64,000 nucleotides of DNA from Antedon mediterranea (lineage: Eukaryota > Animalia > Echinodermata): contig NC_092673.1 in the NCBI RefSeq assembly GCF_964355755.1, positions 16,799,648-16,863,647 of the forward strand. Direction: 5' to 3'. The notes beneath the pieces are model-generated. The model saw only the letters and a list, made by a program, of their open reading frames with translations. It did not search any database and was not told where the DNA came from. Shown here in pieces: positions 1-64,000 of this stretch. Both the position numbers and the translations under genes were made by a program. Numbering within the stretch: position 1 is the stretch's first letter; every line of letters begins with the position of its first letter.

Positions 1-169
1 ACACGCTGACCCCTAAATATAATCCCATTGTGAGTAGCTAACTCATCCTAAATTCTGTTTGCGTAGTGGCTAATGTCACAAACCGCATCTTCATCATCCT
101 TATTTATAGCCGAATCGGAAATTTGTATTGGTAATCGCGAAAGGGAGTCTGCAATTAATTTAACTCATT

Positions 170-3100
170 ACTTGGGTGTGTTGACATCATCTTTTGAAAA
201 CAAGATGGAGCTGATGATGAGCCAAAATAAACTGTACAAAAACGAAAAACACCATCATGTGTTATGAATGCTGTAAGGTCCCAACTATCAGAATCCAACT
301 CGAGCTGGTGGTAAGCAGACTAATTTAGAAAAATGAGTTGCCCCTTGGGTCTCACTTATTAGCTCTTCCACTATAGCTTCATTCGGTTTCCATAAATCGA
401 CACATATTCTGATGTTACTGTTTTTTTCCACGCTACTACTATAGGCGACACCCACTCAGAAGAATCAACTTTTTCATTGATGCCTTCAGAAACCACTGTA
501 ATTCTTCAGAAACTGCTTGCCGCACCGTAAATGGAAGTTTACGTAGTTTTTGTTAAACAGGTTTTATATCAGGACAAACTTTGACCTTATGTGTAAAACT
601 ACCTAGCCTTTCTGAAAACAAACATGGAAACTGTGATTGTACATCATTAAAAGTAGTCTCATAACATGAAAGTGTGCTCCCTTCAATATTGGGTAGTAAC
701 AAAGTGCGAGGCAGCGAGGCACGCGAGGCAGGGAAGGCATGCGAGGCAAGTAAGAAATTTATGCGAGGCATCGTTTTACCATCATCAAAAAATGCGAGGC
801 ATCATTTTATCATTTCTCAAAATTGCAAGGCAGGAAATCACCGAAATTGAAGTAGCCTAGGCCTAGGCCCGCTAGGCTAGTTTCCTTTTGCACCTGCCTT
901 GTATTTTAACCAACTTTATCCTGAATACCACAGCTTAGAATTAGTAGGCCTACTTTAATGAAGAAAAATCACATAAAAGTAACAATAAATCCATTAAATT
1001 GGTGATTTTACAGACGTTGTTTTTCTCGCATTTCGCACACTCAATGTTCAATATTTTGGTTTCTATGGAACGCCAAAAGAGCAAAATTAATTAGAGGGCT
1101 AAAAACTCTGTGGAATCCATTTATATTTAACGCATTATTTGGTGAAAATCAAGTACAATTTCAATAGATTTTGTCACTGTCAGTAAGGAAAAATGTTACT
1201 GTTCACCGGTGTACTGTTGATAATGTACACGGTTTCGGTAACCTTTTAAAGAATAAAATAGAAAAATTCATCATAATATCCTTAGTAGGATGTCCTAGGT
1301 CTAGACTAGGTAGTGATGTTGATTTAGGATCGATTATTATTCTTTGAAAACAGAACAGTATCAGCAGTAACATATTACAGCATTTTTATTGACAAATTAA
1401 CAAATATATATTTCACCAATAAATGCATGTGAAATTGACGCCTTCCACTGAGTTTTAGTCCTCTATTATCGTTGCTCTTTTGACGCTCCATAGAAACAAA
1501 AATATTGAACATTGAATAAGTGAAATTCGCGAACAGTGTGCGAGAAACACGCCTGTAAAATCATTAATTTAAGGATTTATTTGTTACTTTTTATGTGATT
1601 CTTTCATTAAAGTACTCATGAGGTATACTTCTAAGGTGTGGTATTCACACGATAAAGTTAGTTATCAAATTTGGAGTAAAAATACAAGCGAAGGAAACTA
1701 GCGCCAGGTTTATTAGTACGTACATGGACAACAATAAATAAAAATCGTTCGTAATATACCTAGCTTACTAAAACAGGAATAGTGTATCATTATTAAATAT
1801 TACACCAATTATTATTATATCAAAATTGATTAAATTATTTTCTACATAGGCCTCTTATCTAGGTTAGGGCTAAGCATATTAGCTAAAGTTTAATTTTAGG
1901 CCTAGTATTACAATTGTCGGACGTAAGTCTTTTTTCACACGCGCTCCAGAATTCTGTCGCAATTTTTTTCTTTGCGGCATGTTATTGGATCGCCATATCA
2001 GTTACCTTTTATTCACCGCCAGTTATTGAACTTGTCCTGGCAATCGCTGTTCACCTTATTTGCGAGAGAGGTACACGTGTTGTTCCTAGAGAATGGAATT
2101 TCAAAAATGTCTTTGGCACGCCGCTCAGAGAGAAGTCTGTGCGTTGCTGCTAAAACCACGTGCTATAGGAGGGGAATGCACCACAATCCTCTGAGCTGAG
2201 GGCTGAATCATTCCGCTACCTGCTAAATAGTACAGAGGGATTTTCCATCTCTCGGGTCTACCGGATCTAGGCGCAGGGGTGTGACAAAATATTATTTTCA
2301 CTCTGCTATGTTCGAGAGACATGTGAGTGAACACGCTCGAAATGCCAACAAACATTGCAGTCATTTGATGAGTGTGTCGCTATAACAATTATTGTTTATC
2401 GAAAGTTGAAGACTGTCGTTCAGATTTTTGAACCGTAGTTTGGGCACTTTTGTAAAAGTAAAATTTGACACGATATGACTTGAATGAAAAAACAATCGTT
2501 ACATAAAAATAAACAACATGATGAGTGTATACACGAATCTATTTAGATACGCTTGTATCGATTGATTATTAGGCCTATAATATAGCATAATAGCACGTTA
2601 AGATATGCCTCGCACCTTTTTGAAATTGTAAACTATATGCCTCGCATGCCTCGCACTTTTGGAAATGATAAAATAATGCCTCGCACAAATATTTGGCATG
2701 CCTCGCTTGCCTCGCTGCCTCGCACTTTGTCAACACTCTTCAATATTGATACCAAGGGCCTGTTAAAATATTGCCTTTTTCAACCACATAAAGTGTAGCA
2801 CATTCTGTATTGAATTTAACCTTAGCATTAAAACAGCCTACCCGTATTTATCTTATGTGTTGTGTAACTTTTAATTTGAGTTGCGCATTTGCCTAATTTG
2901 TTTCTAGCAAAATGTTTATCAAATAATTTAAGAGACAGTAAGGATGTGATGCTGTATCAAATATAAGTTGCATATCAATAGTGTTTATTTTGACAGACAC
3001 CATAACAGACTTCTTCCTTGAGGTAGCCATTGTACACAAAACATCATTTTCTGAATCACTTTATTGCAGTTTGTACTTGCAAACTCTAGTTTTTTAACTG

Positions 3101-3329
3101 ATGAATTTCGTCCATGGTATACACTAGCAAAATGCCCTCTCAGACCATAATGCTTAGCCTCACAGTCTGTAGAGTTTGCTAAATGTTTAGTACCATAGAT
3201 CCACACCTGTAACATCTCTTAGTGTTGGTATAACTATCATCAGGCCTTTCCGGGTATTTTTTAAATTTTGGCTTAGAGTTTAACCCCTGAGCAAGTGTTA
3301 TCTGGGTTCGTTAATGATACTCGTCGCCA
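170..3329 (-). pseudogene. Decayed Gypsy (Mag-like) LTR retrotransposon gag-pol remnant, interrupted by the insertion at 691-2738
   Basis: The minus strand gives PBS TGGCGACGAG (3320-3329, matching the tRNA-Ser(GCU) 3' end), zinc-knuckle remnants (CYRCGS, KHLANSTDC, GHFASV) and a protease-like VKINTIDMQLIFDTAS. It also gives RT N-terminal motifs FTHKVKV..KPV*QKLRKLPFTVR..SEWVSPIVVAWKK..IRICVDL and DLTAFITHDGVFRF..FGSSSAPSCFQKMM. Stops and frameshifts are present; the LTR boundary is unresolved. Confidence 0.85.
691..2738. mobile_element. Non-autonomous DNA transposon, MULE/Mutator-like (copy 1)
   Basis: Imperfect TIRs GGGTAGTAACAAAGTGCGAGGCA / TGCCTCGCACTTTGTCAACACTC with subterminal GCGAGGCA repeats. 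Perfect 9-bp TSD TTCAATATT (682-690, 2739-2747). A near-identical second copy is at 43964-49338. Confidence 0.9.
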
Positions 3330-3734
3330 ATTATGGTAGAGAGCAATAAAATAATACTAGAATAAACCGGTGGTTATTATTATTAGATTTTAATAACAGT
3401 CTTCTATTCCATCTCCTTTCCTACTACAGTACTCTACCAATGCGGTCTCCGCTACTGCCCTTATCGACAGACTATCGGATGCCACAGATGGTACCGTTTT
3501 GGTACTACCAGTCACGTATATCCTAATGAAATTTTGTGGAAGGAAATTGGCTAATGGAAAATCAAACGTGTTGGGGTAGGGCATAATCGTATCGGCCGCC
3601 AAACCTTTCTATTTGATCTAGGAAAGCTATGTGTTCTGTTGTTTGATAACCTGGCCAGGACAGATTCCTTTACGTTTTAATTTGTATAAATCTGCCTGTA
3701 TACACTTGTGACCAATTATTACTCATTTAAGCAT

Positions 3735-5958
3735 TTACTTGAACTTACTAAAATTGCAAACTGGTTTAATCTAATAAGCTTTCGTTAAATATTAAAAAAA
3801 AAACAAATTTATTATTTTTCGTTCAGTAAATAAACTAATCCCCCCCAACATTCCTAAATTATATTACGGCATCAGAGAAATTGAAAGAACAAAAGCAACA
3901 ACATTTCTTGGCATTTTTATTGACGAATACTTATCTTTTAGTTCTCATATCTATATATAAATTTACGTAAGGGCAAAATTCGGTAAATCGCGCGTTATTT
4001 CTAGAATGTTTACTCGATGGTATATAAAGTTGGTTCGTACTTTCGGTACTGATTTTAACCACCTGATGTAACCCTGTTTACTAATAAAATTGAGTTCGAT
4101 AAATAGTTATTGACGGTTAAAACGAATTTAGGTTCAACGATTTGCCCCAAATAGGGGTGTTTTTTGATCGTGGTATACACTGTCTAATGGATGTCCGTCT
4201 TGAAAAATACCCGCAGACAATAATACGAGGATGCTTCGCATTTTCCTATCTCCTCCTACGATAATTGTTTTTAATGGCTGAAAACCGGTTGAACAGCTCG
4301 AGTATAGCATCATAATGTTGAAGACAGGCCAATTTTCTTTAAAAAATACTATTTTGATAGATTTAATATACGTTTATACAAATGTATTGATTTGCGATGA
4401 ATGGAACATTCCAATCTCTGTTCCACAAGTGTCTATTCCCTCAGGCGTCGTAAAGGCAAGTACAGGTACTGTATACTCATAACAGAAATTCGATCGATTT
4501 TTTTTTTCAATCTGTGCTGCAGAGGTTGGATATAAATTTTTTTTAAACGGATAATGAGCTAGCGTTTTCACTCGCCGTATATTATGTACACATCTTTATT
4601 ATTGCAGTTAAACCACCCATATCATCACCCTTCCCTCACTGGCATGAGTAGCGTTGTAAAACCAGTAGAGGATAGGCCTACGGTACATCACATGCCCTAA
4701 ACGCAGAACAACTTTGGTGGGTAGGGGGTGGGTAGGGTAGGAACCAAACTTAGAATTTGCTCTAAGAAACAATGTAAAACCATTAGGCCTACTAATTAAG
4801 TTGAGTTAGATAATTTAATATTTATTGATGATTAAATCGAATTTATGATTTTCCCCGAATAGAGGTGGTTTTCACAAATTGTTTTACATCATATAAACAT
4901 ATATACGTCGTAGTGATGTATCGTTACATGTACTGTACTAATTCAATCGACTATGACGGTGATAGTTTCAACAAAGTATTAAATCGCAATGTTTTACTGT
5001 GTTTAGTGGTATAGTATTTGTAAAACATGAAAACAATAAATATTTCGTTAATAAATGGGTAAAGAATATATTTAAAAATTGTTCCTCTTTGCACCCATCC
5101 TCTTCCCATCCCTCAACCCAAATGTTACATACAAAACACAATTTAAGTTTGTTTAAATTTGACTTAAACAATTGGTCTCATTTTGTGACAAGTTTCTCTT
5201 TCGGAAGTAATTCCCAGGGTACTAATTTTACAGTACATAAATCAGTGTCTATTTATTCGTTCCTGTAAACGACATGTATTATTGTCCTGCGGTACGTACA
5301 TTTGAAATCGCCAGTTTTTTTAACGCTGAAATTATTATGTATTCGAGAACCATCTGTGGGCACGACCTAGATGGTACGCGAGCGAAGCGAGTGTACCATC
5401 TAGTTAATACAATTTCATTAAAACTATCAAGAGTGGTCGGTGTCCTCAATAAACTTAAACATGCCTTGCCTTCTTCCGTATTACTATTAATTTATAAATC
5501 ACTTTTTTTTCCACATTTAATTTATGGTATAACCGTTTGGGGTTTTTACTAATTTAAACCGTATTTATATTTTGTAAAAAAGAGCTTTAAGATCAGTTTA
5601 TAATGTACATTACCTCCACCATTCTGCTCCTCTTTTTGTCTTATCTAATACACTTAATATTTACGACTTACTTACAAAAAATGTTGCTTTATTTATGTTT
5701 AAATTCAAACATAATCAACTGCCCAGAATTGTTGATACTTATTATTTTCAAACTTTTAGTTCAGTTCATAATTATAATACCAGAAATAAATTAGATTATG
5801 CTTATGATTGTTTTAATACGGAGGTTGGCAAGCATGATATAACTTTTCAAGGACCAAAAATATGGAATTCTTTACCTGAAGAACTCAAAATTATTAATTT
5901 TATATCTTCATTTAAGTTCAAATTACATGAATACCTTATTTCTACTATTATTGTTTAA
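3735..5958 (+). pseudogene. 5'-truncated L2/CR1-group LINE ORF2 C-terminal remnant, split by a Helitron
   Basis: 3735-3949 encodes ELTKIANWF..NKLSLNIKK..IERTKATTFLGIFIDEYLSFSSH. From 5404 it continues INTISLKLSRVVGVLNKLK..IYKSLFFPHLIYGITVWG..HNYNTRN..FQGPKIWNSLP. Stops and frameshifts are present. Confidence 0.85.
3950..5403 (+). mobile_element. Non-autonomous Helitron
   Basis: 5' TCTATATATAAA and 3' CTAG, inserted between A and T with no TSD. The 3' hairpin is CTAGATGGTAC..GTACCATCTAG. Removing it restores the LINE frame (S-H-I-N-T). Confidence 0.9.
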
Positions 5959-6938
5959 GCTAATATATATCTGTCTTAAGTTAAATTATAACTGCATTTG
6001 TTAAGTTAAATCCACTTTTGGTTACCCGCAGGTGCTGATAGTACTTTTGTTCTGTTTTGTTGTTTTGTTTAAAAATTACAAAAAAAAATAAAATAAAGGA
6101 AGTGGGTAGTTTTGTTGTACTATAGTTGTTTTTAATGCTGATTATAGAAAGTTGTTATAGTGTTTCACAAATGTACAGTATATTCATAATCTTAAAACAA
6201 TATGATTAACATTAACAATAGTTACGATAACTAACTTATGCTTATTAATTATCCCAAGAGGTTCCCAATTATGTGTTGGGCCATTGGCACATGGTTGTTT
6301 CCTGTTCGGCCACATTTTTTTAAATATATATACTGTATATTTCTATATTGGAAACTTGCTTTTTTTCAGCCATTAGACTTTGATTAACCAATCTTGATTG
6401 GTCTATACTTTAGAACCAGGGAACTATTTTAATTAAATTGATAATCATCACCATGAAAAACATTTACTAGTTTTTGCTGCTTTTACAGTTTGAGTTTTTT
6501 TCCACAATTTGCGGATATTTGAAGAATATTTTGTAACAAATATTTTACAAAATTGTGTTGATTTCTTAAGGTGTTATTGTTGATTTTTGTGGTTTGCATT
6601 ATTTATTTGCGGTTTGACACAATTATCTTCCAAAATTTCTATTTTCTTGTTTCATTTTGATGACTTCATCATGTTAATATTTAGAATAAGTGGATCCTGT
6701 AATTTCCTCTATGCTACACTGTATACAATGTATCCTGCAAATACTGTATATAGATTACTACTGTATGATGACACAAAATAACACATTCCAGCACTGTGAA
6801 CATATTTACTTCATGTCATAAGAATGGTATAATCAATTTGCTGCACTCATTTTAACATGCATGCCTGTTGCTTTTGTGCAAATTTGTCCAAAGTGAGTTA
6901 GTAACATTTGTTTATATTGATGTTCATTCTTATTTCAG

Positions 6939-9900
6939 ATTTGAACCATAAACCACAGACTCATGTCTCATGGATGTAAGTATTTCTGAACTTTTTTATT
7001 AGTATTTGTTTAGGTTTATTATTTTGTGTGTAAATTGGTCATATAAGCACAGATAGAACACAACTTTATATTGTCATTTTGGAATTTACGTAATTGTATA
7101 TGTTTTATAACAGGCTTCAAAAGTATGTTTATGAAACTGTACATTTATATTCCACTATGACAGTATATAACGGGTTGGAAGATTTAAAAAAATCATCCTT
7201 GTCATAATTATTTCACCGAAATGATTTTTTAAATGATTATAATGCCTGCTGTATGTCACCATATCTTTAAATAGTTAGATTTATTTATAACACAAACACA
7301 TACTCATTTGAATTTTACATATTTTTTTTAGCCTGAAATGGGTACAGAATTTTTGTAATGGTAAGTAAGCCTTTCTATTTTTTACAATTCAGTTTTAAGA
7401 ATTAAAAATTTAATTTGAATATGTCATTGTCAAGTCAAGCTTTGTTTCTGTTTAAAAATGTATAATATAATTAGAAATAAAAAAATAAGAAATGTGTTCA
7501 TTATGTGAAGATAAGATGTGAAATCACATATTATAGGCATATAAATGAAAATAAGGCAGTACGAATAAGGAATCTATATTATTATCTATATTATAAGAAA
7601 GCGAGTTTGTATGCTTGTTTGTTATAAACGTTGCATACTGCACGCATTCATACACATGGGGTACCTAAATTGTACGGGGAATGTTTATGATTTATATCAA
7701 TATTTATTTTAGTTTGAATATTATCTGCCATCTTGGATCAAATGTAATGTCCTAAATGCGTATTAGATACTGGTGCTTGGCGTAATTAGGTACCTGTATC
7801 AAATGATGGGAATTGTACTGGGAAGGTTTTAAACTACACTAGGGTATAAAGTACTTGCTAGTTATATATAAGCACAAAATATGTGTAAAGGTTGTCAAAA
7901 TTCTAGAGAATTACACAATTGCACAAAATAAATAATTTCATATGGAGGGACAGACAGACACAGCCACAAATGTCTCATCAAGGTATAATCTTTGAAATCT
8001 ATAAAAAGTAGAAACAATTTCTCTTTCAGAGCACTGGTGGATCTTCTGTAGCTTTTTAGTTGCAGTCTTTGCAATCTCAATCTGTGTATTACCAACAAGA
8101 ATTGCCATAGGTATTTGGCTACTTCTTGTTGGAATTATCTGGTTTCTACATGATAAAGTGACCAAGTATCAAACTCACAAGACAAACGTTTCACATTACA
8201 AGAAGCTACCTGAAGGTAGGTAATATATGAGAGACAAAAGTTATATTTTATTTTATTTGAAAATAAAAAATAAAATACAAAACAGTGCAAAACAAATTTA
8301 AATAAATGGTCAACTTCAAGAGTATTAGTAAGCAGTAACCATGATTTTAACAAAATCTAGTATACAGTATTCACTACGGAGGCCCATAAGTTCCTATAAA
8401 GATATTTTGAAAAAGAATTGTAGGGATTGAAACAATATAAATTATGACTTTTTGATTACTGCAGATCAACGTATGGTATTAAATGTGAGCTCTGAAGGTG
8501 GAACTCTTCACCTCAAGGATGAAGACATAAAGTTGGTAATACCACCTGGAGCAATAGAAGAAGGAAAGGCAGTTAACATATCACTAGAAAATATTTTGGA
8601 GGAAATAGACATGCCTGTACTTCATCCTCATGAATCAATAATATCACCTATTGTTAAATGTGGACCAGAAGGCACCGTCTTCCACAAGCCCTGTTTACTG
8701 TCTTTTCGACACAGTGTTGTAAATGAAGAGTTTTGGAAATTTACATTACTTTTTAAAGAATGCTTTCAAGATAAATGGAGACAAATAGCATTAGAAAGCG
8801 ATAAAAAAGACATAAACTTTACTGTAGACAATGGTCAATGTTGTGTATCTTTAAATCATTTCTGTTCTAATTGTCTTTTGGGCTTTGAAGAGAAGAAGTG
8901 TTTAACGTTATTGACTTTTCAAAAGAGAACGAAAATGTCAGAAGGGGATTATTTGTTTCAACTTATAATACGACTTTGTAAACAGGAAGTGAAAAAGGTA
9001 ATTACTAATTTGATATTAGAGAGGTTTTGCAACGCTACGATAACGAAAACGGATACGTCATACACAGCTATTTGTTTTTGTAAGCCAGTAAAAATCTTTT
9101 TTGCATGGTAACGAAATATTGAGGGCGTCGTCCTGTATATGACTGCGGTCAATTTGAGCAAAACGCATTTTAGTAAATTACTTTTAGTAAATTACTTTCA
9201 ATAAATCTATAATTATATTATAATCATGAATCATTCCTGATTCAAATGCAAAATAGATCAAAAACTATACTCATTTTGTAGTTACGAATATGACTGGTGA
9301 TATTCGTCAACACAAATACGCTTTACTAATATGAAATGGGATCAGCTCAAAAGTTTAAAAAATGTGTGAAGTATCCGTTTTCGTTATCATATTTGTAATT
9401 TTCCAAAACCTCCCTAGGCGTTTGTTGTTCAGTAGGATTTAGTGGGGAGTTGGGAGGGGGCGTTTATTTGAGGGACGCGTTTATTCGGAGGAGATGCTTT
9501 TTATTTTAGTGTAATGGTAACATGTATAATCAAATAAATACCCCCTAGATATGAAAAAATACAACATAATTAATTTCAAGAAATGATAAAATACAGAAGA
9601 AATTGTATCAAAATGCTTGGTAAATTGCAGATCATGTCAATCAATGGATTCTACTACAAGTAATACAATATTGTGTATATGCATGTGGTGGGGCGTTAAT
9701 CGAGGAAATAAAGGCCCCAGGGCGTTTATTTGAAGGGGGAGGGGCATTTATTGAAAATGATGTGAAAACCTCCTTCTATAATAATGGGTCACCCCAAGGC
9801 TGACCCGAGGTCACGTGCGTTACTGACCGGTGCCGTAGCGGCCTCTTTGAATGAATGACATTAGACGGAACGGACGTAAATCGAGACTATGCTGTATTAG

Positions 9901-12900
9901 TACCAGCCCTACGCACGTTCCCTGGTGTTAGATACACTAGCCTATAGCCAGCAGGGTTTGTGTAAGCTTCCCGGCCTAGACTGAGCGGTATATAAGCCAG
10001 TTCTACGGTATATTGGAGGAACAACAGGTATTCACTGTGATTGAATAGGCTAGGCCTATAGTTTAAAGGGGGATTCTGGGTTTAAAATTGCTTTTAAATA
10101 TCGTTTATTTATTAAATAAAAAATATTATAACAATATAGACATGTCAGAATGAAGAAGTAATAACGAGAAATTAAAAAAATTAAATTTCATATACATTTT
10201 AGGGTAAATTCATGGAAAGTCTGTTTTTCAGCAGCTTGGGGAAGCTCATTAATATTCATGAGATATTCACAAAATTACGTATTCCAAACTCGCGACGTCA
10301 TGTACGTTGTGTTTGTCAACTAAAGGCTGGTTTCCTGTCGACGTAAGAAGTCGAATTTTGCAACGATTCTTGCGTTTCATACGTTTCTTACGTCTCTTAC
10401 GAAAGTTGAGAAAAAATTGACGTCGTTGACGTTAGTCAAGATCGTGTCGGGCCGCAGAGAAACATCTGTAGTTATGCTGCTCCCGAAAGTTGAAATTTTG
10501 GCTGTGAAACACACGTCGTATGCTTACGTCGATTTTAGTGTTGTTACGAAAGTTGAAAATTTTTTTCTTACGTCGGTCGGATTTATGACGTATTTGAAAC
10601 AACATCTCTGATTGGTGTTTCTTTTTAGAGCGGGTTTTATCATTTTTCGCGCAAAATGTTGAATGTTGTTATTGTAGCCTACCTGTCAGTGCAGCACACC
10701 AACATGTTATTTTCAGTAGATAAGCTAGGCCCTAGTATTAGTAAAATACTTAATTAATACTGTACGGTACCGTACTAATAGGAATTGATTTGACCAAATA
10801 ATCAAACTAGCCTAGGCTAGTAGGCCTATGTATTATTTGTATGAATCAAAATATGAATTAATTATCCTGGCCCTCTAGACCTAGCCTTAAATAGTTTTCA
10901 AAATAAAAAAAAGGCAAATCATTTCGAGATTCCTATTATTATTAGACCTACCTAGGCCCTAAACTAGGCATTGGCCTATTGGCCTATAAGCATATCTAAT
11001 CGAGCATGAGATAGTAGGCCTACTACCGCAGTAAGATACCCATTATTTACAGGCCTATAATCTATATATAAATTTACGTAAGGGCAAAATTCGGTAAATC
11101 GCGCTTTACTTCTAGAATTTTTACTCGATGGTATATAAAGTTGGTTCGTACTTTCGGTACTGATTTTAACCACCTGATGTAACCCTGTTTACTAATTAAA
11201 TTAAGTTAGATAATTAGTTATTGACGATTAAAACGAATTTAGGTTCAACGATTTGCCCCAAATAGGGGTGTTTTCCGATCGTGGTATACACTGTCTAATA
11301 ATGGATGTCCATCTTGAAAAATACCCGCCACAAAAATGCGAGGAGGCTTCGCATTTTCCTATCTCCTCCTACGATAATTGTTTTTAATAGCTGAAAACCG
11401 GTTGAACAGCTAGAGTACAGCATCATAATGTTGAAGACAGGCCGATTTTCTTTAAAAAATACTATTTTGATTTAATTTACGATTATACAAATGTATTGAT
11501 TTGCGATGAATGGAACATCCCAATCTCTCAGTCTGCCAGAGTTTGGTTTAACACAAGTAGGTAAATTTATGAGCCCTTGGTTTAACACATACGGTAGGTA
11601 AATATATGGGCCCTTTGAGAATAAACTTGAACAATACTGTAAATACATAATTACCTATTTTTGGTTCTCATTTGAATCGAACATTTCTTACTGTGAATGT
11701 TCGTACTGTTAGATGTAATATAAAAATATATACAAATAAACTTATTACTGAGATTGTGGATAGGCTTTACTGTTAGATATATAAACACATTATTATATAC
11801 AAATAAACTATACTGACAGTTCCTTCTCAACGTTTGTATTAATTAATAATTACCAAAAATATAAACGTCGTAGTGGTGTATCGTGACTATATTTCAATCG
11901 ATTATGACAGTGACAGTTTTAACAAAGTATTAAATCGCAAATGTTTTACTGTATTTAGAGGTATATTATTTATAGGCCTATAAAACATGAAAAAAATATT
12001 TCGTTACTGAGTGCATAAAGAATATATTTAAAAATTGTTCCTCTTTGCACCTATCCGCTTTCCCATCCCTCAACCCTAAAACTCCCTGATTAGAACATGA
12101 TTAGGCTAAAATTATAGTAGTAAATACATACAAATGTTATTGTCCGGCTTTATTTCACTATAAGGACATACACATTACGTCATAACTCTTGTCGCTCATT
12201 GGTTGCTTGTTACGATTGCGCTTACGTCTCTTGCGAAAGTTGACTTCAAGTCAACTTTCGTAAGAGACGTAAGAAACGTGACGCAAGGGCGTTCATTCAA
12301 GCGTAAGATAAAAAATCCCGGTTTCCTGTAAAATCGGAAGAAAACGTCGTAACGCAACAATTGTTAGGTCATCGGTTTCCTGTAAAATCGTTTGTCGTTA
12401 CCATTTTTCTTACGTTGCGTCGATTTTATAAATTTTCGATCGTAATCGGTTTCCTGTAAAATCCGCATTTCTTACGACAAATCGACGTAGTCGCAACAAA
12501 AGTGATGTTCTTACGTCGACAGGAAACCAGCCTTAATTTACATCTCTCTCCCCTGTCAAACGACGACCACCCGATAATTGTGAAATACATTTTTTTTAGA
12601 TTTTCTAAGCTAGGCCTAAAGTGTAATAATAACAGTAGTAGCATATATTTATTTGACATTTAATGAAATACAAAATTTAGTACAGATTACGGAGTCATAA
12701 ATTATACTATTTTTATACCTCTATAGTACAGATCGTATTATCGGCTTCACGTACAATACTACTCTAGGCCTAGCCTAATGGGCGAGAGCCATTCTGACTA
12801 GAGATTCCATGCCACGATGGCTACGTTAAAACAATGGGGCCCATGGGCCTAGAGCTAGCCTACTACTAGACGTTTGGCCCATAAATAACAAACCCATCCT

Positions 12901-15900
12901 ATCAACCAAACTCCTAAACAATCTAAACCTAAAACGTTCTACAAAATCGGCTGTAAATATTGAAGCAAAACAAGGTCCGATCGCCGTCCACACGTATGGT
13001 GTCCCGATCGTCTAACTAAGTAGGCCTAAAATAAAATAGGCTTAGTTTACTCTCCAAAAAGCGGATACTCATGCATCAAGCAAGTAGACCAGGTAGTAGG
13101 AAGGAGACCTAGCCGATCCGGCCCAGTTAAAAATTGAGCTAGCTAGTGTAGTAGACCCTATGCGAATTGATACTACCAGGCCTTTTACTACAGGCTGCAC
13201 TACACAAATATTCCAACTCTCTCATTCGAGCTATATTAAGGCTGGTTTCCTGTCGACGTAAGAAGTCGAATTTTGCAACGATTCTTGCGTTTCATACGTT
13301 TCTTACGTCTCTTACGAAAGTTGAGAAAAAATTGACGTCGTTGACGTTAGTCAAGATCGTGTCGGGCCGCAGAGAAACATCTGTAGTTATGCTGCTCCCG
13401 AAAGTTGAAATTTTGGCTGTGAAACACACGTCGTATGCTTACGTCGATTTTAGTGTTGTTACGAAAGTTGAACATTTTTTTCTTACGTCGGTCGGATTTA
13501 TGACGTATTTGAAACAACATCTCTGATTGGTGTTTCTTTTTAGAGCGGGTTTTATCATTTTTCGCGCAAAATGTTGAATGTTGTTATTGTAGCCTACCTG
13601 TCAGTGCAGCACACCAACATGTTATTTTCAGTAGATAAGCTAGGCCAGTATTAGTAAAATACTTAATTAATACTGTACGGTACCGTACTAATAGGAATTG
13701 ATTTGACCAAATAATCAAACTAGCCTAGGCTAGAAGGCCTATGTATTATTTGTATGAATCAAAATATGAATTAATTATCCTGGCCCTCTAGGCCTAGCCT
13801 TAAATAGTTTTCAAAATTAAAAAAAGGCAAATCATTTCGAGATTCCTATTATTATTAGACCTACCTAGGCCCTAAACTAGGCATTGGCCTATTGGCCTAT
13901 AAGCATATCTAATCGAGCATGAGATAGTAGGCCTACTACCGCAGTAAGATACCCATTATTTACAGGCCTATAATCTATATATAAATTTACGTAAGGGCAA
14001 AATTCGGTAAATCGCGCTTTACTTCTAGAATTTTTACTCGATGGTATATAAAGTTGGTTCGTACTTTCGGTACTGATTTTAACCACCTGATGTAACCCTG
14101 TTTACTAATTAAATTAAGTTAGATAATTAGTTATTGACGATTAAAACGAATTTAGGTTCAATGATTTGCCCCAAATAGGGGTGTTTTCCGATCGTGGTAT
14201 ACACTGTCTAATAATGGATGTCCATCTTGAAAAATACCCGCTACAAAAATGCGAGGAGGCTTCGCATTTTCCAATCTCCTCCTACGATAATTGTTTTTAA
14301 TAGCTGAAAACCGGTTGAACAGCTAGAGTACAGCATCATAATGTTGAAGACAGGCCGATTTTCTTTAAAAAATACTATTTTGATTTAATATACGATTATA
14401 CAAATGTATTGATTTGCGATGAATGGAACATCCCAATCTCATACAGTCTGCCAGAGTTTGGTTTAAAAAAAGTAGGTAAATTTATGAGCCCTTGGTTTAA
14501 CACATACGGTAGGTAAATATATGGGCCCTTTGAGAATAAACTTGAACAATACTGTAAATACATAATTACCTATTTTTGGTCCTCATTTGAATCGAACATT
14601 TCTTACTGTGAATGTTCGTACTGTTAGATGTAATATAAAAATATATACAAATAAACTTATTACTGAGATTGTGGATAGGCTCTACTGTTAGATATATAAA
14701 CACATTATTATATACAAATAAACTATACTGACAGTTCCTTCTCAACGTTTGTATTAATTAATAATTACCAAAAATATAAACGTCGTAGTGGTGTATCGTG
14801 ACTATATTTCAATCGATTATGACAGTGACAAAGTATTAAATCGCAAATGTTTTACTGTATTTAGAGGTATATTATTTATAGGCCTATAAAACATGAAAAA
14901 AATATTTCGTTACTGAGTGCATAAAGAATATATTTAAAAATTGTTCCTCTTTGCACCTATCCGCTTTCCCATCCCTCAACCCTAAAACTCCCTGATTAGA
15001 ACATGATTAGGCTAAAATTATAGTAGTAAATACATACAAATGTTATTGTCCGGCTTTATTTCACTATAAGGACATACACATTACGTCATAACTCTTGTCG
15101 CTCATTGGTTGCTTGTTACGATTGCGCTTACGTCTCTTGCGAAAGTTGACTTCAAGTCAACTTTCGTAAGAGACGTAAGAAACGTGACGCAAGGGCGTTC
15201 ATTCAAGCGTAAGATAAAAAATCCCGGTTTCCTGTAAAATCGGAAGAAAACGTCGTAACGCAACAATTGTTAGGTCATCGGTTTCCTGTAAAATCGTTTG
15301 TCGTTACCATTTTTCTTACGTTGCGTCGATTTTATAAATTTTCGATCGTAATCGGTTTCCTGTAAAATCCGCATTTCTTACGACAAATCGACGTAGTCGC
15401 AACAAAAGTGATGTTCTTACGTCGACAGGAAACCAGCCTTTATCTATACCATTCCGGTAGGTCGAGTCGACCTTCAATCAAATACTGTACATCGTTCATG
15501 TTGTGATTATAGACTCGACCCGACCAGTTTGGTATTGTTGTATCTGCTTATCACGTGATGATGCCAGGCATGGGCAGCAGAGAGAGCACGTGTATCGTCG
15601 TCGTCTCGCTCGATCCTCAGCAGGAATGTACAGTATACGTTACGCTTCATTGATTTTGATTTTTCCCTAAGTCGGTGCGAAAATCGGCAAACGTAAAGTG
15701 CAAACATATCTAATTTTTCACTGTTTTGATGAATTTTCATAAAAAATTGACTTTATAAATGGGAAGACCGACTAAAATTACATCAGATAAGTATAATTTT
15801 ACAAAAGTAATTGATATGGTTAATGATAACGAGCCGTCGGAAGATGGACCATTTCACGAATTTCCTATTTTGTAACCACAGTGTGATTTTGCCGTAGCTG

Positions 15901-18900
15901 CACTTGTAATCTGGCCTGATTTCACAGCCTTCGTTCTGCTTCACTGGGCGCTTATATAAATTGAAACTTTTACCGTTCAAGAGACAAACAAATATATTTT
16001 ACATTTTTTACTATTCATTTTAAACCGGGAACCCCCCTTTAAGCCTCGTTCCTACTATTACGAGGTACGAGCCATAAGGGGTCAAGCTCAACCCTACTAG
16101 CCTAGCTAGTACTAAGGGATTGCTCACCGGGATTGCTCAGAGTGAGTGAGTGGCCGAGCGGTTAAGACAGTGGAACCGTAATTACGTAGCCATAACATCG
16201 GCAAGGGTTCAAGGACAAGGCTCACTCGCTCCATGGTTCTGGTGGTAGAACGAGTCTTCTCGGATAAGGACTATAAACCGTAGGTCCAGTGTACACATAG
16301 TACATCTTTCGAGACAAGTAGGGGATTACCCCGGTGTACTAGTCCACACAAACACCGGTCAGTCTAATTACCGAAAACAACCATAAATAAAATAATCTAA
16401 ATACCGAAAACAAATTTGTATAATATTTTTTAAATGTCGCCCTCTATTAGTGGGTGTTTCTAAATCTAAGACCATAACAGAGACAAAACCGCGCGCGCAA
16501 ATGCCAAGGAAGACCCTACGATGGTAGTGTGCACAAAATACAACTAAAAATCGTGCAATCAATCAATGATAACATCGCATTTACTTACAGAATCTATAAA
16601 AATATTTAAATTTTAGTCTTTTGATTTTTGATCCAGAAACCAGCGCATTAGCCATTACTCCTTACAATAATTGTGAATATGTTAATCCATAGTATAGAAA
16701 GTAAATTGACTATGATTAATCATGATCAATTTAATTTTCAAAGATAATTATACAAAGATACTAGGGACTATAAAGTATACTTAAAACAAGCTCACTATAA
16801 AGGATTCACAATAAAATCTATTCAGTAAAATTACCGTAGGCGAGTAAATAACGTTTTTATCCTTAATCGCTTCAGTATTCACTTAAGTGACGAAAATCGG
16901 GGACGAAAACGCAAAGTTAGGTAAAATCATGCTTTGTTTTTGAAAAGACTAAAAACGAAATGTGTTTATAGATTTTGTAAGTAAATGTAGTCTACGGTGT
17001 ATTTCATTGAATTAGTACGATTTTGAGTTGTATTTTGTGCACACTTGCACACTACCATTTCTTAGGGTCTTCCATGACTTTTGCGCCTCTGTATGGTCTT
17101 AGCTTTAGAAACACCCATCAATAGGGGGCGACATTAAAAAAAATATTATACAAAATTTGTTTTCGGTATTTAGATTTTTTTTATTTTTTTAACGGTTTGT
17201 TTTCGGTTGTTTTCGGTAATTAGACTGACCTGTTGGTCCAGATCCTTCACTAACTGAGTTAGTGAGAAGTCGAATAAATTAAAAAAAAAAAAAATTGCCA
17301 TACATACACACCAACGGAATTAAGGTACGTTTAGTCCTACCTAGGCTGGCCTGTGTGTTTATCACTACCAGCAGCCACACATTGAAGTAGACTACTTTGT
17401 ACTCTTCTGTGTATAATCCTACATCTCGGTTACCAGGGGGCAAGAGACCAGTCCCGCCTAAAAGGTAAGCTAGTACGCCTTGTGTAATAATAGTAGTACC
17501 ATTGCACTCTCAGCCGATTCACAACAATGGCCTCTGTGTCAGGAGGATACGAATTATCTGATATGAAAGATTTTATTTACTATTGGTAAACCTTGACCAT
17601 GTGCCCTAAAGACATAGAATTAAATAAAAGTAAAAAGAGAAAATTGGCCTTCAATTTGATATCAATGGTAGTAAATCCAAATTTTTTGGAATTCTATACT
17701 TAAACAACCATTCTAAAATTGAGACTGTATTGTGTATTTCAGGAGGTGATTGAAGAACATGAACAATATAACGAGCAGTGTATGCAACCATCAGTAGATA
17801 TACTTGTAATTAATAAAGACATGAAAATTACTGTTAAAGTAGAAGACGGGAAATGGGATTTTCAGGATAATGTGAAAGTAAAATATAATAGTGCAAATTA
17901 AAAAATAAGAATATAAATTACTATTACACAAGTTATATCAGTATAACTTTTTTTAAATAATATAAATTAAAAAAATAAAGAGTATAATGATCAAGCCCTT
18001 TGATATGGTTTCTATTGTTCTAGACTATCCCTGCTGACTACATATGGGGCCCGTGGGGTCAAAGACCACACATGAGATTTGAATTGCAAAGTAAATCGGA
18101 AAATCTTTTAAATGCAACAATAGAATGGTCACAAGAGGACAACAAAACTCATTCAATAAAAGTGATTGGTATGTATTTAAAATGGTATGGTACAATTTAT
18201 GTAACAAATAAAGTCTACAATTGATGTAATAAATGAAAATGGAAGTGATTAAACAAACATCAGACATGTTCTTTCTCTCTTAACATTGCTTTTTGAACAA
18301 AGTTTTCATCTAATGCAAGTGACCTCTAAGTTTGATAACCACTCAAGTGGATGTTTAGAATGGAACAAATTTGAAAATGGGCCATGTATTGTCAGTGATT
18401 GAAAATGGCACTCAAATGTCACACTAAATTTACATGTACACATAATTGGTTCAGTACTGTTGTACCATGCCAAACTTTATTTACTTGCAATTTAATTTAT
18501 TTATTTTTTTCAGAAAATCCAGAAAATCCATGGTAAGTAGTAATGTAATGGTAATGTAACCACACCCACAGTAACTCAGCAACACCAATTGTTGTTAAAT
18601 GTGTAAATTGGCAACAAAAGAATGAGTTGTACCACTAGTCTTTGTTACTGATTTATTTCTGAAAATGTTTTAAATTAAAAGTGTTAGCAATAAGTCATGA
18701 TTAGTACAAGTATGATTTATTAACGTTTTAAATATGTGTACCTTTTCATTTCTAGTCTGAAATATATGAAGTCTTGTTGGAGGTTTATAAAAGGTATTTA
18801 ACTTTTCTTATTTTTGTTAGCTCAGTGTCTGTAAGTTGTGCTTAAAGACTGGATGTAGTTTGTAAGAAATATATTTTCTTTAAATTTAACTATAAATTAT

Positions 18901-19706
18901 TTTAAGCTAATTTTAGTAAGTCGTGTAACTGAGGCCTTGGGTCAGGGGGCTCAAAGATAATAATTTTCAGTTACTAATTTATCGCCTGGTGTAATACCTT
19001 TCCTTAAAAAAAATATGTAAGAAAACTTTGAAAAATGGAGCTTATAGGTCCCTGAAAATTGTCTCCAGAGAATTTTTTTAATAGAGGTGCTGCCAGAAAT
19101 TACAATTATACTTTTATTTGAAAATGTCAGGCTATGCTGGAAAGAAAAATAGGCCTGATTTTAGATACACTGCAACCAATTAGTAACTGTTTGACTACGA
19201 CTAGGCAATAGTATTTACATGTTTTCGCTGATAGCGTCTGGGAATTTCCTTTTTAAAATCAGCGAGACAGTTGCAATCTATGCTGTCACAGCTTATATAA
19301 TACTTGGTACTTGTACAAGTAATAATACATAATTTCCTTTTCCTTCTCCCTTCTTTGACTTCCCTCACCTTTCCTTTCTTTTTTCTACCCAGCCCAGAAA
19401 AATCCTTCAGAGAACCCCTTTTAATAGTAACAAATCTAAATGAAAGATCTTTAAAAGCTCAATCAAAAATATTTTTGTTCTACTTTGATTTCAGAACACT
19501 GGTGGATAGTTACTGGATTTTTTTGTTGTCTACTTGTAATCACTGTAATCTTGCTGATTTGCTTTCCTAAAGCACAAGGAATAATTGGCTTAGGTGCTAC
19601 TTTTGTGCTTGGTAGTGGTGTTCCATTAATCAGGTATATGCATAAAAAAATGACTCATGCTCAGCAGTCGGAAAACACAACGCCAGGCAGACAGGCAACA
19701 GTCTAA
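6939..19706 (+). CDS. Spliced host gene (5' end upstream of the window): 2TM module - ZU5 - UPA - 2TM module; UNC5C-like/FIIND-like membrane protein
   Basis: Exons 6939-6975, 7332-7360, 8030-8215, 8465-8997, 17743-17877, 18024-18168, 18514-18532, 18756-18793 and 19495-19706. All splice sites are AG/GT with matching phases (1,2,1,1,0,0,1,2,1), and the joined frame is open to the TAA at 19704-19706. AATAAA follows at about 19872. Confidence 0.8.
7585..7861 (+). mobile_element. Candidate short Helitron-like element
   Basis: Starts A|TCTATATTATAAG with a GTTT-rich segment and ends CTAG|T. The 3' hairpin is weak. Confidence 0.35.
8030..8215 (+). CDS. Exon encoding the first 'EHWW' two-transmembrane hairpin (missed by the ORF track)
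   Basis: ctttcag|AG CAC TGG TGG ... GAA G|gtagg translates to EHWWIFCSFLVAVFAISICVLPTRIAIGIWLLLVGIIWFLHDKVTKYQ. It is 186 nt, phase 1-1, and paralogous to the terminal exon. Confidence 0.8.
8465..8997 (+). CDS. ZU5 domain exon plus the start of UPA
   Basis: ZU5 motifs SSEGGTLHL..IKLVIPPGAI and IISPIVKCGPEGTVFHKPCLLSFRHS, ending in SLNHFC. Acceptor tgcag| and donor aaag|gtaatt. Confidence 0.92.
9017..9416. mobile_element. MITE with imperfect TIRs
   Basis: TAGAGAGGTTTTGC..GATAACGAAAACGGATAC versus GTATCCGTTTTCGTTATC..CCAAAACCTCCCTA. Confidence 0.65.
10324..12533. mobile_element. Non-autonomous PIF/Harbinger element, copy A
   Basis: TIR AGGCTGGTTTCCTGTCGACGTAAG at both ends, TSD TAA/TAA. Contains a Helitron-derived internal segment. 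Confidence 0.92.
13239..15439. mobile_element. Non-autonomous PIF/Harbinger element, copy B
   Basis: Same TIRs, TSD TTA/TTA, nearly identical to copy A. Confidence 0.92.
16142..17294 (+). mobile_element. tRNA-derived SINE with a Deu/Nin-type central domain, interrupted by a foldback MITE
   Basis: A-box TGGCCGAGCGG (16151) and B-box-like GGTTCAAG. Deu/Nin-like TCGGATAAGGACTATAAACCGTAGGTCC and AGTAGGGGATTACCCCGGTGT. AATAAA plus poly(A) at 17281-17294. Confidence 0.75.
16355..17232. mobile_element. Foldback MITE with long imperfect TIRs
   Basis: CCGGTCAGTCTAATTACCGAAAACAA ... TTGTTTTCGGTAATTAGACTGACCTG. The inverted similarity extends for more than 200 bp; no clear TSD. Confidence 0.8.
17743..18168 (+). 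CDS. Two UPA-like domain exons (17743-17877, 18024-18168)
   Basis: EVIEEHEQY..MKITVKVEDGKWDFQDNVK|TIPADYIWGPWGQRPHMRFELQS resembles the UNC5 UPA segment EIPFYHIWSG...HCTFTLER. Canonical splice sites, in phase. Confidence 0.75.
19495..19706 (+). CDS. Terminal exon encoding the second 'EHWW' two-transmembrane hairpin and a short tail
   Basis: EHWWIVTGFFCCLLVITVILLICFPKAQGIIGLGATFVLGSGVPLIRYMHKK..ATV*. The acceptor tttcag| is in phase with the preceding micro-exon. Confidence 0.8.
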
Positions 19707-20125
19707 ACAGTCTAAGAACAATAGAATGACATTCAATGGTCTGTATGTATAAATACATCATGTCATATTATAAATTTTAAATGCAAAGAAAGAACTTGCA
19801 AGAATGCAAAGATAGATGTGAAATTAAAAGTTTGTGAAAAAGTCAACACAGTTGATTGTAAGAACAAAAATAATAAAATGAATGAATGGTGTCGTGACAT
19901 GAAAAAAAAACATTCCAAAATTGTAAATAAGTAGAATAAGTACAGTAGTAGTATAGCTTTTATTTCTTTGTAATATAAAACGCTATAAAAAGAACAAAAA
20001 AAAATACTATACAAAAATTACAAGAGGTCAGTATCATATATGTGTAAAATACTGACAGGATTGTGAAGCTTGTCATAATGATGTATGGCTAAAAGCTCTA
20101 GAGGGTTTAATTTGAAAGCATCTAA

Positions 20126-20770
20126 GGTCCTGTTTCTGCTGCACAAAAACAATCGGTTAAAAACGGTGTGATAAATTAACTCCAATTTCTTGGGAGCAGA
20201 AACAGGACAATTTTATGGAAACAGGTTAAAAGGCATCGCAAAATAACCGGTTAAAAACACCCAGTCAATTCGGTGTTTTAACCGGTTATCGCTGAGCAAT
20301 TTTTTTTTTTTACACTGCAGTAACGTTAGAATTAACCACCAGGACCAATTGCATTTTGGGTAATTCTAACGACCACCCACTGATTTAAATGTTAATTTTG
20401 GAGCAAAATATAAAATTACAGTTTTGAAATTATCGGTTTATTCAGCGCTATGCAGCAGAAACAAACCCTAAGGTCCTGTTTCTGTTAGATTATTAATGGT
20501 GTGAATAAACTAACCCCAATTACCCCCCAATAACCGGTTAAATGGCAGCCTTAAAATAACGGTTAAAAACAACTTTTAGCTGCAAAAACAGTTATTTGAT
20601 TGACAGCCTTTGACACTTTGATAACGTTTGAATTGACTGTTTGAGTACATTGCATTTTGGGTACTGAGAGTCCAAATTTAGCAGAAATGCAGTTAATATA
20701 AAATGTTTAATACGGGTTTAATATTTTAAAATAAATGATTTATTCTACGTTATGCAGAAGAAAGAGACCA
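20126..20770. mobile_element. Two related MITEs in tandem (20126-20468, 20472-20770), Harbinger-like
   Basis: Both begin TAA|GGTCCTGTTTCTG and end ATGCAG(C/A)AGAAA..|TAA. The central TAA is shared. Confidence 0.6.
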
Positions 20771-22669
20771 TAAGGAAACCAGAGAGTTTTTACTCCCTGG
20801 TAGTACATTGATTTCAAGTCCTAAATTGGACAAACAGATATGCTTGCTATTTTGTCTAGGTATCATACCATGTACAGTACATATAAATCAGTACTATTAT
20901 TATTGCTTATTACTAGTATTTAGTTACATAACAATAGAAGGCCCTACAATTTGCTTTTCATAGTCTGTATTGAAGTGACTGATTTATGCCTTTGGTTCCT
21001 CTAAGTTTTTCCTTTCCTTATTTAATTTCATTTGCTGTTAACTTGTTGTTTTTGTCTGCACCAGAAGGAGAGTACTCACATAGTGACTTCGTCACTTTTC
21101 TACAATCCGACTGGTGTCAGTTTTCTTTTGTTTTTATTTTTAATTGTATTATATGTCTTCTGGAAAATAAATGAATTGAATTGAATTGAATTTCAACAAT
21201 AACATGTAAATTAATGTCAGGTATCGAAAGTTTGTCATTTGTTGTGTCGTTTGGTGGCGTTGGAATGTAGACCTAATTTACATTCCATGAGTCACTCCCT
21301 TTATAATGATTGTGTAGCAGAGAGAAAACATTTTGTTATTCTTTTTTTTTATATATAATATTCATATGGTTGCTCACATTTAAAGTAGATTTTTAATTAT
21401 AATACTTAACTGTATAAAAACTCTACCTTGATGTTGTATTACTACAGTACTGGGGTGTACTTAGACTTGCCACAAGTCTGTATTTATTGTCTTTTTTATT
21501 TATTTTTTTTATTTCGATTTTTGTCTGAAGCTCAAGTAGTATACGTATGAAACGCCATATGTGCCAAAATATTTATTTGTTTACTAATTAGTAATATTAA
21601 GTCAAAACTCCGTCTGGAACCCAGACTAGGGTGTACTGTTTGATATCACTCTGTTAGCTGTATTGAATATGTTATATTTTATCCATAGTTGATTGACTTA
21701 ATGATAGTTTTCATTACATTGATTATAACATTCACATTAATAATTTATGATTATTTAGATTGTGGTTACCAAAGTGGTATTAATGACATCATTGATAATT
21801 ATCGTACCATGCTATGTAATTTTGATGCGTAAATGTACTGATATCTTATATTACTGTAATTTGTACTCTCAGTGTTTTCCTTATGTTTATAGATAAGCCA
21901 ATATGTATGCATACACATATTTTACAGAGAACGTAGAAAGTGAATAAAGTTATTTATGTGGCAACCAAAAACACAGTTTGGATCTTTTATTCTGTGATTT
22001 CCGTATCACTATATTGAGGAGAGCCTCACACGCTCATATATATGAGTTGAAGCAAACCCAAATAAATACAGATTGTTGAATATACCACGACAGTAATAAA
22101 GATTTCTTAAATAAAAATTGGTGGGAGAACAGAGCAGCCGACTAAGTTTTTATTGTGATGAGAAATGATACCATTATTGAAAAAAATGTTATTGAACTGA
22201 AATACTATAGTAACAATTTTTCGACATATTTGAAACAAACAATGCTTTTAATCTAAATTAATGTTTGATGAATTGTTTATACATTAGTGTTCAATTTTTT
22301 TGTACAGTACTAAATTATATTTTTTATGAATACATTTTATGATGTCTGTTTGTTGAAATGATTTGAAATGTTTTTTTCACTTTTAATAAAAATTTTGTAA
22401 ATTAAAACTCAATTCAGTGTTTATGCTGCTATTTAATGTTTATATACTTTTAATAAATACTAATGAATGAAAAACTTATTTGTTTATTTTTAAGGATAGT
22501 GTTTTTTGAAGGTGTAGATTTTAACATCGAGGAGATCATTATATCAAAATGTACGTGCTTAGCTATTGTTAAAAATTCATTGTATATTATAGGAATAATA
22601 TCCATTTCACCAATGTTCGATTTTACACAGCTATAATGTGTTACGTACACAAATGGTGATTGCGCCCTC

Positions 22670-22756
22670 TATAAAAAATAAAGTTTATTCACTCCAACAA
22701 ACCATTGTACTCTCGCAACATGTTATCCTAAGAATGTCAACACACAAGAAGTAAGT
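22670..22756 (+). promoter_or_regulatory. Possible TATA box and non-coding first exon
   Basis: TATAAAA at 22670, Inr-like TCACTC at 22689 and a strong donor GAA|GTAAGT at 22751. The TATA-Inr spacing is short. Confidence 0.25.
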
Positions 22757-23156
22757 TTTTGTTTCATATTTGGCATACCATATCATATACGGAATTCTTT
22801 ATACTGCATTATTTTAATGGCAGATCTTTCTTCTTTTAATTTTTTGGATCTTATATTCGTATCCTAGGCTAGGCCTAGCCTAATACTACTCTCTACTCTA
22901 GCCTAGGCCTAGCTAGGCTATATTGCTAGGCTAGGTAGGCTAGGCCTAGGCCTACTACCTCTAGCCATGCTCTCGCTAACAAAGGCCTACTACTACTAGC
23001 CTAGGCTTTTAACCCTAGCTAGGCCTACTACTTGATAGTACTATAGTAGGCCTAGTAGAGTAGTAGGCATGGAGGAAGTCTCCACAACTTGTTGTTAGTT
23101 AAGAGATAACAGACGTCAACTGCATTGGATTGGATTGGTCCTCAGACGAAGCAGGT

Positions 23157-24071
23157 CAAGTCGGCCCTAAACCGTCTCGGCCAAAGTCAAGTCGGCCCCA
23201 CGTCAAGTCGGCCCCACGTCAAGTCGGCCCCACGTCAAGTCGGCCCCACGTCAAGTCGGCCCCACGTCAAGTCGGCCCCACGTCAAGTCGGCCTCAAGTC
23301 AACTCGGCCAAAAACTAATTGGTCAACTCGGCCACAATAAAGTATGGAACGCAAAAAGTGCTTACGGTAATATTATTATGATTCTTACTAGCCTATCCAC
23401 GCTTTAAAAAAAATAAAGAAATAAAAAAAATAATATAATTAAATAATATATAAAAAAATGAACTCATTGCCGATATGAATATAAGTACCCGCGTGTTACA
23501 AAAACACGTGCAGGTACCGCATTTTAGTAAATCGAACACGGAGGCCTACGTTCCACCATTTGGCCATAGAAAAAATGATCGTACATATCGTTTTTGTCCA
23601 TGATTTGCTTTTTAAAAAAAGGGGAATCCCCGGTCAGTGAAAACACGCAGCAGTTGTAGATATCGAAAAAGCTGCCAAAGGCGCAGGGAGGCGCAGCTAC
23701 GAATTGTTTTCAATTGTGCAATTTGAAATTTTATTAAACGTAAATAAAGAAAAGTTGGTGAAATCATTCCTATTTTTTTGCTAAATATATTATATTGTCT
23801 AAATATTAATATTCATTAAAAGTCAGAATTATTTATAGTTAAAAAATTGTGAAGAAATATTATTTATCAATCCCCTTCATTTGCACTTTTTGCGTTCCAT
23901 ATTTTAACGGGGCTGAGTTGACCGATTATTTTTTGGCCGAGTTGACGTGAGGCCGAGTTGACTTGAGGCCGAGTTGACTTGGGGCCGAGTTGACTTGGGG
24001 CCGACTTGACTTGGGGCCGACTTGACTTGGGGCCGACTTGACTTTGGCCGAGACGGTTTAGGGCCGACTTG
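23157..24071. mobile_element. Non-autonomous TIR element with subterminal 16-bp tandem repeats
   Basis: CAAGTCGGCCCTAAACCGTCTCGGCCAAA followed by (GTCAAGTCGGCCCCAC)n at the left, with the inverted counterpart at 23930-24071. TSD unclear. Confidence 0.85.
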
Positions 24072-24629
24072 GATCGAAATCACGTAAACACATGGATGAG
24101 GATGTTTTAACGTTCATGCTCGACTCATTGAGGAGATCAGGGTTAACATTTTTTTTAAAAGCCACAAAAAAAGTAGAACAAAAGCAGAGAGTCGACCCTG
24201 CAACCCCTGCCTCTGGGGCTATACCCTTATCAATACACCAAGCCATCCATCTCGTTGGTCGAATCGGGTTTTACTTTGTATATGAATGGAGAAAAAATAT
24301 ATTATATGTAAGCTTTTTAACCAACCAATCAGAACTTAGTTGACGTCGTTTCTATACTTGTATAACCACATAACAAACAGGCCTTCCATTGGGTTTCCCT
24401 GATCTCACAACAAGCATTCAAACACAGCGTTGTGGTCTTTCATTTAAAAAAAAACATAGTGTGGTGGTCTTTTGTGTTCATGATGCATCAAACAACTACA
24501 ATGCACTGTAAAGTTTGACGTGATGCGTAAAAAACTACTGAACTTTTCTATTTAATACTGAAATTTACTTTAACAATTTGAGAACTTGCAATGCACATGA
24601 AAGAGTATGACAGTGGACCTATCTAATCT

Positions 24630-26097
24630 AGGCTCGCACTGGCCGATCGCCAAGTCGCCATGGGCGAAAACGTTTCTAGATTGGCGAAAAATAAAACGGC
24701 TACTTTAGCCATTTTGGCGATGACATATGATAAAATAGATAATTAAATAATCATTTTGGCGAAAGCATAAAGTCCAACTAAAAGGTCCATTTGTCGATCT
24801 CCAAGCATTTATTTTGTTCGTTATCACGTTGTTTACTTCAAGCTCCATTTTTCGTCAACTTGTTTCGTTGTACCAGGCGTCTCTTTGTTATTTCAAAAAG
24901 ATGGGGATAGCAGAGGTAGACTGCACAGAGAGACAGACGTTACACGACACATGGATGATGAAGTCTACCCAAACTATCACGTGTTGTGCGCTGCACAAAC
25001 GATCGACTACGTAGCCGACGGTCGGCTAATTACCGGGATTGTCTATTTTTCGATAGGGGTGTACTTTTCAGATTAAAAAGAAACATTATAGTATCTTCGA
25101 TGAATGACGTCTTAATCTTATCGAAATCAAAAATGTATGCGTTATGCATTTTAGAGTCTTCCAATTTAATGTAGTTTCATATTTTAGCCTTAATAAACTT
25201 CCCTCGTGCGTCAGTGTAAACAAAACAACATGCGGGAAATGGTAGAGTCTAACAGGGATTTAGCTGAACACACACGTGCATCTCTGAGCGGGGCCGGCCG
25301 CTGGCTTCTGTCTTGTTGTGTAAAATTAATAATAATCGGATAAATTTCTCGCCCTGACAGAAACGCTTCGGCGCAGCCTTGAGGGATGGAAAGACACGTG
25401 TACTCTGTGCTTTGGCCTATATTATCTTACGTTTAACAACGATACGAGTGTTCGTTTGCTAGGAATTTCCCTCAATATTTTTAGCATACGATATACCGTT
25501 GCGTTGTTGTACATAATTTTGTAGGCCTAGGCCAGCGGTTCTGCACTTTCGCACCTCTTGAGCATACCTAATTTAAAAACATTAACCGGCTGCGCGGCGG
25601 TGATTCCGAGTGATTCTAGGACACGATTTTCGCCTGGTACGCCACACGCAAACATGACCAGCCAAGCGTAAAAAAACAAAAGTAACATAGCGTTCAGGGG
25701 ATTTCAGAAAACTGTAAAATGTTTCTTATTAAATTGATAACTGTATAAATGCTGTATGATTAAAAACAATTTGAACAATTGTTTTGATCATGTAAAAAAA
25801 ATACAAAAAAAAATATTTTTTTTAATCATACAGTGATATAGGCATGGTTCTTTATCTCAGTGCCTTACAAAAATGTTCAGGGAACAGTGTATATAGACTG
25901 TTGACATAGATAAATTGACTAAAATGTTTTTACCACTATATTTCTAAAATTTTAAATGTTGGCTATAAACCGATTCATTTGGCTAAATAAAAAAATTTGA
26001 CTTTAGCCATTTTGGCTATAGATAAACTGATTTGACTAAAAAAAATATTTTGACTTTCGCCAAATGGCTAAACAAAATGAAATGTTAGTGCTACCCC
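24630..26097. mobile_element. Older non-autonomous TIR element, MULE-like
   Basis: Ends AGGCTCGCACT / AGTGCTACCCC with subterminal TGGCGA/TGGCTA repeats. Imperfect 9-bp TSD ATCTAATCT / AGCTAATTT. Confidence 0.55.
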
Positions 26098-26651
26098 AGC
26101 TAATTTATAGGTACATGTTATGATAAAGAAATTGGTACACTATTTGTTGATTGACTTGGTACTGTACACCATTCACTGTGGCTGCTGTGAGTACAGTACA
26201 TGCCATATCAGAATTTCCTCAACTCAGAGGATGAATGCCACTATACATTTATGATACAGTATTTGTCACAATTGTGTGCATTACTGTTATTACATTATCA
26301 GATTTGTGATTTGTGATAGTATGTGTACTGACGAATTCTATCCAACTCGGCCCTAAAGCCTGGTTTCCAGTCGACGTAAGACTTGCTTCCGCTTACGATT
26401 GCGTCGTTTTCTTACGATTACGCTTGCGTTCCGATCAGTAGACCAAAAAACTAACGTCGACACAAAATTATCATAATCGCGTTGTGCTGATTCCGTCGTT
26501 ACGAAAGTTGAATTTATCGCAAGTCTGTCCTTCTTGCCCTTACGTCGAGTTGAATTTTTTCCTTGCGACACAACACATGGCTCATACATTCCTCGCGAAA
26601 AGAGAGGAGGCCATTTTCCAAAACATAAACAGTGTGCAGTGAGATTTCAAT

Positions 26652-29600
26652 ATGGTTATTCGTAGGAGAGGACGTGAGTTGGCCAAAAAGATACTTTATT
26701 TAAGAATATTAACGAGAAGAATTAAGAGGAGAAAGGAGTTGAACAAAGCACCAAGAATCCACAAGTTCTGGGAGAGGAAAGTGCTAAAAGAAAGAATAGA
26801 GTTCGGGCAGTACCATACATTATTTAAGACACTGATAAAAAACGACAGAGAATGGTTTTTTAGGTAGGCCTATATATATTAATAACATTTAATTACGGTA
26901 TTATTAATATCTTTTTAGGCCTAGGCCTAGATGTTTAATTGTAATTTGCATTCATAATTATAATGTTTGCCTAGGCCTAGGATATATGGATTTTTTTAAG
27001 GCCATGGATTGGTCTAGGCTAGGCCTAGTTATTATATTTAGCCATGGAGATTTAGCTAGGCCTAGTTAGTAGAGTACATCATACATGGACCTGGCTAAAG
27101 ATGAAGGTCACAGTTCATTTCAGCCGCCGAGCTGGCGTCTATATAAAGACGATGGTGAGTAAAATAGGCCTAGGTTAGGATAGGCCTATATAGGCTTACA
27201 GTATTTAGGCCTATATGCTATGATCAAGACACTCCTAGACAGATCTTTATTCTAGGCTAGTAAAGTAGGTAGGTTACTACAACTAGAAGCCAATCCACAC
27301 ATGGTCTACACTACTACTACTGTACACCCATCTACAGTGGTAGCCTAGAGAAGTACTAAACGGATAGGAAGTATGTATTACTCCTACTGTTGTTATTTTG
27401 TTGAAAAATTAAAATCTAAATTGATTAAATAGTGCATACAGTACACAATGAACAATTGTAGTCTAAATAAAATATCCCAAACAAAGTGCATTTATTGCCA
27501 TAGAAGATTGAATACATAATCACAAATAATACATTTACTAATCATGAATTAACTTTGACATTTGGCAAATCAATTCTGTTATTACTTTTTAAAATAGTCA
27601 CGGAACAATTGCATAATTTTTAGTTCCATATCTTCCTTGTCTTCCTCGTTTACTCTTCGCATTTTCTTTGCTACCATCGTGCCGAATGTATCGGCTTCGT
27701 CTTCTTCTCCGCTTCCCTTAATCAGATCTATAAGGTCATTGTCTGTTACCCCACTCTCAACCTGAACAATTGAAATTAATGAAAGATTTTGACATTTCTA
27801 TCTAAAAACAAATTTCAAATTTTCCACACTCTTCTAGCACTGTTTATTCAACAACAAAAAATAGGTATGCTTTTGCAAATTCATGATTATTTTAATATGC
27901 TATGTGAGAATACCTACATGCTTTTCTGTTTTGGAACATTTTCCTTTTGGCGTCTTTGACCAAGCTTTTTTAACCACTGCTGAAAATTAAAACAAAAAAG
28001 CTTCGGTAATTTTGCAGCTTGGCATAACATTATGTCTGGAAACGCCATAGTACTGCTTATCATTATCAACACACAACTTTTTAGTACAATAGTAAATTAC
28101 CAATATTGATATATAGTAATGATTTAAATACTTACGGTTCGGTCTTTCGACTGTCCTCTTGACTACTAAAAAGAAAAACAAATTAAAGTGTAGTTTCAGA
28201 TATACATGAATTTCTGGAATAGGTGATGGCCTAGGAATAGTGGTGCACCTGCCCACCCATTCTAGCATAATAACACTTTGTATTAAATTGTTAACTATCA
28301 TGATTGAATATTTACCTCTTGTAACATCAGCTTTTATTTGGGCAGCATCTGCTGAACCTTCTTCCAGACTTCCTTCATATCCTGCAAAAGCCCCTTCCAA
28401 GTCGTCCGAGACATTACCCAATAAGTCGGCTTCTTCTGTTTCATTTTGCAACTCAGTACCTTCTCCTAAAATTACAATAAATAATGTTTTTTTTTATTTT
28501 TAAGCCTTAAAAGTATGTAGTGTTGGTACAAACTATTTTGTAGTAATATGTAAAATGTCATTTTTTGTTATTTATAATTTTGTTTATTGTCTTCAGGTAT
28601 TTAAGGATGACGCCGGAAAGATTTAGTTATCTTCTGTCTGCGGTTGAGCCCTATCTAAAGATAAGACAAGACAGAGGTCGTACTGCAATTTCAGCAGAAG
28701 AAAAGCTTGTGATAACTTTGCGTTATCTGGCTACGGGTGACTTGATGGCATCACAAACATTTAACTTTCGGGTTGGTCGTGCAACAGTTTCTAGCATAAT
28801 CCGGGAAGTTTGTGATTCAATTTGGACAGCTTTAAATAAGAAATACCTAATGCTACCATCAAGTGAGAATGAATGGATGGCAATTGCAGAAAAATTTGAC
28901 AATGATTGGAATGTTCCTTATGCGATTGGTGCAGTAGACGGTAAGCACATTGCTATCAAGTGTCCCAAATTTGGCGGCTCGATGTACTATAACTATAAAG
29001 GCTTTCATAGTACAGTATTAATGGCAATTTGTGATGCCAGTTACTCATTTGTATGGACAAGCATTGGCTCATATGGGCGGGATAATGATGCCGCTATTTT
29101 TGGTGCTTCATCATTTTTCAAAAGAGCTGATTTTGGAAAGCTAAAGCTGCCACCACCATCGGTTGTGGGTGGTCAACAATTGCCTTATGTTTTATTAGGG
29201 GATGATATATTTCCTCTTAGAACTTGGTTAATAAAACCATATGGTGGCAACAATTTGACTGATGAAGAGGAAGTGGCAAATTATAGGACATCGAGAGGAC
29301 GCCGAACCATCGAAAACACCTTTGGTGTAATGGCTGCAAGGTGGCGCATATTTAGGCGTCCTATAAGAGCAAATATTGAAACTGTTGACCAGATTACAAA
29401 AGCTGTAATCTGCCTACACAATTACCTAATGCAAACTGATAATGCACACTACATACCCAGCGGGTTTGTTGACAGCTGGAGCAATGGAGAATTTAAAGAA
29501 GGGGAATGGCGCAGTGTTGTGCAAGATGATGAAACTGGCCTTCAAAATATAAGAAGGGTGGGGTCAAACAATTATACGGCTACTACCAAAGAAACAAGAG

Positions 29601-29689
29601 ATAGGTTTCGAGACTACTTTAACAGCCAGGAAGGTGCTGTTCCTTGGCAGTATGATGTGGCACACAATTGCGGTCCTTTGGCATCTTAA
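26652..29689 (+). CDS. Harbinger (HARBI1-like) DDE transposase, 2 exons (26652-26863 and 28597-29689), 434 aa
   Basis: Exon 1 ..GQYHTLFKTL..DREWFFR joins in phase 2 to YLRMTPERF. HTH region LVITLRYLATG..FRVGRATVSSII; catalytic GAVDGKH, GDDIFP and IENTFG; YYNYKGFHS motif. No stops. Confidence 0.93.
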
Positions 29690-30674
29690 AAGTGTTGTTA
29701 GTAAATTATATGTATTTGTTAAAAATAATCTTCCTGTTTTGTAAATAATCTATATGACATTTTTTTAAATCTATATTCAAATATGTTCTGTGTAATTTTG
29801 AATATTGACGAATCTTGTTTATTGAAGAAAAAAAATAACAATGTTGTAGTTTATGCTTGCTATAACTTGCATTCATAATTATTTTTTGTTTTCTTGTCCT
29901 TGTACTATGGTTTACATTTCCAAACATTCCAAATAAAATAGTTATTTCTTTCCTATCTTTCCTAAATTGATTTTAATTTTTAAATATATTGCTGATGTTG
30001 CAGAACGTTAACAAATATTTATATTTGATTGCTACTTGAAGATGTTATTAAATGTTGTTAATGAGTTATTGAGATGTAAAATTACTTTTATTTGTTTATC
30101 CTCCTTTCAAATAGTGTGATAAATAAAAAATTTAGTGTGTGGTGGTTGATAAATACAATTATTTACCTGAGTCGTCAAAGTCCAGCTCCAACACTTGTTG
30201 AGTTTCGGAAAAAAGCCGTATGCATTCAGATGAAGCTTCTTACTCGGTTAATGAAATTGACATTTCTTCGGACTCTAGTGTCTTCCTATGATTTATATGT
30301 TTAATCAACCATCTCATGTGTTCCCACTCATGGCCAATTGGGAGGATGTCATCCCTGCCTGCACCACTACGGACACTAGCCCTAACCTTCTTTAGATGTC
30401 TACAAAATAATAATAATTATAATTATTATTACAATAATAACAATAACGATTATTATAATAACTAAAAATTATGATTATAATAATAATAATACTAATAATA
30501 AGGGCCTAGCCTAGTAGGTCGCAGTAGAAGAGTGCCGTTAACATCTTTAGAAACAGCTTCCCACGCATTTTTTTTTTCCCGTTTTCCATTTTTGTATTCT
30601 TTGGTATTTTTGTCATATAGACAAAGATAAGCTTGAATAGCGTCAAACACATGGACTTCTGTAGATGAAGGCAT
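27582..30674 (-). pseudogene. Harbinger accessory MADF (Myb/SANT-like) and BESS-like gene, probably disabled
   Basis: Exons 30674-~30536 (..IQAYLCLYDKNTKEYKN..KKNAWEAVS), 30399-30167 (HLKK..SGAG..WEHMRWLIKHINHRKT), 28465-28316, 28165-28136, 27979-27918 and 27761-27582 (DEADTFGTMVAKKMRR..MELKIMQL..*). Exons 2-6 are in phase. There is an in-frame TAA at 30240-30242, and the MADF helix-3 segment was not found. Confidence 0.8.
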
Positions 30675-32276
30675 CTTGTGAAATGAAGTCCTCAAAAAGG
30701 GACGCAGAAATTATTTTTTTTATTCCTGATGTGATGATGATGATCTTTTTTTGAACGTTGAATTATGATTTGCCCACGATGTTATTTACATATACAGTTC
30801 ATCTAATGGACTTTTTTACCCGGTTTTTATTTCCTTTTTTATAAATAGATAGGCCTAATTCAAATGATGTAGGCTAATAATTATTTATTTTCATTATCAA
30901 ATGAATTATCATATGCCTATAAGTTGTGTTTAGATTCAAGCAAACACTACGGTGAATTTAATAAATATATATTATTAATTTATTACCCAACCTACCTTCA
31001 TCATACAATTAAAACAAAATCATTACGTAACTTTTCCCCACCTGCTTTTGAACGCAAACTATGCCAGGTGAACGTATTGTTATCCTGATGATCCTGATGA
31101 TGACACTGTTCTCTAACATTTTATGAAATGTTATTGCCATAACGTTTTTAATTTAGTCCGTCTGTGTGTATTATTTTTACCCATTATATCGTATTTTTAC
31201 TATGTTTATATAATTATAATAAGTAATAAGCAAGACAATTTTGTATAGTTCTTACATCTATTTCATATTTCATCCACCTAAATTATTACATTCTATCACG
31301 AATTGAAAAAAAAAATGGTTCGTGTTTATTTACGTATCATTTATTGTCAACAATTCTTAATATATACGGTATTTTCTACTTTCTATCACCTTTCCAAGCT
31401 TTGACCTTCTTGCCAACGTCACATAATCCTCGTCACTGATTGGCTGGTTCTTACGATCATTGCGCTTACGCTTACGAAAGTTGACTTCAAGTCAACTTTC
31501 GTAAGCGTAAGCGGAAGGGTATAAAATCGAATCGTAAGGCATGTTTATCCAGAAATTCACCGGTTTCCTGTCGAACCGTCGATTATCGACGTAACAGACG
31601 GAAGCTTCAGTCACCGGTTTCCTGTCAAACACTTGTACTACGACGATTTCTACTTGCGTTACGTCGTTTTGATATTTAGCTTTTTTCAACCGGTTTCCTG
31701 TCGATTTTCAATTTCCAAAGTAAAAACGACGCAATTGTAAGAAATTCTAATTTCTCACGTCGACTGGAAACCAGGCTTTACACCGTCAAAAATACTTTTT
31801 CTTTTTTATTGACATTAATTTATTGTGCCTGAAAAGTTTAATTGGTTTAAAAGAATATTAGTATTTCTAATCTAGAGTATACTACAAAGGATTGTGTTGT
31901 TTTTTTGTGTGTTAGATTGTGCACATAAGGCATGTGCATTGTTACCTCACAAAATAAAACTGATAAGAAATTTAATTTCATTATGCAATTATTTTATCTT
32001 AATTCAGGGGCATGAGTTATTATTATGTAATACCTTTTGTTTGTCAATGCTTTTGTCAATTTGTTATTTGCTTGTTCATTGTTGCGCCCATAATAGACTC
32101 CTTTGTTTTCTAGTGCACCCTTTTTCTATATGTATTTGTCTTTTACTAATATTCTATCAGTACCTGATGATGACCTATGGTCGAAAGTACTCGTATAATA
32201 AATATTTTATTTTGAGGCAGAAACAAGAAATTTGTCTGTTTTATATATATTATGCCTCCATTTACATACGATTTCA

Positions 32277-32814
32277 TCAACGATTTTACAGGAAAAGGGG
32301 GTACAAATCAACATTAAAAATTGTTAATATCTTCAATTTTTTTAAAAGTTGAACCGAGTTCAACTTCAACGTTACGATCGGTAAAACTGACTGACCAATC
32401 AAATAGTTAATAAATTACGTCATCATAGTTTGTTAAAAAATACGTACACGTTGATAATTCTTGTTATTTTAACACTTGTTATTTTGAAATATCAGACTTT
32501 AAAAGAGTACAACAAACATCGTCGCGTTGTCTGATATTTCAAAATATAAATTTTAATATAAAAACAATTTAATTTAATGTTTGTCTTTAGTGTAAAGCCT
32601 AGATTAAGATATCAGCGAAAACATGTCCTAGGCCGGCTGGGTTGAAGCATCAAAACCCGTAACTTTTTCCATTATCAAACGGGCCCGGCTGCGCGTGACC
32701 AGCATTGGCTTTGCAAAACTTCATGTCCATGTGTCCCAGCAACGTCGAAAGAACCAAGAAACCATTGAAAATCGCGTAAAAAATGTGTAAAAATTTGCGA
32801 CGGGAAAACAGGCT
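32277..32814. mobile_element. Truncated Harbinger-like MITE related to 42256-42921
   Basis: Colinear with 42311-42921 and ends GGAAAACAGGCT|TTA. The left TIR is missing. Confidence 0.75.
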
Positions 32815-35377
32815 TTAGGATATTGCCGCAAAAAAAAAAACAGTTCCATATATTAAATATGGTCTATAAAACCCACTATATTCAGATAATTATATGACAA
32901 GAATCGACTGGCCAAAATGCCTCAGATGCTATCTTGGGGCGTCCAGAATAAAATTGTTTCCGGGGGGACCATGCCCCCCGACCCCCTAGACGATTATTTT
33001 CCCATATCGGCCCCCTCTTTATCAAAATCCTTGATCCGCCCCTGTCATTAGTCAGTAAAACATTTTTTCGTGGCTTAGACTTACAGCACCAGGGAACATT
33101 TTCGTTAGTGTAGCATAGCAAAAAGCTATACAAAACAACCTTATTGCTATACATTTCTAAAATTGTGTAGCAAAAAATACAATACAAAACTATGTTTCTC
33201 GACTAAAAATCAGTTTGATTAGCAATATTGCTAAACAAAATTTTTAAATGAAATTTTTCCCTGCACTCTTTATACTAATGGATATTTGGATGTATAAGTT
33301 TCATCCGATTAACAAATGGTAACATGCATTGACAGTTGACAAACATTTTGTGGTTTTAATAAATAAAATAATTAATTATATAATATAGGGTAAATTACAC
33401 AGAAAAAAGTAATGTGATGATGTGCGTTTGCCTAGCCTTTGTTTAAGGTGCACTTTCACCTTGGCTGGAAAACCCCAGGGCAATTTACAGTCATTTTTGT
33501 CTTTTCAGGTTTAGACATGCAAGTGATTATTAATTTCCAATAGACCATATCATAAAACCCATCAAAAACTCTATGTGAGTTGCTCTCTGTTGATATAAAA
33601 TCTTTTATTTTCCATTGAATAGGCTGACATACAAGACTGATTTAGGAAGTCATGTGACACAGAGAACACGGCAAAGAGGGTGTTGGCATTGTGCATTACA
33701 ATAAATACCTTATAGGCTGGTAGCATACAATCCCATTGCTGGACCAGTGGATGGAGGATTCTTTTCCAGACAAATGACATAATTTTATGGTTACCTACAT
33801 TATTTATGAATTCATTAGTGTGATGTGAGTTGTAATTGTATATTTTTAAAATTTCATTATAGTAATTTGGCTTTTAAGCTAGTAGAGCTTGTTGTATGAA
33901 GGTTTAAACATGGAGCTATAAATAATAGCTCCATGGTTTAAAGCTAGTCAGTAATAATACAATACAATGGTTCATACAACAAACAGTAACCAAAACTAAC
34001 ATATTTTGGTTTATAATCCAACAGATATGTTGTGTGAGAATAAATGCTGTTTTAAATGTCTTATTAATTCTTTTTAATTGTGGTTTGCTGTCTTTAAATT
34101 AGCTTATGATTGCCATGTTGATACTGAGACTATCTTATCTATTGAACAAACAATATTATTTATGTAATTATTAGAATCAGGGACAATTTGATTTTCTCAT
34201 TGTGAAAAAAATTGATCATACTGTGTGGCAATACTTACTTACAGTAGACAGATTAATTTAGAAAAATAAAAACTGCAGAATGATTTTTTAAGCATTTTAT
34301 AGCAATTATTTATAATAAAAACTAGATTTCAACTTGCCATGGTAATGAGTTAGGCTATTACTCAACGCATTGTAACACACACATGCTATTATATTAAGCT
34401 TTGTCTATAGTAGGCTGCACTATGACGATTGTACGAATATCATAGCCGTACAGTAGGCCTAATCAAGTCATAGGCATTTCAGTCGATCAAAGGGGCTATT
34501 TCTACTGTTCAAAAAGCATCAACATTTGACCGTATTAGCATTGTAAACAGTTTAGTTGATGGTTAGTTTTTATTTTACGCAACTATTCAAATATTTGGAA
34601 AGGATGACTTTTTCAAATTGAAAAATAAATTCATATGTCTGAAAGATGCTTGTTTGAGTAATAACATATGGAAAATTGGAAGAAAACTGATAAAAATTAA
34701 GTAAGGCAATAAGATGATGTAGCTGCTCACAATTAAAATGGTGAGATAGATAGTTGTTTTGTTTCATTATGCAATGATAAATAAAAAAATAAAATAAATG
34801 TGATGTGAAGTAGGATTGGCCTCCCCATGGATATCTTTTTTCCTTCTTGATATTCCTTACCAATAATTAACCAGTATATAGGCCAATAAATAATATTATC
34901 AATAATATTATCACAACATAAAATGGCATAGTAGACCTCTCTAGCCAAACAGAGTCCCCTAATTAGCCTTTAGTGACAATTGTTTTTTATACCTAAACAA
35001 TTCCTTCAAAATACGCATTATTATCCTAAAGCACAAAATATTAATTATTATGAATTTTTTTATAAAGCTAACAATATATTATATGATAATTTGTGAATCA
35101 TTATTTTACAGTTGTAATTCTACATGTTATCCTATCTATTATGCACTTTATATGCATTCATTATTGCCAGCTATATAACTACTAAACAATAGGAATGCAC
35201 TTTGTCTGGCAGTGTCCCTTTGTATGAATCGTTCAACATTGGGCCCATTGCGGTTTACGCGTGATATGTTCCATCCAGGGACCAAAATGTGTAGTGTAGT
35301 TACTTTCCAGGTGAAGTTTACCCCCGCGTTACCTTGTGTACTGTGTATCGACGTACGCTACAGCAAAAACAAGTTAT

Positions 35378-38300
35378 GGGGGATGTGGGTAGAGATGCTT
35401 GTCACCTGTTATGTGTATTTTAAGGGGGGATGTGGATAGAGGTGCTTGTCACATGTTATGTGTATTTTAAGGGAGGATGTGGATAGACGTGCTTGTCACC
35501 TGTTATGTGTATTTTAAGGGGGGATGTGGGTAGAGGTACTTGTCACCTGTTATATGTATTTTAAGGGGGATGTGGATAGAGGTGCTTGTCACCTGTTATG
35601 TGTATTTTAAGGGGGATGTGGATAGAGGTGCTTGTCACCTGTTATGTGTATTTTAAGGGGTTGTGGATAGAGGTGCTTGTCACCTGTTATGTGTATTTTA
35701 AGGGGGATGTGGGTAGAGGTGCTTGTCACCTGTTATGTGTATTTTAAGGGGGATGTGGATAGAGGTGCTTGTCATCTGTTAATGTGTATTTTAAGGGGGT
35801 TGTGGATAGAGGTGCTTGTCACCTGTTATGTGTATTTTAAGGGGGGATGTGGATAGAGGTGCTTGTCACCTGTTATGTGTATTTTAAGGGGGATGTGGAT
35901 AGAGGTGCTTGTCATCTGTTATGTGTATTTTAAGAGGGATGTGGATAGAGGTGCTTGTCACCTGTTATGTGTATTTTAAGGGGGGATGTGGATAGAGGTG
36001 CTTGTCACCTGTTATGTGTATTTTAAGGGGATGTGGATAGAGGTGCTTGTCACCTGTTATGTATATTTTAAGGGGGATGTGGATAGAGGTGCTTGTCATC
36101 TGTTATGTGTATTTTAAGGGGGATGTGGATAGAGGTGCTTGTCACCTGTTATGTGTATTTTAAGGGGGATGTGGATAGAGGTGCTTGTCATCTGTTAATG
36201 TGTATTTTAAGGGGGATGTGGATAGAGGTGCTTGTCACCTGTTATGTGTATTTTAAGGGGGATGTGGATAGAGGTGCTTGTCATCTGTTATGTGTATTTT
36301 AAGGGGGGATGTGGATAGAGGTGCTTGTCACATGTTATGTGTATTTTAAGGGGATGTGGGTAGAGGTGCTTGTCACCTGTTATGTGTATTTTAAGGTGGG
36401 TGTGGATAGAGGTGCTTGTCATCTGTTACCGGTATGTGTATTTTAAGGGGGATGTGGATAGAGGTGCTTGTCATCTGTTATGTGTATTTTAAGGGGGTTG
36501 TGGATAGAGGTGCTTGTCATCTGTTATGTGTATTTTAAGGGGGTTGTGGATAGAGGTGCTTGTCACCTGTTATGTCTATTTTAAGGAAGGATGTGGATAG
36601 AGGTGCTTGTCACCTGTTATGTGTATTTTAAGGGGGATGTGGGTAGAGGTGCTTGTCACCTGTTATGTGTATTTTAAGGGGGGATGTGGATAGAGGTGCT
36701 TGTCACCTGTTATGTGTATTTTAAGGGGGTTGTGGATAGAGGTGCTTGTCACCTGTTATGTGTATTTTAAGGGGGATGTGGATAGAGGTGCTTGTCACCT
36801 GTTATGTGTATTTTAAGGGGGTTGTGGATAGAGGTGCTTGTCACCTGTTATGTGTATTTTAAGGGAGGATGTGGATAGAGGTGCTTGTCACCTGTTATGT
36901 GTATTTTAAGGGGATGTGGGTAGAGGTGCTTGTCACCTGTTATGTGTATTTTAAGGGGGATGTGGGTAGAGGTGCTTGTCACCTGTTATGTGTATTTTAA
37001 GGGGGATGTGGATAGAGGTGCTTGTCACCTGTTATGGGGATGTGGGCAGAGGTGCTTGTCACCTGTTATGTGTATTTTAAGGGGGATGTGGGTAGAGGTG
37101 CTTGTCACCTGTTATGTGTATTTTAAGGGGGTTGTGGGTAGAGGTGCTTGTCATCTGCTATGTGTATTTTAAAGGGGGATGTGGGTAGAGGTGCTTGTCA
37201 CCTGTTATGTGTATTTTAAGGGGGGTTGTGGGTAGAGGTGCTTGTCACCTGTTATGTGTATTTTAAGGGGGATGTGGGTAGAGGTGCTTGTCACCTGTTA
37301 TGTGTATTTTAAGGGGGGGGGGGGGGTGGATAGAGGTGCATGTCACCTGTTATGTGTATTTTAAGGGGATGTGGATAGAGGTGCTTGTCACCTGTTATGT
37401 GTATTTTAAGGGGGGGGGGGTGTGTGGATAGAGGTGCATGTCACCTGTTATGTGTATTTTAAGGGGATGTGGGTAGAGGTGCTTGTCACCTGTTATGTGT
37501 ATTTTAAGGGGGATGTGGGTAGAGGTGCTTGTCACCTGTTATGTGTATTTTAAGGGGGATGTGGATAGAGGTGCTTGTCACCTGTTATGTGTATTTTAAG
37601 GGGGATGTGGGTAGAGGTGCTTGTCATCTGCTATGTGTATTTTAAGGGGGATGTGGATAGAGGTGCTTGTCACCTGTTATGTGTATTTTAAGGGGGGATG
37701 TGGATAGAGGTGCTTGTCACCTGTTATGGGGATGTGGGCAGAGGTGCTTGCCACCTGTTATGTGTATTTTAAGGGGGATGTGGATAGAGGTGCTTGTCAC
37801 CTGTTATCTTACAGTATGTGTATTTTAAGGGGGATGTGGATAGAGGTGCTTGTCACCTGTTATGTGTATTTTAAGGTGGGTGTGGATAGAGGTGCTTGTC
37901 ACCTGTTATGTGTATTTTAAGGGGGATGTGGATAGAGGTGCTTGTCACCTGTTATGTGTATTTTAAGGGGGATGTGGGTAGAGATGCTTGTCACCTGTTA
38001 TGTGTATTTTAAGGGGGTGTGGATAGAGGTGCTTGTCACCTGTTATGTGTATTTTAAGGGGTTGTGGGTAGAGGTGCTTGTCACCTGTTATGGGGATGTG
38101 GGCAGAGGTGCTTGTCACCTGTTATGTGTATTTTAAGGGGTTGTGGGTAGAGGTGCTTGTCACCTGTTATGTGTATTTTAAGGGGGGATGTGAGTAGAGG
38201 TGCTTGTCACCTGTTATGTGTATTTTAAGGGGGATGTGAGTAAAGGTGCTTGTCACCTGTTATGTGTATTTTAAGGGGTTGTGGGTAGAGGTGCTTGTCA

Positions 38301-38630
38301 CCTGTTATGTGTATTTTAAGGGGGGATGTGAGTAGAGGTGCTTGTCACCTGTTATGTGTATTTTAAGGGGGATGTGAGTAAAGGTGCTTGTCACCTGTTA
38401 TGTGTATTTTAAGGGGGGATGTGAGTAGAGGTGCTTGTCACCTGTTATGTGTATTTTAAGGGGGATGTGAGTAAAGGTGCTTGTCACCTGTTATGTGTAT
38501 TTTAAGGGGGATGTGGATAGAGGTGCTTGTCACCTGTTATGTGTATTTTAAGGGGGGTGTGGGTAGAGGTGCTTGTCACCTGTTATGTGTATTTTAATGG
38601 GGGATGTTGGTAGAGGTGCTTGTCACCTGT
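35378..38630. repeat. Minisatellite, about 46-bp unit, about 70 copies
   Basis: Unit GTGGATAGAGGTGCTTGTCACCTGTTATGTGTATTTTAAGGGGGAT with a variable G-run. Confidence 0.97.
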
Positions 38631-38689
38631 TCATCCCTTTCTTTTTGCTGCCTTTTTGTTGTTCGCCGTGATCACATTTAATAAATAAA

Positions 38690-39335
38690 ACTAGAAAGCC
38701 ACTCCGAGAGTGCATACCTCCGCCTACTGCGAAATTCATCAGATTTAGTTACCGGAAAGTGTGTGTCTTTACTCTTAATGCTGTGTGTGATTTAGGCTAA
38801 TTTCACTACAAGCATGTGCATGTGAGTTTGGTGTAAATGTTATGTAACCCGCCTTTCAACCAACAATAGCTTCAGCTGACTAACAATAGAACAGAAACGC
38901 GAAAAACAAACGAGTGAATTTGAAAAGAAATAGGGTTTTTAAACTACCCGCATCAAAAAACTTGTACATTAAATCTAATTATGTTTTAAAATTACAAATC
39001 ACATTAATTAATTCTTCCCTCTTGTACAAAAATGAAGATTCATTTTTGTACAAGTAGTTATCGAGAAAATACAATTTTAGTTTACTTGTTACTTTAAGAC
39101 TGCTCACCGGCTTTTGAAATTTCTTTTAACACTAGCAAGTCTGAAAATAATTTTAAAAAGTGGTCTAGAATTAGGACCATGGTCCGGATTGCCTGCAAAA
39201 TTAAATGGAGTTGTCCTTGACCACATACAGTATCTATCTGTATTTTCATTTTGGAAAAGATATTGTAATTACTTTTTGAGTAATCCTGCTAACAAACAAA
39301 CAAACACACATGCTCGATTCTTTGGCGGAGGTAAA
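38690..39335 (-). mobile_element. HINE/DINE-1-like non-autonomous Helentron
   Basis: Subterminal IRs TACCTCCGCC (38715) / GGCGGAGGTA (39324), an (ACAA)n microsatellite, a terminal stem-loop CACTC-CGA-GAGTG next to CTAG, and A/T-run flanks. Confidence 0.7.
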
Positions 39336-39396
39336 TAAATAATCTTCATTCAGTAATGCCAGCATTCAGATGCAATTTAATTGTCATAGCCTTTAA

Positions 39397-39992
39397 AGGC
39401 TCAGGTACAGGCATGAATTTTAAATTTAATATTTGGTTAATTGTACATAATCAAATATTTGTAACAGAAATCGAGACGAAAAAACATGAATTTCACTTAA
39501 TATGGTCAAATACAAAATTTGGCAAAATTCTTCCATAAAAACCAGGAAGACTTTTTTTCAGTAGTTAGGTAGTTAACCTAATGTAATAACATCTCTGGTG
39601 ACTCCCTAGACGGTGAAAAAAGATGGTGGATATACGGTGGATAATTTTTGCTATAGCATGAAAATAAAAATCTGAAGTTGAATAAAAATATCAGAAATGT
39701 AATATTCAAGTTATATTACCTATATTTAGTCATCTGATAACATTTTTTACCACACTGTTTATTTTTCATAGCTTTTTAAAATGCCTCTCTATTTACAAAA
39801 AATTTGTGTACAAACGAATAGAGATTTTACTGTGTAATTTGAACTATCCCCCCACTGATAAGAAAGTGCTTATTTTCAACAAACTCGTGTAACACAAATA
39901 AAATCCCAAAAATTATGAAACATAGGGGAAACTATAGATCGATAATTATTGGAATGTATGATCAATAGAATTTTTTTGCTTGCACCTGGCCT
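39397..39992. mobile_element. Kolobok-like MITE
   Basis: TTAA|AGGCTCAGGTACAGGC ... GCTTGCACCTGGCCT|TTAA. Confidence 0.65.
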
Positions 39993-40173
39993 TTAAAACA
40001 TCCTCATACATACAGTTGCAATTGAATTGTCATAGCCTTTTTAATGCAAAGGTTTCTGTCTGATGGAATTATGTTTTACCTTTCCTATTTTCAGAAGAGA
40101 ATGTGTAGGCTTACTTTTACACTAGAAGATATTGGCATTAATAATTGTTAAATGAAGACACTGTATTTTTGCA

Positions 40174-40662
40174 ATGGAGAGGTACATTTTTAACAATTAT
40201 TTCAAACACAAATAACCAGCTCCAATATGTGTTGATATTATTGAAATATGTAACTATTAATTAAAAACAAATTAAAATGTTTCAATAGTTATATTGAATA
40301 AATACACATACTTTATAATCAAAATTTATAGTTCAAATAAAAAGAAAACACTTTGATTTTAAGATATTCTTTTGAGAAAAATACTTCAAACTTCAAATTT
40401 TCTTATAAAATCCAAAATTCTTTCTTTCTTTCTTTAAAAATTATGAAATCATAAATATTACAATTAAAGGGCTTATTCTCATTAAATATAATAATAATAT
40501 TATTTCCATCAGTCATCATTCTCAATAAATACACAGGTAATAATGCATTATTTCTTACATTTTGACAGGAGAAATTTGGTAGAAGTTTTGGACAGGAATA
40601 ATTTGCAAGAAATTAAACACATTTGTAGCACACAACCAGATCTTCTGAAATCTATCGATAAG
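40174..40662 (+). CDS. First coding exons of a second host gene, possibly an ankyrin-repeat protein (exons 40095-40181 with ATG at 40174, and 40569-40662)
   Basis: Canonical splice sites in phase 2 then 0. Translates to MERRNLVEVLDRNNLQEIKHICSTQPDLLKSIDK, resembling an N-terminal ankyrin half-repeat that ends at the D-x-x|G-x-T junction. Downstream exons were not found in the window. Confidence 0.5.
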
Positions 40663-41073
40663 GTATTTAAAAAAGGATATATTTTCATAATATTAACAAA
40701 AATAAATTCTTTTCATTAAAGTTTAAAATAATAGAGAATGTAATTTTCTTTAATAATAATAAATTACCAAGCCTCGAATTTTACCGCGGCCAGTGCCGTC
40801 GGTGTCCTCCCAGTTGGCCTCAATGCCTTTGAAAAAGAATAGCACCCACGGCCACTACTGGCCTGCCCTTTTTTTTTGCGTTGGCCGTGAGTGCCCTTCC
40901 CGAATTTTACCAGAATAAAAACCACTGAAGTAGATAGAAAATAATGTCAAGAATATTTGTTTATACGACTCGGATAGTTTTGCATCTCGTCCATCGGCTG
41001 TCTTCGTTGCAAGGGGATTTCCCTAAACGCATTTAGACAAAACATCGAACATACCGTGTAACCAAAACAATAT

Positions 41074-41984
41074 CGTCCCGGACGCGATTTTTTTTTTCGT
41101 ACATAAGTTGGGGACCCCTTATTGAAACGTCACAAAATAAACATGAATAATTCATCAGTTACATTTTCTTGTTCCGTGTGCACCCAAGCGTATAGCAAAA
41201 CAAGAAGTGATTACACGACACAACTGCGATACGATTCTAGGCCTATCTCCGCTGTGTGGTTGCGGCGTGCGATTTCATAAAAGAATAGGGGCGTTTTATG
41301 TGGATTGTCAAAATAATCAGCCTTTAGTTTATGATAGTGTTTTTAATATAATGTATTACTAAAGAATTACGTGTTAAAATTATAGTTTCTATTAATACTA
41401 TTAGGCCTAATTATTGATCTCTAAAGCCCATGTCTATTCTAGTAGTCTGTGTGGGTGTGACGTGTGTGTTTCTGTTAGGTATGACACAGTCCGAGTAATA
41501 AGTCAGCAAAATTAAGCAATTACATTACACAAAAATACATTTTTTATTCTCGTGGTTCTAATCTTTCCATCTCATGTGTTCATCATATACGCGCATTTTT
41601 AAAGTTCCTTTGAGTACATGCATATTGTTTGATAATAAAATAGCTGAATTAAAAAATTACAGTACACAAATTATACACATTCTTCTTGTGGGTCTAAGCT
41701 TTCTATGGGCTATGTCTAATTACTACTGAGTTGAATGTCTTGCCTAGCTGTCGATTAGCCTCGACACATTTTGCATAGGTTGGTGTGTGTGTGAAGAAGA
41801 GTGCGCGAAGACAATCACATGAATTGACCTAGAATCCTAGGCCTAGAAAGAATCGTATCGCAGTTGTAATCACTTGTTGCTATACGCTTGGGTACACACG
41901 GAACAAAAAATTAACTGTTTATTTTGTGACGTTTCATGAGGGGTCCCCAACTTATGTACGACAAAAAAAATCGCGTCCCGGACG
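41074..41984. mobile_element. Foldback element with about 170-bp inverted arms
   Basis: CGTCCCGGACGCGATTTT..CGTACATAAGTTGGGGACCCCT..CAACTGCGATACGATTCT is mirrored at 41839-41984. Confidence 0.75.
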
Positions 41985-42255
41985 CCGTGCGTGGTAAATC
42001 ATGGTATAGATAGTACATTAAAATACAGGGGTGTACACTTTTAATAATCAAGCTAAAAATGTTCCTCAGAGAGAGAGAGGTCGGCGTCCGTCCATGTTTT
42101 GAATTCTTATAAATATGGATTTATACTAACAAAAAAACTTCAGAAATCGAAACTTGGAAAATAACACTCTGTGTATGAATAGTTGTAGTTAAGGCCTACA
42201 AACAAATTGTTTTTGAATTATGTTTTATCCATCCGCTGTGCCTTAGTGCTGCTAA

Positions 42256-42921
42256 AGCCTGTTTTCCTGTCGACGTTAAGTTACGTTGAGTTGCGTTGAG
42301 TTGACATATTCAACGATTTAACAGGAAAAGGGGGTAAAAATTAACGTTGAAAATCGTTAAAATCTTAAATCGTTAAAGTTGAACACGGTTCAACTTTAAC
42401 GATTACGATCGTTAAAGCTGACCAATCAAATGGTCCACAAATTACGTCATTGCAGTTTGTGAAAAAATAGGTACGCGCTGACAATTCTTGAATGTTTACA
42501 ACGCGACAATGTTTTTCACCTTTTTTGTACACTTTTAAGGTCTGATATTTAAAAAAAACAAGTGTAAGTTAAATTAAATTATAATATTAAACCAATTAAA
42601 TTTAATGTTTGTCTTTAGTGTAAGCCTAGATTAAGATATCAACGAAAGTATGTCCTAGGCTGGGTTTAAGCATCAAAACCCGTAACTTTTTCAATTTTCA
42701 CGCGGTCCCGGCTGCGCGTGGCCGGCCTTAGTTTTGCAACACTTCACGTCCGCGTGTCCCAGCAACGCTCGAGAGAACCAAGAAACTATGAACGATCGTG
42801 TAAAAATGTGTAAATATTAGCGGTCCGACTCGATCATCGTCATCGCTATTTTATTTTCAACTTTAACGATTTTAAACTCAACGCAACTCAACGTATTTCA
42901 ACGTCGACAGGAAAACAGGCT
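42256..42921. mobile_element. Harbinger-family MITE
   Basis: TIR AGCCTGTTTTCCTGTCGACGTT at both ends, TSD TAA/TAA. Confidence 0.9.
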
Positions 42922-43963
42922 TAAGTGCTTGCTGTTGTTAGGGTCTTTACCTGTTGGGCCTTGGTTGGGCCTGGCTTCACATGCCTTTTTTGATCGCATT
43001 GTTTGAAACTAAACGAAACATTCAACACAGGACGGTAAACTGTAAACGCTAAACATTGTACCTTGATAATTATTATTTATATGGATCGTAAATACACGTA
43101 ATATTTATATGAAATACAAAAAGATTTAGACAGTCCTCTCCTACTACTACTACTACTAGTACTACTACGACGCAATGTGATGACATAGGGGAATTCACCC
43201 CCACCTCATTCTAAATATAGTATCAGAACATTCAATCGGTCGCTCAAAAGAAGACCGTAATTAATAGATAGTTTTTTTGGTCATGAAACGCGATACTCTC
43301 TGCTTTACCGCAACCTCTCATGTTTTTTTTACTCGGCACGAGAGGGTGGCTCTGCCATCTGACGATGATAAAACAGTAATTGAGATCGTGTACCCGCATT
43401 TTGTGTCATATGACATGAAACATAATACTCTCTCTAAACTGCTTTTCCCCTCCAAATTCTGGTCGGGTCGTAATCATTTTTAAAGGCCTATGTTAAATCT
43501 TTTAATATGGAATATATATTTATTTTGCATATATTTTGTTGGTGTCCTAGCCTAGGTGTCGTCGTTTTTATAGTTCGCTAACCCAAGGTAGGATTAAATA
43601 ATTTATAGTGTAGGCCGCCGAAACTAGGCTAGCCTCGAGTCTTTCTGCGTGAGCTGAGGTCCACGGGCCCGATGTCGTCTCGTCGGCGGATTTCCGTCCA
43701 AATTAGGATAACCTTAGGGCAGCTACAAAAATTGTATCTTTAGATAGGATTTTAATTGCAAACAATACATTGTTTGTTTGCATTGTCCATGCTTCTAAAG
43801 GCGATGGCAATGGTGTTTACTAACCCTACGATCGACGCATAGATAATTATCATAACAATACATCGTAAGCTACGAACAATACTTCGTAGAGGCTACGTTC
43901 AGAGAACAACGACCTACGATCTACCTACGCGTAGGCTACGAAAGGTTACTCGTAGATACGAAG

Positions 43964-46900
43964 GGGTAGTAACAAAGTGCGAGGCACGCGAGGCAGGGAA
44001 GGCATGCGAGGCAAGTCAGAAATTTATGCGAGGCATCATTTTACCATCATCAAAAAATGCGAGGCATCATTTTATCATTTCTCAAAATTGCAAGGCAGGA
44101 AATCACCGAAATTGAAGTAGCCTAGGCCTAGGCCCGCTAGGCTAGTTTCCTTTTGCACCTGCCTTGTATTTTAACCAACTTTATCCTGAATACCACAGCT
44201 TAGAATTAGTAGGCCTACTTTAATGAAGAAAAATCACATAAAAGTAACAATAAATCCATTAAATTGGTGATTTTACAGACGTTGTTTTTCTCGCATTTCG
44301 CACACTCAATGTTCAATATTTTGGTTTCTATGGAACGCCAAAAGAGCAAAATTAATTAGAGGGCTAAAAAAAAAATGTGGAATCCATTTATATTTAACGC
44401 ATTATTTGGTGAAAATCAAGTACAATTTCAATAGATTTTGTCACTGTCAGTAAGGAAAAATGTTACTGTTGATAATGTACACGGTTTCGTTAACCTTTTA
44501 AAGAATAGGCCTAAAGTAGAAAAATTCATCATAATATCCTTAGTAGGATGTCCTAGGTCTAGACTAGGTAGTGATGTTGATTTAGGATCGATTATTATTC
44601 TTTGAAAACAGAACAGTATCAGCAGTAACATATTACAGCATTTTTATTGACAAATTAACAAATATATTGAAATAAAACGTGTTTTTCACCAATAAATGCA
44701 TGAGAAATTGACGCATTCCACTGAGTTTTAGTCCTCTATTATCGTTGCTCTTTTGGCGCTCCATAGAAACAAAAATATTGAACATTGAATAAGTGAAATT
44801 TGCGAACAGTGTGCGAGAAACACGCCTGTAAAATCATTAATTTAAGGATTTATTTGTTACTTTTTATGTGATTCTTTCATTAAAGTACTCATGAGGTATA
44901 CTTCTAAGGTGTGGTATTCACACGATAAAGTTAGTTATCAAATTTGGAGTAAAAATACAAGCGAAGGAAACTAGCGCCAGGTTTATTAGTACGTACATAG
45001 ACAACAATAAATAAAAATCGTTCGTAATATACCTAGCTTACTAAAACAGGAATAGTGTATCATTATTAAATATTACACCAACTATTATTATATCAAAATT
45101 GATTAAATTATTTTCTACATATAGTCCGGTGGCAGGAGGGGGGATATCACCACCCGAAAGGGGACAAATTGCCATCCAACTTTTCTAGACCAGAATTTTC
45201 CGTAGATTACGAATATGGAAGGTAATCGATCAGGATAGGAACCGTTTTCGAGATATAAGGGGTCAAAGTTCAAAATTGACAAATATAAAAACATGCTATA
45301 TCTCTGGAAATTCTGGACGTAGTGAGATAATTTTAGTGTCAAATTGTTCACAATGTATATGTTTATATTAGCTCTAACAGAACTTTCTTTGAAAAATTGA
45401 CCAGAAACCCCATTGTTAGCAATTTTGACCTTTGACCTCTTTTTGCTATATCTAAGTAACGGCAGGTCGGAGAGAATTAAAAATAGGAGCAAATTGTTCC
45501 CAAGATATACATTTATATTCAGTATAACAGATGATATTGCTTGAAAATGACCGGAAGTGTGGTTATTAACCTTTGACATAATTGAATAAGGTTATAAAAA
45601 CATTAATAAATATTTGTCGTAAGGAGCCAATTTTGGTGTCAAATTGTTCACAATATATATGTTTATACTTTACATAATGCAACATTTTTTTCAAAAAGTG
45701 ACTTAAACACCTATTTTTCTGTAATTTTAACCTTTGACCTGTTTTTCTCATCTAAATAACGACATGGCATAGAGATTTCTAACTGGCAAATTGTTTATAA
45801 TAGATATTTTTATTCAATCTAATAGATTATACTGTTTGAAAAATACAAGTGTGATTATTGCCTTGAAAGCCTATCAGGGCAGATTTAATTCAAAGAGGTG
45901 TGGAAGGGGAATAATACTATTACTATACAGTACAATGTCTTTCTTTTGAGCCATGTATCTCCAATAAACGGAATGTACGGCTCATAGAGAATTCAGAAGT
46001 TACCCTTGGTTCATTTTGGCAAATCCATATGGGTTCCTTTTAAAAGGATTGAGGGTGCACAGACAGGCTTTTCCCATGGCTTAATATTGGAACCTACAGT
46101 TTTAATTACCCGATATATTTCTAACACAGTAACTTATGTAGCCAAATGCATTGATCCTATACAGGAGCCAAATGTAGAACTGACCATACAGTAGAGAACC
46201 ACAGAAGGGTCTAAATAGATGACCTGCTGTAATTGTTTCATTTTAGGCAAAATCCAAATCGGTTCTTTAAGGATCGAGAGTGCACAGGCAGCTTTATTCC
46301 ATGTGCCTGTCTATATTAACCAACATTGTCACCCCTTATATTTCCATTATGAGGCTTAATGTCCATGGATGACCGGCCCTTGGGTTAATTTGGGCAAATC
46401 CATAAGTGTTCCTTAAGGATGGAGAGTGCAAGGCAGCTTTATTCCATGGGCCCGCCTGTCTATTATGAACCCACAGTGTCACCCCTTATATGTCCATTAT
46501 GGGGCTTAATGTCCATCCATGGAGGACCGGCCTTTGGGGGTTAATTTGGGCAAATCCATAAATTTGTCTTAAGGATCGAGAGTGCACAGGCAGCTTAATT
46601 CATGGGCCACGCCTGTCATGAACTCACAGTGTCACCCCTTATATTTCCATTATGGAGCTTAATGTCCATCCATGGAGAACGACCGGCCCTTGGGTTAATT
46701 TGGGCAGATCCATAAAATGTTCCTTATGGATGATCGAGGGCACACAGGGATATTTATTATATCTCTATGAACCCACATTTTCACCCCACATACATTATTT
46801 CCAATATAGGGTCTCTTGTAGCCCCACATAGAGAACCCCGAAAGGTCCATGAAGGATCATTTGAGCAAATCCATAAATGTTATTTAAAGATTGAGGGTGC

Positions 46901-49338
46901 ACATTTAGTTTTATTCCATAGTTCATCTATGAACTATTATTTTACTAATTTCTAATACAGGGCCTTATGTAGAAGCACACCACATAGAGATCCCAAAAGG
47001 GTCCTCAGAGGGTTCATTCGGGCAAATCCATATGGGTTATTTTAGAATCCTTTGTATACAGGAAACTCTTTCCTGTATGGGCCAAACTATATAAAAATTG
47101 TGGTCTGTCTGTGTAGTGAGTTGTGGATTGAGTTTGGCCACCTGGATCTGCCTATGCCCTATCCTGTACGAATTGGTATTCTCTGGTTCTGATGAATAGT
47201 AGTTTATTTTCCAAAAACGAATATTGTTGCCCTAATAAATGCAACTGTATAGTGGCAAATCATTGAAGGTCAGCGCAACATAACATTTTAATCGTCATAA
47301 TATTAATTATATTATTTACTTTACAGTATTATATTAATACATTTAAAATAATGCGCACTAGAAAAAATATAAAAATACCATAACTTCACTGATCAAATAA
47401 TGTGATTCCATTTATGAACATCGATCTCATAGTTTGAATAACTTTGCATTATTTAGTGGATCATTTGTTCAAATGTTGACCTTTGACCCATGTCGACTTG
47501 TGTAATGATAAATGTGCTCTTTTGATTGTGTATGATTGATAGATGTCTTAACAGAATGATAAAACATAACATTTTGTCTTAAATGTTAGTTTTTATTTGG
47601 TTTTAAATGCAAATTGTGTGATTGGTCAATATTGACATTTGACCTTTAATTGCAAAGTATTTGTTTTATAAGGCGACTGAATAACACCATACAATACCTA
47701 TAACCATACACATGTATTAAAATTGAAATTTAATAAATTGGTTATAATACATATGTATATAATACATTGTTATAATTGGTCAATTTTGAACTTTGACCCC
47801 TTATCTCTTCCAATTCACTTCCTATCTTGATTGAAGTCTGATTTGATTAAATACAGTATTATAATAAAATAACATAACTTTACTAATCAAATAATTTGAT
47901 TACTTGTAAAACCATCAATATCATAGTTTCGACAAATTTGCATTTATTTGTTAATACGCGTATTAAAATGTTGACCTTTGACCTTATGTCAACTGATGAA
48001 ATTGACCTTATGTCAACTGATGAAATGATGTATTCGCTCTTTTACATTGCGTATGATTGATTAACAGGATGAGAAAACATCCAATTTTTATTAAATAGTA
48101 GTTTTTATTTGGTTTTATAGGTACGTTTTATGATTGGTCAATATTGACATTTGACCCTTAATCACAAAGGATTTTTTTTTCATAATGTGATTGAATAGAC
48201 ACTTATAATCATAAAAATGTAATAACAGACCAAATTGTGCTTCAATAAATTTGTTATAATACATATACATAATACATTGTTGTAATTGGTCAATTTTGAA
48301 CTTTGACCCCTTATATCTCGAAAACGCTTCCTATCCTGATCGATTACCTTCCATATTCGTAATCTACGGAAAATTCTAGTCTAGAAAAGTTGGATGGCAA
48401 TTTGTCCCCTTTCGGGTGGTGATTCCCCCCTCCTGCCACCAGACTAATTGGCCTCTTATCTAGGTTAGGGCTAAGCATATTAGCTAAAGTTTAATTTTAG
48501 GCCTAGGCCTAGTATTACAATTGTCGGACGTAAGTCTTTTTTCACACGCGCTCCAGAATTCTGTCGCAATTTTTTTCTTTGCGGCATGTTATTGGATCGC
48601 CATATCAGTTACCTTTTATTCACCGCCAGTTATTGAACTTGTCCTGGCAATCGCTGTTCACCTTATTTGCGAGAGAGGTACACGTGTTGTTCCTAGAGAA
48701 TGGAATGTCAAAAATGTCTTTGGCACGCCGCTCAGAGAGAAGTCTGTGCGTTGCTGCTGCTGAAACCACGTGCTATAGGAGGGGAATGCACCACAATCCT
48801 CTGAGCTGAGGGCTGAATCATTCTGCTACCTGCTAAATAGTAAAGAGGGATTTTCCATCTCTCGGGTCTACCGGATCTAGGCGCAGGGGTGTGACAAAAT
48901 ATTATTTTCACTCTGCTATGTTCGAGAGACATGTGAGTGAACACGCTCGAAATGCCAACAAACATTGCAGTCATTTGATGAGTGTGTCGCTATAACAATT
49001 ATTGTTTATCGAAAGTTGAAGACGGTCATTCAGATTTTTGAACCGTAGTTTGGGCACTTTTGTAAAAGTAAAATTTGACAAGATATGACTTGAATGAAAA
49101 AACAATCGTTACATAAAAATAAACAACATGATGAGTGTATACGAATCTATTTAGATACGCTTGTATCGATTGATTATTAGGCCTATAATATAGCATAATA
49201 GCACGTTAAGATATGCCTCGCACCTTTTTGAAATTGTAAACTATATGCCTCGCATGCCTCGCACTTTTGGAAATGATAAAATGATGCCTCGCACAAATAT
49301 TTGGCATGCCTCGCTTGCCTCGCACTTTGTCAACACTC
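43964..49338. mobile_element. MULE-like non-autonomous element (copy 2) with a nested insertion
   Basis: Same sequence as 691-2738. Perfect 9-bp TSD GATACGAAG (43955-43963, 49339-49347). Confidence 0.92.
45122..48446. mobile_element. Non-autonomous long-TIR DNA transposon, Academ-like
   Basis: About 160-bp TIRs TAGTC(C/T)GGTGGCAGGAGGGGGG.. with TAG..CTA termini. Compared with the empty site in copy 1 (TCTACATAGGCC), the TSD is ATA/ATT. Degenerate internal repeats of about 120 bp lie at 46000-47040. The superfamily is inferred from the termini and TSD only. Confidence 0.8.
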
Positions 49339-49369
49339 GATACGAAGCAGTAATTTCTTTCTGTACTGT

Positions 49370-52300
49370 ATATAACCTGCATGTACTGATTAACCACATT
49401 AGGCTATAAATAATAATATAAATACACACTGATGGTATAACCTACATGTACTGATTAATCACATTAGGCTAAAAATAATAATATAAATACACACTGATGA
49501 TGGAGGGGTGTCACGAAACCTAAGACCACGAAAGCTAAGACCCCCTAAGACCTAAGATCACGAAAGCTAAGACCCAAGACCTAAGATTACAAATTCTAAG
49601 ATATACTACAGCTTAAAAACAATACTTGTTTATCCATACATAATTTTAAAGACATATAGGTTTCATTTATTACCATAAATATAATTTAATACTACCGCAA
49701 AACATAGATAAACTCACATTATTTTCGCCCGTTGAGTAAATGTATATTTTTTCTTTACAACAAACAAACTTGACGGGTTGTTTGTTGGTATATATTTACT
49801 CCAATGTGTTGGTTCAGAGGATGTTTTTCTTACGCACCTGCCTTTCTTGTATTTTGACTCCAAATTTGTTGACTAACTTTATCCTGAATACCACACTTTA
49901 AAATTAGGACTTATAAGTACTTTCAGAAGGAGAAACACATAATAACAAATAAATAAATCCTTTAAATTGATGATTTTACAGATGTGTTTCTTTGTATACT
50001 GTAATGTAACTCCTCGAGCTCCACATGCTCAATGTTTTTGTTTCTATGGAGCGCCAAAAGAGCAACAATAATAGTACAAGTATAAAAACAGAAAGAAAAC
50101 GAAACAAAAAAACTTATCATGATTTTTAAGTTAAAATTTATTTGCCAGTATTTATTTCTTTGTACTTGCATGATTATACTATTATCATTACAATTTTAAT
50201 TTTACATTGTTCCATCCACACTGTAGATGGACTCCACAGAGTTTTTAGCCCTCCATATAATTTTTGCTCTTTTGACATTCCATAGAAACAAAAACATTGA
50301 ACATGGGGTAGGCCTACTAGTGTACTGTCTGTAGGCTAGTCATTTTGTGTGCGAGAAAAACGTCTGTAAAATCATCAATTTAAAAATGTATTTGTTACTT
50401 TTTATGTGATTCTTTTTCATGAAAGTGCCAATTCTAAGGTGTGGTATTCAGAATAAATGTTGGGAGTTAAAATACAAGGCAGGTGCGAAAGATAAATATT
50501 TGTAATCTTAGGTTGGGGGTCTTAGCTTTCGTGGTCTTAGGTTTCGTGGTCTTAGGTTTCGTGACACCCGATGATGGAGGTATAACCTGCATGTACTGAT
50601 TAATCACATTAGGCTAAAAATAATAATATAAATACACACTGATGATGGAGGTATAACCTGCATGTACTGATTAATCACATTAGGCTAAAAATAATATAAA
50701 TACACACTAATGATGGAGGTATAACCTGCATGCACTGATTAACCACATTAGGCTAAAAATAATAATATAAATACACACTGATGATGGAGGTATAACCTGC
50801 ATGTACTGATTAACAACATTAGGCTAAAAATAATAATATAAATACACACTGATGATGGAGGTATAACCTGCATGCACTGATTAACCACATTAGGCTATAA
50901 ATGATAATATAAATACACACTGATGATGGGGGTATAACCTGCATGCACTGATTAACAACATTAGGCTAAAAATAATAATATAAATACACACTGATGATAG
51001 GGGTATAACCTGCATGTACTGATTAACCACATTAGGCTAAAAATAATAATATAAATACACACTGATGATGGAGGTATAACCTGCATGCACTGATTAACCA
51101 CATTAGGCTAAAAATAATAATATAAATAATACACACTGATGATGGAGGTATAACCTGCATGCACTGATTAACCACATTAGGCTAAAAATAATAATATAAA
51201 TACACACTGATGATGGGGGTATAACCTGCATGCACTGATTAACGACATTAGGCTAAAAATAATAATATAAATACACACGGATGATGGAGGTATAACCTGC
51301 ATGCACTGATTAACCACATTAGGCTAAAAATAATAATATAAATACACACTGATGATGGAGGTATAACCTGCATGCACTGATTAACAACATTAGGCAAAAA
51401 ATAATAATATAAATACACACTGATGATGGAGGTATAACCTGCATGTACTGATTAACAACATTAGGCTAAAAATAATAATATAAATACACACTGATGATGG
51501 GGGTATAACTTGCATGTACTGATTAACCACATTAGGCTAAAAATAATAATATAAATACACACTGATGATGGAGGTATAACCTGCATGCACTGATTAACCA
51601 CATTAGGCTAAAAATAATAATATAAATACACACTGATGGTGGAGGTATAACCTGCATGCACTGATTAACAACATTAGGCTAAAAATAATAATATAAATAC
51701 ACACTGATGATGGAGGTATGACCTGCATGCACTGATTAACAACATTAGGCTAAAAATAATAATATAAATACACACTGATGATGGAGGTGTAACCTGCATG
51801 TACTGATTAACAACATTAGGCTAAAAATAATAATATAAATACACACTGATGATGGGGGTATAACTTGCATGTACTGATTAACCACATTAGGCTAAAAATA
51901 ATAATAGAAATACACACTGATGATGGAGGTATAACCTGCATGCACTGATTAACCACATTAGGCTAAAAATAATAATATACTGTAAATACACACTGATGAT
52001 GGAGGTATAACCTGCATGCACTGATTAACAACATTAGGCTAAAAATAATAATATAAATACACACTGATGATGGAGGTATAACCTGCATGCACTGATTAAC
52101 CACATTAGGCTAAAATAATAATATAAATACACACTGATGATGGAGGTATAACCTGCATGTACTGATTAACAACATTAGGCTAAAAATAATAATATAAATA
52201 CACACTGATGATGGAGGTATAACCTGCATGCACTGATTAACAACATTAGGCTAAAAATAATAATATAAATACACACTGATGATGGAGGTATAACCTGCAT

Positions 52301-54500
52301 GCACTGATTAACCACATAAGGCTAAAAATAATAATATAAATACACACTGATGATGGAGGTATAACCTGCATGCACTGATTAACCACATAAGGCTAAAAAT
52401 AATAATATAAATACACACTGATGATGGAGGTATAACCTGCATGCACTGATTAACCACATTAGGCTAAAAATAATAATATAAATACACACTGATGATGGAG
52501 GTATAACCTGCATGTACTGATTAACCACATTAGGCTAAAAAATAATAATATAAATACACACTGATGATAGAGGTATAACCTGCATGTACTGAAACCACAT
52601 TAGGCTAAAAATAATAATATAAATACACACTGATGATGGAGGTATAACCTGCATGTACTGATTAACAACATTAGGCTAAAAATAATAATATAAATACACA
52701 CTGATGATGGGGGTATAACTTGCATGTACTGATTAACCACATTAGGCTAAAAATAATAATATAAATACACACTGATGATGGAGGTATAACCTGCATGCAC
52801 TGATTAACCACATTAGGCTAAAAATAATAATATACAGTAAATACACACTGATGATGGAGGTATAACCTGCATGCACTGATTAACAACATTAGGCTAAAAA
52901 TAATAATATAAATACACACTGCTGATGGAGGTATAACCTGCATGTACTGATTAACCACATTAGGCTAAAAATAATAATATAAATACACACTGATGATGGA
53001 GGTATAACCTGCATGTACTGATTAACAACATTAGGCTAAAAATAATAATATAAATACACACTGATGATGGAGGTATAACCTGCATGCACTGATTAACAAC
53101 TTTAGGCTAAAAATAATAATATAAATACACACTGATGATGGAGGTATAACCTGCATGCACTGATTAACCACATTCTAGGCTAAAAATAATAATATAAATA
53201 CACACTGATGATGGAGGTATAACCTGCATGCACTGATTAACCACATAAGGCTAAAAATAATAATATATAAATACACACTGATGATGGAGGTATAACCTGC
53301 ATGCACTGATTAACCACATTAGGCTAAAAATAATAATATAAATACACACTGATGATGGAGGTATAACCTGCATGTATTGATTAACAACATTAGGCTAAAA
53401 ATAATAATATAAATACACACTGATGATGGAGGTATAACCTGCATGCACTGATTAACAACATTAGGCTAAAAATAATAATATAAATACACACTGATGATGG
53501 AGGTATAACCTGCATGCACTGATTAACCACATTCTAGGCTAAAAATAATAATATAAATACACACTGATGATGGAGGTATAACCTGCATGCACTGATTAAC
53601 CACATAAGGCTAAAAATAATAATATAAATACACACTGATGATGGAGGTATAACCTGCATGCACTGATTAACCACATTAGGCTAAAAATAATAATATAAAT
53701 ACACACTGATGATGGGGGTATAACCTGCATGCACTGATTAACGACATTAGGCTAAAAATAATAATATAAATACACACTGATGATGGAGGTATAACCTGCA
53801 TGCACTGATTAACCACATTAGGCTAAAAATAATAATATAAATACACACTGATGATGGAGGTATAACCTGCATGCACTGATTAACAACATTAGGCAAAAAA
53901 TAATAATATAAATACACACTGATGATGGAGGTATAACCTGCATGCACTGATTAACCACATTAGGCTAAAAAATAATAATATAAATACACACTGATGATAG
54001 AGGTATAACCTGCATGTACTGAAACCACATTAGGCTAAAAATAATAATATAAATACACACTGATGATGGAGGTATAACCTGCATGTACTGATTAACAACA
54101 TTAGGCTAAAAATAATAATATAAATACACACTGATGATGGGGGTATAACCTGCATGTACTGATTAACAACATTAGGCTAAAAATAATAATATAAATACAC
54201 ACTGATGATGGAGGTATAACCTGCATGCACTGATTAACCACATTAGGCTAAAAATAATAATATAAATACACACTGATGATGGAGGTATAACCTGCATGCA
54301 CTGATTAACCACATTAGGCTAAAAATAATAATATAAATACGCACTGATGATGGAGGTATAACCTGCATGCACTGATTAACCACATTAGGCTAAAAATAAT
54401 AATATAAATACACACTGATGATAGAGGTATAACCTGCATGTACCGATTAATCACATTAGGCTAAAAATAATAATATAAATACACACTGATGATGGGGTAT
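49370..54500. repeat. Minisatellite, 71-bp unit, about 57 copies (main block 50570-54500)
   Basis: Unit ATGATGGAGGTATAACCTGCATGCACTGATTAACCACATTAGGCTAAAAATAATAATATAAATACACACTG. Confidence 0.97.
49506..50569. mobile_element. MITE inserted in the 71-bp minisatellite
   Basis: TIR GGGTGTCACGAAACCTAAGACCACGAAA with CTAAGAC subrepeats; 10-bp duplication GATGATGGAG. Confidence 0.88.
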
Positions 54501-56025
54501 GGCAAGCCTCAGCTGTCTGAAGTATTCAAAATATTATATTATTATATCATTTTTTTATTATATTATATATTGTATTGTAATGAATTATACGTTTTGCATT
54601 ATATTACTTGGTTTTAGCATTATATTATATCTATTTCTAATATATTATGTGAAAAATGTAACAAATTATTGACTTTTTGTATTATATTATTTGGTTTTAG
54701 CATTATATTATGAACATTTAATATTATATTATTAATAAAATACATTATATTATAATATAATTGTATTATATTAAACGCGTTTACTTTACTTTATAACATA
54801 CAACATTATTATATTATACGGATTCGTTAGTTATATTATTATTTTGTATGATGTTTATTATACGTCACGGCTTATTTCAGTTCTTCTAACTCTTTCTCTC
54901 CCTCCCCCTGTTCACTAGCAATCAGCGGCCGGCAGAATCTGAATTGTGTGACTGTTGAAGAATAACTACGTACTAGGCCTAGCCTAGGATCACCGGACAG
55001 CTACAACTAATACTACTACAATAACTACTGCTACTACCTAGGCCTAGCTAGTGAGTAGTAGGTAGCTACTACTAGGCTCTAGGGCGTATGTATGATGTTA
55101 ACTACTAGGGCCTAGGCTAGGCCTAGAGGCCTAGTACTAGGCTAGGCCTAGACTTAAGTTGTAGTAGGCTAGGGCCGGGCCTGCTGCCTTAGGCTAGGCT
55201 ACTACTACTACTACTAGGCAGCCCATGATGGGTACGAGTAAGCCAAAATTTTGGATATATGTAAACCAAAATTTCGGTACGAGCGTGTTGGCATGGCATG
55301 GGTACGGGTTGACCTGTATCCTTCTAGCTAATCGTACTATGCCTAGGCCTCAAGTAAGTCTACGCTACCCAGTCCGGCTACAATATGGTCTATTTTGTTT
55401 AATTATAGCTTTATTGATAGCTGGGTTCAAATCTGGGTTGGGACGGCTTTTTCTCATTCTAAAACAGATTTCCTTATCATAATAAAATAATATATGAATT
55501 TATTTGTAATATTGTAATGTATACATAAGTAATTGCCATTGCCTTTATTACTATTAATTATGTATTATACGGTTACCCCTTAATTATACTATAGTATAAT
55601 TTCCTTGTTATATTTTACAATATTTTCTTCCTAATTCTACAATTTTGTCTTTCACAGCACAAATTTATCATACTGAATCATCACACACCAAGTCTCATAA
55701 ATCTCTACTGTATTTGTCCAAGCTACTCCAGCTACATTGTATTGCCTTGAGGCTAAACTACACGGTATACTGGCACTACCATCATTCCTGTCTCGTCAAC
55801 CTGTACCACATAAGCACAGTTTCAGTTTGAGTTTATTTACCATTTCAATTTCTGAACATAAGAGATGAACAACTTATATGGATGGATAACCGTAAGAGCG
55901 AAGCTCGTTTACCGGCCACCCGTTAGTGCAGTGACATTACAGACAACATAAAGACAGGACAAAGGTGCAATACTTAACAAGACATGTGAACACTTGTGTT
56001 TGCAACCCCTTGGATAAAATAATAT

Positions 56026-59000
56026 ATTTATATAATGGAGAAAGTTAGATTGACTTCATGGATATATAATTTCTTAACAAAAAGGTTCCAGTATGTTAAA
56101 CTAAACGGTATTTTATCTGATAAAAGAACTGTTAGCATTGGCACGCCACAAGGGTCTGTTATCTCCCCAATGTTGTTTTCACTGTTCACCAGCAGTTTCA
56201 GAGCCAATTCAAATGAATGTTGTATAGTAAAATATGCAGATGACACAGTCATCACTGGATACATTACTGGCAATGATGAAACAAGCTATAGACAACTAGG
56301 ATGTGATTTTTATCACTGGTGCTGCAATAACAACCTGAAACTAAACATAAAGAAAACAAAAGAAATGCAAATTGATTTTAGGAAAATTAAAGAACCCTTA
56401 GAACCTCTGATTATAAATGAAAATGAGATTGAAGTAGTAAATGAGTACAAATATCTGGGTTGTATAATTGACAATAAGCTAAATTGGATAAATAATGTAA
56501 ATAAAGCCACATGCAAAGCCAACCAAAGGATGTTTATTTTAAGAAAAATGAAGTACCTACAAATTGACAAAACTATACTTAAATTGTTTTATAACTCTGT
56601 AATTCTCAGTGTAATACTTTTTTGTAATGTTTGTTTTTATGGTAATACAATGCAAAAAGATAAAATTAAACTTAATCGAATAGGAAATAGAGCAATTAGA
56701 CTAGTAGGAGAGCACTTACCTGATGTTGAATCCTTGTATAAAGAAAATGTGTTAAAAAAAGTAAAAAGTATCATTGGTGATGAAACACATCCTCTTCACA
56801 AACAATTTGCTCTCATGAATTCTGGCATAAGACTACGTGCACTTAATACCAAAACAAAACGGTTTAGGTGCTCGTTTGTACCTAATGCTATACACTTATA
56901 TAACTCCAGAGTACAAAGGTAAAATGTAACCGATAATTTTTATCTAATTTTAACAATTTTTAGCCTCTTAACTTTTTGTGTGTGTTCTTGTAAATTGTAT
57001 TTTATATTTTTGTATTTTGCCAGTTTTCAAATCACATTTCTGTTTTTTAAATGGACAATAAAGTATATATGACTATGACTATATTATAATATTTCTTTTT
57101 GATCATACAATGATAATTTTTTAATTACTTCTTAAGAAGTCATACTACTGATTCAAAATAGAGACTTACACCCTGTGGTCAAGGCTTCTTTGCTCTTATG
57201 CTTATTTCCTCCAACATACAGAGTACATAGGACTTTTTTTATTCATAACTGTTGAATTGTTTCCCAATACATAGTACCTATTGGTATTATATCTAAAAAT
57301 ACAAAGGCGGCTAACACAGATAGTTCCATATATACAGTACTCTTTTATAAATAAATGTATCTCTCCAAACTACTCCCAACTACCTAATCTAATAATAGTA
57401 CTATTAGCATACTACTATACACTTTGTAGACAAGAAATAAGTTGTATACACTAGAGGACTTATGGTAGTACAGTCGATCGCCCTCTCACTGGCCCGGTCA
57501 ACATAATCTATACCTAGATTATTACAGTAATTAAAGTACATTATTACAGGGTTTTTTTTTTTTTGCAGAAATCAAAGTTATGTGTATAGAAAGCAGTACT
57601 CGTATTAAAAACTAAGCAGGTTGCAGGTCTTGAACGCAAACTGGCAGGATATTTTGAATATTTTTGTTGTTGAAATGATGGAATCCTAACTTCAATTTCC
57701 ACGAACTGGAGACGTTTAAATTTATTTGAATAGACCTCCATGTAAACTCATTAAAGGCTACATGATTGTTTTATATTTTAATATGTGATAGTAGAAAATC
57801 ATTGTGTATAATGAGGACTATGAATCTGATATTTACTTGCATTCTCATCTTTTTAAATTATTATTTATAATGCCGGTAATGAGTTTAAAATTTAATTATT
57901 GACTATTTTTGATAATCATCATGTCCTTATAAATTCATTTATATTTCTTTTGTGTAATATAGTTCATATATTATGTATTAAGTAAATTGGTAAGGCCCTA
58001 TACTGTTACTATTTAAGGAAAGTTTATATACACTATTATTTTATGCCTACCAATATTAGTATTAATTGTTTATGTAAATATTTTGTCTAATTGCCTTGAT
58101 TTTTTGTATAGGCCAATGGCATCAATGTTTTTCTCAAAGCAAATTAGCCTAATAATGCCACATTTAGACACATGATTCATTTATTTCTGATATTCTGTAC
58201 TTGTGTATGCATTACTAAAATAGTAGTTAATATATTTCATTTATAATGTATGTATAAACATATATTCATATTTTTTTTAACATTTTTAAATTAAAAAATT
58301 ATTACAATACCTATCTACCTTTCTGATATTGTTACTATTATATAATATTCTTTGAGGCAGCAATAAAAAAAAAATTAGAACAATTAATTTGAGTTATACT
58401 GTACTATGTTAGTTCAGGAGATAAAGTGTGTGTGTGGGCAGAAACTAGTGTGTTGGAGGTTGGTGGTGTGAGGTGTATAGTTGTCACTTTAAGACCTAAA
58501 TTAGATGTTTTCTGAAGAAAAGAAGTAAGCGGATACGCTTTCAAACAACTCCAAGAAGATTCACACAAAAATAATTACTTTCCAATAAAGTAGTATAACA
58601 GTGTATATTACAGTACATTGAATAAACTCGAGCGGAATAATAACGCACATAAAAAAACATTCATTTTCTTTTCAAAAAGTGCCCTCTCTAGTTTTCTATT
58701 AATTTATTAATAATTATTATTAATTAATGAGTAATATGAACATATTTTTAATATTCAATGCTGGAAGCTGGTTCTACTCCTAACAAAGTTTCATATCTCC
58801 AAATTTCATCAACGTATTCAAAGCACTTCAATATTAAATATCACATTTAACATAAAAATTCGGGTTTTGGATAGAATTTTGCTTAAAAACATATACAAAA
58901 AACATCGATAAAAAATACTTTTCGTATTCAAAAACATTTGATACTTGGTATAAATGTTCACTATAGGTTGCTCTATTCACAGAAAAAAAATTGCATTCAT

Positions 59001-61092
59001 GAACGTTTTTTGTTGGTCGTTTTTTTCAAAATAGTTATTAGCTTGAAAAAAATGAGTTGGAATTGTATGGTCTTTCATAAGTGTACATTTTGTAAAAACG
59101 TAAATTTAAAAAATCAGTGATATGGCTTGATAGTTATTTTTTGTTTGCAATATGGATGGAGCAACCTATATTGAACATTTATACCAAGTATCAAATGTTT
59201 TTGAATACGAAAAGTATTTTTTATCGATGTTTTTTGTATATGTTTTTAAGCAAAATTATATCCAAAACCTGAATTTGTAATGTTAAATGTAATTTATTTA
59301 AGTGCTTTGAATACGTTGATGAAATTTGGAGATATGAAACTTTGTTAGGAGTAGATACAGTTTCCAGCATTAAATTTTAAAAATATGTTTATATTACTCA
59401 TTAATTGATAATAATTATTAATAAATTAATAGAAAACTAGAGAGGGCACTTTTCGACAAGAAAATGAATGTTTTTTATGTGCGTTATTATTCCGCTCGAG
59501 TTTATTCAATGTACTGTAATATACACTGTTATACTATTTTATTGGAAAGTAATTATTTTTGTGTGAATCTTCTTGGAGTTGTTTGAAAGCGTATCCGCTT
59601 ACTTCTTTTCTTCAGAAAACATCTAATTTAGGTCTTAAAGTGACAACTATACACCTCACACCACCAACCTCCAACACACTAGTTTCTGCCCACACACACT
59701 TCATCTCCTGAACTAACATAGTACAGTATAAGTCAAATAAATTTTTTAATTTTTTTTTATTGCTGCCTCAAAAAATATTATATAATAGTAACAATATCAG
59801 AAAGGTAGATAGGTATTGTAATAATTTTTAAATTTAAAAATGTTTAAAAAAAATATGAATATATGTTTATACATACATTATAAATGAAATATATTAACTA
59901 CTATTTTAGTAATGCATACACAAGTACAGAATATCAGAAATCAATGAATCATGTGTCTAAATGTGGCATTATTAGGCTAATTTGCTTTGAGAAAAACATT
60001 GATGCCATTGGCCTATACAAAAATCAAGGGAATTAGACAAAATATTTACATAAACAATTAATACTAATATTGGTAGGCATAAAATAATAATGTATATAAA
60101 CTTTCCTTAAATAATAACAGTATAGGGCCTTACCAATTTATTTAATACATAATATATGAACTATATTACACAAAAAAAGTATAAATGAATTTATAAGGAC
60201 ATGATGATTATCAAAAATAGTCCATATAATTAAATTTTAAACTCATTACCGGCATTATAAATAATATTTTAAAAAGATAAGAATGCAAGTAAATATCAGA
60301 TTCATAGTCCTCATTATACACAATGATTTCCTACTATCACATATTAAAATATAAAACAATCATGTAGCCTTTAATGACTTTACATGGAGGTCTATTCAAT
60401 TAAATTTAAATAAAAGGGTCATAATATGTCTTCGTCTCCAGTTCGTGGAAATTGAAGTTAGGATTCCATCATTTCAACAACAAAAAATATTCAAAATATC
60501 CTGCCATTTGCATTCAAGACCTGCAACCTGCTTAGTTTTTAATACGAGTACTGCTTTCTATACACATAACTTTGATTTCTGCAAAAAAAAAAAAAATTCT
60601 GTAATAATGTACTTTAATTACTGTAATAATCTAGGTATAGATTATGTTGACCGGGCCAGTGAGAGGGCGATCGACTGTACTACCATAAGTCCTGTAGGTG
60701 TATACAACTTATTTCTTGTCTACAAAGTGTATAGTAGTATGCTAATAGTACTATTATTAGATTAGGTAGTTGGGAGCAGTTTGGAGAGATACATCTATCT
60801 ATGAAAGAGTACTGTATATATGGAACTATCTGTGTTAGCCGCCTTTGTATTTTTAGATATAATACCAATAGGTACTATGTATTGGGAAACAATTCAACAG
60901 TTATGAATAAAAAAAGTCCTATGTACTCTGTATGTTGGAGGAAATAAGCATAAGAGCAAATAAAGCATTGACCACAGGGTGTAAGTCACTATTTTGAATC
61001 AGTAGTATGACTTCTTAAGAAGTAATTTAAAAATTATCATTGTATGATCAAAAAGAAATATTATAATATCTAACTTTCTCCTTTATATAAAT
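56026..61092. repeat. Large inverted repeat with arms of about 1.9 kb (56026-56050 plus 57081-58979; 59151-61092) and a spacer of about 170 bp
   Basis: The arms are reverse complements throughout, for example ATATTATAATATTTCTTTTTGATCATAC vs GTATGATCAAAAAGAAATATTATAATAT, and TATAGGTTGCTC vs GAGCAACCTATA. Confidence 0.93.
56051..57080 (+). mobile_element. 5'-truncated Rex1/Babar-like LINE with an uninterrupted RT C-terminal half (to 56922)
   Basis: GTPQGSVISPMLFSLFT, VKYADD, LNIKKTKEMQIDFRK, YKYLG, HPLH and RFRCSFVPNAIHLYN motifs. The 3' UTR has AATAAA and a short (ATGACT) tail. Confidence 0.9.
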
Positions 61093-62246
61093 GTGGGGAT
61101 TAATCTAATCATGTGATAATTAAATACTGCCCCCTATAGGTGTTGCTGCCCCCTATAATTGTAACAGTCTTTTTCAAATGATTTGCTTTCTTTTGTATTC
61201 ATGAACCGGTCAAGGAAGCAGATAGTTTTGTCTCTTACTTAATTAAAGATCTGATTAAAAGGTAATTACTCTACTTTATACATATATTACTTTGTTATAC
61301 ATTTATAAGATTCTGTTATGTTTAAGAAACATTAATGTTGTATTTTAAGATGATTGCATTCATAGGCCTAGACATTTGTTTTGGGTTAACCTTGACTCAT
61401 GGAATGTGCAGTTAGGAAGCCTATTGAATAGTATTGTGTTACAATCTTTGAACTAGGATTTTATGCCATATAATGTTATAATATATACTTTTGTGATAAA
61501 CCTTCTTTGTATTAACAAAATATGTTTAGATAGATTTAGTAATGTTTAGTTTATAGAAGATAGTTTCTAGTTAACAGTTTGTATAAAATAGTTCATCCTA
61601 CAGTTCACACTTGATTAATTTGTACACACGAGGCTACCATGCTCGTGATAGATCGTCATGTAGTGCGCCCTCTATTTATCATACAAAATGGCTGCGCCCA
61701 TGGATTTGTTATTGTTTATATATTTTACACAAACCTAAGATTATAACTCCTTGATTCAATGAATAGACTAAGTTTAGTATTCAAATAGTGTGAGTAAATT
61801 CCAACATGCATTTGTTCTAGTAATATAATAGTAATATTCAGGCACTTATGATGCAATTGTGTAGGTAATTAATTAGGTATTTGTATACTCTAACAAAGTA
61901 TACAGAGGCTGTTTAGGTAGACGTGCCGTTTGACGTAATAGTCGCAGTCCTCAGAGAGAATCCTTTTTATTAGAGTCGCCTGTTAGTTGAGGTCGTTACT
62001 AAGAATTGGCTTGTATTTTAGAATATTATTTACTTTTGTTTCTCATTGTATTTATTTTGTGGTTTTCAGGACCATACTGATCTCTATTGTTATGCTAAAA
62101 ACAAATTAAAACCAAATACACCACCGGACCGTGGTAAAAGTGAGAAAAGGCGTGTTTTTCCTTTTGTGTTGTCGTCCACATCCTTACAATTTGGTGTCAG
62201 AAGTGGGATCGTGGATCGTATTTGGCTTTAACATTAGAGATCAGTG

Positions 62247-63170
62247 ATGGCAAGCAAGGCATCGTTGCGAGATGTGCAGAGGACGGTTGATGAGCTAAGA
62301 GCCGAACTAGAAGCAACTAGGCGTGCTGCCCATGGGAATGGAAACACAGTATATGTTCTCCCAGAGAAGAAGATGAGACACTTTGTGGGAGCCGAAGGGG
62401 AATGTGTAGAGTCCTTTGTTGAAGACATCAAGGCAGCTATAAAAGTCAGAAAACTGCGAGGACAGAATGCAGCTGATTTTGTTGTTTCTCACCTAGAAGG
62501 CGCCGCACGAAGAGAAATTAGGCATCGTCCACGGGTAGCAGATGACTCGGAGCTAATACTTAGGACCTTACAAGATACCTTTGGCGAGCGGATGTCACTA
62601 AATACCATTATGAGGCAGATATATAATGCCATTCAGAAGAGAGGACAATCCATTTCGGATTATGCATTCGTTTTGCTAGGATTTTCAGAGAAGTTGGGTA
62701 GAATTCCAAATGCTCCAGATCCTGAACGAACAATTCGAGACCAGTTTTGTGAGGGTTTAGCCGATAGCGTGTTACGAAGAGAGCTGAAAAAGATGTTAAA
62801 GGACGATCCAGGTGTTACTTTCTTTAGGTTAAGGGATTGGGCGATGGATATGGAGGAGGAAGATGGCCTTCATCGAAAACCTGTAAAAGCTTATTCTTAC
62901 GTCACCGAAGCAGATGATCAGATTTTGAAAACATTAGAAAATCTCTCGCTGGCAGTAAAGATGCAAACGGAGATTACAGAAGACATTCGTAATAAACAGG
63001 AAGAATTCACTAACCGGCTAGAAAAGTTAGAGAACCAATCCAAAGAAAGAACACAGAGAAAATCTACAAGGCGAGACAAATCCACTGTTCAGTGTCACCG
63101 ATGTAAACAGATGGGACATTATGCTAGCGAATGCCCTAGTCCATGTGTAGTATCGAGTTCGGAAAACTAA
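62247..63170 (+). CDS. gag: Retrotransposon Gag with a CCHC zinc knuckle
   Basis: Intact ORF after the PBS, with capsid-like SHLEGAARREI..QKRGQSISDYA..DQFCEGL and CHRCKQMGHYASEC. Confidence 0.93.
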   Translation: MASKASLRDVQRTVDELRAELEATRRAAHGNGNTVYVLPEKKMRHFVGAEGECVESFVEDIKAAIKVRKLRGQNAADFVVSHLEGAARREIRHRPRVADDSELILRTLQDTFGERMSLNTIMRQIYNAIQKRGQSISDYAFVLLGFSEKLGRIPNAPDPERTIRDQFCEGLADSVLRRELKKMLKDDPGVTFFRLRDWAMDMEEEDGLHRKPVKAYSYVTEADDQILKTLENLSLAVKMQTEITEDIRNKQEEFTNRLEKLENQSKERTQRKSTRRDKSTVQCHRCKQMGHYASECPSPCVVSSSEN

Positions 63171-64000
63171 CATCACCCAGCTACAAGAGCCGTGTCCTGG
63201 GTGAGTGTGAGAGTGAAAATGGCTCAGTGGAGCCCAACGTATCTAATTTAATTGGAACCTGTCCAACTGTAAATATCAAACTATTTGGGAGACAAGTGGA
63301 AGCGATACTAGACACCGGTTCTCAAGTTACCACATTGTCTGAAGACTACTTCCATGAACATTTCAACCATATCTCATTGGAAAAGCTAAATTGGCTTACA
63401 ATTCGGGCTGCAAATGGGTCATCTATACCCTATGCAGGTTATTTCATATCCGACATCGAGTTGAACGGAGCGGTTATTTCGAACTGTGGTATACTAGTAG
63501 TAAAGACGTCAACTAGGTTTCCAATGTTATTGGGGATGAATGTCATCAAACACTTCACATCTGACATAGAGAAGCAACTTAATTTTACCAAACCACCAAT
63601 CAATCTGTCGCAAGCCATTCAAGGCTTATTACGAGTTGATATACCAAAAAGCCTAGTCGTTCCACCTACAAGCGCTATTTACGTTCCAGTAACTGGTCCT
63701 ATGTGCTCCGAGAGTGAAGTGCTCATAGAACCAATCGAAAATACTCCGAAAGGACTTGTCACCAGTTGTTCCCTGGCAAGTATAAAGAATGGACGCCTTA
63801 ATGTACAAGTAGTAAATGTAACTGATGAGGTGATATGGCTGAAACCGAGAACACCTGTTGGTAAAGTTCAAACTGTTGTTATGGTCGACGATGGAAGTGT
63901 GTGTATGGACAGAATCAGCGTGGATAGTAATGATGTATATTCTCTATCTCTGGAAACATCCTGTAAAGAACAAGTTTTTAAACAGCTTTGGAATGGACTA
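63161..64000 (+). CDS. pol: Pol N-terminus (aspartic protease), -1 frame relative to gag, runs off the window
   Basis: Open frame GKLTSPS..LIGTCPTVNIKLFGRQVEAILDTGSQVT..IRAANGSSIPY..MLLGMNVI with no stop to 64000. Confidence 0.92.

Follow-up and report, generated by a model that had tools for sequence, protein, structure and literature searches.

The ZU5-UPA switches studied so far signal via a death fold, and the locus analysed here raises the question of what such a switch does when its UPA is followed by a membrane hairpin. The window is the whole 64,000-nucleotide stretch of Antedon mediterranea DNA that was analysed, and all features given below lie on its forward strand. An earlier note had proposed that nine exons splice in phase into one frame here, with a ZU5-UPA unit flanked by two copies of a hairpin module. 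This chain of exons (6939-6975, 7332-7360, 8030-8215, 8465-8997, 17743-17877, 18024-18168, 18514-18532, 18756-18793 and 19495-19706) was borne out: AG precedes every one of the nine, GT follows exons 1 to 8, the phases run 1-2-1-1-0-0-1-2-1, and the spliced frame is open over 443 codons, compared with 45 and 33 stops in the other two frames. The 443-codon model contains no start codon, and its first exon begins in phase 1. Contigs from DNA of this organism span the introns and, among the matches listed, none is joined at a predicted splice site, which has no bearing on expression.

The domain at the centre of the chain was clearly revealed by exon 4 (8465-8997), which encodes the ZU5 domain and the start of the UPA. 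It matches PF00791 at E 1.2e-20 (74 bits against a cut-off of 21) in the Pfam check that the note had asked for, and is 55-71% identical to A. mediterranea paralogs. Three A. mediterranea paralogs, all RefSeq predictions, recur below: XP_071948789.1 (P0012), XP_071948739.1 (P0002) and XP_071957970.1 (P0003). The middle part of the UPA lies in exon 5 (17743-17877), which tblastn finds with six of the seven paralogs as queries (E 7e-6 to 1e-3) and with P0012 as well, and its last part in exon 6 (18024-18168), which is colinear in the ZU5-UPA alignment and is hit by P0012 at E 0.007. The 8.7-kb intron 4, between exons 4 and 5, contains two transposon copies. Taken singly, these two exons gave no Pfam match for UPA, and the domain was assigned via homology to the paralogs and a paralog fold model. 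The UPA exons are colinear with the paralogs in the alignment, P0002 matches PF17217 (UPA) at E 6.5e-5, which is below the cut-off, and the predicted fold of P0003 superimposes on the ZU5-UPA of UNC5b (3g5b) with an rmsd of 2.4 Å over 294 columns (E 2.9e-21). Judged by this alignment and model, the ZU5 domain of the window gene is followed by a UPA.

At the end of the ZU5 domain lies an HF|C motif (8857-8865; model residues 215-217), a predicted self-cleavage site. In all 11 crinoid rows its nucleophile column holds S, T or C, 10 of them with HF before it; among 155 proteins the column reads HF[S/T/C] in 80, is different in 30 and is gapped in 45. By sequence, this is a cut motif of the PIDD/UNC5CL type, and it is likely that the window protein cuts itself there. 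According to PMC3210808, S, T or C drives ZU5 autoproteolysis and the fragments remain bound. Cysteine as the nucleophile at such a site is chemically allowed. The fold of P0003 also matched the FIIND structures of NLRP1 (7crw, E 5e-9) and CARD8 (7jn7, E 2e-3), and FIIND appeared in an Atlas search with P0003 as one cluster (rank 7, score 0.87). However, UNC5b is the best fold match; no PF13553 match was obtained on window exons or paralogs, and HFC stands in place of the SF/S motif. The module is therefore closer to UNC5CL and PIDD, and the idea of a FIIND-type sensor does not hold. The window gene is a ZU5-UPA protein of the UNC5CL/PIDD kind with a novel C-terminal arrangement.

That arrangement is encoded by three further exons. 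Micro-exon 7 (18514-18532, phase 1 to 2) carries a short linker that aligns to P0012; the stretch 18169-19494 has no other strict acceptor-donor pair. Micro-exon 8 (18756-18793, phase 2 to 1) encodes a basic amphipathic helix, the second in the protein. Its score of 41 against the 12 corresponding residues in P0012 and P0002 was the highest among 1391 same-phase AG-GT candidates within the window, the runner-up reaching 16. The terminal exon (19495-19706) encodes a hairpin of the HWW module, a basic tail and the stop codon, with 56% identity to P0012 over 57 residues. AATAAA/ATTAAA hexamers occur downstream of it, at 19823 and 19872. P0012 is colinear with the window gene across micro-exons 7 and 8 and the terminal exon, and 150 of 308 residues are identical overall (~49%). 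This alignment confirms the layout at the C-terminus, namely ZU5-UPA, amphipathic helix, two-helix hairpin and stop. The hairpin of P0012 was modelled as a helical hairpin with pLDDT 76-89, in a single-sequence model that was poor over ZU5-UPA (mean pLDDT 43.6) and was used for the C-terminal helices only. No Death or DED match was found on the terminal exon or P0012, and the claim that no death fold stands behind the UPA is upheld, the same chain recurring in P0012.

The HWW module occurs in the window gene at two places, before ZU5 and after UPA. The first copy, in exon 3 (8030-8215), comprises two hydrophobic helices (Kyte-Doolittle 2.49 and 1.87-1.95) and a polar linker, and the two copies are homologous, with a local score of 78 against 26 ± 5 for shuffled sequences, none of 1000 as high (z 11). 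Each is preceded by an amphipathic helix, with hydrophobic moments of 0.52 for the first (shuffle p 0.007) and 0.61 for the second (shuffle p 0.013). In the C-terminal hairpin, the second helix is only moderately hydrophobic, its best 19-residue Kyte-Doolittle mean being 1.54; across the window gene, P0012 and P0003 this helix ranges from 1.54 to 1.84, is glycine-rich and follows a short loop. Basic residues flank both sides of each window hairpin and no signal peptide was seen, from which we infer that both hairpins would leave ZU5-UPA in the cytosol. Searches for known relatives of the hairpin gave little. The P0012 hairpin region matched none of 267 longer candidate proteins at E 10, which is weak evidence, and comparison of the fold gave generic helical matches only (best Z 7.0, none of at least 8 among 48,161 chains). 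An Atlas search returned unnamed structure rows with no usable feature match, the hairpin exons had no Ninjurin Pfam match, and UNC5B was the only solved structure matched below E 0.001 by alignment A3. A comparison with bacterial 2TM defence effectors through PADLOC gave no family at E 1 for four of four proteins, short membrane segments being poorly detected by this approach.

The N-terminal side was assigned less firmly. The hairpin exon, with both helices, lies in phase 249 bases upstream of the ZU5 exon, and we found no database protein in which this hairpin is joined to ZU5. Reading through the exon-3 donor leads to a stop at 8221 and then to AATAAA at 8262, 8269 and 8301, three hexamers within 80 bases. 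This raises the alternative that the first hairpin exon closes another transcript lying upstream, or a short form made by alternative polyadenylation, and that the gene starts at the ATG near 8473, in which case ZU5-UPA would not be flanked on both sides. Such a reading would fit the homologous exons that are terminal in P0012, in P0002 and at 19495, and the RefSeq models of P0010 and P0012, which begin at or inside ZU5. However, the donor AAG|GTAGGT scores 6/7 and has its in-phase acceptor 249 bases further on, little promoter space is left, AATAAA is common in DNA of 28-32% GC, and RefSeq starts inside ZU5 resemble truncated models. We consider this alternative distinctly unlikely. Of the proposed two flanking copies, the C-terminal one is thus secured by P0012 and the two are homologous to each other, whereas the N-terminal join has no protein match and faces an alternative stop.

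Upstream of this hairpin, two micro-exons are suggested, with less assurance, by splice signals and phase. Micro-exon 1 (6939-6975, phase 1 to 2) would encode a linker and the start of the first amphipathic helix; it is the first recognisable exon and the only strict acceptor-donor open pair in 1-8029. Micro-exon 2 (7332-7360, phase 2 to 1) would carry the first amphipathic helix; it has a strong donor and an acceptor with 8 of 11 pyrimidines, and fell outside the top six candidates when these were ranked by homology. A candidate alternative first coding exon, predicted from the letters of the DNA, spans 6861-6892, with an ATG at 6861 and a strong donor at 6892, in phase with the exon at 7332. 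An intron of 46 bases between the donor at 6892 and the acceptor at 6939 was rejected, because with it both nearby ATGs lead into stops.

The 5' end of the protein may carry death folds. P0003/P0008 combine a DED-like pair, membrane segments, ZU5-UPA and a C-terminal hairpin, and P0003 is the sister of the window gene plus P0012 in the ZU5-UPA tree. A similar pair upstream of the window would make the product a multi-pass death-fold signalling protein with its effector at the N-terminus and both hairpins as anchors. The start-less first exon in phase 1 is compatible with this, as is the stretch before the first HWW module, which fits gaplessly to the post-DED linker of P0002 (score 2, shuffles -18), a weak homology at p 0.03 only. 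However, a profile of seven DED-like pairs, run over all six frames of the window, found none (best E 3.7), so that the exon would have to lie further than 6.9 kb upstream; no homology links the middle membrane region of P0003 to the first hairpin of the window gene (z 0.4), and the two were rejected as counterparts; and the in-phase ATG at 6861 could be a local start. An upstream DED-like pair is possible although improbable, and would alter the output of the protein while leaving an anchoring role of the hairpins unchanged. The contention that a hairpin stands instead of a death fold is accordingly right only for the slot behind the UPA, as P0003 has an N-terminal DED-like pair and the window model stops short of the 5' end.

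The layout of ZU5-UPA with a C-terminal hairpin recurs in two A. mediterranea genes, P0012 and P0003/P0008. Among 57 more distant ZU5-UPA proteins, none had a membrane segment after the UPA, most of the distant relatives scanned being built as membrane helix, ZU5, UPA and Death. The search for further cases that the note had called for succeeded within A. mediterranea and failed in these distant relatives. Its suggested (ZU5-UPA-2TM)n repeat was not seen: no second ZU5-UPA lies within the window, and tandem ZU5-UPA was present in paralogs P0001 and P0006. We found no literature description of the layout; the source-data architecture tables of PMC8195603 could contain one. The window gene belongs to a crinoid expansion in which ZU5-UPA occurs in shuffled combinations with DED-like pairs, Roc-COR and membrane segments, and the family offers a compact case of immune domain shuffling via phase-1 exon modules (ZU5-UPA, DED-like pair, Roc-COR and HWW anchor).

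In a ZU5-UPA tree of 22 rows (12 crinoid and 10 others, with P0006, P0007, P0008 and most distant relatives omitted), the window gene, P0012 and P0003 grouped with support 94/90, and the window gene and P0012 with 97/91. This hairpin group sits in an Antedon clade (100/98) whose other members have a DED pair or are bare. In P0002, the HWW module forms a one-helix, protein-ending tail behind the DED-like pair and is homologous to the window hairpin modules (z 6.0-8.4), whereas the C-terminal hairpin of P0003 has no detectable homology to them (z 1.5 and 2.2). It is most likely that the arrangement arose by exon shuffling, in which an anchor module, found behind a DED-like pair in one paralog, would have moved behind the UPA once in the Antedon lineage. 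Because the P0003 hairpin is not detectably homologous, this single origin is read from the ZU5-UPA tree, and the key branch (94/90), just under the star level of the tool, limits that reading.

What, then, would the hairpin do? The explanation that we favour, to which we give somewhat less than an even chance, is a ZU5-UPA protein that is likely hairpin-anchored and likely cut at HF|C, and that acts in trans as a scaffold or decoy for death-fold-bearing paralogs. The hairpin would hold ZU5-UPA at the cytosolic side of the membrane. An N-to-S acyl shift at the cysteine would divide the protein into two halves, hairpin-ZU5 and UPA-hairpin, that are still bound together, and loss of the ZU5 half would free the UPA. 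The freed UPA may then self-associate or bind UPA-DED fragments of paralogs, and this binding would set the place and threshold of paralog assembly. An anchor is favoured over an effector because P0002 carries its HWW module as a tail with one helix, following the DED-like pair; the two positions of the module in the window gene are likewise consistent with a portable anchor. Death folds of its own at the 5' end may make a partner unnecessary.

UNC5CL (ZUD) and its invertebrate relatives share a membrane-held ZU5-UPA and the HF-[S/T/C] motif, with UNC5b (3g5b) as the nearest fold, and UNC5CL retains both a membrane helix and autoproteolysis as described in PMC10084454. In the same account, UNC5CL carries a single membrane helix at its N-terminus and a death domain at its C-terminus, whereas in the window gene the UPA is followed by a hairpin and by no death domain, and another hairpin probably stands before ZU5. 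PIDD1 resembles it in a ZU5 that ends in HF-nucleophile and is followed by a UPA, and its self-cleavage is reported to release a C-terminal fragment (PMC3210808, PMC7883297). Unlike the window protein, PIDD1 is soluble, carries LRRs, two ZU5 and a death domain, and uses serine instead of cysteine. NLRP1 and CARD8 share the ZU5-UPA fold and differ in the SF/S motif and C-terminal CARD, both absent from the window gene. For these two, UPA self-association (PMC7794386) and ZU5/UPA autoinhibition (PMC11760013) are reported, and their division into a ZU5 half that inhibits and a UPA half that assembles may by analogy hold here as well. However, UPA oligomerisation is known for the FIIND-type UPA, and the closeness of the window UPA to UNC5b would count against such a carry-over. 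The nearest tree rows, XP_071948789.1 (named "UNC5C-like") and XP_071957970.1 (named "uncharacterized"), share ZU5-UPA, C-terminal hairpin and stop; the former differs in a model that starts inside ZU5, and the latter in its DED-like pair and in a hairpin not detectably homologous.

The hairpin could instead be an effector. Once the protein had cut itself and shed its ZU5 half, the UPA would gather amphipathic helix and hairpin into a channel or lesion in the membrane, so that sensor and executioner would be one protein, with no intervening death fold, adaptor or caspase. The module does sit in the death-fold slot, and its basic amphipathic helix, short loop and glycine-rich, moderately hydrophobic second helix would suit this role; UPA is reported to lower the assembly threshold of its fused partner in NLRP1/CARD8 (PMC7794386), and PMC8195603 describes invertebrate fusions of ZU5-UPA to death effectors of other kinds, including Bcl-2 domains. 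However, the homologous tail of P0002 is plausibly only an anchor, and the gene has a further copy of the module N-terminal to the cut, in the inhibitory half. NINJ1 is alike in outline only, an amphipathic helix preceding a membrane-helix pair; as portrayed in PMC10307626 it has two such helices, both extracellular, and no ZU5-UPA, whereas the single helix here is predicted to be cytosolic. We regard this membrane-disrupting switch as unlikely, and a pore function of the hairpin is speculative. The membrane-acting output put forward earlier thus keeps its place in the death-fold slot and becomes the weaker reading. A lytic hairpin would make the gene product a new build of lytic sensor that works without caspases; an anchor would be of moderate and mostly evolutionary significance. 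This natural UPA-hairpin fusion allows one to ask whether assembly of the UPA is an output general enough to drive other cargo, and whether members without a death fold serve as membrane-held regulators.

The end branch of the window gene is long (0.46), many paralogous ZU5 and terminal exons occur in DNA contigs of the same organism, and with the transposons in intron 4 these could indicate a young shuffling product that serves no function itself, or a copy undergoing decay within a growing family. We hold this to be very doubtful, as the nine exons remain in frame and stop-free at ~49% identity to P0012, micro-exons and cut motif included. Consistent with a maintained gene, the indels in contigs of a second sample fall outside the exons among the best-supported matches listed.

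Nine exons with AG/GT ends join in phase into a single frame that is open for 443 codons, against 45 and 33 stops in the other frames, which bears out the exon chain proposed in the earlier note. The first exon is in phase 1 at its start and carries no start codon. Exon 4 (8465-8997) encodes a ZU5 domain (Pfam profile, E 1.2e-20), and the UPA part of paralogs is colinear with exons 5 and 6 (17743-17877 and 18024-18168), beyond an 8.7 kb intron (tblastn and alignment). By sequence, the ZU5 exon is nearest to proteins of A. mediterranea, a feather star (Crinoidea), which account for seven of seven matches among 264 candidates at 55-71% identity; Anneissia japonica proteins come next. The structure models are of A. 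mediterranea database proteins (P0003 and P0012). The alignment-based P0003 model (mean pLDDT 75.8; ~86-98 across ZU5-UPA) best matched the UNC5b cytoplasmic domain (E 2.9e-21, rmsd 2.4 Å, 294 columns), followed by ankyrins, NLRP1 (5e-9) and, far lower, CARD8 (2e-3). The window protein also falls outside the FIIND proteins on motif and CARD, and its module is of UNC5CL/PIDD type rather than the suggested FIIND type.

Behind UPA, the frame continues through two micro-exons (18514-18532 and 18756-18793) into a terminal exon (19495-19706) with a predicted amphipathic helix, a two-helix membrane segment (the HWW module) and a stop, and no death fold. This order, already read from the DNA, is matched by P0012 (XP_071948789.1; like the other RefSeq models compared, a prediction) over 308 residues at 49% identity, spanning both micro-exons and the terminal exon. 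Micro-exon 18756-18793 ranks first of 1391 same-phase window candidates against P0012/P0002 residues (41 vs 16), and the P0012 tail was modelled as helix 234-248 followed by a hairpin of helices 250-271 and 275-299 (pLDDT 76-89). Same-organism DNA contigs contain divergent copies of both the terminal and the ZU5 exon: for the terminal exon, one copy differs at 14 of 132 bases and another shows 17 differences plus 13 gap letters over 180, while those of the ZU5 exon differ at 19-43 positions over stretches of 131-303 bases. Together with the P0012 match, these copies indicate a small subfamily rather than a one-off; we read the loose contig ends at 19714 as a P0012-like C-terminus. That the locus is a non-functional copy is the least probable of five partly overlapping readings. 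At the gene-model level, the predicted C-terminal ZU5-UPA-hairpin architecture is real. It is apparently new to the literature: in a search of mostly non-subscription papers, no description was found of UPA being followed by a membrane hairpin.

Among 155 proteins, 70 cover ZU5 and UPA, and four of these, all from A. mediterranea (P0002, P0003, P0008 and P0012), have a hydrophobic segment after UPA (Kyte-Doolittle cut-off 1.9); none of the 57 beyond P0001-P0013 does. Most of 62 proteins scanned with Pfam contain a Death domain. A. mediterranea members share an alignable DED-like helical pair, for which none of the weak DED matches (E 1.7e-6 to 0.016) reaches the Pfam cut-off, and they carry it in varied layouts: ZU5-UPA-ZU5-UPA-pair (P0001), ZU5-UPA-pair-HWW tail (P0002), pair-membrane segments-ZU5-UPA-hairpin (P0003/P0008), Roc-COR-pair-ZU5-UPA-pair (P0005, XP_071965522.1) and pair-ZU5-UPA (P0009). 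Several members have near accession numbers and are placed on a contig of identical length, suggesting a cluster. In a 22-row ZU5-UPA tree, support was 98/99 for the crinoid clade, 100/98 for the Antedon rows plus window, and 94/90 for window, P0012 and P0003 as one group (4 of 500 label shuffles were equally clustered). The P0003 hairpin has no detectable homology to the HWW module (z 1.2-2.2 against shuffles). Lineage-specific expansions in which ZU5-UPA and death folds are reshuffled are known from marine invertebrates (PMC8195603). Other single chains combine ZU5, UPA and Death with an NF-kB-type Rel homology domain (P0087), Rel homology and ZU5 with a kinase domain (P0104), or ZU5 and Death with fibronectin type III repeats (P0124).

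Exon 3 (8030-8215) and the terminal exon are homologous (z 11), and a hairpin on both sides of ZU5-UPA is probable. Of the doubled layout first described, the C-terminal half is matched by P0012, whereas the exon 3-ZU5 join was seen in none of the searched proteins. Read-through of the exon 3 donor meets a stop at 8221, then AATAAA, as would be expected if the first hairpin exon belonged to a separate transcript; this reading, fourth in rank, is improbable, since the donor is strong and an acceptor in phase with it lies 249 bases downstream. The first two micro-exons (6939-6975 and 7332-7360) are supported by splice signals, and their homology is weak. Unless translation begins at the ATG at 6861, whose donor (6892) leads in phase into exon 7332, additional exons lie more than 6.9 kb upstream. 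The reading in which the protein has a DED-like pair at its N-terminus ranks second and is still unlikely, as no such exon was found in the window (best E 3.7). Nor does the window contain a second ZU5-UPA, and the supposed (ZU5-UPA-2TM)n repeat is not seen in it.

The residue behind HF at the end of ZU5 is S, T or C in all 11 crinoid rows, the same three nucleophiles as in ZU5 self-cleavage chemistry (PMC3210808), which makes self-cleavage at 8857-8865 likely. Basic residues flank both hairpins and predict a cytosolic ZU5-UPA. In NLRP1/CARD8, ZU5 keeps UPA in check and freed UPA self-associates (PMC11760013, PMC7794386); by analogy, ZU5 would restrain UPA here, and UPA would self-associate once released. 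In its proposed switch the window protein resembles UNC5CL/PIDD1. UNC5CL already combines a membrane helix with a self-cleaving ZU5-UPA (PMC10084454), but has a death domain after UPA, which the window protein lacks. The earlier note suggested that the hairpin could be a membrane effector. A lytic hairpin, third in rank, is doubtful, because homologous HWW in P0002 is a one-helix tail following the DED-like pair and HWW lies on both sides of the predicted cut; both observations fit a portable anchor instead. NINJ1, whose two amphipathic helices are extracellular (PMC10307626), resembles the module in outline only. On the same two observations we tentatively favour, ahead of the other four readings, a protein that may be held at the membrane and serve its death-fold paralogs as a scaffold or decoy.

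The window DNA is AT-rich (26-46% GC per kb) with many repeats. Intron 4 holds two near-identical 2.2 kb elements (~10323-12535 and ~13238-15440). They carry terminal inverted repeats and are bordered by TAA or TTA, a 3-base target duplication that suggests non-autonomous PIF/Harbinger elements; a further partial copy lies at 3949-4358. A 380-codon Harbinger-like transposase frame (DDE_Tnp_4, E 2.4e-27) occupies 28547-29689 (+), and a 168-codon frame on the opposite strand (27987-28493) had no Pfam match. Inverted arms of 16-base units lie at 23149-24071, and 46-base and 71-base units are repeated in tandem at ~35374-38500 and ~50543-54000. An RVT_1 reverse transcriptase fragment (E 3.4e-14) and a gag-like zinc-knuckle frame occur at 56023-56922 (+) and 62238-63170 (+), and a ~4 kb palindrome spans 57081-61069, its arms being 95-100% complementary and less than 200 bases apart.
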